DNA of 61,145 bases, taken from positions 1 to 61,145 of the forward strand of contig WYBJ01000071.1 in NCBI GenBank assembly GCA_011525945.1. The letters are read 5' to 3'. This DNA comes from Burkholderiaceae bacterium (GTDB taxonomy: Bacteria > Pseudomonadota > Gammaproteobacteria > Burkholderiales > WYBJ01). Under the pieces are notes generated by a model that searched no databases, was not told the DNA's origin, and saw nothing but the letters and a program-made list of their open reading frames with translations. The translations under genes were made by a program, and so were the position numbers. Shown one piece after another: positions 1-61,145 of this stretch. Numbering within the stretch: the stretch's first letter is position 1; every line of letters begins with the position of its first letter.

Positions 1-596
1 AGCACGACGAAGTCCGACTGGCGCAGGACTTCGTGCAACGCCTCCGGACCGTAAACCTTGTCGACGTGGGCAACGGGGTCGGGGGTGCGCTTGCTGCCGA
101 TGATGCGCATGTCGAGCGCGCCCGCCTTGGCTGCAAGCTCCTGCCCGATTGCACCCAGCCCGAGTATGCCGAGTGTCTTGCCGGCGAGCGTGATGGATTG
201 GCGCCGCGTCCAGCGGCTCTCGCGTTGATCGAGCGCGATCGCCATGTAGGGTTTGGTCAGGTGGAACAGCGCGCCCAGGATGTTTTCCGCCACTGCGTCA
301 CGGTGCGAACCGCGTGCGCACGAGATCAACACGTCGCGACTCAGCCCGGGCGCTTCGAGCCACGATTCGACGCCCGCGGTCATCGCCTGGATCCAGCGCA
401 GTCGCGGCATGCGCTGCAGATAGCTCCCGGACTGCCATCCGACCAGGACTTCCGTGCGTGCCGCGAGCTCGTCCGGCATCGAGGCATCGCGTTTGAGGTC
501 GTGCAACTCGAAGCGGTCTTCGAGCTGCAACCGGGCCAGAGCGGCCCGGTACGCAGGCGCGTCGTCTACCCAAAGAACGCACACCGGTTTGCCCAT
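1..596 (-). CDS. D-isomer-specific 2-hydroxyacid dehydrogenase family protein (partial; 3-prime end lies beyond the left edge)
   Basis: Absent from the ORF track because it is open at the window edge. Manual minus-strand translation from ATG (complement of 594-596) reads MGKPVCVLWVDDAPAYRAAL...LAGKTLGILGLGAIGQELAAKAGALDMRIIGSKR, with a GxGxxG NAD-binding loop. AGGAGA lies 5 nt upstream of the ATG. Track ORF 33..731 (+) is its antisense shadow. Confidence 0.8.
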   Translation of the reverse strand, partial: MGKPVCVLWVDDAPAYRAALARLQLEDRFELHDLKRDASMPDELAARTEVLVGWQSGSYLQRMPRLRWIQAMTAGVESWLEAPGLSRDVLISCARGSHRDAVAENILGALFHLTKPYMAIALDQRESRWTRRQSITLAGKTLGILGLGAIGQELAAKAGALDMRIIGSKRTPDPVAHVDKVYGPEALHEVLRQSDFVV

Positions 597-1040
597 CGAA
601 CTCTCCTGAACGCGGTTCGCCGCCGATCGATGCCGGCGGCGGTGCAGTGTACCGCATTCGATAGCGATGGCGGATGCGGATCTGGCCGTCGCTTGCGTCG
701 CCTCGTACCTGTGAGAGCCTCGGGACACTAGGATCGCAGCACGTCAATGGGCACGAATGTTCGCTTCCTTCGCGAGCTTACGCGCGGCGGCGGAAAACTT
801 CCCGGCATCGGTGACGAAGGTGAAAGGCTTCATGAGCGTCAGGCGATCCGCGTTTGCTTCTCCGGGCTGTGGGGGCGGCATTGTCGCCTGCGGCGGTGCG
901 TTGGCCCAGGGCCAGGCACGCCGTCACCTCGGGGCGATCCTGGAGAATTCGTGGGCCAATCGGCTGGATGCCGGAGCGAGGTTGCAGACGGGCTTGGCAT
1001 AAAGCCACAATGGCGCCTCGATACAGCGAGCGACACCGCG

Positions 1041-1970
1041 ATGGAGCGGCTGCGAATTGTCGATTCACATACGGGCGGCGAACCGACGCGGGTGGTGGTC
1101 GCGGGCGGGCCCGATCTGGGGCGGGGCTCGATTGCTTTTCGTCGCGACCGCCTGCGGAGCGAGTTCGACCGTTACCGCCGCGCCGCCGTCGGCGAACCTC
1201 GCGGTTCCGAGGTCATCGTGGGGGCGTGGTTGCTTGCGCCCGAGGATGCATCGTGCGCGGCCGGGGTCATCTACTTCAACAGCGCCGGTTACCTTGGCAT
1301 GTGCGGCCACGGCACCATCGGCTTGATCGCGACTCTAGCGCACCTGGGGCGAATCGGGCCGGGCGAGCACCGCATCGAGACACCGGTAGGTATCGTCACC
1401 TGCACCCTGCACGAAGACGGTGACGTAAGCGTGCGCAATGTGCCGAGTTGGCGTGCGCGCAAGAACGTGACTGTCGAGGTGCCCGAGTGGGGGACGGCGA
1501 TGGGCGATGTCGCCTACGGCGGTAACTGGTTCTTTCTGGTGGCACAGCATGAGCAGGACCTGACGCTTGCAAACGTCGTGCAGCTCAGCGACTTCTGCGC
1601 GCGCATTCGTCGCGAGGTCAATGCGCGCGGATTCCCCCAAGTCGATCATGTCGAGCTGTTCGGCCCGCCGCTGATCGCTGGCGCCGATTCGCGCAATTTC
1701 GTGCTCTGTCCGGGCAACGCGTACGACCGATCGCCATGCGGAACCGGCACGAGTGCGAAGCTCGCCTGCCTCGCCGCCGACGGCAAGCTGGCGGAGGGAG
1801 CGGCCTGGGTGCAGGAAAGCATTCTCGGCAGCACCTTCACCGGCTCGTACCGGTGGCTGGATCGTGCGGCCGGTAAGGTGGCGCCCGTCATCCGTGGCAG
1901 GGCATTCGTGAATGCGCAGGCGACCCTTCTGCTCGACGAGCGCGATCCGTTCTGCTGGGGCGTGGGTTGA
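1041..1970 (+). CDS. proline racemase family protein, 4-hydroxyproline 2-epimerase-like
   Basis: Inner ATG of track ORF 747..1970. Reads MERLRIVDSHTGGEPTRVV, with both catalytic-Cys motifs (YLGMCGHG and DRSPCGTGTSA). The 98 upstream codons are Arg/Gly-rich junk. Confidence 0.85.
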   Translation: MERLRIVDSHTGGEPTRVVVAGGPDLGRGSIAFRRDRLRSEFDRYRRAAVGEPRGSEVIVGAWLLAPEDASCAAGVIYFNSAGYLGMCGHGTIGLIATLAHLGRIGPGEHRIETPVGIVTCTLHEDGDVSVRNVPSWRARKNVTVEVPEWGTAMGDVAYGGNWFFLVAQHEQDLTLANVVQLSDFCARIRREVNARGFPQVDHVELFGPPLIAGADSRNFVLCPGNAYDRSPCGTGTSAKLACLAADGKLAEGAAWVQESILGSTFTGSYRWLDRAAGKVAPVIRGRAFVNAQATLLLDERDPFCWGVG

Positions 1971-2263
1971 TTTGAGCGGACGCTACGTGAAGCCACGCCT
2001 ATCGTTGTGCACGAGCCGCCGCCGGAGCGCGTAGCGCGGAGCGTATCGACCAGCACCGCCGGTGGTCGGCTCGATGCACGGGCTGGGTAGCGCCATCACG
2101 GCGCTTCGATGAGCTCTTCAAGATACAGAGCCGCAGCTTCGCGGAGATCCGATACGGCATCTTCGATGGTTTCGCCTTGGGTCGCGGCGGCGTTGGTCGA
2201 TGCACGGAGCCGGCTTTCGACGGAACACCGAGGTGAGTGTGCGGGAAGCGAGCTGCGATTGGC

Positions 2264-2980
2264 CTAACGGGCGCCCGCGCTTTCGAGAATCTCGACCATT
2301 TCGCGGTAGCGCCGCGATTTCGCAAGCTTGAGCGGCGTCTGGCCATTGCGATCGGCGAGCTTCGTGCTCGCGCCGGCTTTGACGAGTGCGCGTAGCGTCT
2401 CGATGTGGCGGATGCCTCCGTCGCCCAGCACGATGGCCTCGATCAGTGCGGTCCAGTGCAGGTTGTTGACATGGTCGAGTGGAGCGCCTGCGGCGATCAA
2501 CTGCTGTACGACGCCTGCGTGTCCGAGGTGCGCTGCGGCGATGAGCGCCGTACCGTCGTAGCGGCTGGTGACGAGCTTCGCGCTAGCCCCGAGCGCGAGC
2601 AGCGTGCGCAGCGTCTCCTCGTCGCCCGCCACGGCCGCGATGGTGACCGCGTCGTAGCGGTCGTTCTCGAGCAGTTCCAGCTTGGCGCCGGCCTGCGCGA
2701 GTTGCCGGATCGCCTCGCGCTGGCGCGCGAAAGTCGCCACGTGCACGGGCGTGCGGCCATGGCCATCGCGTGCATCCAGGCGCGCACCCTCGGCGACGAG
2801 TTTACGAATCTGCGCGAGATCGCCTTGGTGCGCGGCGGCATGGAGCCCGCTGTAGGTCGCGATTTCTGCGGGCGCGGGCGGCACCTGGGCGGCCGCCGGC
2901 GCTCCCCAGCCGAGCGCGGCGCCAAGCGCGATCGCCTGCACGGTGCAGCGTTTCCTGCCCTCGATCCGCTCTCGATTCAT
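2264..2980 (-). CDS. secreted ankyrin-repeat protein
   Basis: Signal-like N-terminus AIALGAALGWGAPAAAQV. Followed by ankyrin units such as DGHGRTPVHVATFARQREAIRQLAQAGA, YDGTALIAAAHLGHAGVVQQLIAAGA and DRNGQTPLKLA. Confidence 0.85.
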   Translation of the reverse strand: MNRERIEGRKRCTVQAIALGAALGWGAPAAAQVPPAPAEIATYSGLHAAAHQGDLAQIRKLVAEGARLDARDGHGRTPVHVATFARQREAIRQLAQAGAKLELLENDRYDAVTIAAVAGDEETLRTLLALGASAKLVTSRYDGTALIAAAHLGHAGVVQQLIAAGAPLDHVNNLHWTALIEAIVLGDGGIRHIETLRALVKAGASTKLADRNGQTPLKLAKSRRYREMVEILESAGAR

Positions 2981-3182
2981 GGCGAGCCTCTGTGAAAATG
3001 GCGCTACTTAAACGACTCCCTGACCCGTTCTCCTCCGGTGGGCTTAAACTACGCGCAATCGCCCGATTCGAATAGACCGGATACCGCGCCGTGGATGCAT
3101 CGACAAGTCAGCAAGTCACGAGCGCCCGCAGGATCCGTTCTACATCGCTTCGCTATTCCCGCACAGTCACTCACAAGCCAGC

Positions 3183-4013
3183 ATGGCCTCGCGCACCGCA
3201 TACAAAGCCATCATCCTGAGCGCCGGGCAGGGCAGCCGGCTCCTGCCCCATACCGAGCACGTTCCCAAGTGTCTGCTGGCATTGAACGGGTGCAGCTTGC
3301 TCGAATGGCAGCTGCAAAATCTCGCCGAGGCGGGTGTCCAAGAGGCCGTGGTCGTGACCGGCTTTCGCGACGACCTCGTGCGCCAAGAGATCGAGAGCCG
3401 CGCGCCTCGGTCCATGCAGGTCAGCACGCTCTTCAATCCCTTCTACAAGCTCGCCGACAATCTGGCGAGCTGCTGGATGGCGCGCGCAGAGCTCGCCGGC
3501 GCCTGCCTGATTCTCAACGGCGACACCTTGTTCGAGCCGGAAATCGCGCGCCGGCTGCTGGCGGCGCCGGACGCCCCGATCACGGTTACGATCGACCGCA
3601 AGTCAGCCTACGATGCCGACGACATGAAGGTGCACGATCATGGCAGCCGCATGATGGCTATCGGCAAGGCGTTGCCGGCGGGCGAGGTGACGGGCGAATC
3701 GATCGGCTTCCTGCGCTTCAATGCCGCGGGCGCCGCCCGGTTCGTCGCCGAGCTCGAGCACATCATGCGCACCCCGGAGGGCGCGAAGCTCTGGTATCTG
3801 TCGGCGATCGATCGCCTGGCGAAAGCCGGGGTGGATGTGCGCGTGGCGTCGATCGAGACGCTGCAATGGGCCGAGCTCGACTTTTCCGCCGATCTCGCGC
3901 GCTGTCGCGCAATCGCTGCTGCTTGGATCGCCCGGCGCCCGCTCGCCGATCGAAGTGAGTCAGGATTCGGTTTGGACGCGCCCCTCTCCCTGCGGGAGAG
4001 CGGGCGCGGGTGA
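3183..4013 (+). CDS. NTP-transferase (sugar-/alcohol-phosphate cytidylyl/nucleotidyltransferase, LicC/IPCT-like)
   Basis: N-terminal KAIILSAGQGSRL nucleotide-binding loop, then LILNGDTLFE and GESIGFLRF. The last ~12 codons (PLSLRESGRG) are encoded by the REP-like repeat at 3981-4018. Confidence 0.8.
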   Translation: MASRTAYKAIILSAGQGSRLLPHTEHVPKCLLALNGCSLLEWQLQNLAEAGVQEAVVVTGFRDDLVRQEIESRAPRSMQVSTLFNPFYKLADNLASCWMARAELAGACLILNGDTLFEPEIARRLLAAPDAPITVTIDRKSAYDADDMKVHDHGSRMMAIGKALPAGEVTGESIGFLRFNAAGAARFVAELEHIMRTPEGAKLWYLSAIDRLAKAGVDVRVASIETLQWAELDFSADLARCRAIAAAWIARRPLADRSESGFGLDAPLSLRESGRG

Positions 4014-4018
4014 GGGAG
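3981..4018. repeat. REP-like GC-rich hairpin repeat, copy A
   Basis: Sequence cccctctccc-tgc-gggagag-cgggcgcgggtgagggag. It has a 7-bp stem (ctctccc/gggagag) followed by a ggtgaggga tail. Same architecture as the copies at 4101-4134 and 45321-45372. Confidence 0.6.
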
Positions 4019-4070
4019 TCGTCGGCGCGGCGCGTGATCTCCCCCACCGTCGGTCCCTTTCCATGAACTT

Positions 4071-4086
4071 GCCCGCATCAGCGGGC
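4071..4086. terminator. hairpin between convergent genes (possible bidirectional terminator)
   Basis: gcccgc-atca-gcgggc forms a perfect 6-bp GC stem midway between the stops at 4013 (+) and 4155 (-). There is no clear U-tract, hence the low confidence. Confidence 0.35.
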
Positions 4087-4100
4087 ACACGACGCTCGCC

Positions 4101-4134
4101 TCTGTCCCTGGGAAGGGGTTGGGGGTGAGGGAAG
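4101..4134. repeat. REP-like repeat, copy B
   Basis: Sequence tctgtccctgggaaggggttgggggtgagggaag. The 21-mer aggggttgggggtgagggaag is identical to 45352-45372. Confidence 0.65.
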
Positions 4135-4154
4135 ACAAGCCGCCGGATCCGAGC

Positions 4155-4940
4155 TCAGAGCTTATCCGCGAGCGCGCGTACGAGCTCGAGATCGGCCGGC
4201 TTGTCGACGTCGATCGCCGCGCGCCCGTCGGCCAACTCCACGGCGCGAATGCTCGTGCCGGAAAGCGTCCCCAGCCGCGCGAGCGCATCGTCGAGGCGCA
4301 GTCGGCCGAGGCGGTAGCGCAGCGCCGCGCCGATTCCCAGGCGCAGCATCATCTTGAGCGGTGCTTTGCGATGCGCCTCGATCTCTCCCCAGAGGCGCAC
4401 GGCGCGTTCGGCGCTGGGGCGCTGGAAGCAAAAGAGATTGCAGCCCGAGTAATCGCCATCGGCGAAGCGAAGGTAGGTGCGTTGCGTTGCAGGCGCGCAC
4501 GCGACTACCGCGTCCTTGCGCGCGAGCGCGAGGGTCACATCGGCCTCGGGCGGGCAGGCGTCGAGAAACGCACCCAGCCACTGCGGCATGAGCAGTGCAT
4601 GATCGGCGGTGGTGACGACGAGCGGCGTGCCCTCGCGCTCGAGCACGGCAGCCACGCTGGCGCTCGGGCTGTACGCGGCCGGTACGATGGCAACCGGTTT
4701 CGGGCATCGTGGGGCGCGTAGCCCGGGTAGCGCCGATAACGCTTCCGGGCGCTCGATCGCGATGAGGATGCGGCTCACGGCGGGTACGGCGGCCAGTGCA
4801 GCCACGACGCGCTCGATCATCGTAGCACCGGCAACCTCGATCAGCGCCTTATGACTCACGCCGGCATATCTTGCGAGGGGATCGCCGTCTGGCCGGCTGC
4901 CGGCGAGCACGAGGGCACTGAGCCCGTTCTCCGCCTTCAA
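4155..4940 (-). CDS. MobA-like (GT-A fold) NTP-transferase domain protein
   Basis: Motifs SALVLAGSRPDGDPLA, EVAGATMIERVV and VVTTADHALL. Start set at TTG (complement 4938-4940), which overlaps the upstream stop as TTGA. The rest of track ORF 4155..5318 runs out of frame inside the upstream gene. The start is uncertain. Confidence 0.7.
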   Translation of the reverse strand: MKAENGLSALVLAGSRPDGDPLARYAGVSHKALIEVAGATMIERVVAALAAVPAVSRILIAIERPEALSALPGLRAPRCPKPVAIVPAAYSPSASVAAVLEREGTPLVVTTADHALLMPQWLGAFLDACPPEADVTLALARKDAVVACAPATQRTYLRFADGDYSGCNLFCFQRPSAERAVRLWGEIEAHRKAPLKMMLRLGIGAALRYRLGRLRLDDALARLGTLSGTSIRAVELADGRAAIDVDKPADLELVRALADKL

Positions 4941-6058
4941 GCGAGCGCCTTCTGGTAGATCCGGTAAGTCTTGTAGGGAACCGCGCCGAGCGTTTCGATC
5001 ACGCGCCGCATCGGCCGGTTGTCCTCCAGGATCCAGGAAAGCTCGACTTGCCGCACGCCGCGCGCTCGGGCGCCCGTGCGCAGCCGCTCGATGATGCCGT
5101 ACGCAAGTATGCCGCCGAGCACACCACCCTGGTACTGCGGTCGGATACCCATGAGCGGAACGCGTGCGGAGCGGGTTCCGCGCTTCAAGCGCACGAGCAG
5201 GCGCAACCAATTGAGCGGTAACAGACGGCCGTCGAAGCCGGCGATCGCCTCGTTGAGGTTCGGCAGCAGAATCCCGAATCCCACCGCTTTGCCGTCGATC
5301 TGTGCAATCGCGACACAACTCGGTTGAATCAAGGGCTTCAACGCCTTCGCCATGTGGCGGATCTCAGCCGCGGTGAACGGAATGAAGCCCCAGTTCGCGG
5401 ACCAGGCGGCGTTGAAGATCTCGGTGACGAGGTCGAACTCCTCGATGTAGCGGCGCATGTCGAGGGTGCGTACCGCGATCGCTCCGGGTGCTCGCGTATC
5501 GATGAGCCGGCGCGCGGCCGGCGGCAGATCGCGTTCGAGGTCGTACAGGTAGGCGATCGTGTCCTTCGCCTTGGCGTAGCCGCAAGCTTCCAGGCGCCGC
5601 GCCGCGTACGGCGGATCGTGCGCCATCATCATCATCGGCGGCGTGCCGAAGCCGTCGACGAGCAGGCCGCTTTCCTCGTTGATGGATAGATTGAAAGGGC
5701 CCAGTGCGCGATTTCGTCCGCGCGCAGACAGCCACGCCTCGGCTGCGCCAAACAGTGCCGCGAACGTGTCGGCGTCATCCTCGGCCGCGATCAGCCCGAA
5801 GTGGCCGTCCGCGTCCGGTGCGAGCCGGTCGACCTGGGCGCTAATGCGCCCGACATCCCGGCCTGCGCGTTGCGCCAGGAAGAACTGCGCTTCGGCGTGC
5901 TGAAAGTAGGGGTTGTGCCGCGGCGAGAGCGCCTGACTGCGCTCCAGATGCAGCGGCGTGACAAAGCACCGATCGGCCGCGTACAGTCGCGCGGGCAAAC
6001 GGATGAAGCGATCGAACTGCGAGCGCGTGCGCACCGGGACTACGGTTACGCCGCTCAT
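4937..6058 (-). CDS. GNAT-fold acyltransferase (~373 aa); candidate N-acyltransferase of the lipid island
   Basis: Begins MSGVTVVPVRTRSQFDRFIRLPARLY, with MMMAHDPPYAARRLEACGY and a GNAT-like motif-A region GIRPQYQGGVLGGILAYG. The ATG overlaps the upstream stop (ATGA at 6055-6058). The upstream 194 codons of the track ORF are Arg-rich shadow. Confidence 0.75.
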   Translation of the reverse strand: MSGVTVVPVRTRSQFDRFIRLPARLYAADRCFVTPLHLERSQALSPRHNPYFQHAEAQFFLAQRAGRDVGRISAQVDRLAPDADGHFGLIAAEDDADTFAALFGAAEAWLSARGRNRALGPFNLSINEESGLLVDGFGTPPMMMMAHDPPYAARRLEACGYAKAKDTIAYLYDLERDLPPAARRLIDTRAPGAIAVRTLDMRRYIEEFDLVTEIFNAAWSANWGFIPFTAAEIRHMAKALKPLIQPSCVAIAQIDGKAVGFGILLPNLNEAIAGFDGRLLPLNWLRLLVRLKRGTRSARVPLMGIRPQYQGGVLGGILAYGIIERLRTGARARGVRQVELSWILEDNRPMRRVIETLGAVPYKTYRIYQKALA

Positions 6059-7269
6059 CGGGGCTTGGAGCTCGCCGCGGGTGGGAACAGGAACCCGACC
6101 CAGACGGTTCGCAGCGTATGCCAAGCGAATGTCAGTGCCTGCCAGGCCGTGACCAGGATCAGTCCCGCGTCGCCAGTGCCGAGTGCGAGCGCGATCGCCA
6201 TGATCGTCATGGTGATGTTGCGGCGCGCGATCACGGCGCGTGCCAGCGCGTCGAGGCGCGTGGCCGCATGAAGCGCGGACCCGAGCTTGTATCGGGCGAT
6301 CCCGAGCACCAGTCGGTCGGCGACATAGAACACGATCAGCCATACGGCGGCGAGGTACATCGGATCGGCGAGCGTGCGCGCCCCCAGGCCCCAGGCCCAG
6401 GCGAAATACCAGAACGGCGGGTGCACTTGATCGAGTCCGTGGTCGAGAACGTTGCCGATCTTCGACTCGGTGAGCATCAGGCGCGCCACCTTGCCGTCGA
6501 CGCTGTCGAGCACGCTCATGGCGTAGGCGCACACGAAGCCGGCGAACCAATGTCCACCCGCCCACAGCGGTACGGCTGCGAATGCGAGCACTACCGACAG
6601 CGCCGTCAGCACGTTGGGGTGGACGCCGAGTGCGGTGCACACGCGCACGAGCGGCCAGACCAGCGGCGGATACACCCAGCGTGTCAGCAGGTCGGTCGAG
6701 CCTTTGTAGTTATCCCAGAAGAGCTGGCGCTCGAGCCGCCTGCGTGTGTCGGCATCCTCGACCACGTACTGCCACCAGGGAAGCGTGCGGCGCAGCTTGT
6801 CGATGTAGGCCGGGAAAGCGCGCTCGTCCAAAGGCGCGATCTTGCCGCCGGCGAGCAACGCATCGGCCACCGCGCTCAACGTGGTTGCTTCAGCGGGAAT
6901 GGCGTCGGCGTGCGAGCGATCCAGGCACAGGGCGGCGGCGCGCTGCGCGCCTTCGCCGCGCGCCGCCACACAGGGGCGAGCCGAAGCAAGAAAGCGGATC
7001 AGACGCGGGTCGGTGACGTGCGCGCCATCCACGGCGACGAGCGCTCCGCGAGCGTCGCGTAGTGCGCGCCGCAGCCGTTCGCCCAGCGGCGCCGTGCCGC
7101 AATCGGCACGCGCGCGGGGCCAGGCAGACTGTGCCGCACCGGCGCCGGACAGCATCACCGAATCGCCGGGCGCCAGATGACCGACGCTACGGCGCAGGCG
7201 CTCGAGTGGCGGCACGCCGAAGAGCGCTTGCGCCCGCGGCAGATTGCTTGTTTCGATCCAGAGGTTCAT
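6055..7269 (-). CDS. CDP-alcohol phosphatidyltransferase with ~190-aa N-terminal soluble extension (paralog 1)
   Basis: Exact signature D-G-x2-A-R-x8-G-x3-D-x3-D in DSVDGKVARLMLTESKIGNVLDHGLDQVHP. Multiple TM segments follow. ATGA overlap with the upstream gene at 7266-7269. Confidence 0.88.
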   Translation of the reverse strand: MNLWIETSNLPRAQALFGVPPLERLRRSVGHLAPGDSVMLSGAGAAQSAWPRARADCGTAPLGERLRRALRDARGALVAVDGAHVTDPRLIRFLASARPCVAARGEGAQRAAALCLDRSHADAIPAEATTLSAVADALLAGGKIAPLDERAFPAYIDKLRRTLPWWQYVVEDADTRRRLERQLFWDNYKGSTDLLTRWVYPPLVWPLVRVCTALGVHPNVLTALSVVLAFAAVPLWAGGHWFAGFVCAYAMSVLDSVDGKVARLMLTESKIGNVLDHGLDQVHPPFWYFAWAWGLGARTLADPMYLAAVWLIVFYVADRLVLGIARYKLGSALHAATRLDALARAVIARRNITMTIMAIALALGTGDAGLILVTAWQALTFAWHTLRTVWVGFLFPPAASSKPR

Positions 7270-8333
7270 CGGCGTTCGGCGAAATGAAGCTGCAGCAGTC
7301 CGATCGCGGAGAATAGCAGCGGCGCGGCGAGCGCGGCGACGACCGCGGGTATGCGTCCCGTCGTTCCGAGTGCAGCCATGAAGCCGTCGCACAGCAGGAA
7401 TGCGAGGCCAAGCCCAAGGGCAAGCAGCAGGGCGCCGGCTTCGTTGTTGCGACGCGGCAGCCCGCGCGCCGCCGGCAATGCGAGCAACAGCATGATGAAC
7501 GGCGCAAGCGGCAGCACGAACGAACGCACGAGTGCCGTCTGGTAGTAGCTCAGCGGCTGACTTGCGATGCGCTCGCCTCCGAGCACATCGATCAGCGCCG
7601 CGCTGGAGAGGTTCGGGCGCGCGATGTTGGCGCGGCGAACGTCATCCGGAGTGAGATTGGTCTGCCAGAGCGATATCGGTTCATCGGCACGAGGAACCGT
7701 CGCGCCCGGAACGACCAGTCGCTGGACACCTTCGAGCCGCCAGGCGCCGTGTTGCCATTGCGCGGACCGCGCTGCGATGCGCTCGGTGAGCAGGGTATTG
7801 TCACCGCGGACGTAAATGCGAACGCCGCCGAGGCGTTCGCCGTCGGCGGATGCGGTCAGATAGGATACCGGTCCCGTACTGGTGCGAAGCCAGCTCGGTT
7901 GCGGCGTATCATCGCGCGGCGCCGTGGCGGTCCACCAGGACTGCAACGCGGCTTCGGTATCGGGTACGACGGCTTGCGACAAGGCGATGTGCGTCATCGC
8001 CACGACCAGCGGAACGGGCAGCAGGTAGACGACGATCTGTTTCAGATTGACCCCGGCGGTGCGGATCGCGATCATCTCGTGGTGTCGGGCCAGGTCGTAA
8101 AATGCCCACATCGCACCGAGCAAGGCGGCGAGCGGCAGTGCCACTGTGATCTGGCTTGGCGCGCGCAGCGCGGCGTAGTACGCAAGCCCCTCGATGCCGA
8201 GGCCGCGATCGAGCACATCGGTGGTCATGTCCATCAGCTCGAGCGCTTGCATGAGTGCGATGAAAAAAATCGCAAGCAGCACGGTGTGTACAGCCACGCG
8301 CCGGCGCAGGTAGGCAGCGAGCGCGCCGTTCAT
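7266..8333 (-). CDS. LptG-like permease (YjgP/YjgQ family)
   Basis: Begins MNGALAAYLRRRVAVHTVLLAIFFIALMQALELMD. Organisation is 3 TM segments, a ~130-aa periplasmic domain, then 3 TM segments. It is the second of two tandem YjgP/YjgQ genes. ATGA overlap at 8330-8333. Confidence 0.8.
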   Translation of the reverse strand: MNGALAAYLRRRVAVHTVLLAIFFIALMQALELMDMTTDVLDRGLGIEGLAYYAALRAPSQITVALPLAALLGAMWAFYDLARHHEMIAIRTAGVNLKQIVVYLLPVPLVVAMTHIALSQAVVPDTEAALQSWWTATAPRDDTPQPSWLRTSTGPVSYLTASADGERLGGVRIYVRGDNTLLTERIAARSAQWQHGAWRLEGVQRLVVPGATVPRADEPISLWQTNLTPDDVRRANIARPNLSSAALIDVLGGERIASQPLSYYQTALVRSFVLPLAPFIMLLLALPAARGLPRRNNEAGALLLALGLGLAFLLCDGFMAALGTTGRIPAVVAALAAPLLFSAIGLLQLHFAERR

Positions 8334-9520
8334 CGCCGCCTCCCGCGCGCGAGGCCACGCGCATGCCGCAACGCTTCGCCCAGCCGGCTCTCGGCCCGGG
8401 TGAGCGGATTGTCGCCGGGCCAAGCGAGACTCGCGCGGAACAGCCAAAGGCAAAGCAGCGCGAATGCGACGAGCGGCAGCCACACCGACACTACGGCATC
8501 GGCGCGACCCGATTCAGCCAGGCTTTCGCCAAACTGCAGGCTGTGGTTGAGCACCAGCAAGGCGAGCGCGGTGAATACGGCGCCGGCGGCACGCCGGCCG
8601 CGTTTTGCCGCCATGCCGAGCGGAATGGCGAGCAGCGGCAGCAACGGCAGCACCGCCGAGCGTGCGAGGCGGCCGTGGAATTCACCCGCGAGGCGGGACG
8701 GGGCGATATCGGTTGCACCGCCGTGCATGTCGGCCCAGAGCTCGGGCAGCGTGAGCTCGCGCACCGAACCGCCGCGGGGGCGAAAAGTTGGCGCCTTGGG
8801 ATTGAAGTCCGCGTTGATCACCGCTTTCGTGAAGCGACCGAACCACGCCTTGCCCGGTTCGTACTCGCGCACGAGCAGGCCGTCTTCGAGTTCGAGCAGC
8901 AGGCGTCCGTCATCCGCGGGCACGAGTTCGCCTCGAGGCGCGGTCGTGATTTCCTCGCCGTCGCCCACGCGCCGCTGCACGAACACGCCTTGCAGGTGGC
9001 GCTTGTCGGGCGCGACCGCCTCGGCGTGGAAGACGAAGCCGCGGCCCGCCTTGCCGAAGCGATTCTCTTCCACTCGGGCATCCCAGCGGGCGTTCAGCGC
9101 CGCGTATACCTCGGCGCGGTAGGCGTAGCGGCTGAGCGGCTGCAGATGGCCGAAGAGGTAGAGGCTGAACACGGCGAGCCCGACGGCGAACACGAAGTAC
9201 GGCGCAGCCACACGCACGAGCGAGCGGCCAGAGGCGAGCACGATGTCGAGCTCGCTATCGTCGCTCAATCGAGCGAGTGCGAGGAACATGGCGACCGTGA
9301 AAGCCGCCGGCAGAGCGAGGCCGAGATAGTGCGGCAGCAGGTGCGCCGCCATGCGGAACACCGATGTGACCGGAGCGCCCGTGGCCGCGACCAGATCGAA
9401 CAGCCGCAGCAGGCGCTCGAGCAGTTGCGCAACCAGGATTGCGCCGAGGACGAAGCCGAGCGGGCCCATGAGGGCCCGCAACAGGTAGAAGTCCAGCCGG
9501 TACCCGCCCCTGGGCCGCAA
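8330..9520 (-). CDS. LptF-like permease (YjgP/YjgQ family)
   Basis: Begins RLDFYLLRALMGPLGFVLGAILVAQLLERLLRLFD, with IVLASGRSL. Same 3TM-periplasmic-3TM layout as its neighbour. The track start is a TTG at 9520, and the exact start is uncertain. Confidence 0.8.
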   Translation of the reverse strand: MRPRGGYRLDFYLLRALMGPLGFVLGAILVAQLLERLLRLFDLVAATGAPVTSVFRMAAHLLPHYLGLALPAAFTVAMFLALARLSDDSELDIVLASGRSLVRVAAPYFVFAVGLAVFSLYLFGHLQPLSRYAYRAEVYAALNARWDARVEENRFGKAGRGFVFHAEAVAPDKRHLQGVFVQRRVGDGEEITTAPRGELVPADDGRLLLELEDGLLVREYEPGKAWFGRFTKAVINADFNPKAPTFRPRGGSVRELTLPELWADMHGGATDIAPSRLAGEFHGRLARSAVLPLLPLLAIPLGMAAKRGRRAAGAVFTALALLVLNHSLQFGESLAESGRADAVVSVWLPLVAFALLCLWLFRASLAWPGDNPLTRAESRLGEALRHARGLARGRRR

Positions 9521-9536
9521 CGTGAGATCTCGACGC

Positions 9537-9980
9537 CTACGGGGCGGCTTGGCGCCAGGCCTGGCGCAACTCCCCCACCAGTGCGTCGCTGGCGGCAGCG
9601 TCCGGGACGACAGCAGGTTCCAGCATGGGCGGCCCCGGCCAGCCCGCGTCCGGGTAGTCCGCGCCCATGAAGCTGCGCTTGCCCGAATAACGCGGTATGA
9701 CGTGAAAGTGCACGTCCGGGTCCACCATCATCAGCATGAGGTAATTGATGCGTTCGTAATTCGTATACGCGCGCAGCATGTGCTCCGTCTTGCGCACCAC
9801 CTCGCGCAGTTCGGCAAAAGCTTGCGGGCTCGCATCGGAAAACGCGATCACCGGCTCGCGGCACACCAGCACGAGCGAGCCGAGCGTGGGCTGCCTGGGC
9901 CGCAGCAGCACGCTCCAGCGCTCGGTTTGCGCGATGCGAGTCGAAGGATCGCCGAACTTGATCTCGGTTGCGTTCGCCAT
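9537..9980 (-). CDS. HIT (histidine triad) family protein
   Basis: Begins MANATEIKFGDP. The triad region DVHFHVIPRY has Asp in place of the first His. It is the terminal part of the composite track ORF 9537..11285. Confidence 0.8.
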   Translation of the reverse strand: MANATEIKFGDPSTRIAQTERWSVLLRPRQPTLGSLVLVCREPVIAFSDASPQAFAELREVVRKTEHMLRAYTNYERINYLMLMMVDPDVHFHVIPRYSGKRSFMGADYPDAGWPGPPMLEPAVVPDAAASDALVGELRQAWRQAAP

Positions 9981-9982
9981 GG

Positions 9983-10942
9983 TCAGGCCACCGTTTGTTG
10001 CAGCCGCATCGGGCTCGAGCCGATCTGCTCCGGGGCGGCGTGTGGACGTGTCGTCGGGCGCGGAAGGCAGACTCGATAGCAGCCCGAATCGACGAAGCGC
10101 GCCTCGGCCATCGACCATTGGCGCACGGCGACCTCGACGGCACCCGCAGCCGAGAATCGTAGCCGGTGCCAGCGCGCGGCCTCGTCGCCCGCACTGGCTC
10201 GTGCAGTGGACGACGGCACGCACAGGCACGGAATCATGCCGCGCATCGCCCGCGGGCCCGGCAACGCGTCGAGCCGGGCGGCATGCGCATGGCCGTGCAG
10301 CACGAGCTCGGCGCCGGCGCGCTCGAGCACCGCGCAAAGTGCAGCCCGGTCGGCGAGCGCGCGGCGCCAGCCCACCGCGCCGGCGGCCACGGGGTGATGT
10401 ACGGCTACGATGCGTATGCGGCCGCTGCGCGCTTCGGCGTTGAGCGCGCTCTCCAGATGCGCAAGCTGGTGCGCGCCGATGCGCCCGCGAGCGAGTCCGG
10501 GTGCAGTCGGCCGTGCCGAATTGAGACCGATCAGCGCCAGACCTCCCCGATGATGAACGAAGGGCCAGCGACCGTCTGTGCTGGTCCATGCCGACCAGCG
10601 GCCCAGCCCCTCGGACTCGGCAACCGGAACCAGGGCATCGTGGTTGCCCGGCACGATGCTGATGCGATCGGCGGGTGCGAGCGCTTGCAGCCACGCCGCC
10701 GCACGCGTGAACTCCTCGGGTAGTGCGAAGTTCGTGAGATCGCCCGTGATCACGATATGGTCGAGCGCGGCCGCGCGCAACTCTGCGCTCAGCGCGGCGA
10801 GGATCTCCTCGCTTTGCACGTTGCGCCGGCGCCGCCACGCCCATGCACTCAACTGGCGCTTCGACAGTCGCTGCCGCAACCGCAGCTGCGGCTCGAACGG
10901 CAGGTGCAGGTCGGAGATGTGCGCAAGGGTGAAGGAATTCAT
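9983..10942 (-). CDS. calcineurin-like metallophosphoesterase
   Basis: Begins MNSFTLAHISDLHL (DxH), followed by ITGDLTN (GD), VPGNHD (GNHD), VAVHHP and LHGHAH. This is the first gene of the minus-strand operon that ends at 4155. Confidence 0.85.
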   Translation of the reverse strand: MNSFTLAHISDLHLPFEPQLRLRQRLSKRQLSAWAWRRRRNVQSEEILAALSAELRAAALDHIVITGDLTNFALPEEFTRAAAWLQALAPADRISIVPGNHDALVPVAESEGLGRWSAWTSTDGRWPFVHHRGGLALIGLNSARPTAPGLARGRIGAHQLAHLESALNAEARSGRIRIVAVHHPVAAGAVGWRRALADRAALCAVLERAGAELVLHGHAHAARLDALPGPRAMRGMIPCLCVPSSTARASAGDEAARWHRLRFSAAGAVEVAVRQWSMAEARFVDSGCYRVCLPRPTTRPHAAPEQIGSSPMRLQQTVA

Positions 10943-11013
10943 CGATAATGCTCGCCTTTGCGAAGCAGGACGATTGTGCCATACATTGCGCGCGCGGCGC
11001 GCCGTTGCCAACC

Positions 11014-12108
11014 ATGAGTGAGGTGTCCGGACACATCGTCGGCGAATCAGCGCTGCATATCTGGGGCCTGCCGTCCGCAGCGCGCTTGCGCCGGCAGCTC
11101 GAGCGCGCCGGCGCGCTCGCGGCGCGCGCCGAGCGTGGGGTGTGGCTGCGCGCGGACTGGGTGTACGACCAGCCGATCGTACGCGCGCTCGTCGCGACTC
11201 GCGAGAACTGTGCCCTGGTCGCGGCCGACGGCCGCTGCGTGGCGCTGAGCGTCACGGGCGAGCGGCACGCCGAGGCCGAGCCCACGCTCGCCGCGTACGG
11301 GGTTCCCGGGGGCGTGCGCGCCGTGAGCGTCGCGCAACTCGCCGGCAGCTACGACGACAAGCTGCGCAAGCGCGAGGCGCCTTATCTCATGCCGCTCTCG
11401 CCGCAGACGCTGCCGGCGATCGAACGTCGCATCTTCGGCGCAGCGTACAAGGGCGTGACCGATGCCGTTACGCTCTACCTCTGGCCGGCGCCGGCGCGGG
11501 CGGTGACACGCTTTTGCGCGCAGCACGCGATTACGCCCAACCAGGTGACGTTCGCGAGCCTGCTGCTGGTTTTGGCGGCGATGTGGCTTTTCTGGACCGG
11601 ACATTACGGCCTGGGCCTCGTTTGCGCATGGGTGATGACATTCCTCGACACGGTCGACGGCAAGCTTGCACGCGTCACGCTCACGTTCACCCGCTTCGGT
11701 GACGTGTTCGATCACGGCATCGACCTCATCCATCCGCCTTTCTGGTGGTGGGCGTGGCTCGTGGGGCTGCCGGCGGTGGGCCTGGCGCTCGACCATGCGT
11801 CCGTGGTTCTTGCGGCGATCGTCGCGGGCTACGTGGCACAGCGCCTGGAGGAGGGCGCGTTCATCGCCTGGTTCGGGATGGACATGCATACCTGGCAGCG
11901 CTTCGACAGCCGTTTTCGTCTGATCACCGCCCGGCGCAATCCCAACCTGCTGATCCTGACGTGCTCGGCGGCCGCGGGCAGACCGGATGTCGGTATCGTA
12001 GCGGTTGCGCTCTGGACCGTGTTTTCGCTCGGTGTGCACAGCGTGCGTCTGGCACAGGCGGGGCTGGTGCGCCGTCGGGGGCCGCTGCGCTCGTGGCTCG
12101 CGTCCTGA
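11014..12108 (+). CDS. CDP-alcohol phosphatidyltransferase with N-terminal extension (paralog 2)
   Basis: Signature in DTVDGKLARVTLTFTRFGDVFDHGIDLIHPPFWWW. The N-terminal domain is alignable by eye with paralog 1 (…KLRKREAPYL…AAYKGVTDAVTLYLWP versus …KLRRTLPWWQ…DNYKGSTDLLTRWVYP). The ATG at 11014 was chosen over the track start at 10948. Confidence 0.88.
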   Translation: MSEVSGHIVGESALHIWGLPSAARLRRQLERAGALAARAERGVWLRADWVYDQPIVRALVATRENCALVAADGRCVALSVTGERHAEAEPTLAAYGVPGGVRAVSVAQLAGSYDDKLRKREAPYLMPLSPQTLPAIERRIFGAAYKGVTDAVTLYLWPAPARAVTRFCAQHAITPNQVTFASLLLVLAAMWLFWTGHYGLGLVCAWVMTFLDTVDGKLARVTLTFTRFGDVFDHGIDLIHPPFWWWAWLVGLPAVGLALDHASVVLAAIVAGYVAQRLEEGAFIAWFGMDMHTWQRFDSRFRLITARRNPNLLILTCSAAAGRPDVGIVAVALWTVFSLGVHSVRLAQAGLVRRRGPLRSWLAS

Positions 12109-13055
12109 AATCCGGCACACACCCGCATGCGGCGCTCGCTGCGCTGATCGAACCGGAGCTCGATCGCGTCCTGCCGCGCGAAGTCGCCGCGTTCGCCGAG
12201 CGACTCGCGGCGCGCGCCGGCGCCAAGACCGCGGCAGTGCTCTTCTATGGCTCGGCGTTGCGCGACCAGGCGCTCGATGGCTTGCTCGATTTCTATCTGC
12301 TGGTCGATCGAGCGCGTGCGTGGCCCGGTTCGTGGCTCGCCGCGGCGGCCATGCGCGTATTGCCGCCCAATGTCGGCTACGCGGAAGAGGAATTCGGCGG
12401 GCGAATGCTGCGCGCCAAGTACGCCGTCATGACTTTGGCGCAGTTTCGCCGTGCGATGGCAGCGCGCTCGCTCGACACGACGCTCTGGACGCGCTTCTCG
12501 CAGCCGTGCGCCTGCGCCTATGCACGCAGCGACGACGATCGCGATGCGGTGCTCGATGCCGCGTGCGCGGCCACGCTGGCGGCGGCGTACTGGGCGGCCG
12601 TGGTCGGACCCGATCGCGGCGAGCCCTCGGCGTACTGGAACGCGCTCTACGCCCGCACCTACGAGCTCGAGCTCAGGGTGGAGTCGGCGCGGCGCAGCGA
12701 CTCCGTGCTCGCCGGGGCGAGCGAGCGCTATGCGCGCCTGCTGCCCGTGGCGTGGCACGCTGCTGGCGTCGCATTCGAGACGCACCGCGATGAATTGCGC
12801 CGGCTGCTCGCGCCAAGCGATCGTGCCGCTGCCCTGCGACGATGGGCACTGCGACGCCGGCTCGGGCGGGCGCTCAATTTGCTGCGGCTCATGAAAGCGG
12901 CGCTCACGTTCGAGCGTCCGCTCGATTACGTCGCATGGAAAGTCGAACGCCATTCGGGCGTACGGCTCGACTTCGCGCCATGGCAACGGCGCTTTCCTCT
13001 GCTCGCCGCACCCGGGCTTTACTGCCGTTTGCGCCGCCGCGGCCTGCTCCGTTAG
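12093..13055 (+). CDS. Tam41/Mmp37-like nucleotidyltransferase-fold protein (putative lipid-phosphate cytidylyltransferase)
   Basis: 3-prime part of track ORF 11745..13055. Contains VLFYGSALRDQALDGLLDFYLLVD (NTase G-S…D motif), LRAKYAVMTLAQF…LWTRFSQP and a C-terminal LRLMKAALTFERPLDYVAWKVER. These resemble Tam41 as I remember it. The start is provisional: GTG 12093, overlapping the upstream gene by 16 nt. Confidence 0.6.
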   Translation: MARVLKSGTHPHAALAALIEPELDRVLPREVAAFAERLAARAGAKTAAVLFYGSALRDQALDGLLDFYLLVDRARAWPGSWLAAAAMRVLPPNVGYAEEEFGGRMLRAKYAVMTLAQFRRAMAARSLDTTLWTRFSQPCACAYARSDDDRDAVLDAACAATLAAAYWAAVVGPDRGEPSAYWNALYARTYELELRVESARRSDSVLAGASERYARLLPVAWHAAGVAFETHRDELRRLLAPSDRAAALRRWALRRRLGRALNLLRLMKAALTFERPLDYVAWKVERHSGVRLDFAPWQRRFPLLAAPGLYCRLRRRGLLR

Positions 13056-13112
13056 CACCGAAGCAGCGATGTCGCCGCGGCCCGTTTCGCGAGCGGGGCC
13101 GTGAGACTACGC

Positions 13113-14102
13113 TCATCGCATCGTCGGGCGCTCGGCGAGCCAGCCGGCGGCCCGGTACCAGGCCACCGCATCCGCAAACCCGGATTCGAGCTCGAACCGA
13201 GGACTCCAGCCCCTGGGCCTGGCCTGCTCGTTGACAGACACCGACCAGTCGAGATGGGAGATTTCACGCAGCTTGTGCGAATTGAGCATCGTCGGCGTGC
13301 CCAGCAAACGCCCCAGATCTCCCGCCCACGCGGCCGTACGCAGCAACGCCCGCGGCATCCGCACGAGCCGTGCATGCGGATTGCCGACGGCACGCGCGCC
13401 CGCGCCCAGAATCTCGCGCCAGTCGTAGCCTTGCGCTCTCGCGTCGGTTGCCGCCAGCACCTCGCCCTCGGGCTTGGCTGTCGCCAGCGCGACGATGAGG
13501 GCGGCGAGATCGCGCACGTGAATGAGCGCCACGCGTGCCTGCGCCGAGGCGGGTAGCGCGACGATGCGATGACGCGCCAGGCGAAACAAGCGCAGCGTCT
13601 CCGGATCGGCAGGACCGTACACCGCGGCGGGACGCAGCACCGTCGCCTGCGCCCCGAGTATTTCGCGCACCGCGTCCTCGCCCGCGCGCTTGCTCGCGGC
13701 GTAGTCGGACAGACACGGTTCGCGTGCGGCGAGCGTGGAAACGTGGACGAAATGCGCCCGGGGCGCAAGTCGCCGTGCGCTGCCGGCAAGCGCTGCGCTC
13801 GCCGCGGCGTTGACCTGGAAGAAATCCCGCCGGCGCGCCGCCTTGATGAGCCCGGCGACATGGATCACCGCGTCTGCGCCGTCGACCAGACGCTCGAGCG
13901 CGGACGCATCGGCCAGCGCGCCGGCCACGACTTCGGGACAAATCCCGTGCCAGTCCGCGTCGTGCGGTTCGCGCCGCACGAGCATGCGCAGCCGCCACCC
14001 GGCGTGCGCGAGCGCGGGCACGAGATGGCGGCCGATGAAGCCAGTTGCGCCGGTCAGCGCCGCAAGCGGCGCGCCGGAGTCGGCCGGTTCTGTCGCGATC
14101 AT
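13113..14102 (-). CDS. NAD(P)-dependent epimerase/dehydratase-fold (extended SDR) reductase
   Basis: Rossmann loop LTGATGFIGRHLV and a YxxxK motif in DYAASKRAGE. Confidence 0.85.
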   Translation of the reverse strand: MIATEPADSGAPLAALTGATGFIGRHLVPALAHAGWRLRMLVRREPHDADWHGICPEVVAGALADASALERLVDGADAVIHVAGLIKAARRRDFFQVNAAASAALAGSARRLAPRAHFVHVSTLAAREPCLSDYAASKRAGEDAVREILGAQATVLRPAAVYGPADPETLRLFRLARHRIVALPASAQARVALIHVRDLAALIVALATAKPEGEVLAATDARAQGYDWREILGAGARAVGNPHARLVRMPRALLRTAAWAGDLGRLLGTPTMLNSHKLREISHLDWSVSVNEQARPRGWSPRFELESGFADAVAWYRAAGWLAERPTMR

Positions 14103-14236
14103 GTCGTCACGAGGCGGGCGGCGAATGCCGGTGGCTTGATGATGCGGCGCATATTACTATCGACGCGCTGGAACCGTATTCCCGCGCCACCGCTCGCCGC
14201 GCGGGCGTGCCTTTGCCATCATCTGACGCGCCGACC

Positions 14237-16453
14237 ATGTCCTCTCCTCTGCGAAATCAAGATGCGCTCCCGCTACTGCAAACGGCCGAAGCGCTTGGCG
14301 TCGAGTGCCTGACGTTCGGTGTTGCGCCCGGTGTCGCGCCGAACGGCAAGCCGCCGGTGCGCATTTTCCTCGGCACCGAGGAGGCGCAGGGCCGTGCCGA
14401 GCGCGTGTTTCTTTACACCGTACACAAGCATCGCGATGCCGCGCGCGTCTACCAGGTCTACCTCATGAAGGAGCTGCCGGGGTTCGATCGGCGCACCTGG
14501 CGCACCGGTTTCACGCAATACCGCTTCGCGATCCCGGAACTCGCAGGCGGGCACGGCCGGGCGATCTACAACGATGTCGATCAGATCTACCTCGCCGATC
14601 CGGCGGCGCTGTTCGATCTCGACCTGAAAAGCTGCGGTTACCGCGCAGTCGCCGCCAACGACACCTCGGTGATGGTGATGGACTGCGCGCGCATGCTGCC
14701 GTGGTGGAACGTCGGCGCTGCGCGGGCAAGCGGCAAGCGCGAGCTGGTGGATGCGCCCGCTGCCGAGCCCGGGCTTTGGGGCGTGCTCGATGGCGATTGG
14801 AATGCGCGCGATTTCGAGTATCGCCGCGGCGCATCGAAGCTCCTGCACTACACGACGCTGCACCTGCAACCTTGGCGACCGACGCCCGGGCAATATTCCT
14901 ACCACCCGCACCCGCTCGCTTCGCTGTGGCAGCACCTCGAGCGCGAAGCCGATGCGATGCACTACCAGCCGTTCACGCAGGCGCATCCGAGCGCGGCGTA
15001 TCGCCGCTTGCTTTCGGCAGGACAGGCGCCGCTGCTGCCTGCAGCGGGTGAGACGGTGAGCGTTGGCGAGAACCTCGAACGCTTGCCGGCGCAGGATCGC
15101 GCATGGTTTCTGGATGCCGTGTTCGCTCGGGCGCAAGCCGCGGTGCAACTGCGGGTGGACGTTCGCGCGGCGATTACGCCGGCGGACCGCGCGCCGGTGC
15201 TGCGAATCACGGCGCCGGCGCAGTGGTGGCGCGAAGGTCTCGCGCAGGCCGCGGAGCACCGCCCCGAGGTCGCGTGGACGCTCGATCTCATCGAGCGCGA
15301 CGGCACGCGCAGCTTCCACTACCAGCCGCCACGGGGTGCGCCGCGCGTCTGGGTTCTGCTGGGCCGTCACGAGGGTGACAATCGCCAGTTGCTCGCGCTC
15401 GCCGAAGCGCTCGGCTGGCCCTTCGAGACGCGCAGACTCGACTTCAAGCGCCACCGCATCCTGCCCAACTGGCTGCAAGGCGGCTCGCTCGCGCAACTCG
15501 ATCGTATCCGCTCCGAGTCACTGGGTCCGCCTTGGCCCGACCTCGTCCTCGCCTGCGGCCGGCGCAGCGCACCGGTCGCGCGCTGGATCGGCCGCCGCTC
15601 CGCGGGTACGGCGCGTCTGGTGCACCTCGGGCGCCCGCAAGCGCCGCTGGCGGCATTCGACCTCGTCGTCACCACGCCGCAGTACCGCCTGCCCGGGCGC
15701 GACAACGTGGTGTACAACGTGCTCCCGCTCAACCGCACGATGCCGGGAGCGAGTGCGCGTGCCGCGGCGTCATGGGCGCCGCGGCTCGAACACCTGCCGC
15801 GGCCGTGGATCGCACTGCTCGTCGGCGGCAACAGCTCTTCAAGCGAGCTGAGCACGGCCGTCGCGAGTCGACTGCGCGATCAAGCGGAAGCGCTCGCGCG
15901 CGAACGCGGCGGCTCGCTTCTCATCGCCACCAGCCCGCGCACGCCGCCGCCGGCAGCGGACATCGTGCTCGCGGATTCTGCCGTGCCTGGCGTGCGCTAC
16001 CGTTGGCGCGCGCGCGATCCCGACAATCCCTACGCGCTGTTTCTCGATCGGGCCGACGAGCTGATCGTCACCGGCGACAGCGCCTCGATGCTCGCCGAGG
16101 CATGCGCGTCGGGCCGCCCGGTGCATTACGTCGCTCTGCCCTGGCCGGCAAGACGCAGGCGTCTTGCCCTGGCTGCGCTGCGGTTGCTAGCGGGTCGGCA
16201 AGACCGGCTCGGCGAGCGTGGTACGCCCAAGCAGCAGGGCCGCATCGGCCGCTGGCGTGACCGGCTCCTTGCTGCTGGAGTGCTGCGGCCCCCGCGCGAT
16301 CTCAGCGCCCTGCACGAGGCATTGCGCTGGAGCGGGCTCGCGCAGCCGCTCGGAGAACCGGGTTCGCCGCTGCCCGGGGCTTGCGACGATCTCGAGCGCA
16401 CCGTGGCCGCGGTGCGTCGGCTGCTCCTGAGTGGCCGCGCCGCGCGATCATGA
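14237..16453 (+). CDS. fusion protein: GT8-like glycosyltransferase domain + ELM1 (DUF1022)-like domain
   Basis: N-terminal half: YRFAIPELAGGHGRAIYNDVDQIYLADPAALFDLDL (DxD) and LLHYTTLHLQPW. C-terminal half: VWVLLGRHEGDNRQLLALAEALGWPF…DLVLACGRRS…LVGGNSSS…LIVTGDSASMLAEACASGRPV. Start is the ATG at 14237 inside track ORF 14045..16453. Confidence 0.75.
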   Translation: MSSPLRNQDALPLLQTAEALGVECLTFGVAPGVAPNGKPPVRIFLGTEEAQGRAERVFLYTVHKHRDAARVYQVYLMKELPGFDRRTWRTGFTQYRFAIPELAGGHGRAIYNDVDQIYLADPAALFDLDLKSCGYRAVAANDTSVMVMDCARMLPWWNVGAARASGKRELVDAPAAEPGLWGVLDGDWNARDFEYRRGASKLLHYTTLHLQPWRPTPGQYSYHPHPLASLWQHLEREADAMHYQPFTQAHPSAAYRRLLSAGQAPLLPAAGETVSVGENLERLPAQDRAWFLDAVFARAQAAVQLRVDVRAAITPADRAPVLRITAPAQWWREGLAQAAEHRPEVAWTLDLIERDGTRSFHYQPPRGAPRVWVLLGRHEGDNRQLLALAEALGWPFETRRLDFKRHRILPNWLQGGSLAQLDRIRSESLGPPWPDLVLACGRRSAPVARWIGRRSAGTARLVHLGRPQAPLAAFDLVVTTPQYRLPGRDNVVYNVLPLNRTMPGASARAAASWAPRLEHLPRPWIALLVGGNSSSSELSTAVASRLRDQAEALARERGGSLLIATSPRTPPPAADIVLADSAVPGVRYRWRARDPDNPYALFLDRADELIVTGDSASMLAEACASGRPVHYVALPWPARRRRLALAALRLLAGRQDRLGERGTPKQQGRIGRWRDRLLAAGVLRPPRDLSALHEALRWSGLAQPLGEPGSPLPGACDDLERTVAAVRRLLLSGRAARS

Positions 16454-17724
16454 CGCGGCTTGCATCGGTTCGCACGCTCGCCGCGCAGGCGAGGCGGATC
16501 ACTTTGCTGCTGCCATCGCTGGCGGCCGGCGGTGTGGCCCGCTCGGTGCTGCATCTTGCCGGTGCGTTCGACGATGCCGGCCGGTCGGTCGATCTCGTGC
16601 TGTGCAAGGCCGAGGGCCCCAATCTCTCGAGCGTGCCCGCCGGTGTCAACGTCGTGACGTTGCGGCGCGAGAGTCCGATCGCCGCTCGCGCGCGGCTGCT
16701 ACGGCTCGATCCGCGCGGCGCGGCGGCGATGGCGCGCCCTGCCTTGTTTGCCTGGCGTCCGGCTCCGGTCCAGCCCTATCTCGCCGACCTGGCGCGCTAT
16801 CTAGATCGGGTACGACCCGACGTGCTGCTGTCGGCAAAGACACCGACAAATCTGCTCGCGCTCTGGGCGCAGCGCGCGAGCGGGGGCGCTACGCGCGTGG
16901 TGGTTGCCGAGCACACGCAGTTGTCGCAATCGATCGCGCGCGAGCGCAAGTGGCGCTGGCGTTACATCGCGCCGTTGGTGGCGCGCGCGTATGCCGGCGC
17001 GGACGCGATCGTGTGCGTGTCGGACGGCGTCGCCGACGATCTCGCCTGTACCGCGCGATTGCAGCGCTCGCGTCTGAGCACGATCTACAACCCGGTCGTG
17101 ACGCCGGAGCTTGCGCTGCGCGCTGCCGAAGCCCCGCCGCATGCCTGGCTCGATGCGAGCGCCGATGCGGGCGTGCGTCGAACCGCGCATCCGCCGGTCC
17201 TCGTCGCCGCGGGTCGGCTGGTCGCGCAGAAGAACTTCGCGCTGCTGCTGCATGCGTTCGCGCGGCTACGCTCGCAGCGCCCGGCGCGTTTGTTGATCCT
17301 GGGCGAGGGGCGCGAGCGGCCGAAGCTGGAGGCGCTCGCTCGCGAGCTCGGCATTGCCGCCGATGTCGCCCTGCCGGGCCATGTGGCCAATCCGTATGCG
17401 GCTTTCGCGCGCGCCAGCACGTTCGTGCTCTCGTCGGATTGGGAAGGATTGCCGACGGTGCTGATCGAGGCGCTCGCCTGCGGTTGTCCCGTCGTGAGCA
17501 CCGATTGCCCGAGCGGCCCGGCCGAGATTCTGCAACACGGGCACTACGGTGCGCTCGTGCCGATGGGAGACGCCACCGCGCTCGCGCAAGCGATGGCGGC
17601 CACGCTCGAGCGACCTCCGGCAGTCGAGCTGCTGCGTGGCCGCGCGCAAGCATTCACGCTGCAACGGAGCGCCCAGCGCTACCTCGAGCTGCTCGATGGA
17701 CTCTTTTTGCGTGCGCCCGCGTAA
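16450..17724 (+). CDS. GT4-family (GT-B) glycosyltransferase
   Basis: E-x7-E motif in SDWEGLPTVLIEALACGCPVVSTD, plus LVAAGRLVAQKNF. ATGA overlap with the upstream stop at 16450-16453. Confidence 0.85.
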   Translation: MTRLASVRTLAAQARRITLLLPSLAAGGVARSVLHLAGAFDDAGRSVDLVLCKAEGPNLSSVPAGVNVVTLRRESPIAARARLLRLDPRGAAAMARPALFAWRPAPVQPYLADLARYLDRVRPDVLLSAKTPTNLLALWAQRASGGATRVVVAEHTQLSQSIARERKWRWRYIAPLVARAYAGADAIVCVSDGVADDLACTARLQRSRLSTIYNPVVTPELALRAAEAPPHAWLDASADAGVRRTAHPPVLVAAGRLVAQKNFALLLHAFARLRSQRPARLLILGEGRERPKLEALARELGIAADVALPGHVANPYAAFARASTFVLSSDWEGLPTVLIEALACGCPVVSTDCPSGPAEILQHGHYGALVPMGDATALAQAMAATLERPPAVELLRGRAQAFTLQRSAQRYLELLDGLFLRAPA

Positions 17725-17744
17725 CGCGTGCGTTTGCTGCTACG

Positions 17745-18821
17745 ATGCCGCGAAAGAGAAGGGCCTTCACCGTGCAGCTGCCCGCCGGGCGCTTCGCAAA
17801 TCTCATCGTCGCTTCGACCTTCTACCACGTCATACTCGCTTGCCTGATCGCGCGCGATGTGCGCTTCGCAGGCGCGAGCGCGCTGGTTCTACACATGGGC
17901 CGCGAGCAGATGGCGGCGTTGTACGAGTCGCTGGCGCGATCGACGGACAGCCCGTTTGCAGCGACGGTCGCGATGCATCCGGGCGAGGGCGGCAAGGCAG
18001 CGCGCGAGCGTGCCCAGGGCCGCTGGCTCGCACGGCTCGATCGAATCGTGCAGAGCGAGCGCGTCATCGTCTTCAACGACCTGACGCCCGACCTGCAGCT
18101 TCTGTGCCGGCGCGCAGAGCAGCGCGGCGCGCGTACGTTCTGTGGCGAGGATGGCGGCGCGGCGTATTCGTCCCGCAGCGCCGCCTCTGCGCGGCGGCGG
18201 CATCTGCAGCGGATGCTGCGTTTCGGCCCCTGGATCGAGAACGTGGTTGCGTCCGGCGCCAGCCGTCATATCCAGACCTATCTCGCGCTCAATGCCGAGC
18301 TGCTGCGCCCCGAGCTCCAGCACAAGCCCGTCTGGGCGTTGCAGGCTCGGGCCATGCCGGAGCTGATCGCGTCGAGCTGGATCGGCGAGTTTCTGGCGCG
18401 CTTCGGGGTTGCGCCGAGCGCGCTCGCGTGCGACGAGCTGTACGTTCCGGCGAGAAATCGGCCGTCCGCGGCACGCGAGCGGGCGTGCTCGGCGCTGTCG
18501 CGGGAGCTGCACGCGGCTAGACAGGCCGGTCTGGATTGCCTGGTGAAGTATCATCCGCGCGACCCGCAGGACCGCCTCGGCGCGCAAGCGCTCGGCGTGC
18601 GCGTGTTGCCGGCGGCGATCCCCGCGGAACTGATCTATCTCGCCAGCGGCGAAAGGCTTCGCCGTGTTCTCGGCGACACGGGCACGACGCTCATGAGCGC
18701 GCGCTGGCTTGCACCGCAGGCGCAGGCGATCTCGGCGCTGGAGCTGTCGGCCATGGATGATCCGTGGTACGCGCGCACGCTCGAGCGGCTCGGGGTGCAG
18801 AGCCTGCATATCCAGGCGTGA
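17745..18821 (+). CDS. hypothetical protein carrying the two short bacterial-sialyltransferase signature motifs (D/E-D/E-G and H-P)
   Basis: 3-prime part of track ORF 16431..18821, starting at ATG 17745. Contains FCGEDGGAAY (residues ~135-137) and LVKYHPRDP (residues ~270-271). No other recognisable domain. Confidence 0.6.
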   Translation: MPRKRRAFTVQLPAGRFANLIVASTFYHVILACLIARDVRFAGASALVLHMGREQMAALYESLARSTDSPFAATVAMHPGEGGKAARERAQGRWLARLDRIVQSERVIVFNDLTPDLQLLCRRAEQRGARTFCGEDGGAAYSSRSAASARRRHLQRMLRFGPWIENVVASGASRHIQTYLALNAELLRPELQHKPVWALQARAMPELIASSWIGEFLARFGVAPSALACDELYVPARNRPSAARERACSALSRELHAARQAGLDCLVKYHPRDPQDRLGAQALGVRVLPAAIPAELIYLASGERLRRVLGDTGTTLMSARWLAPQAQAISALELSAMDDPWYARTLERLGVQSLHIQA

Positions 18822-18860
18822 CCCCCCGTAGCCCGATTCCGACCGGAGTACGACGTCAAG

Positions 18861-19793
18861 ATGCAGTTCACCCCCCTTAGCGAAGCGCCTCTGGGTTTGT
18901 CCCGCGAAGACATCATGCGGACGATGGCGCCGTTCGTGAAGCCGCGCGCCGAGGGTGACGCTGCCGAGTGGGACGCGATCGTGCGCAAACGCAAGAAGGG
19001 CATCGTGCGGCGCGCTCTTCGGCGCCTGCCGCTCGGCTGGCTGCCGTGGCAGCAGCGCCGCATCGGCGAGGTCATCGACGAGTATTCGGCGCTGTGGCCG
19101 CGCATCGGTTTCGACAGCTACGACCCGGGGAAGCCGCCCGCGCGCTACCAGCCTTGGCACTGGGGTGAGGAGCGGCTGCTCGCAAGCGACTTCGGCGGCG
19201 TGCGCTTGCGTCAACTCATGCTGGTGCGGCTGATCGAGCGGCTGAAGCCTGCGAGCGTGCTCGAAGTAGGGTGCGGGCTCGGCATTCATCTCGTCCTGCT
19301 CGCGGGCAGGTTTCCGCAGATCGCGTTTCACGGCGTCGAGCTCACGGCCGCGGGGCACGATGCAGCGCGCGCGTTGCAAGAGCGCAGCCAATTGCCGCAG
19401 AACCTGGTCGCGTTCGCGCCCACGCCGCTCGAGGATACGGCGGCGTTTCGGCGCATCGATTTCCGCCAGGGCAATGCCGCCTCGTTGCCGTTTTGCGATG
19501 GTCGCTTCGATCTCGTCTACAGCGTGCTCGCCCTGGAACAGATGGAGCGCGTGCGTGAACGTGCCTTGGCCGAGGTTGCGCGTGTGACGCGGCGCCACTT
19601 TTTCGGCATCGAGCCGTTTCGCGATGTCAACGACAGCGGCTGGGAGCGGTTCTACGTCCTCGGACGGGACTACTTTCGAGGCAGAATCGCCGACCTGCCG
19701 CGCCATGGGCTCGTGCCGATGCTGGCGTGCGGCGATTACCCGCAGGAGCGCTTTCTCAAGACCTGCGCGGTACTCGCGGAAAAGCGCGCCTAG
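18861..19793 (+). CDS. class I SAM-dependent methyltransferase
   Basis: Motif I VLEVGCGLGIH, post-I HGVELT, and DLVYSVLALEQM. Confidence 0.85.
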   Translation: MQFTPLSEAPLGLSREDIMRTMAPFVKPRAEGDAAEWDAIVRKRKKGIVRRALRRLPLGWLPWQQRRIGEVIDEYSALWPRIGFDSYDPGKPPARYQPWHWGEERLLASDFGGVRLRQLMLVRLIERLKPASVLEVGCGLGIHLVLLAGRFPQIAFHGVELTAAGHDAARALQERSQLPQNLVAFAPTPLEDTAAFRRIDFRQGNAASLPFCDGRFDLVYSVLALEQMERVRERALAEVARVTRRHFFGIEPFRDVNDSGWERFYVLGRDYFRGRIADLPRHGLVPMLACGDYPQERFLKTCAVLAEKRA

Positions 19794-19799
19794 CAGCCG

Positions 19800-20837
19800 T
19801 CACGGCGTGGGTGCGGAAGGATCGAGCGCGAGCGAGGGCGTGGCGCCAGGGCGCAGCGCCCGCCAGTCGACATGCGGGGCGGCCATGCGCAGCAGCGGCG
19901 AGGCGAGCATGCGCATCGCCGCCCACGGTCCCAGCGTACGCCCGATCCGTTTGCACAGGATGAACCAGCGCTTGCCCACTGCGCGCGCGAGCGCGGCTTG
20001 GTCGTAGCGGCGCGCGCGCCGGTTCGCAACGAGCAGATCCGACAGCCACGCCTCGGCCCACTGCACGTCGTCGCGCCCGGCAAGTCCGCCGCGCGAGAGC
20101 AGGTAATGCTTCTCCACGTCGGCCTCGCCGGGTGCAACGCCAAGCGCCTCGAGCTGGGCACGATGGATCGCCATCTTGCGGTTGCGGCCGAGCTCGGGCG
20201 TGAGGCGCGTGGAGCGGCCGGGGTGCTGGCGGCCGCAGACCAGAATTGCCGGCAGGTTCGCCATCGCGTGGCGTTCGGCAAGCCGCACGTGCATGTCATA
20301 GTCCTGCGAGCGCGGGAATTCTTCGCGATAGCGATACTCCCGAAGCACGGCGGTGCGTGCCATGATCGAGCGATTGGACAGGCAGCAGCGGAACAGAAGC
20401 TCGGCGTCGACATCGGGTGCGGCGAGCGGTTGGCGGCGCACGCGCGTCCCGAGCTGCCCGTGCGCGTCCATGAAGCTTCCCCAGCTTCCAACTTGGACAT
20501 GGTCGCGATGGGTATCAAGAAAGTGGACCTGGGCTTGCAGTCGCCCCGGATAGGCATAGTCGTCGCTGTCGAGCAGCGCGATGTATTCGCCGCGTGCCAG
20601 ATCCAAGCCGCGGTTGCGCGTGCGCGGGATGCCGAGGTTGGCGCCGTTCGCCTCGGCCCGCACGCGCGCATCGTGCGCGGCGTAGCGCTCGATGAGCGCC
20701 AGGCTCGTATCGGTTGAGCCGTCGTCGACGAGCAGCAGCTCGAAATCGGTGAATGTCTGGGCGAGGATGCTGTTCACCGCGACGCACAGGTAGTGGCTGC
20801 GGTTGTAGACCGGGATGAATACGCTGACCTTGGGCAT
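19800..20837 (-). CDS. GT2-family glycosyltransferase
   Basis: Begins MPKVSVFIPVYNRSHYL, followed by LLLVDDGSTD and IALLDSDD. The inner ATG of track ORF 19800..21011 was used. Confidence 0.88.
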   Translation of the reverse strand: MPKVSVFIPVYNRSHYLCVAVNSILAQTFTDFELLLVDDGSTDTSLALIERYAAHDARVRAEANGANLGIPRTRNRGLDLARGEYIALLDSDDYAYPGRLQAQVHFLDTHRDHVQVGSWGSFMDAHGQLGTRVRRQPLAAPDVDAELLFRCCLSNRSIMARTAVLREYRYREEFPRSQDYDMHVRLAERHAMANLPAILVCGRQHPGRSTRLTPELGRNRKMAIHRAQLEALGVAPGEADVEKHYLLSRGGLAGRDDVQWAEAWLSDLLVANRRARRYDQAALARAVGKRWFILCKRIGRTLGPWAAMRMLASPLLRMAAPHVDWRALRPGATPSLALDPSAPTP

Positions 20838-21044
20838 GGCGGCCGCCGAGCCTGCGTCAGACGGCGTAAAGGTTGCGCGCGCACGCAACCCACGAGATTC
20901 GCGCGATGCCATCAGCATGGGGCGCGCCCGGTGCGCGCTCGATCGCCCGCAACCCGCGCCGGGAGTTGGTCTTGCGCGGCGCGCCGGCGAGGTCGCACCG
21001 TGGGTGCGCACGGCGCTTGCGCGACACCTGCGGGTCGAGATCGT

Positions 21045-22010
21045 TCAGGGCCGATGGGCCGGGTTGGGGCACGCGGGATCGTCCTCATTCCAGATTGACA
21101 TTGTCGCAGGGGCGACCGGGAGCTTGCGCCAGCGCCGGTGGTGCCAGCTCCAGAGCGCCGGATGGAGCAGGGCCTGGCGCTCGGAGGCTCGCGCCAGCTG
21201 CTCGATCACGGCTTCGAGCCCGCCGGCATCGCTCGGCAGCGCCGGCTCGATGCGAAACTGCCAGGCGCCGTCGTAGCCGGTGGCGAGTACGGGCAGCACC
21301 GGTGCGCGCGTGTGGCGCGCAAGCTGGGCCGGCCCTGCGGCGAGGCTCATCAATTTGCCGAGAAAGCGTACCGTAACTCCATCCTTCGGGTGCTTCACAC
21401 CCTGGTCCAGGGTAACGAACAGAATACGTCCGCTCGTCACCGCCGCGCGCATCCTGCCATAGGCCCGCAGGCCTTCGTTCGCCGCGATCGCCTCGATGCC
21501 ATAGCGGGCAAAGCCGCGTCCGAGAAATCCCGCCGGCGCCATGCGCGCCTGCCGATACACTACGCTCATCGGCCAGCCCGCCGCGGCCAGCCCGGCGGCG
21601 AGCAGCACGCCGTTGCCGGCATGCGTGCCGAGCAGGATCGCGCCGCGACCGGCGGCGAGTGCCGCCTGCAGGTGCTCTTCGCCCGCAACGACCAGGCGCG
21701 ACCACAGCATGCGCGCGTCGTGCGGCTGCGCGAGCAGCGCCAGGATCTCGATGGCGGCCTGGGCATTGATGTGGTGCGCGTGGCGCAATTGCATCGCCAC
21801 GCGCGCATCACCGACCGGTCGACCGAGTGCGAGCGCCATGTCGTGCGCGCAGCGTTGTCGCCGGCGCCACGCGATGCGATATTCGAGCTCGCCGATCACT
21901 TTGCCGAGCATGGGCGCGTGGCGCAAGCCCGCCACGCGGGCGACGCCTTCGAGGGCGACGAACAGGATACGCCGGCCGCCGCGACGCAGCCATCGTGCCG
22001 TCTTAGCCAT
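21045..22010 (-). CDS. lipid A biosynthesis (LpxL/HtrB)-like lysophospholipid acyltransferase family protein
   Basis: Family-level resemblance: …GRGAILLGTHAGNGVLLA…, FVTLDQGVKHPKDGVTVRFLGK, PAQLARHTRAPVLPV, ALWSWHHRRWR. The catalytic dyad was not verified by eye. Confidence 0.7.
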   Translation of the reverse strand: MAKTARWLRRGGRRILFVALEGVARVAGLRHAPMLGKVIGELEYRIAWRRRQRCAHDMALALGRPVGDARVAMQLRHAHHINAQAAIEILALLAQPHDARMLWSRLVVAGEEHLQAALAAGRGAILLGTHAGNGVLLAAGLAAAGWPMSVVYRQARMAPAGFLGRGFARYGIEAIAANEGLRAYGRMRAAVTSGRILFVTLDQGVKHPKDGVTVRFLGKLMSLAAGPAQLARHTRAPVLPVLATGYDGAWQFRIEPALPSDAGGLEAVIEQLARASERQALLHPALWSWHHRRWRKLPVAPATMSIWNEDDPACPNPAHRP

Positions 22011-23775
22011 GCACGATCGCGCGTGCCGCCGAAGCCGCAGGCAGCGGCGCGGCGGCGCGGACCTCGCGATCCTCCACCCGGTAGAGGCGATCGGCGATTC
22101 TCATGAGCCCCTCCTGGTGTGCGACCGCAAGCATGGTGAGACTGCCTTTGAGGTGGCACAGCGTTTCGAGCACGGCGGCCTGGGCTTGGGCATCCAGATT
22201 GCTGGTGGCTTCGTCGAGGATGAGCAGGCGCGGCTTGTGGATGAGCGCCCGGGCGATCGCCAGGCGCTGGCGCTGGCCGCCGGAAAGTCGCGAGCCGCCT
22301 TCGCCGATGGGCGTGTGCACGCCTTGCGCCATCGCTTCGACGAATTCGAGGGCATCGGCCGCACGCAACGCCGCTCTGAGCGCTTCCTCCGGCACCGCCT
22401 CGCCGAGCGTCACGTTGTAGGCTACCGATTCGTTCAGCAGGATCGATTCCTGCGGCACATAGCCGATCTGGCCGCGCCAGGCGCGAAGATCCATCTCGGC
22501 GAGCGCAACGCCATCGACGAGAATGCGACCGCGGTCGGGTTGCAGCAGTCCGACCACCAGGTCGAGCACGGTGGTCTTGCCGGCACCCGAGGGACCGACC
22601 AGGACGGTGAGTTCGCCCGCGGCAATGACGAACGACTGGTCGCGCACCACCATGGTATCGTCATGGCCGAAGCTCACGTTCTCGAAGCGGATCTCGCGCT
22701 CGAGCTCGACCAGGCGCGAGCCGCCGGCGGATTCGCGTTCATCGTACGCCGCCTCGATCGCCGCGGTTATGGACCAATAGGCGCTCTCGCGCATCGCGAC
22801 CTGCTGGAAGGCACGCTGGCTCTTCGACAGGTAGTTCACGACGCGCGCGAGCAGGAACAGCATCACAAGCAGGTTCGCCATCGGCATCTTCAGTACGACC
22901 AGACCGAGGTAGAAGCCGACGCAAACCATGATCGCGAGCAGCGGCTCCTGCAGCGCGGAGAGCGCCTCCTTGGCGACCACCTGTCGTCGCAGCGCGCGCC
23001 GCAGTTGGCGCGTGAGATCGGACAGCAGCGCCTCGATATGACTTTCGCGCGCCATTGCCTTGAGCGGTTTGGCGGCGGCAAGACGACTGCCGACCGCCGC
23101 CAGCAGCGATTTGAACAGCTCCGTCTGATGGCGACTCGCGCGCCGCGAATTCCGGATCAGGCGGCTCAAGGCGAGCAGCAGCAGTGCGCCCGCGAGCAGC
23201 GCAGCGATGCCCGCCGGGGCCGAAATCGACAGCGCAATGCCGAGATAGATGACCGCGTTGAGCGCGAGCGCCAGCATCTCGGCGGTGTGCTGGAAGGCCT
23301 CGGCGCCGCGCTGTGCCTCGGCGCCGAGCGATGCGGACAGCTTTCCGACCGACTGTTGTACGTAATAGCGCCAGTGCGCATTGGCTACGGCGCGGATCAG
23401 TGCGAGGCGCAGATCCGATGCGATCCGCGCCACGGTATATCCGACCTGTCGGTTGGCGAGCAGGGCGAGCGCCGCTTTGCCCGCGATCAGCAGGACCGCG
23501 AGCACGAGCAGGTTGCGCGGCGTCGCGGGCACGTGCAGGAACTCGGTTACGCGAAGCGCGATGCGTTGCGGCAGACTTGCAGCGCCGTGCGCTTCGCCGC
23601 CGGCGAGCGAGAGCATCGACAGCAGCATCGACAGACCGAGCCCGTCGAGCAAGCCGGCGACGAACACCGCGCCGAGCCCGGCCGCGCTGCGGCCGGGATA
23701 GCGCCGCAGCACGGCGCAGATCATCGCGAAGCTGCCGCGGCTGCGGATCGCGGCAGCAGCAGGCAAGGCATTCAT
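22003..23775 (-). CDS. ABC exporter, fused permease/ATPase (MsbA-like half transporter)
   Basis: N-terminal 6-TM region. Walker A GPSGAGKTT, signature LSGGQRQRLAIARAL, Walker B LLILDEATSNLD. Start ATG overlaps the upstream stop (ATGA 23772-23775). 8-nt overlap with the downstream gene. Confidence 0.88.
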   Translation of the reverse strand: MNALPAAAAIRSRGSFAMICAVLRRYPGRSAAGLGAVFVAGLLDGLGLSMLLSMLSLAGGEAHGAASLPQRIALRVTEFLHVPATPRNLLVLAVLLIAGKAALALLANRQVGYTVARIASDLRLALIRAVANAHWRYYVQQSVGKLSASLGAEAQRGAEAFQHTAEMLALALNAVIYLGIALSISAPAGIAALLAGALLLLALSRLIRNSRRASRHQTELFKSLLAAVGSRLAAAKPLKAMARESHIEALLSDLTRQLRRALRRQVVAKEALSALQEPLLAIMVCVGFYLGLVVLKMPMANLLVMLFLLARVVNYLSKSQRAFQQVAMRESAYWSITAAIEAAYDERESAGGSRLVELEREIRFENVSFGHDDTMVVRDQSFVIAAGELTVLVGPSGAGKTTVLDLVVGLLQPDRGRILVDGVALAEMDLRAWRGQIGYVPQESILLNESVAYNVTLGEAVPEEALRAALRAADALEFVEAMAQGVHTPIGEGGSRLSGGQRQRLAIARALIHKPRLLILDEATSNLDAQAQAAVLETLCHLKGSLTMLAVAHQEGLMRIADRLYRVEDREVRAAAPLPAASAARAIVHG

Positions 23776-24809
23776 AGGCTGAGGAAATGCACGCGCGGCC
23801 CCGCGCGGATCGTCACCGGCAGGGCCGGGTCGACATCGAACGACTCGCCGTCCAGAGTGTAGCTCGACAGTCCCGAAGCGCCCAGGGCATCGCAACGGCC
23901 GCTCAGATACCCTCGTTCGGCATCCATGGCGGGCGTGAACCGGCCAGTGATCAACCACGGCAGCCGCGCCCAGAAACTCGGGCCGCGTGCCGCCACGGCC
24001 GTGAAGCGCACACCGCCGTGGCCATGCCGAGCGTACGGGTCGAGAACGCCCTGACGCTTCTGCAGCGTGCTGGCGATGAACCAGCGAGCGGGCTTCGCCA
24101 GCATTTCACGCCCAGGCACCTCGACGCGCAAATCATCCAACGGCGGTTCGCGCATGCCGAGCATGGCGGGCAGCGCCAGCGCAGCGAGGCTGCACGCGGT
24201 GCCAAGATCGCTCTGGCGCAGTCGTCCGCTGCCGTCGCTGCGATGGCGGTGACACGCCCGGATCGCGCGGTCGACGAGTCCGGCTGCGAGAAAAAAACCA
24301 TGTCGCGCCGGCGCCTTAGGCTGCTCGATGCGCAGCACCTGCCGTACTGTGACACCGAACGGTACACCATCGCGCCAGCGCTCGAGCGCGCGCTCGAGCT
24401 TCGGCAGTACGTCGCCGCGCCCGCCGAGGTCGCCCGCCGTGAGATTGGTGCGACCGCCGCCGAGCAGCAGCAGCCGGGGTTGCACGACGCCGGCGGGAAG
24501 CAGGGCAAGCCGGTCCACGAAGGCCTGTACCGTGCCGTCGCCGGCGAGGAGAAAAACCGTCTGTTGGTCACGCCGCAGGATGAGGTCGAGCGTCGCGGCG
24601 ATGCCGCTCGGGTCGGCGGCGTGAATCACTTCGATACCGTGCGCGCCGGCGAGCCGGGCAGCGTGCTGCGCGAGGCGGTCGCGCGCGGCACTGTGGCTCA
24701 TCGGGTTGACCACGAGACAGGGCCTATGCGGTGCGGATTGCGGTGGTCGCGCCGTCGCCGCGGCCCGCGTGCTCACGGCGTTCGCGGCAGGCCGGGATTT
24801 TGCGCCCAT
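23772..24809 (-). CDS. DAG-kinase catalytic-domain (YegS/BmrU-like) lipid kinase
   Basis: Motifs CLVVNPMS, FLLAGDGTVQAF (GDGT) and LLLLGGGRTNLTAGDLG. An alternative start, GTG at 24776, would form a GTGA overlap with the upstream stop. Confidence 0.78.
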   Translation of the reverse strand: MGAKSRPAANAVSTRAAATARPPQSAPHRPCLVVNPMSHSAARDRLAQHAARLAGAHGIEVIHAADPSGIAATLDLILRRDQQTVFLLAGDGTVQAFVDRLALLPAGVVQPRLLLLGGGRTNLTAGDLGGRGDVLPKLERALERWRDGVPFGVTVRQVLRIEQPKAPARHGFFLAAGLVDRAIRACHRHRSDGSGRLRQSDLGTACSLAALALPAMLGMREPPLDDLRVEVPGREMLAKPARWFIASTLQKRQGVLDPYARHGHGGVRFTAVAARGPSFWARLPWLITGRFTPAMDAERGYLSGRCDALGASGLSSYTLDGESFDVDPALPVTIRAGPRVHFLSL

Positions 24810-25951
24810 CGTTGCATCGCCGATCGTTGCGCCGGCGTCGCCTTCGCGTTGCGCCACAGCTCGGCCAGCGCTGCGAAGAAACTGCGCCGCCCGGTCGCGT
24901 GATAAGGAGCGTCTCGTGGCAGCAGCTCGCTCAGGCGCCGGTGCGCTCTGCCGAGATTGTGATAGGGAAGCGCGGGGAACAGGTGATGCAGTGCGTGATA
25001 ACGCAGGCCGACGGGAAAGAGCAGCACCGTGAGCCAGGTCTGACCGGTGATGTTGATGGAGTCTTGCATCTGTTCGAGGTGACTCATGCGCTCGCCGCGG
25101 TTGCCGTAGCGATGGGCGGCGAGATTGCGTACCCAGTTGAGCCCGAGTGCGCCGGCGACCAGCAAGTAACCCATGAAGATGTCTGCCACGCCGACGATAC
25201 CGGCAGCGAGCAGGCCGGCGAGGCTCGCCAGGTAGGCGAAAGAAATCGCCTCCACGATGACGAGATGGCGCTCGTCGCGATGCGGGAAGCGTTTCGCGTA
25301 GTAGGGATTCGACACCGCCGCCGAGGCGCGCGTAAGCACCCATTCGCGCAGCCTGCGATTGAGCCAGGACAGCGGCCCGAGCAGGCCCAGGCGTACGAGC
25401 ATGAAAAGCGGCAGCAGCGGAACCTGGGCGAGGTACTTGATCGTTTCGCGAAGCGGCGAAGCTCCCAGCGGAAGGTATTCGCCGTCCTCGGGTGTGCCGA
25501 AATGGCGGGCGTCGTGGTGGTCGGCATGGTTGCGATAGAAGATCCACGGCATGAGGAACGGGATGCCCACGGCGAGGTTCCACGCAGGCCCGAACCATCG
25601 CGCCTGATCGGGGCGCATGTGCACCAGCTCGTGGATGAACGTTCCGCTGCGGAAAAACAGCAGGATGCTCGCGACGTACGCTACCGCTTGGACGAGGCTC
25701 CACGTCGGGGCGAGAAAGTATACGGCCGTGAAACCCCAGGCTGCCGCGCTGGTCAGCGAGAAGTCGATCCAGTAGATGGGCGCGGAGCGCGCGTAGAGGT
25801 CACTCACCGCGGCGCGCGCTTGCTCGAACCAAGCGGGCATTTCACGGGCCTTCCCCCCGACCTGGCCTGCATCGGGAGGAGCGCCGTTGCCCGCGCCCTG
25901 TTGGCCGGGACCGCCTCCGGCGCGGCTACTTTCACTGACAACCTGCGGCAT
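24773..25951 (-). CDS. membrane fatty-acid/sphingolipid desaturase-hydroxylase family protein
   Basis: Three His boxes: HELVH, HADHHD and HALHHLF. Several TM segments. The start could be the inner ATG at 25840. Confidence 0.85.
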   Translation of the reverse strand: MPQVVSESSRAGGGPGQQGAGNGAPPDAGQVGGKAREMPAWFEQARAAVSDLYARSAPIYWIDFSLTSAAAWGFTAVYFLAPTWSLVQAVAYVASILLFFRSGTFIHELVHMRPDQARWFGPAWNLAVGIPFLMPWIFYRNHADHHDARHFGTPEDGEYLPLGASPLRETIKYLAQVPLLPLFMLVRLGLLGPLSWLNRRLREWVLTRASAAVSNPYYAKRFPHRDERHLVIVEAISFAYLASLAGLLAAGIVGVADIFMGYLLVAGALGLNWVRNLAAHRYGNRGERMSHLEQMQDSINITGQTWLTVLLFPVGLRYHALHHLFPALPYHNLGRAHRRLSELLPRDAPYHATGRRSFFAALAELWRNAKATPAQRSAMQRWAQNPGLPRTP

Positions 25952-26032
25952 AGCGTTGCGAGGATACCGTCATGGCCGACCCAGAACAAGCGCGACGGGC
26001 TGTTTTCAGGTGCGGCGGCGCGATTGTATAGG

Positions 26033-26050
26033 TACAATCTCGCGTCGAAT
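26033..26050. promoter_or_regulatory. AT-rich inverted repeat (operator-like) in the divergent promoter region between the two lipid operons
   Basis: gattgta-tagg-tacaatc has perfect 7-bp arms. It lies in the 134-bp gap between the divergently transcribed genes starting at 25951 (-) and 26086 (+). It stands out against the GC-rich background. Confidence 0.4.
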
Positions 26051-26085
26051 TTCGGCGGAACCATGAATCTGCGGGCGCGGGGGGT

Positions 26086-27957
26086 GTGTCGTTGCGCGAA
26101 GACAGGAGCAATAAGGCCAAAGAGGAGGCAACCGCTACCGTCAGCGGGATTGCGCTACGCCGAGCAGATTTCTCGACCTTGACCGAAGCGCTCGATTACG
26201 CGGCACAAGGTTGCACCGGCTTCAATTTCTACGACGGCAGGGGCGAGCTCGCCTGCGTTCTGCCGTATCGTGAGCTGCGCGAGGAGGCAATTCGCCTCGC
26301 ACGCCGGCTGGCGGCATTCGACCGTGGCAGTCGCGTCGCGCTCGTGGCGCACACACATCGCGACTTCGCGGTGATGTTTTTTGCCTGCCAGTACGCGGCG
26401 CTCGTACCGGTGCCGTTGGCGGCGGCAATTCACCTCGGCGGGCGCAACGCCTATATCCGGCATCTGCGCGAGCTGGTACGCGATTGCGGCGCCGTGGCCG
26501 CGTTTGCGCCGGCCGATTTCGTCGGGATGCTGCACGAGGCGGCCGGCGATCTCGCCGTGGCGCATGTCGGCACGCTGGAGGATTTCATGGCGCTGCCGGC
26601 AGGCACCGAGCTGCCGGCGCCGCCTGCGGCACACGAGCTCGCCTACCTGCAATACACCTCGGGCAGCACGCGTTTCCCGCGCGGGACGATGATCACGCAG
26701 GCCGCCGCGATGGCGAACCTGGAAGGCATTTTCAACCACGGGTTCGAGATCGCTGCGGACGACCGCTTCTGCTCCTGGCTACCCTTCTATCACGATATGG
26801 GTCTGGTCGGAATCGTGCTCGGCTGCGTCGCCACGCAGCGCTCGGTGGATTATCTCGCGACGCGCGATTTCGCCATGCGACCGCGCCTGTGGCTGAAGCT
26901 CATTGCGCAGAACCGGGGCACCATCTCGTTCAGCCCGCCGTTTGGCTATGCGCTGGCTGCTCGCCGCGTGCGACCGAAGGATGCCGACGGGCTCGATCTG
27001 TCGAGCTGGCGCGTCGCGGGCGTCGGCGCCGAAATGATCCACCCCGAGTGGCTGACGAACTTCGCCGAAGCCTTGGCGCCCGCGCGCTTCGATCCGCGCG
27101 CATTTCTACCCTGCTACGGCATGGCCGAGTGCGCCCTGGCGGTGAGCTTCGTTCCCGTCGGCGGCGGGTTCGAGATCGATTACGTCGATGCCGAGCGCTT
27201 GGCGCGCTCCAATGAGGCGATGCACGCATCCGCTGGCGCCTCGGAGCGGAAACGTTCCGGCTTCGTCAATTGCGGCAAGGCGCTGCCCGGTTTCGAAGTC
27301 GAGATTCGCGATGAAGCGGGCCGCCTCTTGCCCGATCGCCGCTGCGGGCGCATCTTCTTGCGCGGGTCGAGCGTCATGTCGGGTTATTTCGGCAACCCGG
27401 AGGCGAGCCGCGAAGTGCTTTCGGAGGATGGATGGCTCAATACCGGCGACCTCGGTTACCGTGTGGATGGGGCGCTCTACCTTACGGGTCGGGCGAAAGA
27501 CCTGCTGATCATCAACGGGCGCAACGTCTGGCCGCAGGACATCGAGCACCTTGCCGAGCAGCAGCCGGAGCTGCGGGCCACAGATACGTCGGCGTTTTCG
27601 ATCGTGAGCGGCGAGGGTGGTGAGGCCGCGGTACTGGTGGTGCAGTGCCGGGAAATGGACTCGGCCTCGGCGGCCTCGCTCGCGCGCCGCCTGCGCCATT
27701 CGGTCCAGGCCGAGTTGGGTATCGAGTGTCTGGTCGATGTCGTCCCCCCGCACACCCTGCCGCGCACCTCGTCGGGGAAGCTCTCGCGCAGCTCCACGCG
27801 CAAGCAGTTCCTCGAGCGCCACGGCGTCGAGCGTGCAAGCGATCTGGCGTGGATTGGAAAGGGTTTCTGCGCCCATCACGCCAGCGCGGGAGCATCGCCT
27901 GTCAGCGCTCGTGGCGCCGATCAGGAGCCTGGCAGCGCCGGCATCAATGCGACATGA
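26086..27957 (+). CDS. fatty acyl-AMP ligase / acyl-ACP synthetase (adenylate-forming enzyme)
   Basis: Motifs YLQYTSGSTRFPRG, NTGDLGY and LPRTSSGKLSRS. GTG start as given in the track. A GAGGAGG at ~26121 leaves the exact start uncertain. Confidence 0.85.
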   Translation: MSLREDRSNKAKEEATATVSGIALRRADFSTLTEALDYAAQGCTGFNFYDGRGELACVLPYRELREEAIRLARRLAAFDRGSRVALVAHTHRDFAVMFFACQYAALVPVPLAAAIHLGGRNAYIRHLRELVRDCGAVAAFAPADFVGMLHEAAGDLAVAHVGTLEDFMALPAGTELPAPPAAHELAYLQYTSGSTRFPRGTMITQAAAMANLEGIFNHGFEIAADDRFCSWLPFYHDMGLVGIVLGCVATQRSVDYLATRDFAMRPRLWLKLIAQNRGTISFSPPFGYALAARRVRPKDADGLDLSSWRVAGVGAEMIHPEWLTNFAEALAPARFDPRAFLPCYGMAECALAVSFVPVGGGFEIDYVDAERLARSNEAMHASAGASERKRSGFVNCGKALPGFEVEIRDEAGRLLPDRRCGRIFLRGSSVMSGYFGNPEASREVLSEDGWLNTGDLGYRVDGALYLTGRAKDLLIINGRNVWPQDIEHLAEQQPELRATDTSAFSIVSGEGGEAAVLVVQCREMDSASAASLARRLRHSVQAELGIECLVDVVPPHTLPRTSSGKLSRSSTRKQFLERHGVERASDLAWIGKGFCAHHASAGASPVSARGADQEPGSAGINAT

Positions 27958-28181
27958 GGGATAGGGCCGAGGTGGAGGAGGTCGTCCGGCAGGCGTTGCG
28001 TGCCGTGCGCACCGAAGAGGTCGATGTCGGCGCGGGCGATGCTCTCGGGCTTGATTCGACGCAGGCGATGGAGCTCATCATGCAGATCGAAGAACGCCTC
28101 GACATCTCCATCCCGGTCGACACGCTGGCCGACTCGCGCACCTTCGATCAGCTTTGCAGCGGCATCATGCGGCTCGACTAG
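27954..28181 (+). CDS. acyl carrier protein
   Basis: 75 aa, with the phosphopantetheine site in ALGLDSTQAMELIMQIEERL. The ATG overlaps the ligase stop (ATGA 27954-27957). Confidence 0.8.
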   Translation: MRDRAEVEEVVRQALRAVRTEEVDVGAGDALGLDSTQAMELIMQIEERLDISIPVDTLADSRTFDQLCSGIMRLD

Positions 28182-28185
28182 GTAA

Positions 28186-29382
28186 GTGAGTCTGCTCGAC
28201 AAATTCGAGGCACTGCGATCGCTGCAAATGGCGCTGGCGCACGCGGCGAGCGTGCCGGCGGTTGCCACTCCGATGGACGAAGTGCACTCGGCGCGGGAAG
28301 CCACGGTGCAGGGACGCCGATTGTTGCTCGCCGGCAGCAACAACTATCTCGGCCTCACCTTCGATGATGCCTGCCGCGCGGCCGCGATCGCGGCGATCGA
28401 AGCCTACGGTACGGGCAGCACCGGCTCGCGCATGGCCAGCGGCAACTATCGCCTACACCGCGGCCTGGAACGTGCGTTGGCCGATGCGTTCGGTTGGCCG
28501 GCCGGGATTGTCTTCTCGACCGGATACCAGGCGAATCTCGGTACGCTCTCGGCCCTGGGCGGTGCGGGCGATTACCTCCTGGTCGACAGTGACAGCCATG
28601 CCAGCATTCACGACGGCTGTCGCCTGAGCGCGGCGACCACGATCCGCTTTCGCCACAACGATCCGGACAATCTCGACCGGCGGCTCACGCGTCTGGGCGA
28701 CGAGGCCCGGCGCACGCTGATCGTGGTGGAAGCGCTCTACAGCACGCTGGGCGACCGCGCGCCGCTCGATGAGATCGCGGACATCAAGGCGCGCCACGGC
28801 GCCTGGCTGATCGTCGATGAAGCGCATTCGTTCGGCCTGTTCGGTGCCCGCGGGGTGGGATTGTGCGAGGAGCTCGACCTGCTCGATGAGGTCGACTTCA
28901 TCGTCGGCACCTTTTCCAAGAGCCTGGGCGGGGTGGGCGGGTTCTGCGTCAGCCGGCATGCCGAGTTCGAGCTGTTGCGCATGGCAAGCCGCCCCTACAT
29001 CTTCACCGCCTCACCGGCGCCCGCGGTGATCGGCGCCACGCGCGAGGCGCTGCGACGCGTGCTCGCCGGTGCCGACCTGCGGCGGCGCCTCTGGCGGCAC
29101 GCGCATCGCCTGTATGGCGAGCTCGACAAGCTGGGTTTCAGTCTCGGCTCGACAACCCCCGGGCCCATCGTCGCCCTGGTGTACGCCGAGCGCGACACCG
29201 CCATCGCCCATTGGCAGGCGCTGCTCGATGCCGGGATCTACACCAATCTCATGGTGCCGCCTGCGACACCCGGCGGGCTGAGCGTGGTGCGCATAAGCCT
29301 CTCCGCCGCGCACACCGACGAGGACATCGCGTACATTCTACACAGCCTGGAAGCGCTTGCCCCCGCGCGCGTGGCGACTTGA
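28186..29382 (+). CDS. alpha-oxoamine synthase (serine palmitoyltransferase / 8-amino-7-oxononanoate synthase family)
   Basis: Motifs GSNNYLGL, VDEAHSFG and the PLP-lysine motif GTFSKSLGGVGG. The gene starts 4 nt after the ACP stop. Confidence 0.88.
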   Translation: MSLLDKFEALRSLQMALAHAASVPAVATPMDEVHSAREATVQGRRLLLAGSNNYLGLTFDDACRAAAIAAIEAYGTGSTGSRMASGNYRLHRGLERALADAFGWPAGIVFSTGYQANLGTLSALGGAGDYLLVDSDSHASIHDGCRLSAATTIRFRHNDPDNLDRRLTRLGDEARRTLIVVEALYSTLGDRAPLDEIADIKARHGAWLIVDEAHSFGLFGARGVGLCEELDLLDEVDFIVGTFSKSLGGVGGFCVSRHAEFELLRMASRPYIFTASPAPAVIGATREALRRVLAGADLRRRLWRHAHRLYGELDKLGFSLGSTTPGPIVALVYAERDTAIAHWQALLDAGIYTNLMVPPATPGGLSVVRISLSAAHTDEDIAYILHSLEALAPARVAT

Positions 29383-29421
29383 AGCAATCGATGCGATCCG
29401 GCTTTGCGCAATTCGCGGTGC

Positions 29422-30186
29422 TCACCGGCCTTGCCAGCGGGGCTTGCGCCGTTCTTTGAACGCGATCGCGCCTTCCTTGGCGTCCTCGCTCGCATAAAGA
29501 GGCGCACACACCTGCTTGCCGACTTCGAGCGCGGCATCCAGGCCCATATTCATCGCGTGCCGTACCACCTGACGCACCGCGATTACGGAGAGCGGCGCGC
29601 ATTGGACGATCTCGTCGGCGATCGCAAGCGACGCCTCGATCAGATCGGCGCGCGCGACGATGCGGTTGACGAAGCCGATCTCGTAGGCGCGTTGCGCACT
29701 GATGGTTCTGCCCGTGAGCATCAGTTCGAGCGCGAGCCGGCTGCCGATCATGTGGATGAGCGGCGGCGACCAGGCCACACCGCGTCCGACCTTGGGTTCG
29801 GTGATGCCGAAGGTCGCGCTATCCGCCGCGACGCACAGGTCGCACATCTGCGCAAAGACCCAGCCGCCCGCGATCGCCGCGCCGTTGACTGCGGCGATGA
29901 CGGGTTTGCTCACGTGCATGTTCTCGCCGAGTATGGGTAAGGGGGGCATCGGTTGATCGGCGCGCGCCGCAATCTCCTTCAAGTCGCGGCCGGCCGAGAA
30001 CGCCTTGTCGCCGGCGCCGGTGAGTACCGCCACCCGTAACTGCGGATCGGAATCGAAGCGCTTGAACGCCTCTTCCAGCTGCGTTGCGGTGGCCGTGTTG
30101 ATGGCATTGCGCTGCTCGGGGCGATTGATCGTGATGAGCGCGCAAGGACCGCGCGTTTCAAACAGGATCTCGGCTGGGGTCTGCAT
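29422..30186 (-). CDS. enoyl-CoA hydratase/isomerase (crotonase) family protein
   Basis: Begins MQTPAEILFETRGPCALITINRPEQRNA, followed by GDKAFSAGRDLKE and AAVNGAAIAGG. AGGAG RBS before the ATG at 30186. Confidence 0.85.
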   Translation of the reverse strand: MQTPAEILFETRGPCALITINRPEQRNAINTATATQLEEAFKRFDSDPQLRVAVLTGAGDKAFSAGRDLKEIAARADQPMPPLPILGENMHVSKPVIAAVNGAAIAGGWVFAQMCDLCVAADSATFGITEPKVGRGVAWSPPLIHMIGSRLALELMLTGRTISAQRAYEIGFVNRIVARADLIEASLAIADEIVQCAPLSVIAVRQVVRHAMNMGLDAALEVGKQVCAPLYASEDAKEGAIAFKERRKPRWQGR

Positions 30187-30752
30187 GCGGGTGCTCCTTT
30201 CGCGACGTGTTTGCCCCGCAATGGTACACACGATCGCCGGTGCACCCCTGTCGGGATCGGTTATGCGGACCCGACCAGCGCCAAGCGCTTGGCTGCACGG
30301 AGCATCCGCGTTTGTCACCCGGTCGAGCTCAGCGACGTCCCTCGCCATGGGTGATCTTCCTGGCATATGCCGCGCCTGAACCGTCAAGGGACGAAATAGC
30401 GATGCGGCGGTGCGCAAGGACGTGCGCCGCGCCGATCGCTTCGGCTTGCCCGTACGAACCAACCCTGGTAGCGCCGGCTTCGCGAGTAGGCGTACGATCC
30501 GCTCGACGACGCGTTACGCTGCGGCCGTAGTTCATACATCTCCCTTGGTCCGGGTTTGCACCCTGCCCGCGACGTTTTGCGCACCACTGCTCGCGCAAGT
30601 CAAATCGTTGTCGTTGTCGCGCCTGTAATCCGGCCTGGCTTGGTGCATCCATGCTAGGCAACGCGTGATTGGCACCTGCGTGTCTCGCCCCCAAAGCGAG
30701 CGGCGGGGCATCGCGTGAGACGGGTGGATCGATCGCCAGTCGAGGAGGACGC

Positions 30753-31673
30753 ATGCAGCGCTTCATCGCGATCCGGTTCTTACAGAGCCTGCTCGCCTTG
30801 TGGGTGATGAGCATCATCGTGTTCGGTCTGGCGCGCTTGAGTGGTAATCCGCTCGAGGTGATGCTGCCGATCGAGGCCACAAAAGAAGATTACGCTCGTT
30901 TGGAAAAGTACTGGGGCCTCGACAGGCCTCTGCACGAGCAGTACTTCGTCTTCATCAAGAAGGCGCTGCACGGTGATTTCGGCGACTCGCTCAAATACCA
31001 GGGAAGATCGGCGATGGAACTGGTCACCGAACGCCTGCCCGCCACGCTGGAGCTCGCCGGCTTCGCCTTGCTTGTCAGCATTGTTGTCGCCCTACCTATC
31101 GGGGTGCTGGCGGCGGCGGCGAAAGACGGCAAGTGGGACACCGGCGCCAAGATCGTGGCGCTGCTGGGTCAATCGTTGCCCAGCTTCTGGTTGGGGATCA
31201 TGCTGATGTGGATCTTCGCCGTGATGCTCGATTGGCTGCCCTCGTCCGGGCGCAGCGGATGGAAGAACCTCATTCTTCCTGGCATCACGCTCGGTTGGTT
31301 CCAGGTCGCCGTCATCATGCGCCTGGTGCGCTCGTCGATGCTCGAGGTGATGGACAGCGAGTTCGTGAAGCTGGCGCGTGTCAAGGGCATTTCCGAGTCG
31401 AAAGTGATCTGGAAGCACTGCCTGCGTAACGCCGGAATCGCACCGCTTACCTACTTCGCGATCATCGCCGGCGGGCTACTCACCGGCTCCGTGGTGACCG
31501 AGACCGTGTTCACGTGGCCGGGCGTGGGGCTGCTGGTCGTCGACGCCGTGCGCTCGCGCGACTTTCAGGTGGTGCAGGCGGTGGTGATCCTGTTCGCTGG
31601 CATCTTCATCCTGTGCAACCTGCTGGTCGACATCATGTACGCATATCTCGACCCGCGCATCCGCTACCAATGA
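30753..31673 (+). CDS. ABC transporter permease (Dpp/Opp peptide/nickel type, DppB-like)
   Basis: Begins MQRFIAIRFLQSLLALWVMSIIVFGL and ends LVDIMYAYLDPRIRY. GAGGAGG RBS. Confidence 0.88.
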   Translation: MQRFIAIRFLQSLLALWVMSIIVFGLARLSGNPLEVMLPIEATKEDYARLEKYWGLDRPLHEQYFVFIKKALHGDFGDSLKYQGRSAMELVTERLPATLELAGFALLVSIVVALPIGVLAAAAKDGKWDTGAKIVALLGQSLPSFWLGIMLMWIFAVMLDWLPSSGRSGWKNLILPGITLGWFQVAVIMRLVRSSMLEVMDSEFVKLARVKGISESKVIWKHCLRNAGIAPLTYFAIIAGGLLTGSVVTETVFTWPGVGLLVVDAVRSRDFQVVQAVVILFAGIFILCNLLVDIMYAYLDPRIRYQ

Positions 31674-31700
31674 GTGCGGGCAGACAAAGGAGATTGATCC

Positions 31701-32597
31701 ATGCCGCTGCAGTCGACCCGGACAATGCCCTGGTATGCGATCCCCTGGGTAACCGAGGGGTGGGCCAGGTTCAAGCGCTACCCCTTGTTCGCGCTTGCGA
31801 TTCTGCTCTTCCTGCTCGTCATTCCGGCCGTCTTCGCGCCGTGGGTGGCGCCGCACGATCCGTTCATGGGATCGCTCTCGCACAGGCTGACTCCGCCGGT
31901 GTGGCAAGACGGCGGCAGTATGGGGCACATCCTCGGCACCGACAAACTCGGACGCGACATCCTCTCGCGCATCATCTACGGTGCGCGCGTCTCGCTCACG
32001 GTGTCGCTGATCGCGATCTTCGTCGGCGGCATCATCGGTACCGTGCTGGGGTTGATATCGGGCTATTTCGGCGGATGGACCGACTCGGTGATCATGCGCC
32101 TAGTGGACATATCGCTGGCGCTGCCGACCATCCTGCTCGCCCTGGTGCTGGTCGCCGCGGTAGGCCCGAGCTTCGGCACGGTCATTACGGTGCTGATCGT
32201 GCTGCTTTGGGCACGCTATGCACGCCTGGTGCGCGGCGAGGCGCTCGCCATCAAGGAGCTCGACTTCATCGCGCGCGCGCGCGTGGCCGGCGCCTCGCAC
32301 GCTCGCATCATGTATCGCTACCTTTTCCCCAACGTGGTCAATTCCCTGATCGTCCTGGCCACGCTGCAAGTGGGTTACGTCATCCTGCTCGAGTCGTCGC
32401 TGAGTTTCCTAGGCGCCGGGTTGCCGCGTGCCGAGCCGGCGTGGGGCGTCATGGTTTCGGACGGCCGGGAGTTGATTGTCACGTCATGGTGGGTGTCGAT
32501 GTTCCCCGGCATCGCCATCATGCTGACGGTGTTGGCGTTAAACCTGCTGGGCGACTGGCTGCGGGATCACCTCGATCCCAAGCTGCGAAATCTGTAG
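31701..32597 (+). CDS. ABC transporter permease (DppC-like)
   Basis: Motifs HILGTDKLGRDILSRIIYGARVSL and LNLLGDWLRDHLDPKLR. Confidence 0.88.
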   Translation: MPLQSTRTMPWYAIPWVTEGWARFKRYPLFALAILLFLLVIPAVFAPWVAPHDPFMGSLSHRLTPPVWQDGGSMGHILGTDKLGRDILSRIIYGARVSLTVSLIAIFVGGIIGTVLGLISGYFGGWTDSVIMRLVDISLALPTILLALVLVAAVGPSFGTVITVLIVLLWARYARLVRGEALAIKELDFIARARVAGASHARIMYRYLFPNVVNSLIVLATLQVGYVILLESSLSFLGAGLPRAEPAWGVMVSDGRELIVTSWWVSMFPGIAIMLTVLALNLLGDWLRDHLDPKLRNL

Positions 32598-32627
32598 CGC
32601 AACACTCACGAGACGGAGGAGGTCGCT

Positions 32628-34241
32628 ATGAAATCGAAAGTCATTTCGCTGTTCGCGGGTCTGCTGATGGCGGCGCTGGCGGTCCTCGCCACCGTCGTGC
32701 CCGACAGCATCCAGGCGGCAACGATCAAGCGCCTGATTTTCGCTTCGGCAGGGTTTCACGAGAGTAACCATTTCTGGACGATTTCGCGTCCCGACCATCT
32801 CCAGTTCGAGCCCTTCTGGGAAACATTGGTCGGCATGGATCCCAAGACCGGACACTACATCCCGGCGCTGGCGACGAAGTGGGAGATCAGCCCGGACTTC
32901 AAGGAATGGACCTTCCATCTGCGCAAGGGGGTTCAGTTCCACAATGGTTGGGGCGAATTTACCTCCGCCGATGTCGTGCATAACTACGCGCTGACGATGA
33001 GCAAGGATGCGAGGATGACGCTCGGCCCGTTCTGGCGCACGGTCGCCGAAGTCAAGCCGATCGACAGGTACACCGTCAAGTTCGTTTTCAAGACGCCGGC
33101 GCTGCCGACCAATCTTTATGCCTTCGCGCGCTCCGGGGATCTGCGCATGTCGAGTAAGGCGCAATGGGACAAGGAGGGCATCGCTGGGCTCGACAAGATG
33201 CCGGCGGGGACCGGTCCGTTCCAGTACGTATCACGGCAGACGGGTCTGAACATCGTCTTCAAGCGCAACGCCAAACACTGGTCGGACAACAAGGTCGACT
33301 TCGAAGAGCTCGAATTTCGCATTGCTCGCGAAGAGGCTACGCGCCTTGCCTTGCTGCTCTCGGGCGATGCCCACATCGGAGACCTGCCGCGTGAACTGCA
33401 CAAGGACGCGCTCGCCAAGGGCCTGAAGCGCTTCTCCTCCTCGCTGCCGGTGGACTGGATCTCGGTCTACATGGGCGGGCTGTGGTTCACCACGGGCGAC
33501 AAGAGCTTCGACCCGAAGGCGCCGTTCGTGAACAAGAAGGTGCGCCAAGCCCTCAACATGGCGATCAACCGCAAGGAGTTGCTGAATACGGTGTTCGCCG
33601 GCCGCGCCTCGCTCGCCTACGTGTCGCTCTACGTGCCCGATTCGGAAGGCTGGAATCCCAAGTGGGAGAGCAAGTTCAACGAGCTCTATGCCTTCAACCC
33701 CAAGAAGTCGAGGGAATTGCTGAAGGAGGCCGGTTACGGCCCGAACAATCCGCTCAAGTTCGAGTTCTGGGCCTTCACCGAGCCCGGCGAGTCGGAAGGC
33801 CCCGCGGTCGCCGACGCGCTCGCGATCTACTTCAAGAACGTCGGGGTTGACGCCCAAGTGCAGATGCAGGACTGGGCCAAGATCCGTGCGACCTATCGCA
33901 AGAAGAAGAGCGAGAAAATCATGTGGCCGAACATCATCGGCTGGCGACCCTCGGATATCGGCATCAAGGACTTCTATTCCACCAAGGGCAACAACCACCA
34001 TTACGAGGACGATTTCATCGAGAAGGCCTACGGCCAGGTGGCGAAGTCGACCGACCTGAAGGAACGCGACAGGCTCATGCGCTCGATCGGCGATCACATG
34101 CAAGCGGAATATGCGGACATTCCGTTGTTCTGGTTCCGCAACGAAGTGTTCGCCAGCCCGAAAGTGGTCGCAAGCTGGGTCTACCCGGGGCCGACGGCCG
34201 GCCGCTCGTCGCACTTCGAGCTGGTGAGGCTGGTCAAGTAG
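32628..34241 (+). CDS. ABC transporter substrate-binding protein (family 5, peptide/nickel)
   Basis: Signal peptide MKSKVISLFAGLLMAALAVLA. Family-5 length (537 aa). Located inside the transporter operon. Confidence 0.85.
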   Translation: MKSKVISLFAGLLMAALAVLATVVPDSIQAATIKRLIFASAGFHESNHFWTISRPDHLQFEPFWETLVGMDPKTGHYIPALATKWEISPDFKEWTFHLRKGVQFHNGWGEFTSADVVHNYALTMSKDARMTLGPFWRTVAEVKPIDRYTVKFVFKTPALPTNLYAFARSGDLRMSSKAQWDKEGIAGLDKMPAGTGPFQYVSRQTGLNIVFKRNAKHWSDNKVDFEELEFRIAREEATRLALLLSGDAHIGDLPRELHKDALAKGLKRFSSSLPVDWISVYMGGLWFTTGDKSFDPKAPFVNKKVRQALNMAINRKELLNTVFAGRASLAYVSLYVPDSEGWNPKWESKFNELYAFNPKKSRELLKEAGYGPNNPLKFEFWAFTEPGESEGPAVADALAIYFKNVGVDAQVQMQDWAKIRATYRKKKSEKIMWPNIIGWRPSDIGIKDFYSTKGNNHHYEDDFIEKAYGQVAKSTDLKERDRLMRSIGDHMQAEYADIPLFWFRNEVFASPKVVASWVYPGPTAGRSSHFELVRLVK

Positions 34242-34382
34242 GCGCAAACGCCGCCGCAAGGACCGACGTGCCGTCGCTTGCGACCGGGGCGATTCGGTGC
34301 ATGATTCGCGAACCTTCGACCAAGGGCCGGTGGCGCGCTCCCTCGGTACGAGATCGATAGCAACCCGATAAATGGGTAGTGC

Positions 34383-35384
34383 ATGGCGCGGCAGATCGGC
34401 GAAGTGATCCTCGAAGTGGAAGACCTCCACACGTACTGCTTCACCCGCTTCGGCACGGTGAAGGCGGTGGATGGGGTGAGCTTCAACCTGCGCCAGGGCG
34501 AGGCGCTCGCGATCGTAGGCGAATCGGGCTCGGGCAAGACGATGACGGCGCTGTCGCTGCTGCAGTTGCAGCCGCGGCCGGCTGCCCGCATCGTCAAGGG
34601 ATCGATCCGGCTCGAGGGCGAGGACCTGCTGCAGAAGACCGAGGAGCAGATGCGCGAGATCCGCGGCAAGCGCATTTCCATGATCCTGCAGGATCCGCAG
34701 ACTTCGCTCAATCCCGTATTCACCGTCGGTAACCAGTTGATCGAGGCGATCCGAAATCACCACGCCGGCGAGACCGGGCGCTCGCTGGTGCGGCGTGCTA
34801 TCGAGGGCCTCAAGCAGGTGCGCGTGGCGGCACCCGAGCGGCGGGTCGAGGACTATCCGCACCAGATCAGCGGCGGTATGAAGCAGCGCGTGGTGGGCGC
34901 CATCGCCATCTCCTGCGAGCCCAAGGTGATCATCGCCGATGAGCCCACCACATCGCTGGATGTCACCATTCAGGCGCAGTACCTGCGCCTGCTGCGCGAA
35001 ATCCAGGAGGAGACTAATCTGGCGCTGATCTTCATCACCCATGATTTCGGCATCGTCGCCAAGATGTGCGACCGCGTCGTGGTGATGTATGCCGGACGCC
35101 ACGTCGAAAGCGGGCCGGTGCGTGACATCTTCAACCACCCATCGCATCCCTACACCCAGGCGCTGCTGCGCTCGGTGCCGAGCATGGACGAGGACGTCAA
35201 GCGGCTCTACTCGATCGAGGGCCAGCCGCCGGCGCTGTGGGATCTGCCAAGTGGATGCCGCTTCGCGGCACGCTGCGAATATGCGCAGGAGCGCTGCAGC
35301 AGCGAGTATCCGCCCTCGTTTACGGTGGGCTTGAACGGATCAACCCACAGCGCGAGTTGCTGGCGGCTACGGGAAAGCACATGA
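34383..35384 (+). CDS. ABC transporter ATP-binding protein (DppD/OppD-like)
   Basis: Motifs [17 protein letters not shown] and [11 protein letters not shown], plus the C-terminal oligopeptide-type extension. Confidence 0.9.
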
Positions 35385-36355
35385 GCGCGACGCCGGTGTT
35401 GCAGGTTCGGGGCCTGAAGAAGCACTTTCCCGTCACCAAGGGATTCCTCTGGAAGAAGGTGGTCGGCTGGGTGCAGGCTGTTGACGGCGTCGACTTCTCG
35501 ATCCGGCAGGGCAAGACGCTCGCCATCGTGGGCGAGTCGGGTTGCGGCAAGACGACCACCGCGAAGCTGGTGCTGTGCTTGGAACAACCGAGCGCCGGAG
35601 AGGTTCTCGCCGACGGCAAGAACGTGCATGCGCTCGCGGGTGATGCGCTGAGGGATTACCGTACAACGGTTCAGGCGGTGTTCCAAGATCCCTGGTCGTC
35701 GCTGAACCCGCGCATGCGCGTGCGCGACATCGTCGCCGAACCGCTGGTGGTGAACCGCAAGTTTCCCGAGCGGGAGATCGAGGAACGGGTCGAGGATGCG
35801 ATGAGTCGCGTTGGTCTGCGCCGCCAGCAGGCCAACCTGTACCCGCACGAGTTCAGCGGCGGGCAGCGCCAGCGCATCGCCGTGGCGAGCGCGCTGGTGT
35901 CGAAGCCCAAGCTGATCATCCTGGACGAACCGGTTTCGGCGCTGGACGTCTCGATTCGCGCGCAGATCATGAATCTGCTGGTCGATCTGCAGCAGCAGTA
36001 CGATGTGAGCTACCTGCTGATCGCGCACCATCTGGCGACCACCCGCTACATGGCGAACGAGGTTGCCGTGATGTACCTGGGCAAGATCGTCGAGAAAGCG
36101 CCGACCCGGGAGCTGTTCGGCAATCCGCTGCATCCGTACACCAAGGCGCTCTTTTCGGCCGCGCTGCCATCGCACCCCGATATCACGCACGAAGAGATCA
36201 TTCTCAAGGGTGAAGTACCGTCACCGATCAATCCGCCCTCGGGATGCCGCTTTCATCCGCGCTGCCCGTTCGCCAAGGCCGAATGCAGTGTCGCCGTGCC
36301 TATCGAAAAGGAGATGGCGGCGGGACACGTTGTTGCGTGTCATTTGTATTCGTGA
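35381..36355 (+). CDS. ABC transporter ATP-binding protein (DppF/OppF-like)
   Basis: Motifs GESGCGKTT, FSGGQRQRI and LIILDEPVSALD. ATGA overlap with the upstream stop at 35381-35384. Confidence 0.9.
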   Translation: MSATPVLQVRGLKKHFPVTKGFLWKKVVGWVQAVDGVDFSIRQGKTLAIVGESGCGKTTTAKLVLCLEQPSAGEVLADGKNVHALAGDALRDYRTTVQAVFQDPWSSLNPRMRVRDIVAEPLVVNRKFPEREIEERVEDAMSRVGLRRQQANLYPHEFSGGQRQRIAVASALVSKPKLIILDEPVSALDVSIRAQIMNLLVDLQQQYDVSYLLIAHHLATTRYMANEVAVMYLGKIVEKAPTRELFGNPLHPYTKALFSAALPSHPDITHEEIILKGEVPSPINPPSGCRFHPRCPFAKAECSVAVPIEKEMAAGHVVACHLYS

Positions 36356-36366
36356 CGCGGAACGCT

Positions 36367-39126
36367 TCAGCCTCGCCGCCCTGCCGCGATATACAGCCTT
36401 GCGCGCACCGCTGCGTCGTCGGGGTCCAAAGGCGCATCCCCGCGAATGGCCGCAAGGCCGCGCGAGCGTTCTTCGGCGATGCCCACGCGCAGCGCCTCGT
36501 AGCTGGGATCGAGCGCCAGAGCGTCACGCCGCGCACCGCGCCACCGCTGCCAGCGCAACTGCCAGGCGTGCGGTATCGGCACCTTACGCACCGCCACCTC
36601 GGCGACCAGCAACAGCAGTGCCGCGAGGAAGAACGGCCACCACAACTGCGAGCGCAAGCCTCTTGGCTGCGCGGGCGGCGCGGTCACCACGCCCAGTGCC
36701 GCACTGGAAAGATCGAGCAGGCGCCCGCCGCCGACGCCGGCAATCTCGCTTAGCAGCCTTCGATCCACTCCCAGGTCGAGGTACTCCGAGGAATACGGAA
36801 CCGCAAGTCCGAAGGTTTTCGGCCCCACCGGAACCTGCCCGTCGCGCCCGCTCACGGTGATGTAATAGCGCCCGGCGCGAGGCACTGGGAATTCGCCGTG
36901 ATAGCGCCCGGGCGCCACTTGTTCGAGCGCCAAACGCCGCGTTTCCTGCGAGGGCTCGATCACCGCCGCCTGCAGAGCTAGGCCGTTGACGAAGCGCTCG
37001 TCCCGATCCAGCACATCGACATCGATCACGCCGCGCCCGCCATGCCACTGGAATTGCGGTACGATCGCCTCGTGGCCACGTGGACGCATGGTCCAGCGCG
37101 CGAGCTGGGCGACGAAGCGCCCGAATTGCGGCCACTCGACCCAGCGCCGACCCCAGCGCCCGGACAGATCGGAGGTGAACGCAGCGGTCTTGCCCAGGCC
37201 GTAGCGCCACGACACCAGCAGCGGGTCATCGTCGCGCGCCGCCAGCAGCACCTGGGCGGCGGGTTTCGGAAATACGCGCTGGTAGCCGCCGAGAATCGGG
37301 AAATTGTCGGCCGCCAAGCCCTGGATCGGCTCGCCCGCATGCACGAGTCGCGGCCGGATGTCACCTTCGACCACCAGATCGCGCGTGAGCGCCAGCGTCT
37401 CGCTGGTAAAGATGCGCGGAACGTTGGCGGGGTCGGCGCTGTGGTAGAAGCGGCCTTTACCGAGCGCGGCGAGCCTCGCCATCAATTGCTGGTCGGCGTC
37501 GGCTCCCATGGCCACGGTGGAGACGGTGATGCCGTCGGCGGCGATACGCTGAGCAAGACCGTCGAAATTCTTCTCGCCCTCGGTGAGGCCGTCGGAGAGC
37601 ACGATCAGGTGCTTCACCTTTGCCTGTTCGGTGCGCATGACGCGATACGCTTCTTCAAGAGCAGGGTAGATGTCGGTCCCGCCGCCGACCTTGAGGTCGC
37701 GCAGCTTCTCGGTGATCGGCCGGCGCATCGCCGCCTCGGTCGGCGGCACGATCCATTCGCGACCGCTATCGAATGCGAGGATGCCGACCCGGTCGAGCCG
37801 GTTGAGCAGATCGATCGACAGCAGCGCGGCGCGCTTGGCGATGGCGAGCTTGTCCTCGCCTTGGACCTTGGTGCCCATGCTGCCGGAGCGATCGAGCACG
37901 AAGATCACCGCGAGGCTCGGAATCCTCACTTCGGTCTTCACCTGCATGGTCACCGGCAGCAGGCGCTCCACCGGTGTGCCGAAATAGCCGCCGGCGGCAT
38001 AGCTGCGCTCGCCGCCGATCTTCACCACGCCGCCGCCCGCATCGCGGACGTAGTGTTCCAGCATTTCCATCTTCGCGAGCGAGAGATCGAACCCCGAGAC
38101 ATTGTTGAGGACCACCAGCTCGTAATCCACCAGTTCGTGCATGCTCGCCGGCAGTTGGTCGGCGCGCACCTCGTCTACCGCGAGGCCCTGCGCCCTGAGC
38201 GCAGCACTCAGGTAGCGGCCGGATTCGGCATCGCCGATCGCGTGTAATACCCTGGGCGCACCGGTCACACGCACGAACGCCTGGTAGCGGTTGTTCTCCG
38301 GCTCGCCGTCCGCGTCGGCGTTGACGATGGCCTCGAACGCGTGCAGCCCCGGCTTATCCGCCAGTTGTACGAACGAGTAGGCATTGGCGCCCGGCTCGAG
38401 CGCGATTGCACCTTCGTGCAGCAGCGCACCGTTACGCATGACGGCTAGATGGGCGCGGCCCGCCGCGCTGCTCTGAATGACCGTCCGGACGCTGAACGGC
38501 TCGTGCAGGCGCACCTGCGACGGCGCGGACAAGCTCTGCACGTAGACTTCGCGCCTCGCCGCGGGTCGTTCGAGCGCGATCGTATGAATCTGTACGCCGA
38601 GCGTGCGTGCGACGGCGGCGGCCGCACGTGCGTCGCCCTGATTCTCGCGCCCGTCGCTCAGCAGCACGATGCGCCGATCGCTCCCGGGCGGAAACGCGCC
38701 GACCGCCACCTCGATGGCACGGCCGATGTCGCTGCCCGAGCGCTGCACGTCGGCTGTGATCTGTTCGAGTGGCTCGGTGCCGCTGCGAACCAGGGATTCG
38801 AGCGCGGCCTCCGCGCCGAACACCACCAAGCCGACGCGCGCCGGGGTTCTCCGGGCGCGGTTGACGAAAGCAAGCGCCGCGGCGATCGACTCCCGGCCGA
38901 TACTGTCAGAGACGTCGAGCGCGAACACCACGTCGGTATGGCGTGCGCTGGAGCCCGCGAGCGGCCCGGCGAGGACAATTGTCAGCGCAGCGAGTGCGGC
39001 TACCCGCAGTGACCCCGCGGCCACGAACCGGAAAGTCGCGCCGCGCACGCGCCAGATGCTCACGCCGACCAGCAGCGCCGCCAGCGCGATAAGCCAGAGC
39101 CATGCCGGTTGCGCGAGCTCAGGCAT
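36367..39126 (-). CDS. large membrane-anchored double-vWA protein (Bat-type operon member)
   Basis: N-terminal TM segment. Two MIDAS motifs (FALDVSDSIG and FVLDRSGSMG). C-terminal TM segment. Confidence 0.8.
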   Translation of the reverse strand: MPELAQPAWLWLIALAALLVGVSIWRVRGATFRFVAAGSLRVAALAALTIVLAGPLAGSSARHTDVVFALDVSDSIGRESIAAALAFVNRARRTPARVGLVVFGAEAALESLVRSGTEPLEQITADVQRSGSDIGRAIEVAVGAFPPGSDRRIVLLSDGRENQGDARAAAAVARTLGVQIHTIALERPAARREVYVQSLSAPSQVRLHEPFSVRTVIQSSAAGRAHLAVMRNGALLHEGAIALEPGANAYSFVQLADKPGLHAFEAIVNADADGEPENNRYQAFVRVTGAPRVLHAIGDAESGRYLSAALRAQGLAVDEVRADQLPASMHELVDYELVVLNNVSGFDLSLAKMEMLEHYVRDAGGGVVKIGGERSYAAGGYFGTPVERLLPVTMQVKTEVRIPSLAVIFVLDRSGSMGTKVQGEDKLAIAKRAALLSIDLLNRLDRVGILAFDSGREWIVPPTEAAMRRPITEKLRDLKVGGGTDIYPALEEAYRVMRTEQAKVKHLIVLSDGLTEGEKNFDGLAQRIAADGITVSTVAMGADADQQLMARLAALGKGRFYHSADPANVPRIFTSETLALTRDLVVEGDIRPRLVHAGEPIQGLAADNFPILGGYQRVFPKPAAQVLLAARDDDPLLVSWRYGLGKTAAFTSDLSGRWGRRWVEWPQFGRFVAQLARWTMRPRGHEAIVPQFQWHGGRGVIDVDVLDRDERFVNGLALQAAVIEPSQETRRLALEQVAPGRYHGEFPVPRAGRYYITVSGRDGQVPVGPKTFGLAVPYSSEYLDLGVDRRLLSEIAGVGGGRLLDLSSAALGVVTAPPAQPRGLRSQLWWPFFLAALLLLVAEVAVRKVPIPHAWQLRWQRWRGARRDALALDPSYEALRVGIAEERSRGLAAIRGDAPLDPDDAAVRARLYIAAGRRG

Positions 39127-40978
39127 TGCCGCGGCTCCGCGCCCAGACCAACCATTCCAAGGCGAGCAACAACAGCGCGGTCGCGAGCAGGTAGGGCCAC
39201 AACGGCTGGAATCCCCGTGCGCTGGCGCTGCCGGCGTCGGCTTTCGGGTGTTGCTCGCGCGGGCTCCAGCGCCGGTTCAGATCGGATTCGCGCGCATCGT
39301 TCAGGCTCACCGCGAAATGGCGCGTCACGTTGCCGGCGCTGTAGCGATAGATGCCGGCCGTTGCCGTGGCATCGTACAGCGCCGCGCCGTCGTTGGCGGC
39401 CAGCGTATGCGCCTTGCCGGATGGCGTATGCACGATCGCCTGGCTCTCGCCCGCGGCTAGGCTGAGAGAAATCACCGATCCGGCCGCGATGTGGTTGGAG
39501 ACGCGCTCGGCGCCGCGCGGCCGCAACCACGCCAGGCTCTGGCTCACGAACAGCGGAAACGCGGTCTGACGCGGGAAATTGGAGGCGGCCAGATCAAAGC
39601 CCAGATAAACGAGCTTGCGGCTCTCGTCGATCAGCGCGAGCGCCAGATCGGTTTCGCGCGACCAGAACAGGCGTTGTAGTCCGGGGGTGCGCGGGTCCAC
39701 CGCCACACGCCGCGCGGCCTCGATGCGAACCGCGCTGAGATCGATATTGCGCATCAGCGCGCTCGGCCCGCTGGCAACGATGTCGGGTTGCGTCACACGA
39801 CCCGCAGCGGAGAACGGCAAGGCCGGCGCCACCGTGTCGAGCAGGAGGAAATTCCCGGGCGGCAACGGGGGCGGCGTTATGCCGTCGAACACGACCACAT
39901 CGAAGCTGCGGGCAAGTTGCGCGATGTCATCGTTGCCCAGGGTGTCGCGCTTGACGACATCGGTGTCGGGCAACGCCGCCAGCACGGCTTCGAGATAGAC
40001 ATTGTTGCGGCTCAACAGCAGAACGTGCAGCACCTCGGGTGCATCGAGCAGCGCAAAAGCGCGGTTGTCGGCCGCGAGGCCGTCGTTTGGCTCGATACGC
40101 GCGATCGCTTGACCGAGCGCACGACCCGTGAGCGCAAGCACCAGCGTCTGCTCGTCTTTCGCCGCGAGCGTGAGCGTACGCGCGAAAAGCTCGCGACCCT
40201 CCAAGGTCACGCTCGCCGGCACGACGAGCGGCGCATCGGTATAGTTGCGCACCGCCAGCAACACCTGGAAGCGATCCTCGACCCCATGCTCCTGGCGCAG
40301 ATCGAAGCGGGTGATGGCGACGTTTCGCGCCGGCGTACCGACGACGCGAAGGATCACCTTGGGTGAGCCGGGGTCGACTTCGGGTTCGAAGGCGCCGTCG
40401 GTCACGAAGTAGATGCGAGCGTCGCTGCGGCCGCGGATGAGGGAGAGCGCGAGTGCCAGGGCTTCGCGCGGCCGCCCTGCCTCGTCGCCGGGGCGAATCT
40501 CGCGCAGCGCCTGGCGCAGCACGCCGCGGTCGGCCTCGAAGCCGGTGCGCAGCAGCGCTCTGCGCCCGCTCGTCATCACCAGCAGACGAGCGTTCGGGGG
40601 TAGACGATCGACGATGCTGGCCGCCTCATCGAGTGCCTGATCGAAGCGCGTGCGCCCGATTCCCGAGCGGGCCTGCATGCTCGCGCTCACGTCGAGGACC
40701 AGCACGATGTCGGCTTGCTCGGTCGCACGCGTCAGCCATTGCGGGCCGGCGAGCGCAAGTCCCAGCACCAGCGCCGCGGCCAGCAACAGCAGCAGGCTCA
40801 GATTGTGAAGCAGGCGTCGCAACCCCTGCGAGCCCTCGCGCTCGCGCAATGCCGCCTGCCATAGCGCGAGCGACGAGATGAGCACGCGACGGCGCCGCGG
40901 TCGCAGCAGATGCAGTGCGAGCAGCAGCGGGATCGCCAGGAGCGAGATCAGGGCGAGCGGGTAGGCGAGCTCGATCAT
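39119..40978 (-). CDS. BatA-N-terminal-domain + vWA membrane protein
   Basis: Begins MIELAYPLALISLLAIPLLLALHLLRPRRR (aerotolerance-regulator N-terminal type). MIDAS motif LVLDVSASM. Confidence 0.8.
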   Translation of the reverse strand: MIELAYPLALISLLAIPLLLALHLLRPRRRRVLISSLALWQAALREREGSQGLRRLLHNLSLLLLLAAALVLGLALAGPQWLTRATEQADIVLVLDVSASMQARSGIGRTRFDQALDEAASIVDRLPPNARLLVMTSGRRALLRTGFEADRGVLRQALREIRPGDEAGRPREALALALSLIRGRSDARIYFVTDGAFEPEVDPGSPKVILRVVGTPARNVAITRFDLRQEHGVEDRFQVLLAVRNYTDAPLVVPASVTLEGRELFARTLTLAAKDEQTLVLALTGRALGQAIARIEPNDGLAADNRAFALLDAPEVLHVLLLSRNNVYLEAVLAALPDTDVVKRDTLGNDDIAQLARSFDVVVFDGITPPPLPPGNFLLLDTVAPALPFSAAGRVTQPDIVASGPSALMRNIDLSAVRIEAARRVAVDPRTPGLQRLFWSRETDLALALIDESRKLVYLGFDLAASNFPRQTAFPLFVSQSLAWLRPRGAERVSNHIAAGSVISLSLAAGESQAIVHTPSGKAHTLAANDGAALYDATATAGIYRYSAGNVTRHFAVSLNDARESDLNRRWSPREQHPKADAGSASARGFQPLWPYLLATALLLLALEWLVWARSRGNA

Positions 40979-41883
40979 CGCAGGTGCGCGCCCTGACGCA
41001 GGTACTTCAGCAGCACGTCCTCGAACCCGATTGCGGTGCTCGCGCGTAGATACTCCACGCCGCGCCGGCGGCAGAAGTGCTCGATTGCCTCAAGCTCGCG
41101 CTCGAGCCGCCGCCGGTAGAGCAGGCGTAACTCCGGGTCCACGGTCACTTCCAGCTCGTCGGCAGTCTCGGCATCGACGAGTTGCAACGCGCCGTCGAGC
41201 GGCGGATCGATCTCCGCCTCAGCCAAGAGCTGAATCACCACCACGTCGTGACCGCCGTAGCACAATGTCGCGATGCCCTCGCGCGCTTCGCCCACGCCCA
41301 GCAGGTCGGAGATGACGACCACGAGCCCGGGGCTGCGCGTGCAGGCGGCGAAGTCGCGCAACGCCGCGCCGAATCGCGTCACGCCGGCGCAGGGGAGGGC
41401 AGCGAGGAAAGCGAGCAGGCGTGCGATGTGCCGGCGCGACTTGGTAGCCGGCAGGCCCGCGCCCAGGCCGTCGGCAAAGGCACTCACCGCGACCCGGTCG
41501 AGATTGTTGAGCGCGATATAGCCCAGTGCCGCGGCGAGCCTGCGGGCATGATCGAATTTCGACGGTTCGCCGAATGCCATGCTGGCGCTGGTGTCCACGA
41601 TGAGGTGCAGTGTCACGTCCTCCTCGGAGGCGTGCAGCTTGAGGAACAACTGGTCCAGGCGCGAGTAGACGTTCCAGTCGATATGGCGGAAGTCATCGCC
41701 CGGCCAGTAGTGCCTGAAGTCGGAGAACTCGATCCCGCGCCCGCGGCGCGCGGTGATGCGCTCGCCGCGCAGCAGGCCGCGGAATATCTTGCGCGCGAGC
41801 AGCTCGAGCTGCTCGAGCTTGCGCAGAAAGGCGTCGTCGAAGACAGGTTCGCGCTCGGTGACGGTTGCGGCGCGCGTAATCAT
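40975..41883 (-). CDS. DUF58 family protein
   Basis: Motifs GIEFSDFRHYWPGDDFRHIDWNVYSRLDQLFLK and IVDTSASM. ATGA overlap at 40975-40978. Confidence 0.85.
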   Translation of the reverse strand: MITRAATVTEREPVFDDAFLRKLEQLELLARKIFRGLLRGERITARRGRGIEFSDFRHYWPGDDFRHIDWNVYSRLDQLFLKLHASEEDVTLHLIVDTSASMAFGEPSKFDHARRLAAALGYIALNNLDRVAVSAFADGLGAGLPATKSRRHIARLLAFLAALPCAGVTRFGAALRDFAACTRSPGLVVVISDLLGVGEAREGIATLCYGGHDVVVIQLLAEAEIDPPLDGALQLVDAETADELEVTVDPELRLLYRRRLERELEAIEHFCRRRGVEYLRASTAIGFEDVLLKYLRQGAHLR

Positions 41884-41896
41884 CGCGCTACCCCGT

Positions 41897-42894
<998 letters not shown>

Positions 42895-42898
<4 letters not shown>

Positions 42899-44499
42899 GG
42901 TTGCGCCTCGGGTGCCGCGGGCTTTTGCGCAGAGACTTGCGCGCCCTCGTTCAGGTTGAGAAAGTAGTTGCGCAGGAACGCGCTGTAGTGCTCGGGATAC
43001 TGGTCCTTGGAAAGCACCGATTCGATCTGTGCTTCGTACGCGGCTGCCAGCGGAAGCTGCCCGACATTCGGCCGATTTACGCGCGGCAATATGCGGCCCT
43101 GGGTGGTGAGCTCTGGACCCGATCGCGGCTGGCCCTGCGGCCTGAGGACCCGGCCAGGCGCATCGGCTTCGCCGCGAAGCGGCGCGTCCGCACGCCCCGA
43201 CGGCGTGCTCAAATCGGCCTGCGACCCGGCGCGAGCCGCGTCTGCGCTGCTCCGGGTCTGCATGCGTGCTTCGGCGCGGGCTTGCCCGGCGTGCTGGGCA
43301 TCGCGATCTATGCGCTCGTCATCCCAATCGATCGCGATCGAGGCGCTGTTCGGGCCAGCGGACGAGACGCGCGGACGGCCGAGGCTATCTTGCGAGCGCC
43401 GCACTTGCTCGAGCGCTTTACTCAATTCCTCGTCTTCCTTGAGCGCGCGCTCCAACCGTGCCAGCTTTTCCAGGATCGCCTTCAGCGCCTCGTCGGCTCC
43501 GGCCTGGTAGCGCTCCAGCGCGGCTTGCATCTCCTTGCGCGGGATACCTGAGCGCTCGAGCGTATCCGGGTGTTGGGTCAGCGCGTTTGCATCCGCGCGC
43601 TCAAGCGCACCTCGTTGCATGCGTTCGAGCGCGGCGCCGGGGTTGAGGCCGGCGATCGCCGAGCGCAGCGCGCGTCGCGCGGCGGCGCTCGCGCGGCTCT
43701 GCGCGGCGAGCGCGTCCGTGCGTTCCTGCTCGAGCGTGTCGCCGAGCTCGCCGAGCTGGCCAAGCGCCTGGTTGCGGCCGAGCGTCCCGCTTTGCATGCG
43801 CGCACCGAGTTGCTCGATGCGGTCGGCTTGGCGCTGGCTGCGCGGCAGTTTGTCACGTCGAGCGCGTGCCTGCATTTCGCGGCCGAATGCGCCCAGACGC
43901 TGGCCTTCACCCACCACCTGCTCGTCCGCGGCGCGAGGCCGCGGTTGCACCCCGTCGAGGTCGGCGATACTCGCCAGCAGCAGCGCTGCGGCCGCGAGCG
44001 GCGCAAGCCATCCCGAGCGGTTCACCCGCAACGGAAACACCACCGCGGCCCTGGCCGGAAGTCCGGCTCTGACGGCCTGAATGGCGAGCCGGCCGATCAG
44101 CTCCGAGCTGCCTCGATCGTGTTCGCCTTGAACGCTCATGAATTCCCATGCCGTGCTCAGTCGCTGCTTGAGCCTCAGCATCAGGTCGGCACGAATCGCG
44201 ACTTCGAGCGGGCCGGGGAGGCGGCGCGAGCCCACGATCACGGCAACGAGGAAAGCGCCGATCACCGGGCCCGCGGCAAACCATCCGAGCGGATAAGGCG
44301 AGTGCGCGAATCGAGCCGCCGCCACTGCGACCGTTCCCAGGCAAAGCCCCGCCAGCAAGCCAGCGAATGCGTAGTCGAGCAATAGCTGCAGGCGGCGTGC
44401 GCGCGTGAGGGCACGGACCGCTTGGCGCAGGCGCTCGCGCGCGGATTCCGCAGACTCGTGTCCGAACCACAGACCGGGCGTGTCGGTCGCCTGGCTCAC
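42895..44499 (-). CDS. hypothetical membrane-anchored protein with long Ala/Arg/Glu-rich coiled-coil region
   Basis: Track ORF. Two to three N-terminal TM segments. 4-nt overlaps with both neighbours (42895-42898 and 44496-44499). No domain recognised. Confidence 0.6.
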
Positions 44500-45314
44500 G
44501 TGATCGCCTCACCGAGGCGCCTGCCGCCACGCGAGGCTGCTATGGCGCGCCGGCCGCGCCGCAGCAGCACGTATATCACGAGGCCCGCGATCATGCTCAC
44601 TCCCGCGTAGAGCGCTACAAACGCCCAATGCTCCGGTATCCCGGAAAATGTGGTGCCGGCCGATGCGACCTCGCCGAGCGCGCGCGTCGTGAACACCACA
44701 TGGCTGGTGAACGGTACGAGCCAACCGACGACAGCGTATACCACGACCAGGATCGTGCGTACGATGAAATGACATTCGCTGCGATGCCGGCCGATCACAA
44801 GATAGGTGAGCGCGCCGCTCAGGCGGTAGAACAACGCCTGGAGCAGCGTTGCTGCGGCGCACCACGCAAGTGCCTGCCACTCGCCCCCGGAGATCGTGAA
44901 GGCCATCAGCAGCAGCGGTGACGATAGCACCAGCAGATGCACGCTATGAACGAGTTGACCCAGCACATAGCCGCGCACGATGCGGCCCAGGCGCAAGGGC
45001 GTTGCAAACGCCCAGTCGCGCAGTCCGTGCTGGCCCGGCAGCAGATACTCCTCGGCGCCGGCGCGCAGCGCATGGTAGGCGGTCGTGACACCCACGGTCA
45101 TGACGAGCGCGATCAAGGTATCCGGGCCATGCTCGCTCTCGAGAACCGGCCCCAGGCCGCTTTTCGGCCACCACAGAAAAAGCACCACCGCCTGAATCGT
45201 CAGCAGGACAAGATAGTCGAGCTGCGCCTTGCCTTGGCGGTTGAGGCCTCGCAGCACTTCAGTGACGAGAGGGTTGATACGCATCCTATGGAGAGTCCGG
45301 AAATCGGCTGACAA
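44496..45314 (-). CDS. hypothetical polytopic membrane protein
   Basis: Track ORF with ~6 hydrophobic segments, translationally coupled to the downstream gene. Confidence 0.6.
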   Translation of the reverse strand: MSADFRTLHRMRINPLVTEVLRGLNRQGKAQLDYLVLLTIQAVVLFLWWPKSGLGPVLESEHGPDTLIALVMTVGVTTAYHALRAGAEEYLLPGQHGLRDWAFATPLRLGRIVRGYVLGQLVHSVHLLVLSSPLLLMAFTISGGEWQALAWCAAATLLQALFYRLSGALTYLVIGRHRSECHFIVRTILVVVYAVVGWLVPFTSHVVFTTRALGEVASAGTTFSGIPEHWAFVALYAGVSMIAGLVIYVLLRRGRRAIAASRGGRRLGEAIT

Positions 45315-45320
45315 GCCTTG

Positions 45321-45372
45321 TCCCCCACACCGCCCCCCTTTCCCGCCGGGAAAGGGGTTGGGGGTGAGGGAA
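45321..45372. repeat. REP-like repeat, copy C
   Basis: Sequence tcccccacaccgc-cccctttccc-gcc-gggaaagggg-ttgggggtgagggaag. Perfect 10-bp stem at 45335-45357. Shares a 21-mer with 4114-4134. Intergenic within the minus-strand operon. Confidence 0.7.
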
Positions 45373-45398
45373 GCGCGCGTCAGGCATTTGCCGAAAGC

Positions 45399-47501
45399 TC
45401 AATGGGAGCCTGTCGCAGCGCGGTCGACGGTGGCGTGGGGCGTAGCGTCCGATTCGGGACCGCCGGGCCTGCTCATGTCCGCCCGCGCGGAGTCGGCTTC
45501 GTTCGCCGCTGAATCGCCCGCGACTACCGCGATGCGCAGTGCGACCGCGGTGCTTTCCTGCTGCGACCAATGCGCACTTGCACCGGCCAACCGCATCGGG
45601 TTGGATGTCCGTGCGACTAGCAGTGCATCCCCTGGCGCCAGCGATTCGCTGCCGCTCGTTTCCTGCAGTCGGCGCTGGACCATGCTAAGTGCCGCTGCCG
45701 GCAAGTGCGGCGACGCGCCGGACGACGTCCTGAGAACGTCCCGCCACGACGCCGATCCGGTCGCGACGCCGTGCGTGGCGGCGATCAGACGGCGCTCGAC
45801 GCGCGCACCCGCGGCTACCGGACCGACCTCGTAGGCGTAGCCGGCGAATACCAGCCACACGGCTTCGAGCCCGCGCCCGCTGGCATTGTTCAGATCAAGA
45901 CGCGGACCCTTGGCTTCGTCGACGATCGAGGCGTCGAGCCGAAACGCGATTACGTCTTCTCCCTCCAGCGCGTGCAGCACATAGCGGCGCTGATCGAGCG
46001 CCTCGGCGTATGGTCGAGGCCCGTCGCCGAACACCCAGTCCGCGATCTTGCCGTCACGCTGCGCCTGACGGTGCGGTGCGAACACCGGCTCAACGCCGAG
46101 GTACTCCAGGCGCAAGGCACGGCTGCGGCTGGAATACATGCCGAGCTCCAGCGTGAGTCGTGCGTAACCGCTGTGCGGCAACGGCTCGATCACGGCGACC
46201 GCTGCGGCGCTCGCGCCGCGGGGGAATGCGCCCGGACCGAACAGCAGCCAAGCCGCTGACGCGAACAGCGCCGGAGCGGCCCAGCCGCCCGCTGCGGCGA
46301 GCCAGTTTTGTCGCGGCGCGCGCGCAGCTAGCGCACAGGCGGCGAGCAGCAACCCCAGATACAGTACGAGAAACAGGAAGGCCGTGGCCGATGTGGGGTA
46401 GGTCGGGGCAGCGTCACGGATCAGCTCCATGAGCGGCGGCACAGGCCCGGGTTCGGTCGCGCCGAGGGAGGCCATTGCCGCCGGCGGCAGCTGCAAGGTC
46501 TGCAGAAATAGTGCGCGCATGCCTTGCCAGCGATCAAACGGCGGACTCGCTACGTCGAACGTGAGATAGAGCACGCGACCGCGCCCGACGCGGTGCTCGA
46601 CGATGAGCGGTATTTCGCCTGCGCGAAGCCGCACCTGTCCGCGGAAAGCGCCGAGCCGGTTGACCGGGACAGGGCTTGTGACTTCGAGTGAGGCGCCGAG
46701 CGCGTCCTTGAGCGCACCCGCATCGAGGCGGGTTATGCCCTGCGGCACGCCGGGCAGCAGGGCCGCCAGGCGTGCGCTACGCAGCAGCGCGTAATCCACG
46801 CCCCCCGATACCGCCAGAGTACCGCCCTGAGCGAGCCACTTGTGCAGCGCGTCGAACTGCTTCTCGCTCAGCCGGTCGAGCGATAGCCCCTGCAGCACTA
46901 TTGCCGCGACGGCGTCGTAGCCTCGCCAGTGCGCGGGCAGCAGCTCCGGATGCGGGTAGAGCACACGCAGCCCGTCGACCGCGCCGTCGTTGAGGTAATC
47001 GAGATCGGCATCGCGGCCAAGCACCAGCAGCAGACGCTGGGCGCTGAAGCGGCTGCGCAGATCGACCTCAGTGCGTGCCAGCTCCTCGCCACCCGAGCGC
47101 ACGCGAATGACGAGCGGACGCGATAAGCCCTGCGGTTGCACGACGAACTGCAGACGCTTGCGCGCAGCGCGGTCGAGCTCGAGCCTGCGCCGGTGCGTGC
47201 TGACCCGCGGCCGGCCGCGCAGGACGCCGTCCCCGCTGACCTGCACTTCCAGCGCTCCGGCGAGGTCGGCGCCGCGATTGGTCAGCGTGACGCTGAGCGG
47301 AGTCCAATGCCCGGGCCGGAAGGTGTCGGCGAAACCCACGGTCACCGCGATGTCGATCGCACCGGACGCCATCGCCAGAGGCCGCGCACCGGGCAGTGCG
47401 AGGAGCACGATCAGGCTCGCAAGCGGCCCGTATCCCCGCCAGAGGCGACCTGCGTGCTCTCGACCGTAACCGCGGTCGAGGACCGTGTCCCGGCTTGTCA
47501 T
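45399..47501 (-). CDS. large hypothetical protein (first gene of the MoxR/vWA operon)
   Basis: 700-aa track ORF with an N-terminal hydrophobic segment and central TM helices (FLFLVLYLGLLLAACALAA…). No domain recognised. Confidence 0.6.
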   Translation of the reverse strand: MTSRDTVLDRGYGREHAGRLWRGYGPLASLIVLLALPGARPLAMASGAIDIAVTVGFADTFRPGHWTPLSVTLTNRGADLAGALEVQVSGDGVLRGRPRVSTHRRRLELDRAARKRLQFVVQPQGLSRPLVIRVRSGGEELARTEVDLRSRFSAQRLLLVLGRDADLDYLNDGAVDGLRVLYPHPELLPAHWRGYDAVAAIVLQGLSLDRLSEKQFDALHKWLAQGGTLAVSGGVDYALLRSARLAALLPGVPQGITRLDAGALKDALGASLEVTSPVPVNRLGAFRGQVRLRAGEIPLIVEHRVGRGRVLYLTFDVASPPFDRWQGMRALFLQTLQLPPAAMASLGATEPGPVPPLMELIRDAAPTYPTSATAFLFLVLYLGLLLAACALAARAPRQNWLAAAGGWAAPALFASAAWLLFGPGAFPRGASAAAVAVIEPLPHSGYARLTLELGMYSSRSRALRLEYLGVEPVFAPHRQAQRDGKIADWVFGDGPRPYAEALDQRRYVLHALEGEDVIAFRLDASIVDEAKGPRLDLNNASGRGLEAVWLVFAGYAYEVGPVAAGARVERRLIAATHGVATGSASWRDVLRTSSGASPHLPAAALSMVQRRLQETSGSESLAPGDALLVARTSNPMRLAGASAHWSQQESTAVALRIAVVAGDSAANEADSARADMSRPGGPESDATPHATVDRAATGSH

Positions 47502-47766
47502 GGCCTATTGTAGTAGCGGGGGAGTCTCGTCCGTCGGGACACTCGTTTTTGTTGCCGAGCCGTGTTGCCCGCGGTGGCGTGCCGGCTCCTGGTCCACAGT
47601 ATGGCCGATGCCGCCGCTTGCCGGCATGCCGCGGCGCGGCACCGGGCGTCGTTCGCATAGAATGCGCACACGGCGGGCGAGCCGGTACGCACAAGGCGCC
47701 ACGACAGGCACGAGGCGCCACCCGGTGCGTTGCGCGCCTGCGATGTCGACACGAGAGGAACAAAGC

Positions 47767-48432
47767 ATGGCGGAAACCGCAGTCCCATATGCATACGGAT
47801 ACTTGTCGCCGCAGGAAGTCCGCTTCCTGGATGCGGCGGTGGAACGCCTGATACCGACCGACGAGCTCGGTCCGGGCGCGAGGGATGCGGGCGTGAGCTG
47901 CTACATCGACCGCCAGTTGTGCGGCATGTGGGGTACGCATGGCCGCAACTACCGCTCAGGCCCCTGGCGCGAAGGCACGCCCGAACAAGGTTTCCAGTCG
48001 CGCCTGACGCCGCAGGAGATCTATCGCATCGGCATCCAGGAGATCAACCGCTATTGCCGGGGAAAGTACGACAAGTACTTCGAATTCCTGTCGCCCGCGC
48101 AGCAGGACGAAGTGCTGCACGGCTTGGAACAGGGCGCGGTTGATCTGGTGTCGTTGTCCGGCAAGCTCTTTTTCACGCTGCTCTGGCGTAATACCGAGGA
48201 AGGATTCTTCGCCGACCCGATGTACGGCGGCAATCGTGACAAGATCGGCTGGAAGCTGCTCGGATTTCCGGGCGTCGCGTCGGGCGCCTACCGCGAGCAT
48301 CTCGGCAATCCCGAGGTCTATCGCGCCGAGCCGGTCAGCATCCTGGACATCCGTTTGGGACACGCACAAGTCGACGCACAAGGCTTTGCCAAGCACGTAC
48401 GGATCATCGAGCGGGACGGGAGCAAGCAATGA
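47767..48432 (+). CDS. gluconate 2-dehydrogenase subunit 3 (gamma)-like protein
   Basis: Inner ATG of track ORF 47485..48432. Contains LSPQEVRFLDAAVERLIPTDELGPGA and FFADPMYGGNRDKIGWKLLGFPG. ATGA overlap with the GMC gene. Confidence 0.8.
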   Translation: MAETAVPYAYGYLSPQEVRFLDAAVERLIPTDELGPGARDAGVSCYIDRQLCGMWGTHGRNYRSGPWREGTPEQGFQSRLTPQEIYRIGIQEINRYCRGKYDKYFEFLSPAQQDEVLHGLEQGAVDLVSLSGKLFFTLLWRNTEEGFFADPMYGGNRDKIGWKLLGFPGVASGAYREHLGNPEVYRAEPVSILDIRLGHAQVDAQGFAKHVRIIERDGSKQ

Positions 48433-50189
48433 CAGACAAGATGAAGCCAGTCGATGTCGTCGTCGTCGGCAGCGGCGTGGTGGGCTCGATCATGGCGATG
48501 GAGCTTGTCAGCGCCGGGCTCAAGGTGTTGTGCCTGGAGCGCGGCCGCATGATCGATCCGCAACAAGACTTCGTCATGCCCTACGTGCACGACGAGTTGA
48601 AGTACGATCGTCACAGCGACATTTTCCAGAATCTCTCGCGCGAAACGCTCACGTTCCGCAACAACGCGTCGCAGACCGCGCTGCCGATGCGCGAGCTCGG
48701 CTCGTTCAAGCCCGGCGAGATGGTGGGCGGCACGGGCGCCCACTGGGGTTGCAACGCGCGCCGCTTCCTGCCGCACGATTTCGAGCTGCGCAGCCGGGTC
48801 GACGAGCGCTACGGAAAGCGTTTCTTTCCCGAGGATTGCACCAGCCAGGATTGGGGCGTGAGCTTCGACGAGGTCGAGCCTTACTACGACCAGTTCGAGC
48901 ACATCTACGGCGTCGGTGGCAAGGCGGGCAATCTGAACGGCGAGATCCAGCCCGGCGGCAACCCGCACGAAGGTCCGCGCTCGCGCGAGTACCCCAATCC
49001 GCCGACGCGCAGGACGCCGCAGGGTGAGATTTTCGCCCGCGCCGTGACCGAGCTGGGCTACACGCCGTTCCAGGGTCCGGCCGCGGCCATGACCCGGGAC
49101 TACACCAACCTGTACAAGGTGATGCTCGGCGAATGCCAGCGCGGCGGCTTCTGCAGCAGCCACGTCTGTTCGCAGGGCGCGAAGGCAAATCCCCTGACCG
49201 CGGTGCTGCCCGCGCTGTACCGCAAGGACAACTTCGAGTTGCGGCCGCTGTGCAACGTGATCAAGGTCAATACCGATTCGACCGGCAAGAAGGCAACCGG
49301 CGTCACTTACATCGACGCCCGCGGGCGCGAAGTGGAGCAACCGGCCGAACTGGTGGTGTTGGCGACCTATTGCTTCAACAACACGCGCCTGCTGCTGCTC
49401 TCCGGCATCGGCACGCCGTACGATCCGCACAGCGGGCGCGGCGTGGTCGGCCGCAACTACTCGTACCAGACCGGCGGGCGCGTGCACGTGTTCTTCGACG
49501 ATCGCGAGTTCAACCCGTTCATCGGTGGCGGCATGGTGAACACCTCGATCGACGACTTGAACGGCGACGTGATCGACCGTTCCGATCTGGGGTTTGTCGG
49601 CGGCGCCTATGTCGCAGTGCAGGCTTTCGGTTCGACGCCGATCAAGAACAAGCCCGTGCCGGCGGGAACGCCGCGCTGGGGGGCGCAATGGAAGAAGGCG
49701 GTGGCGCATTACTATCGCCGCTCGTTTGCGATCAGCATCCACGGCTCGTGCCAGAGCTATCGCCAGAACTACCTCGATCTCGATCCGACCTACAAGGACG
49801 CCAACGGCTTGCCACTACTTCGTATGACATTCGACTGGCACGAGAACGAGAAGAAGATGCTGGCGTTCATGTACGAGCGGGTCACTGAAATCGCCAGGGC
49901 GATGAAGCCCGCCAAGTACGCCGCGCACCAGATCTACAAGAACTACACCATCGTGCCCTACCAGAGCACGCACAACATGGGCGGTGCCGTGATGGGTGCG
50001 GACCCGGCCACGAGCGTGGTCAACAAGTACCTGCAGTCGTGGGATGTGCCGAATCTGTTCGTGGTAGGCGGAAGCGCTTTTCCGCACAATGCGGCCCAGG
50101 GTCCGACCGAGACCATCGGCATGCTCGCCTGCTGGGCTGCCGACGGCATCAAGGAGAACTACCTCAAGCGGCCCGGGCCGCTGGTGTAG
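48429..50189 (+). CDS. GMC-family FAD oxidoreductase (gluconate 2-dehydrogenase alpha-like)
   Basis: VDVVVVGSGVVGSIMAMEL (GxGxxG). C-terminal HNMGGAVMG…FVVGGSAFP. Confidence 0.88.
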   Translation: MTDKMKPVDVVVVGSGVVGSIMAMELVSAGLKVLCLERGRMIDPQQDFVMPYVHDELKYDRHSDIFQNLSRETLTFRNNASQTALPMRELGSFKPGEMVGGTGAHWGCNARRFLPHDFELRSRVDERYGKRFFPEDCTSQDWGVSFDEVEPYYDQFEHIYGVGGKAGNLNGEIQPGGNPHEGPRSREYPNPPTRRTPQGEIFARAVTELGYTPFQGPAAAMTRDYTNLYKVMLGECQRGGFCSSHVCSQGAKANPLTAVLPALYRKDNFELRPLCNVIKVNTDSTGKKATGVTYIDARGREVEQPAELVVLATYCFNNTRLLLLSGIGTPYDPHSGRGVVGRNYSYQTGGRVHVFFDDREFNPFIGGGMVNTSIDDLNGDVIDRSDLGFVGGAYVAVQAFGSTPIKNKPVPAGTPRWGAQWKKAVAHYYRRSFAISIHGSCQSYRQNYLDLDPTYKDANGLPLLRMTFDWHENEKKMLAFMYERVTEIARAMKPAKYAAHQIYKNYTIVPYQSTHNMGGAVMGADPATSVVNKYLQSWDVPNLFVVGGSAFPHNAAQGPTETIGMLACWAADGIKENYLKRPGPLV

Positions 50190-50239
50190 CAGGTACGAGC
50201 GTGTCGTCGTCGCGCCAGGGTTCGGAACGGGAGAAGAAC

Positions 50240-50638
50240 ATGAGTACGAAGGTCACGGTCAACATGCTGCAGGCCTTCGCCGAGGCTTGGAACCGACACG
50301 ATGCGGAAGCTCTGATGTCGTTCATGTGCGACGACTGCGTGTTTGACGCCTCCGCGGGCGCTGAGGTCTCGGGCACGCGCTACGTAGGCCGTGAAGCGGT
50401 GAAAGCAGGTTATACCGAAGTGTTCGAGCTCTTTCCCGATGCGCACTGGGCCAACGCCCGCCACTTCGTGCAAGGCGATCGCGGCGTTACCGAGTGGACA
50501 TTCACGGCGACTCGCACGGACGGTAGTCGCATCGAAGTCAACGGTTGCGATCTATTTACGTTTCGAGGTGGAAAAATCGCCGTCAAGAACTCCTACCGCA
50601 AGAACCGCTCGCCGCAAGCGGCTTCGAAGTCGCGCTGA
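50240..50638 (+). CDS. SnoaL/NTF2-like (ketosteroid-isomerase-fold) protein
   Basis: Motifs MLQAFAEAWNRHDAEALMSFMCDDCVF and GCDLFTFRGGKIAVKNSY. Confidence 0.75.
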   Translation: MSTKVTVNMLQAFAEAWNRHDAEALMSFMCDDCVFDASAGAEVSGTRYVGREAVKAGYTEVFELFPDAHWANARHFVQGDRGVTEWTFTATRTDGSRIEVNGCDLFTFRGGKIAVKNSYRKNRSPQAASKSR

Positions 50639-50716
50639 CATGGACCCGCACACTCACCATAACCGCTGTCCTGCGCTGCCCAGCGCACACGCTGGCGCCC
50701 GATCCTCGTGGGGTGC

Positions 50717-51541
50717 ATGATGCAAGCGCGCCGAATACGGTCAGCAGGCGAAGACGTGCTTGCTGCCGCGGTCGAACGGGCGCAGCAGTTTTGGCCAGAC
50801 CGCCTGATCGCGGCGTACGCGTTGGGAAGCCTCGCGCACGGCGGGTTCAGTGCGGTGAGCGATGTCGATGTGGCATTCGTGCTCGCTGACCCGTTGCTCG
50901 CCACCGATGCGCAGCACGTCGCTGCGTTGAACGATGCCATCAAGGCGAGCAACGCGCCCTTCGCCGACCGGCTATCGGTGTTCTGGGGCTCGCTGCCCAG
51001 CCTGTCGGGCGTTTCGCCGGGCGGGCGTTTCCCGCCGCTTGATCGGCTCGACCTCAAGAAGTACGGTCGCCTTATCGTCGGCAGGGACGTGCGCGAGAGT
51101 GTGCCATTCCCGGCGAGGAGCGAGCTTGTCGTGGTCGGCGCAGAACTTGCGCTACGGCGCCTAGCCAGCGACGATGTGATTCGCAAACTGAAGAGCCCCG
51201 AGGCGCTGCTGCGCTGCGATCAGAAGACGCTCACGAGGCTGATCCTGTGGCCGGTGCGCTTCTTGTATACGGCACGCACTGGAGATGTCGGCCGAAACGA
51301 TGTGGCGGTGGAGCATTTCGCCGCTGCCGGCAAGGAGCGGGCCGCAACTGAGCTGGTGCGTCTCGCGCTGAAGTGGCGCCATGCTTGTCCGGCTGCCTCC
51401 GACCAGGACGCAGCTGCCGCGATCGCTGCGGGTGCGGCTGCGCTCTATCACGAGTTTCTCGCAGACTACGAACCGCGCCTGCGACAATTCGAAAGACCCG
51501 ACCTCGCCGCATCCTTCCGGGAGTGGCGACAGAGGTTGTGA
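50717..51541 (+). CDS. nucleotidyltransferase-domain protein (AadA/ANT(3'')-like architecture)
   Basis: NTase motif YALGSLAHGGFSAVSDVDVAFVL. The C-terminal helical region (LILWPVRFLYTARTGDVGRNDVAVEHF) is reminiscent of the DUF4111-type tail. Confidence 0.7.
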   Translation: MMQARRIRSAGEDVLAAAVERAQQFWPDRLIAAYALGSLAHGGFSAVSDVDVAFVLADPLLATDAQHVAALNDAIKASNAPFADRLSVFWGSLPSLSGVSPGGRFPPLDRLDLKKYGRLIVGRDVRESVPFPARSELVVVGAELALRRLASDDVIRKLKSPEALLRCDQKTLTRLILWPVRFLYTARTGDVGRNDVAVEHFAAAGKERAATELVRLALKWRHACPAASDQDAAAAIAAGAAALYHEFLADYEPRLRQFERPDLAASFREWRQRL

Positions 51542-51601
51542 ACTGATGGAATTCGCCATTGCCAGCCCGCGCGATACCTGAACCTTCAATGGATTGATCG
51601 C

Positions 51602-52459
51602 ATGGCCGAAGCACCGAAGCCAGCCGTAGTCCCGGCCGATCGCTACCTAACCGTCGGCAGCCTGCGGATTCATTTTCTGGACTGGGCGCAGCCCGCAGCC
51701 GAACCGAAGCCGCCGCTCATTCTGCTGCACGGCATCGGGCGGCTCGCACGTAGCTTCGATCCGATCGCACCGCACTTTGTCGACCGCTATCGCGTGATCG
51801 CGATGGATCTGCGCGGCCACGGCGATTCGGCCTGGCACCCGCAGGCGGCCTACCTGGTCGAGGATTACGCGCAAGATCTCGAAGGCTTGGTTGCGCAACT
51901 CGACTTGCGCGACGTCGTTCTGTGGGGCAATTCCACGGGCGGTCGGGTTGCGCAAGTCTTCGCGGGCACGCATCCCGAGCTCACCCGAGCGGTGATCGTC
52001 GAAGACGTCGGCCCCGAGCGGCCGAAGGAGATCTCGGCCGGGCGCAGCGCGCGCATGGCGCGTGAACAGCAGGGATGGGCGTCGGTCGACGAGCTTGCCG
52101 TCCAGCTCAAGCAGGACTATCCGCGCACCCCAGAAGCCACGCTGCGACTGATCGCCGGCCACAATTGCAAGCTTCGCGCCGACGGGCGCATCGTGCTCAA
52201 GCGCGATCCCGACATCGAGAAAGGTTTTGTACCCACCGAGATCTGGCGTTTCGTGAAGGCGATCCGTGCGCCGATCATCTACATCCTCGGCGGTGCGAGC
52301 ACGATCGTGCCGGTGGCGACGCAGGAGGCGTTGCGGCGCGTGCTGCCGCAAGTCGAGATCGTCAGCATGCCGGGACTCGGGCACTATCCGAACGAGGAGG
52401 ATCGCCAGGGGTTTGCGGCGATCGTCGATCGGTTTCTGCGCGCGCTGCCGCAGCCGTGA
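51602..52459 (+). CDS. alpha/beta-fold hydrolase
   Basis: Motifs LILLHGIGRLARSF, the nucleophile elbow GNSTGG, and GLGHYP. Confidence 0.85.
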   Translation: MAEAPKPAVVPADRYLTVGSLRIHFLDWAQPAAEPKPPLILLHGIGRLARSFDPIAPHFVDRYRVIAMDLRGHGDSAWHPQAAYLVEDYAQDLEGLVAQLDLRDVVLWGNSTGGRVAQVFAGTHPELTRAVIVEDVGPERPKEISAGRSARMAREQQGWASVDELAVQLKQDYPRTPEATLRLIAGHNCKLRADGRIVLKRDPDIEKGFVPTEIWRFVKAIRAPIIYILGGASTIVPVATQEALRRVLPQVEIVSMPGLGHYPNEEDRQGFAAIVDRFLRALPQP

Positions 52460-52617
52460 GCCCGACGGCTTGCCGCGCGGTTACGGCCCCGGCGAGCGTC
52501 CCGAGTCGGAAGTCGTTGCAACAATGATCTTGATGCTCGCCGGCGCCGAAATTGAGTTATCGTGGGGAACGCCGGCGCGAGCTGCGGCGCAACTGGGTTT
52601 TCCCGGAGGAACGGAAA

Positions 52618-53478
52618 TTGAATGATGATCGAATCGAACGCGACAGTTCCCTCGTCGATACGGCATGGTTCGCCGCGCACAAGGACGATCCGGATGTCTG
52701 TCTGATCGAAGTGGCGGGGCTCAGGCCGGACGACGTCGAAGCGTACAAGGCGGGACATGTGCCCGGTGCTCACTCGTGGAAATGGCAGCAGATGCTGTGG
52801 GATACGCATAAACGCGACTTCCCCTCGCCCGAGGATTTTGCGCGGCGCATGGGCAAGGCGGGGATCGGCAACGACACGACGGTTGTTTTCTACGGCGAGG
52901 GCTTGCAGTTCGGCATCTATGCGTGGTGGGTGTTCCGTTATTGCGGGCACGACAAGGTCCGGGTGCTCGACGGCGCTCGCACGCGCTGGGCGGCTGAGGG
53001 GCGTGCGCTGGCGAAAGAAGTCCCTCCGCCACGGCCCGCAGCGCAATATCGCCCGACCGCGCGCGTCGAGCGCATGCGCATTCTGCGTGACGAGGTCCTG
53101 AGCTCGCTCGGCGCGCCGGGCGTACTCATTCTCGATGGACGCTCGCCCGAAGAGTACCGGGGCGAACGCGTCGGTGGGCCAGGGGGCCCCGATGTGGGTG
53201 CGATACGCTACGGCCGTATCCCGGGCGCCCAGCATCTGTACTTCGAAGACATGCTCAACGCCGACAAGACCTTCAAGTCGAAACCCGAGCTGAGTCGGCT
53301 CATGCAATCGCGCGGCGTCTCGAACGCCCGCAACATCATCGTCTACTGTCGCCTCAGCCATCGTGCGACGGTCCTGTATTTCGCGCTCACGCAGCTGCTC
53401 GGCCTGGACAACGTGCGCACGTACGATGGATCGTGGACCGAATGGGGTAACCTGGTCGGCGCCCCCGTCGAGCGCTGA
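52618..53478 (+). CDS. tandem-rhodanese sulfurtransferase
   Basis: Active-site loop YCRLSHRAT, and DGSWTEWG. Start set at TTG 52618, 8 nt after GGAGGA. The track start at 52552 is also possible. Confidence 0.82.
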   Translation: MNDDRIERDSSLVDTAWFAAHKDDPDVCLIEVAGLRPDDVEAYKAGHVPGAHSWKWQQMLWDTHKRDFPSPEDFARRMGKAGIGNDTTVVFYGEGLQFGIYAWWVFRYCGHDKVRVLDGARTRWAAEGRALAKEVPPPRPAAQYRPTARVERMRILRDEVLSSLGAPGVLILDGRSPEEYRGERVGGPGGPDVGAIRYGRIPGAQHLYFEDMLNADKTFKSKPELSRLMQSRGVSNARNIIVYCRLSHRATVLYFALTQLLGLDNVRTYDGSWTEWGNLVGAPVER

Positions 53479-53583
53479 GCATATGCGCCGGCGGCGCTCC
53501 GCGGGATACGCCGACAACGGTGTCATCGCGCATCGCGTTGCAGGGCGCCGTCGCGGCAACGACGTCATCCCCGAGGTAAGCTC

Positions 53584-55311
53584 ATGAACGAGAACGAAGC
53601 GATCTACGACGTGGTCTGGCCGCTGGGAAAATCGCACTGGGACAAGCGCGATCTCAATCCCGGCATCGGCGATCTCAACGGCAGGACGATCGGCGAGGTG
53701 TGGGACCGGGTGTTCCGCGGCGAAGAGATCTTTCCCGCCATCCGCGCCGCGCTCAAGCGCCGATATCCGCGCGTGCGCTTTGTCGAATACGACACGTTTG
53801 GAGATACCCACGGCGTGAATCAGCGCCAGGTTCTCGCCGATCTGCCGGCGCGGCTGCGCGAGCACGGGGTCGATGCCGTCGTATCGGGGGTGGGCGCCTG
53901 AGGCGCCTGCACGCCCGCCGTGCTGCGGGCAGCGGCGGCAATCGAACGGGCGGGATACCCAACCGTGTCGATCGTATCGACCGGCTTCCTCAAGCAGGCC
54001 GAAGTGGTCGCACGCGGTCTGGGTATCGATGATCTGAGAATCGCCCATTACCCGGGCACGCCCATGGTCGACAGCGGCGAGGCGCTGCGACGCAAGGTCG
54101 ACGAGGATCTGGCGCCCCAGATCGTGCAGGCGCTCGTGTCGCGTGTGAGTGAGCGTGCGGGCGAGCGCAGCCCGGAGCCGTCACCCAGGCAGGTCATCCT
54201 GAGCGGTACGCTCGAGGAAGTGAACGAGCATTTCTATGCTGCGGGCTGGACCGACGGGCTTCCCGTAATCCCGCCGACGATCGCCAGGATCGAGCGCTTC
54301 CTGCGCTTTACCGATCTCGCGCCGGACGAGGTGATCGGCATATGTCCGCCGGACAACCGCGAGGCGACCATCTGGAATATTGCCGCCACGGGGGTCATGG
54401 CAGGGTGTAGGCCCGAATACATGCCGCTTCTCGTCGCGGTGGTCGCTGCCGTCGCCGATCCGGAATTCCGCATCCAGGACGCGGGCTCCACCCCCGGTTG
54501 GGAGCCGCTCATCACCGTCAGCGGGCCGATCGCGGCCGCGCTCGATTTCAACAGCGGGCCGAGTGTCATGCGTATCGGCCGGCGAGCGAACAGCACCCTC
54601 GGGCGATTCCTGCGTCTCATCCTGCGCAACATGGCCGGGTTTCGATTCGCGCCGGGGGCTGGGGACAAGGGCAGCATCGCGCAGAACTTCTTCGTGGCGC
54701 TCGCCGAGAACGAAGCGGCGTGTCGTGAAATCGGCTGGCAGCCTTATTCGGTGGACCGCGGTTTCAATGCGGGCGACAACGTGGTGACGGTGCAAAGTGT
54801 CGTGAGCGTGAGCCCGCCCATCTATACCGGCAGCGACGACCCGGTGGAGCATGCGCGCATCCTCGCCGAGGTCGTCGGCCAGAGTTGTGTCTACTGGTCG
54901 CCCGTGGCGATGACCTACTCGCGCTACAACCCGCTCATCGTGCTCGGCCCGAGCATCGCGAGGGTCTTTGCCGATCACGGCTGGTCGAAGGACCGCATCC
55001 GCGACTACTTGTACGACAACAACTGGATCAGTGCGCAAGACGCCGAGCGCTACGCCTACTACATCGGGCTCACGGGCTTCAAGCTCGCGGACCATGTCGC
55101 CAAGGGCCTTCTGCCCAAGGAGTACTGCGCGAGTGACGATCCGAAACGGCTCGTGCGGGTGTTTCCCGATCGTGATGCGATCGGTATCGTTGTCGCCGGT
55201 GATCCCGGCCGCAACCAATCCAAGTGTTATGCCAGCAACCACACGCAAGGCCCCCCCGTCAGCCGCAAGGTCGCGCTGCCCGCCGCCTGGGCGCAGCTCC
55301 TGCCGAGGTGA
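53584..55311 (+). CDS. candidate selenoprotein: UxxC-motif N-terminal domain fused to a domain of unknown function (requires TGA 53899-53901 read as Sec)
   Basis: Track ORFs 53584..53901 and 53920..55311 share one frame and are separated by a single TGA. The junction reads VDAVVSGVGA-U-GACTPAVLRAAAAIERAGYPTVSIV. A SECIS-like hairpin starts 1-12 nt downstream. There is no RBS before the GTG at 53920. A good RBS (GAGGTAAGCTC-ATG) precedes 53584. Confidence 0.6.
53902..53939 (+). promoter_or_regulatory. SECIS-like stem-loop immediately 3-prime of the in-frame TGA
   Basis: Upper stem gcccgc (53913-53918) pairs with gcgggc (53925-53930). The 6-nt loop is cgugcu and contains GU. A lower stem ggcgcc/ggcggc pairs at 5 of 6 positions. 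The loop lies ~20 nt from the UGA. Confidence 0.5.
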
Positions 55312-55380
55312 GCGCATGCGGAATAATGAGCGTGCACGATCGCTTGACCGACTAATTTCTCCAACGAGGGCCACCCTGCC

Positions 55381-55906
55381 ATGCCTCGCATGACCACCCG
55401 GTTGCGCGCGATGCTCAAGCGCGGCGAGCTCGACAAGGATTTCGTCATCATCGCGCGCTCGGACGCGGCGCGGGTGACGGGTCTGAGGGAGGCGGTGGAA
55501 CGGGTGAATGCGGCCGCCGACGTCGGCGCGGATATGGGGCTCGTGTTTCCGCGCACTCCCGAGGAAGCCGTCGCGGCGCCCAAACGCTCGCGCTTGCCGC
55601 TCATCTACGTGCAAAGCCACGGTACACGCGATGGTCGCCCGTTGTACGGCTACAAGCAATTGAAGGAGATGGGCTACGGCGGCTGCATCGCTGTCGATCA
55701 GCCTCGTCTAGCATCACATGGCGCTCGCCATGAGGGAGCTCAAGAAGACCGGCGATTACACGGGGCTCGCAGAGCCGCAATTCGTCGCTGCGCGCAAAGG
55801 CGTCGAAGACATCATCGGGCTGGAAGCGTTCTATCGCATCGAGCAGGAGACGGTGGAAAAGTCGAAGCGCAAGCCCCCCGCCCAGGCGCGGCGTCCGAGG
55901 CGCTGA
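55381..55906 (+). pseudogene. remnant of an isocitrate lyase/PEP mutase family gene (N-terminally truncated and frameshifted)
   Basis: 55381.. encodes only the distal half of the barrel (DFVIIARSDAARVTGLREAVERVNAAADVGADMGLVFP…). The family-like C-terminus (MALAMRELKKTGDYTGL…IIGLEAFYRIEQE) continues in another frame from 55718. The first-frame tail after ~55715 is Arg-rich nonsense. Confidence 0.55.
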
Positions 55907-55922
55907 GAATCGCACCCTCCCC

Positions 55923-58028
55923 ATGGGCATGAAAGCAGCAACGAAGTCAGCCCGTGCGCGCGTCGCCGTCGATATCGGCGGCACGTTCACCGATATCGTT
56001 CTCGAAGCCCGCGGCAGGCGCTGGACGGGGAAGGTCCTCACCACGCCCCGTGCTCCGGAAGAGGCGGTGATCGGCGCTGTCCGGGAAATTCTCGCCGAAG
56101 CGGGACTCGGCCCCGCTGCGCTCGAGCTTTTCATCCTCGGCACGACGCTCGCGACCAATGCGCTGATCGAGCGCAAGGGCGCGAGGACGGCGCTCGTCAC
56201 CACCGCAGGCTTTCGCGATCTGGTCGAGATCGGCTGGGAGCATCGCTTCGCGCAATACGACATCTTTCTCGACAAGCCCGAGCCGCTGGTGCCGCGTTAT
56301 CTGCGCCTGCCGGTGCCCGAGCGCATCGACGCCAAGGGCCGCGTCTTGCTGCCGCTCGACGAGCATGCGCTGCAAGCGCTGGTGCCGACCTTGCAGGCCG
56401 AGGGCGTGCAGAGCGTCGCGATCGCGTTCCTGCAGAGCTTCGCCAATTCCACGCACGAACGACGGGCACGAGAGATCCTGAAGGAGGCGCTGCCCGATTT
56501 GTGGATCACGCTGTCGTCGGAGGTCTGCCCCGAGATCCGCGAGTACGAGCGCATTTCCACCACCTGCGCCAATGCCTATGTGCAGCCGGTGATGGCGGGT
56601 TATCTCCACCGGCTGCAGCAGCGTCTGAGCGCAATGAGCATCGGCTGTCCGGTCTTTCTGATGACTTCCGGCGGTGCGCTCGCCACCCTCGCGATGGGTG
56701 CCGAGGAGCCCGTGCGCCTGGTCGAGTCGGGTCCGGCGGGTGGGGCGATCCTCGCGCGCAGCATCGCACAAAGCTGCGGCGCCGAGCGTGCGCTGTCGTT
56801 CGATATGGGCGGCACGACGGCCAAGATATGCTTCATCGATCACTACGAGCCGGAGCTCTCGCGCAGCTTCGAGTTCGGTCGCATGTATCGTTTTCTCAAG
56901 GGCAGCGGCCTGCCGATCCGCATCCCGGTGATCGAGATGGTCGAGATCGGCGCTGGCGGCGGATCGATCGCGCGGGTCGATGACATGCAGCGCGTGCAGG
57001 TGGGGCCGGAGAGCGCGGGTGCTGAGCCCGGGCCGGCGTGTTATGCGCGCGGCGGCGAGCGTGCGACCGTGACCGATGCCGATTGCACCATGGGCATGCT
57101 CGACCCCGAACGCTTCGCCGGCGGGCGCGTCGTACTCGATGCACAGCGCGCCGAGCGGGCGGTCGAGCGCGATGTGGCGAGGCCGCTTGACGTAGTCGTG
57201 CCGATGGGTGCGCTCGCGATCCGCGAGATCGTCACCGAGAACATGGCGAACGCAGCCCGCGTGCATGCCATGGAGCTCGGCAAGACGGTCGAGAAGTACA
57301 CCTTGATCGCGTTCGGCGGTGCGGCGCCGCTGCATGCGGCGCGACTCGCGGACAAGCTCGGGATTGCGCGTGTCGTCATCCCGGTAGGCGCCAGCGTCGG
57401 CTCGGCGCTTGGCTTCCTCGCCGCGCCGATTGCGTTTCAGGCCGTGCGCAGTTGGTACCAGCTCGTCCCCTCACTCGATACGCGAAGCGCGAACCGCTTG
57501 TTGGGCGAGATGCAAACGCAGGCAACCGGCGTGGTGCGCGCGGCCGCCGGCAACGCGTCGCTCACGACCACCCGCATCGCGTACATGCGCTACGCCGGCC
57601 AAGGGCACGAGATCCCCGTGGCGCTGCCCCCGGGCGCGCTGTCGTCCGCATCGATCGGGACGCTCGAGCGGCGCTTCGCCACGGCATACCGTGCCCTCTA
57701 CGGGCGGGTAATTCCAGCTATGGCGGTCGAGGTCATGAGCTGGTCGGTGACGGTGTCGACACGCATGAAGCGGGTCGTGCGCGCACGCCCGGTTGCACAC
57801 ACGAGCGCAACGCCTGCGGGCACGCGCCGGGTGTTCGAGCCCAAGCGCGGCAAGTGGCAGAACGTTCCGGTGTACGAGCGCGAAGCCTTGCGTCCGGGCG
57901 CGCGCGTGCAAGGCCCGGCGCTGATCATCGAGGATCAGACCACGGTGGTGGTCGCCGCCGACTTCGATGCGGCCGTCGACAGCCTCGGGTACATCGTACT
58001 CGACAAGTGCCGCGCGAAAAGGAGATAG
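55923..58028 (+). CDS. hydantoinase A / 5-oxoprolinase A-type subunit
   Basis: Motifs RVAVDIGGTFTDIV, LGTTLATNALIERKGA and SFDMGGTTAK. Confidence 0.88.
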   Translation: MGMKAATKSARARVAVDIGGTFTDIVLEARGRRWTGKVLTTPRAPEEAVIGAVREILAEAGLGPAALELFILGTTLATNALIERKGARTALVTTAGFRDLVEIGWEHRFAQYDIFLDKPEPLVPRYLRLPVPERIDAKGRVLLPLDEHALQALVPTLQAEGVQSVAIAFLQSFANSTHERRAREILKEALPDLWITLSSEVCPEIREYERISTTCANAYVQPVMAGYLHRLQQRLSAMSIGCPVFLMTSGGALATLAMGAEEPVRLVESGPAGGAILARSIAQSCGAERALSFDMGGTTAKICFIDHYEPELSRSFEFGRMYRFLKGSGLPIRIPVIEMVEIGAGGGSIARVDDMQRVQVGPESAGAEPGPACYARGGERATVTDADCTMGMLDPERFAGGRVVLDAQRAERAVERDVARPLDVVVPMGALAIREIVTENMANAARVHAMELGKTVEKYTLIAFGGAAPLHAARLADKLGIARVVIPVGASVGSALGFLAAPIAFQAVRSWYQLVPSLDTRSANRLLGEMQTQATGVVRAAAGNASLTTTRIAYMRYAGQGHEIPVALPPGALSSASIGTLERRFATAYRALYGRVIPAMAVEVMSWSVTVSTRMKRVVRARPVAHTSATPAGTRRVFEPKRGKWQNVPVYEREALRPGARVQGPALIIEDQTTVVVAADFDAAVDSLGYIVLDKCRAKRR

Positions 58029-58030
58029 CG

Positions 58031-59692
58031 ATGGCAAAGCTTGCGGACATCCAGATGCAGGTGATGTGGAATCGGCTGATCTCGGTCGTGGAAGAGCAGG
58101 CGCAAACGCTCGTCCGCACCGCCTTCGGAGCCGCCACGCGCGAGGCCGGCGATCTCTCGGCCGGGGTCTTCCTGCCCGATGGCCGCATGATCGCGCAGGC
58201 GGTGACGGGTACGCCCGGGCACGTCAACTCGATGGCCGAAGCCGTGCGCCATTTTCTGCATGAATTCCCGCCGCGGGCGATGTTTGCGGGCGATGTCTTT
58301 CTCGCCAACGATCCGTGGAAGACCACCGGACACCTGAATGATCTCACCATGGTGACGCCCGTGTTCCGGGGAAAGCGCCTGGTGGCGCTGTTCGCCTCCA
58401 CCGTGCACGTCGTGGATATCGGCGGGCTCGGCCTTTCCGCAGACGGCACGCAGGTGTTCCACGAGGGGCTCTTCATCCCCGTCGTGCGGCTCGTTGCGCG
58501 CGGCAAGATGGACGAAACTCTGCTGCGGGTGGTACGCGCCAACGTGCGCGAACCGGTGCAGGTGGAAGGCGACATCTACAGTCTCGTGGCGTGCAATGAA
58601 GTCGGGGGGCGGCGCCTGCTCGCCATGATGGATGAGTATGGGATCGAGGATATCGCACGCGTGTCCGAGCACGTCGTTTCGCGCTCGCATACGGCGATGC
58701 TCGCGGCGGTGCGTGAGTGGCCTCGCGGCAGCTGGTCGTTCGAAATGACCATCGACGGCTACGATGCGCCCATCACGCTTGCCGCGACGCTCACGATCTC
58801 GAAAGCCGGTATCGACATCGACTTCGCGGGCACGAGCGGGTGTGTGACGCACGGCATCAACGTGCCGAAAAGCTACACCGACGCCTACACCTCGTTCGGC
58901 GTTCGCTGCATCATCGGCGCACACATACCGAACAACGCAGGCTCGCTTTCGGTCGTTCGCGTGCGCGCACCCGAGGGCTCGATTCTCAATGCGCCGTATC
59001 CGGCTGCGGTGAGCGCACGCTCGGTGGTAGGACAAATGCTGCCCGACGTGGTTTTCGGCTGTCTGCGCCAGGCGCGCCCCGACCGGGTGCCGGCCGAGAA
59101 CAGCTCCGCGCTGTGGAACCCGCGTCTTGCCGGCGGACAGCCGTTTCAGGGGATCGATCCGGCGCAGCTCCGGGCCGCGACGCGCTTCAACGTGACCGGA
59201 TTCAATACCGGCGGCACCGGTGCGCGACCGAACAAGGATGGCTTGTCGGTCACCTCGTTTCCAAGCGGCGTGCGCAACGTCTCGGTCGAGATCATCGAGA
59301 CGCTCTCGCCGGTGGTCTTCTGGAAGAAGGAGTATCGGCCGGATTCCGGCGGGCCGGGCGAGCACCGCGGCGGTCTCGGCCAGGTGATGGAGATCGCGAA
59401 CGGAGAGCCCGCACCCATGATCATCTCGGCTACGTTCGACCGCATCAAGCATCCCGCACGCGGCAGCGCGCAGGGGCAGCCCGGCGCGTGCGGCAGGTTG
59501 TCGCTTAAATCGGGTGCCGAGCTGCGGGGCTTCGGCCGGCAGGTGATCCCGGCGGGCGATCGCGTCGTGCTGGAAACGCCCGGCGGGGGCGGCATCGGCG
59601 ATGCGCGGAAACGCGCTCGGGAAGCGGTGGCGCGCGACGTCAGGAACGGGCTCGTCACGCCGGCGCAGGCGACAAGCATCTACGGCCGGTAG
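58031..59692 (+). CDS. hydantoinase B / 5-oxoprolinase B-type subunit
   Basis: Begins MAKLADIQMQVMWNRLISVVEEQAQTL, with NDPWKTTGHLNDL and GGPGEHRGGLG. This is the inner ATG of track ORF 57452..59692, 2 nt after the upstream stop. Confidence 0.88.
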   Translation: MAKLADIQMQVMWNRLISVVEEQAQTLVRTAFGAATREAGDLSAGVFLPDGRMIAQAVTGTPGHVNSMAEAVRHFLHEFPPRAMFAGDVFLANDPWKTTGHLNDLTMVTPVFRGKRLVALFASTVHVVDIGGLGLSADGTQVFHEGLFIPVVRLVARGKMDETLLRVVRANVREPVQVEGDIYSLVACNEVGGRRLLAMMDEYGIEDIARVSEHVVSRSHTAMLAAVREWPRGSWSFEMTIDGYDAPITLAATLTISKAGIDIDFAGTSGCVTHGINVPKSYTDAYTSFGVRCIIGAHIPNNAGSLSVVRVRAPEGSILNAPYPAAVSARSVVGQMLPDVVFGCLRQARPDRVPAENSSALWNPRLAGGQPFQGIDPAQLRAATRFNVTGFNTGGTGARPNKDGLSVTSFPSGVRNVSVEIIETLSPVVFWKKEYRPDSGGPGEHRGGLGQVMEIANGEPAPMIISATFDRIKHPARGSAQGQPGACGRLSLKSGAELRGFGRQVIPAGDRVVLETPGGGGIGDARKRAREAVARDVRNGLVTPAQATSIYGR

Positions 59693-60245
59693 GCAGGCGC
59701 GGGCGCTTCAAAATCGCCCCGGTCAGTCAGGGCACGCGCGTCTCCAGTGCCGCTGACCGTGCCTCCAGACGGTCGATTCGCTCGTTCATTACGGGCACGA
59801 TGGCGATAGCGCCGCCATGTGCCGCGCCAGCGAGGTAAGGCGTTGTTTCACGTCGTTCATGCTGGCTTCCAGCAGCGAGATCCGGTGAAAGACCGTATTG
59901 ACATTCCCGCGAGCCTCGGCGCGAGCTTCACGCGCCTCGTCGCGGATTTCCGTCAGGATCTGCGCGGTGATACCGGCCATGCGGGCGTTCTAACAGGCCC
60001 CCCCGATATCGATGCGCGCTTGCTTGTGGCCTTCGGACGCTTCCTGCTGTCTGACTTCGCGGGTGAGCGCCGGCAACGCACTGAAGTCGAAGGATCTGTA
60101 TCGGCGCTGCGAACCCTGGAGATCTTCGATGCGATTATGCCGTCACCCACCGAGCAACTGCATGCAAACTCGGTACTGGCACCCGTGATCCCCGGACTGT
60201 GGTTGGTCGGTATAGGATTTGAGCGTAGAGACCGGAGGAATTGCT

Positions 60246-60473
60246 ATGACTAACCTTGAAGAATTGGCGCAGAAGGCACGTACCCTTTCTCCCGAGGACC
60301 GAGCACGTCTGGCGGAGGAACTGCTCGAATCACGTCATGAAGGTCGCGACCCCGAGGTCGAAGCGGCATGGGAAGCGGAAGTTCGTTGTCGAATCGCACA
60401 GATCGAGTCTGGGAATGCGAAGCTTGTTCCTGCTGAAGAAGTATTCGCCGAGATCCGCCAGTTGCCGAAGTGA
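60246..60473 (+). CDS. addiction-module antitoxin (small C-terminal-helix type, partner of ParE/RelE toxins)
   Basis: Begins MTNLEELAQKARTLSPEDRARLAEELLES, with DPEVEAAWEAEVRCRIAQIESG. GGAGGA RBS. The stop overlaps the toxin start (GTGA 60470-60473). Confidence 0.75.
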   Translation: MTNLEELAQKARTLSPEDRARLAEELLESRHEGRDPEVEAAWEAEVRCRIAQIESGNAKLVPAEEVFAEIRQLPK

Positions 60474-60767
60474 AGGCCGTCCGGTTTCACGATGCCGCTC
60501 GTCTCGAACTTGTTCAAGAGGTCCGTTACTACGCCAGGATCAGTCCGGTTATTGGCCGTCGCCTCACGGAGGCGGTTGAAGAAGCAGTGACACTTGCGCG
60601 CTCCTTTCCTGATTGGCGCTCCCTACCTGGAGCGGACTCGGCGAGTGTTTCCGAGTAGGTTTCCGTTTTCCATCGTATACATCGAAGCGCGCTCGGAAAT
60701 CTACGTTATCGCGTTCGCCCCTTTCCGGCGGAAGCCAGGATACTGGCGCACGCGCGTCGACCAATGA
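60470..60767 (+). pseudogene. ParE/RelE-family toxin, frameshifted
   Basis: Frame 1 reads MKAVRFHDAARLELVQEVRYYARISPVIGRRLTEAVEEAVTLARSFP and then degenerates to a stop at 60658. From ~60609 another frame reads LIGAPYLERTRRVFPSRFPFSIVYIEARSEIYVIAFAPFRRKPGYWRTRVDQ-stop (60765-60767). This is the expected toxin C-terminus. Confidence 0.7.
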
Positions 60768-61145
60768 CGGCGAAATTAGCCCGCATTGCAGCGGGCAGTC
60801 GTCGGTGGCACCTTCTTCGTTCGCCCGCACCTGCAACTGAGCGCGAGCGATTGCCGTCAATCAACCGACGCCGCGTCCGGGATGCTCGGCGTGTCGTCGC
60901 AGCGCCCGAAGTGCCACGATCGGCGCCCCCCTGAGAGACTCTTGCACACTCCTGAGGATACGTGATATTACTTACGCGCTTACGCGTATTTGGTGACTGC
61001 GGTACTGCATAACTGTTCGCGGGTACGAGCCTCTTGGCGCAACGCCGGGTGAAGGGAGGAAGGGTAGCCGCTTGACGACCGAGCACCTCGTCGGCCGGGA
61101 TGGCTTCCTGTGGGCGCTCGCCGCCATGTGCGAGTTGAACGGCCG

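Follow-up and report, generated by a model that had tools for sequence, protein, structure and literature searches.

A divergent Tam41 homologue of the CpgC family in a Burkholderiales sphingolipid island, and a possible CDP-ceramide route to anionic sphingolipids

The open reading frame (ORF) at 12093 to 13055 on the forward strand of the window, the 61,145-nucleotide stretch of a Burkholderiaceae contig (WYBJ01000071.1) analysed here, is a cpgC-like gene that encodes a 320-aa Tam41-fold nucleotidyltransferase, in which an NTase domain is joined by a winged-helix-type domain and by basic helices at the C-terminus. Caulobacter CpgC is of the same gene family, and the position of its gene is the one that the ORF takes in a Burkholderiales sphingolipid island (4155 to 29382 of the window). 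The ORF is an additional member of a known family that has already been linked to anionic sphingolipids. The best explanation, to which we assign a probability of roughly 0.55, is that the protein is a CpgC-family Tam41 homologue that makes CDP-ceramide from ceramide-1-phosphate, and that this product is then used by an enzyme of the CDP-alcohol phosphotransferase type. Anionic sphingolipids (ceramide phosphoglycerate and diphosphoglycerate) support the survival of Caulobacter without lipid A, and are determinants of its polymyxin sensitivity and, in an insect model, of virulence. How ceramide-1-phosphate becomes ceramide phosphoglycerate is the step of this pathway still to be solved, and across three phyla the family responsible for it combines a Tam41 fold and two Tam41 CTP-binding residues with a gene position nearly always directly after a ceramide kinase. 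The CDP-ceramide reading predicts that CTP and ceramide-1-phosphate are converted into CDP-ceramide. If true, this would be the first nucleotide-activated ceramide and would connect a family of bacterial sphingolipid enzymes with mitochondrial Tam41; sphingolipid head groups would then be made in these bacteria much as glycerophospholipids are made through CDP-diacylglycerol. With the window, the range of the sphingolipid cluster grows by an uncultured Burkholderiales lineage, in which the gene set is rearranged and larger.

The ORF is a genuine, widely conserved gene. The first-pass annotation had proposed a GTG start at 12093, which would lie inside the end of the preceding CDP-alcohol transferase gene (stop at 12108), and had raised the question whether the real start could be found. 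The overlap was borne out, with the TGA of the transferase gene at 12106-12108 and 16 nt shared by the two genes. The wording 'fused in operon' thus holds for overlapping genes, but the products are two polypeptides and not one. The start itself is backed by codon-position GC and by the common start 'M/V-A-R-x-L' of the nearest homologues: from 12093 on, the GC contents at codon positions 1, 2 and 3 are 0.75/0.55/0.79, resembling the adjacent genes, whereas the same-frame stretch 11745-12092 shows 0.84/0.72/0.52, indicating that it is noncoding in that frame. An identical protein on record in NCBI (MAG Burkholderiales bacterium, IT530_15220) has the same length, 320 aa. A word-indexed search found 825 matches to the family at E<=1e-3, and an exhaustive search found 1399 clusters at 50% identity, 457 of them at E<=1e-30. 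Given its coding-like codon-position GC and its conservation in so many clusters, we rejected the idea that GC-rich sequence had produced a spurious ORF.

To place the gene in its genomic context, we listed 80 of 588 relatives, using as a query a 37-sequence subset, sharing WKIERHSG, of an alignment of 127 diverse family members, and counted neighbours within 10 kb. The hosts were alpha- and gammaproteobacteria and Myxococcota. Near the homologues in these listed loci we found a serine palmitoyltransferase gene (spt; 62/80), a fatty acyl-AMP ligase (64/80), LptF2/G2 (53-56/80), a MobA-like NTase (55/80), a phosphoesterase (44/80) and a CDP-alcohol transferase (43/80). The gene order is that of Caulobacter CC_1152-CC_1165, and also of Swit_3900-3908 listed in PMC11324152, with the ORF homologues at the CC_1161 (CpgC) position. 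A DAGK-type lipid kinase gene lies directly upstream of the ORF homologue in 72 of 75 loci, and a direct junction of transferase and ORF, as in the window, is a minority arrangement (3/75); the gene order of the window is common to loci L001, L003 and L005. The family is tied genomically to serine palmitoyltransferase, and most of all to the DAGK-type lipid kinase. There were no Caulobacterales among the 80 of 588 relatives listed, and the 10 clusters closest to Sphingomonadales sequences contained Rhodothalassium, Geminicoccaceae and MAGs instead of Caulobacter CpgC; the match to CpgC (CC_1161/CCNA_01219) was made by cluster position and family membership.

[quoted passage not shown] Olea-Ozuna et al. 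reported in 2024 that CC_1161 homologues carry the Tam41 InterPro domain IPR015222, and proposed that an NDP-activated ceramide is formed from ceramide-1-phosphate (PMC11324152). In May 2026, the Caulobacter group still termed the mechanism of CpgC unidentified (PMC13228409). CDP-ceramide as a term was absent from the literature searched, in which no detection of a nucleotide-activated ceramide was reported for any organism. The earlier statement that CDP-ceramide is undescribed is thus correct insofar as none has been demonstrated in that literature, but it overlooks the 2024 proposal; the CDP-ceramide idea is reasonable, not new.

The ORF protein is homologous to the CDP-diacylglycerol synthase Tam41/Mmp37, though divergent from it, and we are highly confident in describing it as a Tam41-homologous protein of the CpgC family. 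When an AlphaFold2 model (pLDDT 89, pTM 0.88) was compared with the PDB using Foldseek, the best four matches were all Tam41 (6ig2, 6ig4), with E values of 1.6e-8 to 1.2e-7 and a probability of 1.0; the superposition gave TM-scores of just 0.50-0.58 over ~280 columns. Structure prediction and superposition thus agree with the Tam41/Mmp37-like cytidylyltransferase fold proposed in the first-pass annotation. The next PDB matches were aminoglycoside nucleotidyltransferases (E 5e-4, TM ~0.3), and an identity as an aminoglycoside- or MNT-type nucleotidyltransferase was rejected, since these structures score four orders of magnitude below Tam41. The suggested search with the Mmp37/Tam41 HMM had a divided outcome. 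The ORF protein itself (12093-13052) had no match in Pfam and NCBIfam even at E<=10, and did not reach the gathering score of PF09139 (Tam41_Mmp37), whereas 11 of the 127 diverse family representatives matched PF09139 at E<=0.01, and no other family was matched by more than one of them. Member P0264 scored 34.3 bits against PF09139 (cut-off 24), and matched Schizosaccharomyces pombe Tam41 (SpTam41, 6ig2_A) with an E value of 3.7e-6 and Firmicutes Tam41 (7ecd_A) with 0.015; the link to Tam41 in the PDB sequence searches came via this one divergent member. Profile searches of PDB sequences retrieved no Tam41, giving only noise with a narrow alignment (A1) and a weak generic NTase match (9xbd, E 0.015) with a broad alignment (A2). 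Aligned with hhalign to an SpTam41 fragment, the A2 family profile gave an E value of 1.1e-4 in the same register, with a probability of only 57%.

With Tam41 as the closest solved structure, the protein might be an ordinary Tam41-type CDP-diacylglycerol synthase that serves glycerophospholipid synthesis, the more so as Firmicutes Tam41 makes CDP-diacylglycerol, going by the passage of PMC11646218 that cites Kimura 2022. We consider this very improbable: the family is too divergent from Tam41, with most members below the Pfam threshold, it occurs consistently near spt and a lipid kinase gene within sphingolipid clusters, and in Caulobacter the effect of the mutation is confined to ceramide-1-phosphate and CPG.

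The NTase G-S…D motif noticed in the first-pass annotation is present as Y52-G53-S54 and D66, which vary little or not at all among the 127 diverse members; the position of D72 holds an acidic residue (D or E) in 104 of them. The Tam41 motifs 'KYGV', 'GRFQKP' and 'LSY.GD.R' align with K109, R134/Q137/P138 and Y190/E193/R195 of the ORF protein, respectively; K109, R134, Q137 and R195 are invariant in the 127 members, and P138, Y190 and E193 are conserved in >90%. Lys109 and Arg133 of human TAMM41, which bind CTP (PMC8935507), correspond to K109 and R134. From the complete human CTP-binding set (K109, R133, K136, T199 and N208) three residues could be mapped, of which K109 and R133 are kept and K136 is replaced by the invariant Gln137. 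Since the second CTP-binding lysine of Tam41 is a glutamine in this family, the nucleotide pocket differs. The family also has an invariant C-terminal motif, W-K283-x-E-R286-H287-x-G, with no demonstrated counterpart in Tam41. There is no transmembrane segment in the ORF protein, and its C-terminal helices carry net charges of +8 (residues 241-272) and +5 (296-315). Tam41 was solved without its last 74 residues (PMC7018664), the part with which these helices would be compared.

Invariant residues without a demonstrated Tam41 counterpart, Q137 and the C-terminal motif, would also fit a Tam41 fold that carries out a different reaction, in which a single active site attaches the head group (glycerate or other) to ceramide-1-phosphate by way of an enzyme-bound nucleotidylated intermediate or another activated donor, and no free CDP-ceramide is formed. 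Such a mechanism is in line with the proposal of Zik et al. that CpgC adds glycerate to ceramide phosphate (PMC9393093), and with the fact that no separate transferase is known for the CPG step in Caulobacter (PMC11324152). Moreover, a MobA-like NTP transferase is naturally fused to a CpgC-like domain in P0248 and is encoded next to it in loci L059, L060 and L072, which hints at coupled nucleotide chemistry. However, direct esterification is energetically unfavourable according to Olea-Ozuna et al. (PMC11324152), and the G-S…D motif together with the CTP-binding Lys and Arg of Tam41 suggests ordinary NMP transfer, so that we regard single-site attachment as unlikely.

The ORF had been placed in a sphingolipid island adjoining a CDP-alcohol transferase gene, and this was confirmed by the presence of spt, acpR, an acyl-AMP ligase, a lipid kinase and LptF/G. 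On the forward strand, the island encodes a fatty acyl-AMP ligase (26086-27957; PRK09192, 766 bits versus 600), a small acyl carrier protein, AcpR (27954-28181; ACP matches and an LGLDS motif), and serine palmitoyltransferase (28186-29382; NCBIfam equivalog NF047599, 562 bits versus a cut-off of 500). The remaining genes listed here lie on the reverse strand, except the transferase gene discussed below. The DAGK-type lipid kinase at 23772-24809 (PF00781, 27.7 bits versus a cut-off of 23.6) is a cpgB-like ceramide kinase candidate that is displaced from its usual place upstream of cpgC. It is flanked by a fatty-acid desaturase/hydroxylase family protein (24773-25951; PF00487) and, at 21045-23958, by an LpxL-like acyltransferase (21045-22010) and an MsbA-like ABC exporter (22003-23958), with matches to PF03279, PF00005 and PF00664; the exporter is found in 28/80 listed loci. 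Directly downstream of the ORF is a cerR-like NAD-dependent epimerase/SDR gene (13113-14102; PF01370), whose product is 42-62% identical to the SDR located between spt and the acyl-AMP ligase elsewhere. Upstream are a metallophosphoesterase (9983-10942; PF00149, 52 bits) and a HIT-family protein (9537-9977; PF01230, E 2.8e-5; same position in 34/80 listed loci), which are by gene position the counterparts of CC_1158 and CC_1157. A pair of LptF/LptG-family permeases follows at 7266-8483 and 8330-9520 (7266-9520 in all, starts uncertain; PF03739, E 1e-57 and 1e-60), counterparts of the sphingolipid-specific LptF2/LptG2, whose role in Caulobacter is described in a bioRxiv preprint (10.64898/2026.04.12.717747). 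A second CDP-alcohol phosphotransferase paralogue (6055-7392, start uncertain, probably near 7260; PF01066) has the full catalytic motif and is 34% identical to the 11014-12108 product; such a separate copy occurs in only 5/80 listed loci. The conserved gene at 4937-6049, which had no family match in Pfam and NCBIfam, is by gene position a candidate counterpart of CC_1154 (bCerS); 31/80 listed loci have a homologue there. The MobA-like NTP transferase at 4155-4922 (PF12804; CC_1153/CC_1152 type) shares 42% identity with the N-terminal domain of P0248, and its best solved relative is TTHA0179 (2dpw). When a counterpart of CpgD (CTP:phosphoglycerate cytidylyltransferase) was sought in the window, this MobA-like NTase of the CC_1152 or CC_1153 type was the only one found. 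The region from 30 to 61 kb was rejected as part of the system, given its content (a MoxR/BatA/VWA operon and genes for a peptide ABC transporter, a GMC oxidoreductase and a hydantoinase).

The adjacent gene at 11014-12108 (forward strand, alternative start ATG 10948) encodes a cpgA-like CDP-alcohol phosphotransferase (PF01066, 44 bits versus a cut-off of 22) with an N-terminal cytosolic NTase-like domain, and lies at the CC_1159 (cpgA) position. Its catalytic signature D-x2-D-G-x2-A-R-x8-G-x3-D-x3-D is complete (DTVDGKLARVTLTFTRFGDVFDHGID at residue 212), and its homologues are mostly 364-375 aa long with full-length coverage. The best Foldseek match of its model (pLDDT only 76) was AF2299 (4o6m, E 1.2e-9, TM 0.58-0.63), followed by PIPS (5d92, TM 0.61-0.65) and IPCT-DIPPS (4mnd), and the N-terminal domain weakly resembles IPCT (2xme). 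CpgA, AF2299, IPCT-DIPPS and PIP synthase have in common with it the PF01066 domain and the eight-residue signature, and AF2299 and IPCT-DIPPS also the N-terminal NTase-like domain. The best NCBIfam matches were PIP synthase and archaetidylinositol-phosphate synthase, and its scores for the PIP/DIPP synthase equivalogs are far under the cut-offs.

The first-pass annotation had assembled the neighbouring genes into a linear route from kinase to cytidylyltransferase, adjacent CDP-alcohol transferase and phosphatase. In full, the ORF would make CDP-ceramide, the translationally coupled transferase would consume it with a phosphorylated acceptor, as PgsA or PIP synthase do, and the metallophosphoesterase would remove the terminal phosphate. 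The 16-nt overlap and the complete catalytic motif are consistent with this, as are the sub-cut-off NCBIfam matches, to enzymes that take a CDP-lipid as donor, act on a phosphorylated acceptor and are followed by a phosphatase, and the phosphoesterase gene adjoins the transferase gene in 44 of the 80 listed loci. However, deletion of cpgA, the Caulobacter counterpart by gene position, leaves CPG intact and abolishes only CPG2 (PMC9393093), the substrate proposed for CpgA is CDP-glycerate supplied by CpgD (PMC12275187), and deletion of CC_1158 has only a mild effect, shifting the CPG/CPG2 ratio slightly (PMC11324152). Furthermore, the conserved pair is kinase and ORF, not transferase and ORF, and the transferase model is closest to AF2299 and IPCT-DIPPS, users of soluble CDP-alcohol donors. 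We therefore give the four-step scheme a low probability. What stands of the original logic is the DAGK-type kinase as conserved partner, with ceramide-1-phosphate as the expected substrate of the ORF protein; the linear scheme conflicts with Caulobacter genetics.

With a DAGK-type lipid kinase as conserved partner, ceramide-1-phosphate is the obvious substrate of the ORF protein. In the CDP-ceramide reading, the enzyme would act on the cytoplasmic face of the inner membrane, taking the ceramide-1-phosphate produced by the lipid kinase, transferring CMP from CTP onto its phosphate and releasing pyrophosphate. The product would be CDP-ceramide, the sphingolipid counterpart of CDP-diacylglycerol, and an enzyme of the CDP-alcohol phosphotransferase type would then exchange CMP for glycerate or a phosphoglycerate. 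Candidates for the latter enzyme in the window are the two paralogues, 6055-7392 and 11014-12108; for the latter paralogue, the cpgA-like neighbour of the ORF, a role in adding the second phosphoglycerate from CDP-glycerate is more probable, in keeping with the Caulobacter proposal. Counting against CDP-ceramide, no cluster-encoded transferase is known to consume it in Caulobacter, because the cpgA deletion mutant still makes CPG. On balance, we see about an even chance that the ORF protein forms CDP-ceramide. The odds are similarly balanced for the wider proposal that CpgC-family enzymes are CTP:ceramide-1-phosphate cytidylyltransferases, with CDP-ceramide a real metabolite consumed by a CDP-alcohol phosphotransferase, which could here be the 6055-7392 paralogue.

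Compared with known systems, the ORF protein has in common with Tam41 (SpTam41 6ig2/6ig4; Firmicutes 7ecd) the NTase plus winged-helix fold, the K-Y, R-F-x-x-P and Y-x-x-[DE]-x-R motifs that include two CTP-binding residues, and a soluble character; its basic C-terminal region is a putative counterpart of the Tam41 part that would attach peripherally to the membrane. The expected chemistry is also the same, transfer of CMP from CTP onto a lipid phosphomonoester, but the lipid would be ceramide-1-phosphate instead of phosphatidate. The two differ in sequence (only 13-15% identity, the Pfam model not being reached), in the 'GRFQKP' lysine that is an invariant glutamine in the ORF family, and in the additional W-K-x-E-R-H-x-G motif of the latter. 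CdsA, an integral membrane CDP-diacylglycerol synthase of unrelated fold, catalyses the analogous activation step (lipid phosphate and CTP to CDP-lipid), and the likeness is one of function only. Published CpgC homologues carry the Tam41/Mmp37 InterPro domain and come from alpha-, beta-, gamma- and deltaproteobacteria; Caulobacter CpgC is ~294 aa long, compared to 320 aa for the ORF protein. The Caulobacter cluster and the window island both contain the kinase, CDP-alcohol transferase, phosphoesterase, HIT protein, LptF2/G2, MobA-like NTase, spt, acpR, cerR and acyl-AMP ligase. In the window, which comes from a Burkholderiales MAG, the kinase gene lies ~11 kb away, so that the ORF abuts the cpgA-like transferase gene. 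The island also has genes beyond the Caulobacter set, for a second CDP-alcohol transferase, an ELM1-domain protein, a 796-aa protein of no assigned role, a methyltransferase and the LpxL-like acyltransferase, and the final lipid may therefore differ from that of Caulobacter.

The reading frame that closes at 13055 is open from 11745, and its upstream part overlaps the CDP-alcohol transferase gene (11014-12108, +). Before 12093, the GC contents at codon positions 1, 2 and 3 are 0.84, 0.72 and 0.52, and this stretch has no coding signature in the frame of the ORF. From 12093 onward the values are 0.75, 0.55 and 0.79, as in the neighbouring genes. The ORF (12093-13055, +) starts with a GTG located 16 nt ahead of the end of the upstream TGA (12106-12108). 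The closest homologues share this start ('M/V-A-R-x-L'), and an identical 320-aa protein is recorded for a Burkholderiales MAG (IT530_15220). A word-indexed search with the ORF product gave 825 matches, and in an exhaustive search 1399 clusters (50% identity) were found, of which 457 reached E ≤ 1e-30. The named family members are all annotated as 'hypothetical protein', without a precomputed Pfam domain. The frame, the coding GC, the overlap and the conserved family confirm the gene reported in the first-pass annotation. The nucleotidyltransferase (NTase) motif noticed at that time was also borne out: across 127 diverse members, Y52, G53 and D66 never vary, S54 is kept in 117, and 104 have Asp or Glu at the position of D72.

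The likeness to Tam41, also claimed at that stage, was supported by the fold and, through relatives, by sequence, but not by HMM searches with the ORF product itself, which matched none of the Pfam and NCBIfam models even at E ≤ 10. Measured by the HMM check that the first-pass annotation had set, the ORF product on its own thus fails. Searching PDB sequences with ORF-family profiles did not retrieve Tam41 either. An AlphaFold2 model built from 34 sequences (pLDDT 89, pTM 0.88) comprises an NTase domain of the alpha/beta type, a helical domain that carries a beta-hairpin, and helices at the C-terminus. When this model was compared with the PDB using Foldseek, the top four matches were S. pombe Tam41 structures (6ig2 and 6ig4), all with probability 1.0, E-values of 1.6e-8 to 1.2e-7, and TM-scores of 0.50-0.58 over about 280 columns. 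The next family, the ANT(4') aminoglycoside nucleotidyltransferases, followed at E 5e-4 with a TM-score of about 0.3. At the sequence level, 11 of the 127 family representatives reached PF09139 at E ≤ 0.01, and any other family was matched by one representative at most. The representative P0264 scored 34.3 bits against PF09139 (gathering score 24), and aligned directly with SpTam41 (E 3.7e-6) and with the Firmicutes Tam41 7ecd (E 0.015). Alignment of the family profile to an SpTam41 fragment with hhalign gave the same register (E 1.1e-4), with a probability of only 57% for this single-sequence target.

The alignments place the Tam41 motif KYGV at K109-Y110 of the ORF product, GRFQKP at R134-F-S-Q137-P138, and LSY.GD.R at T189-Y190-..-E193-L-R195. 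In human TAMM41, CTP is bound by Lys109, Arg133 and Lys136, and Tyr110 and Pro137 lie next to these residues (PMC8935507). Because the motif alignments equate Lys109 and Arg133 with K109 and R134, two of the three CTP-binding residues are invariant among the 127 members, and the third, Lys136, corresponds to an invariant glutamine. Of the three acidic residues of classical NTases, Tam41 retains only one (PMC11646218), with which the lone invariant Asp66 of the ORF family is compatible.

The ORF lies within a sphingolipid island at about 4155-29382. On the plus strand, this island contains the adjacent CDP-alcohol transferase, a fatty acyl-AMP ligase (26086-27957), a small acyl carrier protein (27954-28181) and serine palmitoyltransferase (28186-29382), the latter matching the curated beta-proteobacterial equivalog with 562 bits against a cut-off of 500. 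The minus strand encodes a MobA-like NTP transferase (4155-4922), a second CDP-alcohol transferase (6055-7392), an LptF/LptG pair (7266-9520), a HIT protein (9537-9977), a metallophosphoesterase (9983-10942), an SDR/epimerase (13113-14102), an LpxL-like acyltransferase (21045-22010), an MsbA-like exporter (22003-23958), a DAGK-type kinase (23772-24809) and a fatty-acid desaturase/hydroxylase (24773-25951). Scanning one genome per species yielded 588 ORF relatives, and 80 loci were retained from Gammaproteobacteria (Nevskia, Solimonas, Steroidobacteraceae), Myxococcota and Alphaproteobacteria (Acetobacter, Asaia, Methylopila, Hansschlegelia, Novosphingobium, Sphingobium, Erythrobacter). Within 10 kb of the ORF homologues we found acyl-AMP ligase in 64 of the 80 loci, spt in 62, LptF2 in 56, the MobA-like NTase in 55, LptG2 in 53, the phosphoesterase in 44, CDP-alcohol transferase in 43, HIT in 34 and SDR in 31. 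The canonical order is NTase(-), unknown(-), LptG2(-), LptF2(-), HIT(-), phosphoesterase(-), transferase(+), kinase(+), ORF(+), followed by spt(-), an optional acp, SDR(-) and ligase(-). The gene directly upstream of the ORF homologue was a DAGK-type kinase in 72/75 loci (64 detected by BLAST and 8 more by the GGDG motif), and a CDP-alcohol transferase in only 3/75. The arrangement in the window, with the kinase moved beside the ABC exporter, is common to the related loci L001, L003 and L005.

A lineage-specific insert (14045-20671) separates the cerR-like SDR from the LpxL-like gene. It encodes a protein of 802 aa whose C-terminal domain is ELM1 (PF06258, E 2e-59), a protein of 796 aa that matched neither Pfam nor NCBIfam and has a counterpart at none of the 80 loci, a SAM methyltransferase, and a protein of 293 aa with no given family. 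Given this insert, the end lipid of the island may carry decorations absent from what is known of Caulobacter. The LpxL-like and MsbA-like pair (21045-23958, -), whose exporter occurs in 28 of the 80 loci, may provide a dedicated flippase and acylation step. Unrelated to the sphingolipid genes is a Bat/aerotolerance-like operon (36367-42898, -) encoding a MoxR AAA ATPase, DUF58, BatA and a large VWA-domain protein. A 238-aa protein with ankyrin repeats, which free-living bacteria seldom have, is encoded at 2264-2980 (-), beside a proline racemase family gene (747-1970).

Nucleotide-transfer chemistry with the kinase product as substrate is suggested by the near-obligate pairing of kinase and ORF and the Tam41 fold with its conserved CTP-binding Lys and Arg, as found here, and by the published deletion of Caulobacter crescentus cpgC, which keeps ceramide-1-phosphate and lacks both ceramide phosphoglycerate (CPG) and its diphosphoglycerate form, CPG2 (PMC9393093). 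The ORF product would thus convert ceramide-1-phosphate and CTP into CDP-ceramide and PPi at the cytoplasmic face of the membrane. The C-terminal helices are basic (net +8 and +5) and a transmembrane segment is absent, features that would fit peripheral membrane binding. As to the adjacent transferase, its catalytic signature is complete, and the best matches of its model, including the N-terminal cytosolic NTase-like domain, were AF2299, IPCT-DIPPS and AF2299-PIP synthase chimeras. Some members of this family use soluble CDP-alcohol donors (DIPPS) and others CDP-lipid donors (PIP synthase), therefore the structure leaves the donor type undecided. The first-pass annotation had proposed a chain of kinase, cytidylyltransferase, this transferase and the phosphatase acting on ceramide-1-phosphate. 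The ceramide-1-phosphate logic stands, but the four-enzyme chain is at odds with the Caulobacter mutants, since CPG is retained and CPG2 is lost when cpgA is deleted (PMC9393093). CDP-glycerate is made by CpgD and is the proposed donor for CpgA (PMC12275187). The Caulobacter genetics favours CDP-glycerate and CPG as substrates of the adjacent transferase. The second transferase (34% identical to the first, with an intact motif and a long N-terminal domain) is a candidate for the CDP-ceramide-consuming step in the window lineage; a separate second copy occurs in only 5 of the 80 loci (L035, L062, L064, L073, L080).

The metagenomic family representative P0248 (594 aa) is a natural fusion of a MobA-like NTP transferase, 42% identical to the 4155-4922 product, with a CpgC-like domain, and in the sphingomonad loci L059, L060 and L072 (about 10001-11620) the corresponding two genes are immediate neighbours with the same orientation. 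The fusion and the adjacency tie both nucleotidyltransferases to one pathway. Besides the 4155-4922 product, whose best solved relative is the uncharacterised TTHA0179 (2dpw, E 2e-16), the window encodes no further MobA-like NTP transferase. It also yielded no clear equivalent of CpgD, the CDP-glycerate synthase. The HIT-family gene lies between LptF2 and the phosphoesterase, a position kept in 34 of the 80 loci. Its counterpart in Caulobacter is CC_1157, which published work regards as probably unrelated. HIT enzymes act on nucleotide-linked phosphates, and this gene could be relevant to a pathway with CDP-activated intermediates.

The canonical order corresponds to that of Caulobacter CC_1152-CC_1165 (Olea-Ozuna et al. 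2024, PMC11324152). That cluster encodes CpgD (CC_1152), a MobA/CofC-like NTase (CC_1153), bCerS (CC_1154), LptG2 and LptF2 (CC_1155 and CC_1156), CC_1157, labelled 'probably unrelated', a phosphoesterase (CC_1158), CpgA with a CDP-alcohol transferase domain (CC_1159), the ceramide kinase CpgB (CC_1160), CpgC (CC_1161), Spt (CC_1162), AcpR (CC_1163), CerR (CC_1164) and an acyl-ACP synthetase (CC_1165) (PMC11324152). In the related loci, the CC_1161 slot is filled by the ORF family. The Sphingomonadales locus L076 (cerS, LptG2, LptF2, kinase, ORF, spt) corresponds to Swit_3908 to Swit_3900, in which Swit_3902 is listed as the CC_1161 orthologue, and the InterPro domain IPR015222 (Tam41/Mmp37) is stated to be present in the CC_1161 homologues of alpha-, beta-, gamma- and deltaproteobacteria (PMC11324152). 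By cluster position, the ORF is a member of the already described CpgC family with a rearranged locus. The first-pass annotation considered a CDP-ceramide intermediate undescribed; the term 'CDP-ceramide' and its variants were indeed absent from the literature searched, but the idea of an activated ceramide was in print by 2024, as a proposed NDP-activated ceramide (PMC11324152). In May 2026 the CpgC mechanism was still termed unidentified (PMC13228409). The ORF extends a known system by one new member with a rearranged locus. To this system we add support at fold and motif level for the relationship of the CpgC family to Tam41, and the finding that a lipid kinase precedes the ORF homologue in 72/75 loci across three phyla.

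Follow-up and report, generated by a model that had tools for sequence, protein, structure and literature searches.

The three closely packed genes at 26086–29382 on the + strand of the window (the whole 61,145-nucleotide stretch analysed here, from an uncultured Burkholderiales bacterium) raise the question of which pathway is started by a ligase, a carrier protein and an α-oxoamine synthase encoded in direct succession. The aasR product contains the Pfam domains AMP-binding and AMP-binding_C_2, the acpR product PP-binding (E = 5e-10) and the spt product Aminotran_1_2. An earlier note on this DNA had proposed a long-chain-base synthesis module. Homology, conserved catalytic residues, conserved gene order and the occurrence of the remaining pathway genes in the window led us to the same assignment: the genes very probably constitute the first, committed module for making sphingolipids in bacteria, of the AasR-AcpR-Spt type. 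The locus is an ordinary new example of this known sphingolipid-starter module. The features of the region are compiled in Table 1.

Table 1. Predicted features of the sphingolipid region, in order of position in the window.
Feature	Position	Strand	Basis
Nucleotidyltransferase (CC_1152 / CpgD type)	3183..4013	+	Pfam NTP_transferase and NTP_transf_3; synteny
MobA-like nucleotidyltransferase (CC_1153 type)	4155..4940	-	Pfam NTP_transf_3; synteny
bcerS, bacterial ceramide synthase (YghO / CC_1154 type N-acyltransferase)	4937..6058	-	YghO homology
Second CDP-alcohol phosphotransferase family paralogue	6055..7269	-	Pfam PF01066; adjoins bcerS in Burkholderiales loci
lptG2 and lptF2, second LptF/LptG-family permease pair	7266..9520 (7266-8333, 8330-9520)	-	Pfam LptF_LptG
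HIT protein (CC_1157 type)	9537-9980	-	Pfam HIT; synteny
Calcineurin-like phosphoesterase (CC_1158 type)	9983-10942	-	Pfam Metallophos; synteny
CDP-alcohol phosphotransferase family protein (CC_1159 type)	11014..12108	+	Pfam PF01066; synteny
Tam41-like nucleotidyltransferase (CC_1161 type)	12093..13055	+	Fold; without sequence family
cerR, NAD(P)-dependent epimerase/dehydrogenase-family reductase (CC_1164 type)	13113..14102	-	Pfam Epimerase; spt-cluster synteny
Accessory block, five genes	14237..20837	mixed	Pfam matches; pathway membership predicted from position alone
ELM1/GtrOC1-like protein	14237-16453	+	Accessory block
GT4 glycosyltransferase	16504-17724	+	Accessory block
Protein without assigned family, accessory block	17772-18821	+	Position
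Methyltransferase	18861-19793	+	Accessory block
GT2 glycosyltransferase	19800-20837	-	Accessory block; common to locus L004
Divergent four-gene operon	21045..25951	-	Pfam matches; order conserved
LpxL/PatA-family acyltransferase	21045-22010	-	Pfam; four-gene operon
ABC exporter (MsbA-type)	22003-23724	-	Pfam; four-gene operon
Ceramide kinase candidate (CC_1160 / CpgB type)	23772..24713	-	Pfam DAGK_cat 24.7 bits, cutoff 23.6
FA_desaturase-family enzyme	24773-25951	-	Pfam; four-gene operon
aasR, fatty acyl-AMP ligase / acyl-AcpR synthetase	26086..27957	+	NF006624, 3PBK, BL21 AasR
aasR/acpR ATGA overlap	27954..27957	+	aasR TGA stop 27955-27957; acpR ATG 27954-27956
acpR, dedicated acyl carrier protein	27954..28181	+	PP-binding; phosphopantetheine Ser35 codon 28056-28058
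acpR/spt junction	28179..28188	+	TAG stop 28179-28181, spacer GTAA 28182-28185, spt GTG
spt, serine palmitoyltransferase	28186..29382	+	NF047599, PDB 2x8u, active-site residues, tree

Direct reading of the sequence gave open reading frames of 623 residues for aasR, which has a GTG start, 75 residues for acpR and 398 residues for spt, also with a GTG start. The earlier note had described an ATGA shared by the ligase stop and the carrier protein start, and a synthase GTG lying 4 nt past the carrier protein stop; both junctions are present exactly as it reported. The aasR start is ambiguous between GTG 26086 and TTG 26092, with similarity to relatives starting at residues 3–16. A codon-usage score favoured GTG 27972 as the acpR start; we retained the ATGA overlap because the AcpR N-termini of L003 (MRDKAAVEEVV), the closest relative, and L004 (MKDRASVERVV) align from ATG 27954. 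Among the genome loci fetched, 38 have the order aasR-acpR-spt uninterrupted by another gene, which goes beyond chance, and 30 of these 38 show a 4-nt overlap (NTGA) between acpR stop and spt start. Conservation is weaker for the ATGA shared by aasR and acpR: it occurs in L004, L025 and L031 besides the window, and a few further loci may have a GTGA overlap; the gap in other loci extends up to 278 nt and measures 65 nt in L003. Overlap or near-overlap of the three reading frames would suit co-translation in fixed proportion, and acpR, located directly upstream of spt with a 4-nt gap in the window, is predicted from spacing to form an operon-like pair with it. Translational coupling across the three genes is likewise predicted from spacing alone, and since the aasR/acpR overlap is absent even in the closest relative, coupling at this junction may be incidental. 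Around the module, neither a promoter nor a terminator consensus could be recognised.

The synthase scored 561.9 bits against NCBIfam NF047599, the equivalog model for betaproteobacterial serine palmitoyltransferase (SPT; cutoff 500), and 416 bits, under the cutoff of 670, against the alphaproteobacterial SPT model. Its best solved relatives are the SPTs of Sphingomonas wittichii (PDB 2x8u; 387 bits, aligned end to end) and S. paucimobilis (373 bits). The other α-oxoamine synthases (BioF, Kbl, ALAS, CqsA and cysteate acyltransferase) have the PLP fold, Schiff-base lysine motif and decarboxylative Claisen chemistry in common with Spt, and their PDB scores ranged from 114 to 197 bits, with BioF and Kbl chains at 197 bits or less and cysteate acyltransferase at 162. 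The GTFSKSLG motif to which the earlier note had drawn attention spans residues 241–248 (28906–28929) and contains the PLP-binding Lys245 (codon 28918–28920), and a PPATP loop is encoded at 29257–29271. In a neighbour-joining tree, three assayed SPTs bracket the clade in which Spt is nested, and E. coli BioF is a distant outgroup, so that the placement in the BioF clade by which the earlier note's reading would have been refuted did not occur; Spt is 48% identical to E. coli BL21 Spt and 30% to E. coli BioF. In an alignment with the SPTs of S. paucimobilis, S. wittichii and E. coli B, the window Spt keeps the five catalytic residues His159, Asp231, His234, Lys265 and Arg390 (S. paucimobilis numbering). 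In S. paucimobilis SPT, Arg378 contacts the serine carboxylate; a valine takes its place in the window Spt, and a leucine in E. coli B Spt.

Other identities for the synthase were tried against family models and rejected: BioF (TIGR00858, 327.7 bits against a cutoff of 426.45, together with the low identity to the E. coli enzyme), Kbl (270 bits against 460), ALAS (204.5 bits against 338.6) and CqsA (201 bits against 428).

AasR scored 766 bits against the fatty acyl-AMP ligase (FAAL) model NF006624 (cutoff 600), and its best solved match is the E. coli FAAL (PDB 3PBK; 554 bits over residues 21–581). All top PDB matches were FAALs, with 3PBK first and FAAL domains of polyketide synthases next. 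The core motifs correspond to YTSGSTRFPRG (26653–26685), YGMAE (27115–27129) and PRTSSGKLSR (27760–27789), and comparison with relatives indicated that residues ~587–623 form a poorly conserved tail. AcpR fell below the cutoff on all AcpP equivalog models. In agreement with the DS phosphopantetheine site recognised earlier, its motif reads LGLDS, with Ser35 as the predicted attachment residue; aligning 61 AcpR sequences, the window's included, showed DS and MEIEDxLDxSxP to be conserved.

The triad sits in what is predicted to be a complete sphingolipid synthesis and export island of ~26 kb. Both bcerS and cerR are in the same window. bCerS matched no Pfam or NCBIfam model; its identity to YghO of E. 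coli BL21 is 42% across all 380 residues (E = 3e-91); CerR is 34% identical to the product of the epimerase-family gene in the BL21 spt cluster. The location of the ceramide kinase candidate, between the desaturase and ABC exporter genes, is conserved. For the Tam41-like protein, the AlphaFold2 model (pLDDT 88.5) had the Tam41 CDP-DAG synthase 6ig4 as its top Foldseek match (E = 3e-8), and the gene adjoins spt in alphaproteobacterial loci. The function of CpgD is taken from PMC12275187. The second permease pair matched LptF_LptG with E = 2e-57 and 2e-60 and is syntenic in many loci; a role of the LptF/LptG pair in sphingolipid transport has been shown in Caulobacter (bioRxiv 10.64898/2026.04.12.717747). 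The earlier note remarked neither on the island that starts here nor on the name AasR-AcpR-Spt, which the module already bears.

Judged by this ceramide-gene context, the amino acid used by Spt is probably serine: ceramide kinase and head-group chemistry needs a C1 hydroxyl, and serine alone provides it. The earlier note had cautioned that the amino acid cannot be read by eye; specificity in this superfamily is indeed not reliably readable from sequence, and it is bCerS, CerR, the ceramide kinase and the phosphoglycerate head-group genes of the island that narrow the choice towards serine. Use of glycine, alanine or cysteate, which would yield a non-canonical 1-deoxy or sulfonated long-chain base, would be compatible with the valine at the Arg378 position and with the score below cutoff on the alphaproteobacterial SPT model, but we consider it very unlikely in view of the betaproteobacterial equivalog cutoff that is passed, the 162 bits of cysteate acyltransferase against 387 for SPT and the C1 hydroxyl required by the island's kinase and phospho-head-group genes. 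Moreover, E. coli BL21 Spt, in an assay containing L-[14C]serine and palmitoyl-AcpR (PMC9386255), incorporated the labelled serine despite its leucine at the Arg378 position. Since this assayed enzyme has a leucine there, the valine is weak counter-evidence.

A further alternative is that Spt acts mainly on acyl-CoA, AasR and AcpR serving another acylation in the island, such as that by the LpxL-like acyltransferase. LpxL-family enzymes use acyl-ACP donors, and palmitoyl-CoA is accepted by bacterial SPTs in vitro. Rhodobacterial SPTs accept acyl-CoA too, at low rates (PMC9386255), but three of them strongly prefer acyl-AcpR, and it is spt rather than the LpxL-like gene that acpR overlaps in 30 loci, so that this division of labour appears very improbable. 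FAAL–ACP pairs commonly start lipopeptide or polyketide pathways, and the polyketide synthase FAAL domains among the solved ligase matches would also suit a secondary-metabolite starter (e.g., for an amino-polyketide or a CqsA-type quorum signal) in place of a membrane sphingolipid; we give this very little credence, as PKS, NRPS and tailoring genes are absent nearby, the CqsA score is under its cutoff and in the window, as in dozens of relatives, the module is surrounded by bCerS, CerR, CerK and LptF2/G2. A BioF-type 8-amino-7-oxononanoate synthase or Kbl, to which the ligase and ACP would supply pimeloyl-ACP or a short acyl unit, would account for the label “8-amino-7-oxononanoate synthase” given to many close homologues by JGI pipelines, and fold and PLP motif are common to the whole superfamily, but this identity can practically be discounted given both family scores under cutoff, the 30% identity and outgroup position of E. 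coli BioF, the neighbouring ceramide genes and the lack of bio genes among the window genes scanned.

The sphingolipid-starter assignment is consistent with previously characterised loci. In 2022, Padilla-Gomez et al. (PMC9386255) described the AasR-AcpR-Spt triad as the hallmark of sphingolipid loci in alpha-, beta- and gammaproteobacteria, which bears out the general statement of the earlier note that a ligase, a dedicated ACP and Spt together mark such clusters. In Caulobacter crescentus, AasR (CC_1165), AcpR (CC_1163) and Spt (CC_1162) belong to the CC_1152-CC_1168 cluster (PMC9386255, PMC11324152), and the same three protein families with the same proposed chemistry occur in the window. 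Relying on published domain descriptions and synteny in alphaproteobacterial loci rather than on Caulobacter sequences, we recognised window counterparts of CC_1152, 1153, 1154, 1155/1156, 1157, 1158, 1159, 1160, 1161 and 1164. Counterparts of CC_1166 (flippase), CC_1167 and CC_1168 (LptC2) were not recognised among the window genes scanned, and absence of CC_1166, CC_1167 and LptC2 has been reported for beta- and gammaproteobacteria. The window instead has an MsbA-type ABC exporter, LpxL-like acyltransferase, desaturase-family enzyme, ELM1-like protein, GT4, GT2, methyltransferase and second CDP-alcohol transferase.

The E. coli BL21(DE3) cluster reads yghO / aasR (ECD_02851) / cerR / acpR (ECD_02853) / spt (ECD_02854) / lptG / lptF, with an adjacent LptF/LptG pair as in the window. 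In addition to the identities given above for Spt, bCerS and CerR, AasR is 48% identical to its E. coli B/BL21 counterpart, the enzyme solved as 3PBK, and AcpR 45% over 42 residues. Arg378 of the Sphingomonas enzyme is missing from Spt in both; kinase and head-group genes are absent from the fetched BL21(DE3) stretch. S. wittichii SPT has Arg378, unlike the window Spt, and its ACP gene (Swit_3899) is directly upstream of spt, as in the window; in Sphingomonadaceae aasR is located elsewhere in the genome (PMC9386255). The betaproteobacterial Nitrosomonas eutropha, from the same class as the window's bacterium, has the same four gene families at Neut_0458-0461 (aasR-epi-acpR-spt) according to the legend of Fig. 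9 of PMC9386255; as published, the epimerase gene separates aasR from acpR. Gene order is the local peculiarity of the window: cerR lies between aasR and acpR in Caulobacter and E. coli BL21(DE3), whereas here it is 12 kb off.

We infer the substrates, products, coupling and final lipid from these comparisons, with chain length, amino acid and thioester donor assigned by homology. AasR would use ATP to activate a free long-chain fatty acid and load it onto the phosphopantetheine arm at Ser35 of AcpR. Spt, as a PLP-dependent α-oxoamine synthase with Lys245 forming the Schiff base, would then condense acyl-AcpR with L-serine to 3-oxosphinganine, CO2 and holo-AcpR, a reaction predicted from its homology to the assayed E. 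coli B, Caulobacter and S. wittichii enzymes. N-acylation of the base by bCerS and the 3-oxo group's reduction by CerR are expected to give dihydroceramide, on which the ceramide kinase and the Cpg counterparts (Tam41-like protein, CDP-alcohol transferases, the two nucleotidyltransferases and the phosphoesterase) would build an anionic phosphoglycerate-type head group. The ABC exporter and the LptF2/LptG2 pair would transfer the lipid towards the outer membrane.

The order of the four-gene operon (desaturase/hydroxylase-family enzyme, ceramide kinase, ABC exporter, LpxL-like) is the same in Variovorax, Janthinobacterium and a marine metagenome contig, and recurs in L004, L010, L046, L048 and L063; in Wenzhouxiangella loci the ELM1-like gene comes after the LpxL-like gene. 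The literature searched yielded neither a description of this operon nor a mention of LpxL-like or ABC genes as sphingolipid genes. We tentatively raise the possibility, itself rather doubtful, that the triad feeds a beta/gammaproteobacterial sphingolipid variant whose end product would be more lipid-A-like than the Caulobacter lipid, through hydroxylation, phosphorylation, O-acylation and flipping by the operon's products. The ELM1-like protein, GT4, GT2 and methyltransferase could add further decoration to the window's lipid. If this is true, the product would be a lipid with a third acyl chain and sugars, passed to LptF2/LptG2.

Intact reading frames encode the fatty acyl-AMP ligase AasR, its dedicated acyl carrier protein AcpR and the serine palmitoyltransferase (SPT) Spt, and each can be aligned with homologues over its whole length. 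Every junction and motif described by eye in the earlier note is exactly present. The TGA stop of aasR and the ATG start of acpR overlap in the tetranucleotide ATGA (27954–27957), and the TAG stop of acpR (28179–28181) is followed by the 4 nt GTAA and then by the spt GTG at 28186; the three frames may thus be coupled. AcpR carries its DS site within the motif LGLDS (Ser35, codon 28056–28058), and Spt carries GTFSKSLG with Lys245 (codon 28918–28920). An alternative acpR start at GTG 27972, chosen by codon score, was rejected because the N-termini encoded at L003 and L004, two loci fetched from relatives, align from the ATG at 27954. A scan of 25700–29700 found no sigma-70-like promoter, and terminator-like hairpins there did not exceed their frequency in shuffled sequence. 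The DS site and the sequence MEIEDxLDxSxP are conserved in homologous AcpR proteins (n = 61 aligned). Four residues of the loop preceding the DS site (window region 28032–28043) are missing from AcpR of the window, L003 and L004 and present in the other 58 sequences. In the window AasR, the final ~37 residues show no conservation with relatives.

Features of the window, with strand and basis of assignment
Feature	Coordinates	Strand	Basis or remark
Ankyrin-repeat protein	2264–2941	-	just beyond the sphingolipid island
Nucleotidyltransferase, CC_1152 / CpgD type	3183–4013	+	domain annotation
MobA-like nucleotidyltransferase, CC_1153 type	4155–4940	-	domain annotation
bCerS (ceramide synthase)	4937–6058	-	42% to YghO, full length
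CDP-alcohol transferase	6055–7269	-	domain annotation
LptG2 and LptF2	7266–9520	-	domain annotation
HIT protein	9537–9980	-	domain annotation
Calcineurin-like phosphoesterase	9983–10942	-	domain annotation
CDP-alcohol transferase	11014–12108	+	domain annotation
Tam41-like protein	12093–13055	+	predicted structure (pLDDT 88.5); best match Tam41 CDP-DAG synthase, E = 3e-8
CerR (epimerase-family reductase)	13113–14102	-	domain annotation and E. coli BL21 comparison
ELM1-like, GT4, GT2, methyltransferase and unknown genes	14237–20837		domain annotation; possible pathway role from position
ELM1-like protein (of the preceding group)	14237–16453	+	738 aa
LpxL/PatA-family acyltransferase	21045–22010	-	8-nt overlap with ABC exporter gene
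ABC exporter	22003–23724	-	ABC_membrane and ABC_tran domains
DAGK_cat kinase	23772–24713	-	domain annotation
Desaturase/hydroxylase-family (FA_desaturase) gene	24773–25951	-	divergent from aasR; operon of four with DAGK_cat kinase
aasR	26086–27957	+	623 codons; Pfam AMP-binding and AMP-binding_C_2
acpR	27954–28181	+	75 codons; Pfam PP-binding
spt	28186–29382	+	398 codons, GTG start; Pfam Aminotran_1_2
Large VWA protein	36367–39126	-	Bat/MoxR-type operon
BatA-VWA protein	39119–40978	-	Bat/MoxR-type operon
DUF58 protein	40975–41883	-	Bat/MoxR-type operon
MoxR AAA ATPase	41897–42898	-	Bat/MoxR-type operon
Two UGSC-family reading frames	53584–55311	+	Pfam, profile 1–91 and 101–171

Among the NCBI curated models, AasR scores 766 bits on NF006624, the fatty acyl-AMP ligase subfamily (cutoff 600), and Spt 562 bits on NF047599, the serine palmitoyltransferase equivalog (cutoff 500). 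The best solved match of AasR is 3PBK, a fatty acyl-adenylate ligase from E. coli (554 bits, residues 21–581), and every structure ranking after it is also a FAAL; for Spt, the S. wittichii (387 bits) and S. paucimobilis (373 bits) SPTs lead. The SPT model, the tree described below and the ceramide-gene neighbours bear out the sphingolipid-module reading of the earlier note. The triad is the already-named AasR-AcpR-Spt module, annotated as such by NCBI's pipeline; it differs by a minor variation in gene order and adds little that is new.

We regard a four-step AasR-AcpR-Spt sphingolipid pathway as the best-supported reading and as highly probable. AasR would adenylate a free fatty acid and load it onto holo-AcpR, Spt would convert acyl-AcpR and L-serine to 3-oxosphinganine, bCerS and CerR would finish dihydroceramide, the kinase and Cpg-like enzymes (named after the Caulobacter ceramide phosphoglycerate genes) would attach an anionic head group, and export of the finished lipid would fall to the ABC exporter together with LptF2/LptG2. 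What the sequence shows is which genes are present, their catalytic residues, their order and their co-location; the substrates and products, the coupling and the nature of the lipid made are deduced. The alternatives, namely another amino acid, acyl-CoA as the real donor, a secondary-metabolite starter or BioF-like chemistry, are together improbable.

Another amino acid was considered from the active site. A four-way SPT alignment retains every catalytic residue (in S. paucimobilis numbering His159, Asp231, His234, Lys265 and Arg390), and Arg378, which contacts the serine carboxylate in the S. paucimobilis enzyme, is replaced by Val in the window (residue 357, 29254–29256) and by Leu in E. 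coli B. The Val was dropped as a sign of a non-serine substrate because the E. coli B enzyme, with its Leu, made a 3-oxosphinganine-like product labelled from L-[14C]serine, palmitoyl-AcpR being preferred (PMC9386255). On these two replacements, Arg378 is not universal among acyl-ACP-using SPTs. Independent support for serine comes from the kinase and phospho-head-group enzymes, which need the C1 hydroxyl of ceramide, a group present only with serine as the amino acid. A cysteate acyltransferase was rejected at 162 bits against 387 for SPT among solved structures. BioF-like chemistry is the label that JGI gives to many homologues 73–89% identical to the window Spt (‘8-amino-7-oxononanoate synthase’ on P0002, P0006, P0009–P0012 and others); NCBI calls the same proteins serine palmitoyltransferase, and the JGI label is probably wrong. 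The window Spt falls below the curated cutoffs of BioF (328 bits, cutoff 426), Kbl (270, 460), ALAS (204, 339) and CqsA (201, 428), which were all rejected, and scores at most 197 bits against solved BioF and Kbl chains. A neighbour-joining tree places it inside a clade bracketed by three assayed SPTs, with E. coli BioF (30% identity) as a distant outgroup, so the membership of the BioF clade that the earlier note had named as counter-evidence is not found.

Conservation of the triad was followed in a genome scan with one genome per species, which returned 80 loci onto which all window proteins were mapped; the closest Spt (87% identical) belongs to a Burkholderiales MAG. No gene intervenes in aasR-acpR-spt at 38 loci. 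Where a fetched relative has all three genes and its Spt reaches 65% identity, this order holds in every case except L010; these relatives belong to Burkholderiales (among them Variovorax, Ramlibacter, Piscinibacter and Methylibium), Steroidobacteraceae, Panacagrimonas and Solimonas. Cultured relatives carrying the genes include Variovorax sp. N23, Piscinibacter koreensis, Ramlibacter alkalitolerans and Panacagrimonas perspica. In Wenzhouxiangella and Halomonas, in E. coli B and in most alphaproteobacterial loci, cerR separates aasR from acpR, the order published for Caulobacter and Nitrosomonas (PMC9386255). The comparison shows that a sub-clade of Burkholderiales, Steroidobacteraceae and Nevskiales (Spt at least 65% identical) lost cerR from this position. 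At 30 of these 38 loci the end of acpR and the beginning of spt share 4 nt; at this junction the window has a gap of 4 nt and its closest relative one of 0 nt. Few loci share the aasR/acpR ATGA overlap. The E. coli BL21(DE3) region, the one studied by Padilla-Gomez et al. (PMC9386255), runs yghO, fatty acyl-AMP ligase, epimerase-family gene, ACP, spt, lptG, lptF, with 48% (AasR), 45% (AcpR) and 48% (Spt) identity to the window; E. coli K-12 does not have this B-strain cluster. In many relatives (L007–L009, L013–L020, L022, L023, L025, L027, L031, L033, L051, L074) a second ligase gene, ~30–36% identical to AasR, lies directly upstream of aasR (about 2 kb); the window lacks such a gene, and the divergent desaturase operon occupies that place.

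The surrounding ~26-kb island was mapped by codon usage, since longest-ORF coordinates are unreliable at 67% GC (misleading overlapping frames at 9537–11285, 16431–18821 and 14045–16453). Pfam and NCBIfam gave no family match for bCerS, the Tam41-like protein or the 17772–18821 protein; comparison with E. coli YghO settled the first and structure prediction the second. Compared through published domain descriptions, the island corresponds domain by domain to the inventory of Caulobacter CC_1152–CC_1168, which serves ceramide and ceramide diphosphoglycerate (PMC11324152). In recent work CC_1152 is assigned as a phosphoglycerate cytidylyltransferase (PMC12275187), and LptF2/LptG2 as sphingolipid transport proteins (bioRxiv 10.64898/2026.04.12.717747). 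The island is an apparently complete, compact gene set for an anionic sphingolipid and its export. It holds two CDP-alcohol phosphotransferase paralogues, of which alphaproteobacterial loci match only the second (11014–12108).

The four-gene divergent operon (desaturase, kinase, ABC exporter, LpxL-like acyltransferase) and the 14237–20837 genes lie outside the Caulobacter picture. The four operon genes recur in unchanged order in Variovorax, in Janthinobacterium and on a marine metagenome contig, in two of these three adjoining LptF2/LptG2 and a Tam41-like gene, and they cluster beside spt in L004, L010, L046, L048 and L063; the exporter and acyltransferase genes accompany the ceramide kinase gene in several genera. 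None of the papers searched discussed the ABC, LpxL-like and 14237–20837 genes as sphingolipid genes; by position, the accessory operon and the 14237–20837 genes may have such a role. Operon order and overlapping junctions are kept across several genera, including at L083, L084 and L085, usually beside sphingolipid genes. L004 (CAYWSG010000021.1; Spt 81% identical) is the only fetched locus with the window's divergent arrangement (GT2, GT2, LpxL-like, ABC, kinase, desaturase opposite aasR-acpR-spt), and its label ‘uncultured Enterobacteriaceae’ seems to be a mistake of binning or taxonomy. The ELM1-like protein has an ELM1/GtrOC1-type domain in its C-terminal half, and its N-terminal ~380 residues have no Pfam or NCBIfam match; in Wenzhouxiangella loci, homologues of this protein are encoded after the LpxL-like gene.

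Elsewhere in the window, the two same-frame UGSC reading frames are separated by a single in-frame TGA (53899–53901; translation GVGA*GACTP) and probably form one selenocysteine-containing protein; a SECIS-type hairpin after the TGA is present and folds no better than shuffled sequence. The Bat/MoxR-type operon (36367–47501), with three further upstream genes that carry no assignment, is unconnected with the triad. Ankyrin-repeat proteins such as that encoded beyond the island are uncommon among free-living bacteria.

The triad puts one more uncultured Burkholderiales bacterium among likely sphingolipid producers, and close homologues labelled 8-amino-7-oxononanoate synthase by JGI can be reassigned to SPT. 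More is to be gained from the island around it. Its accessory operon would be of moderate interest if proved to modify sphingolipids; were the ABC exporter and LpxL-like acyltransferase to act on these lipids, this would bear on how they are flipped from one leaflet of the inner membrane to the other and on the extent to which sphingolipids can substitute for lipopolysaccharide.
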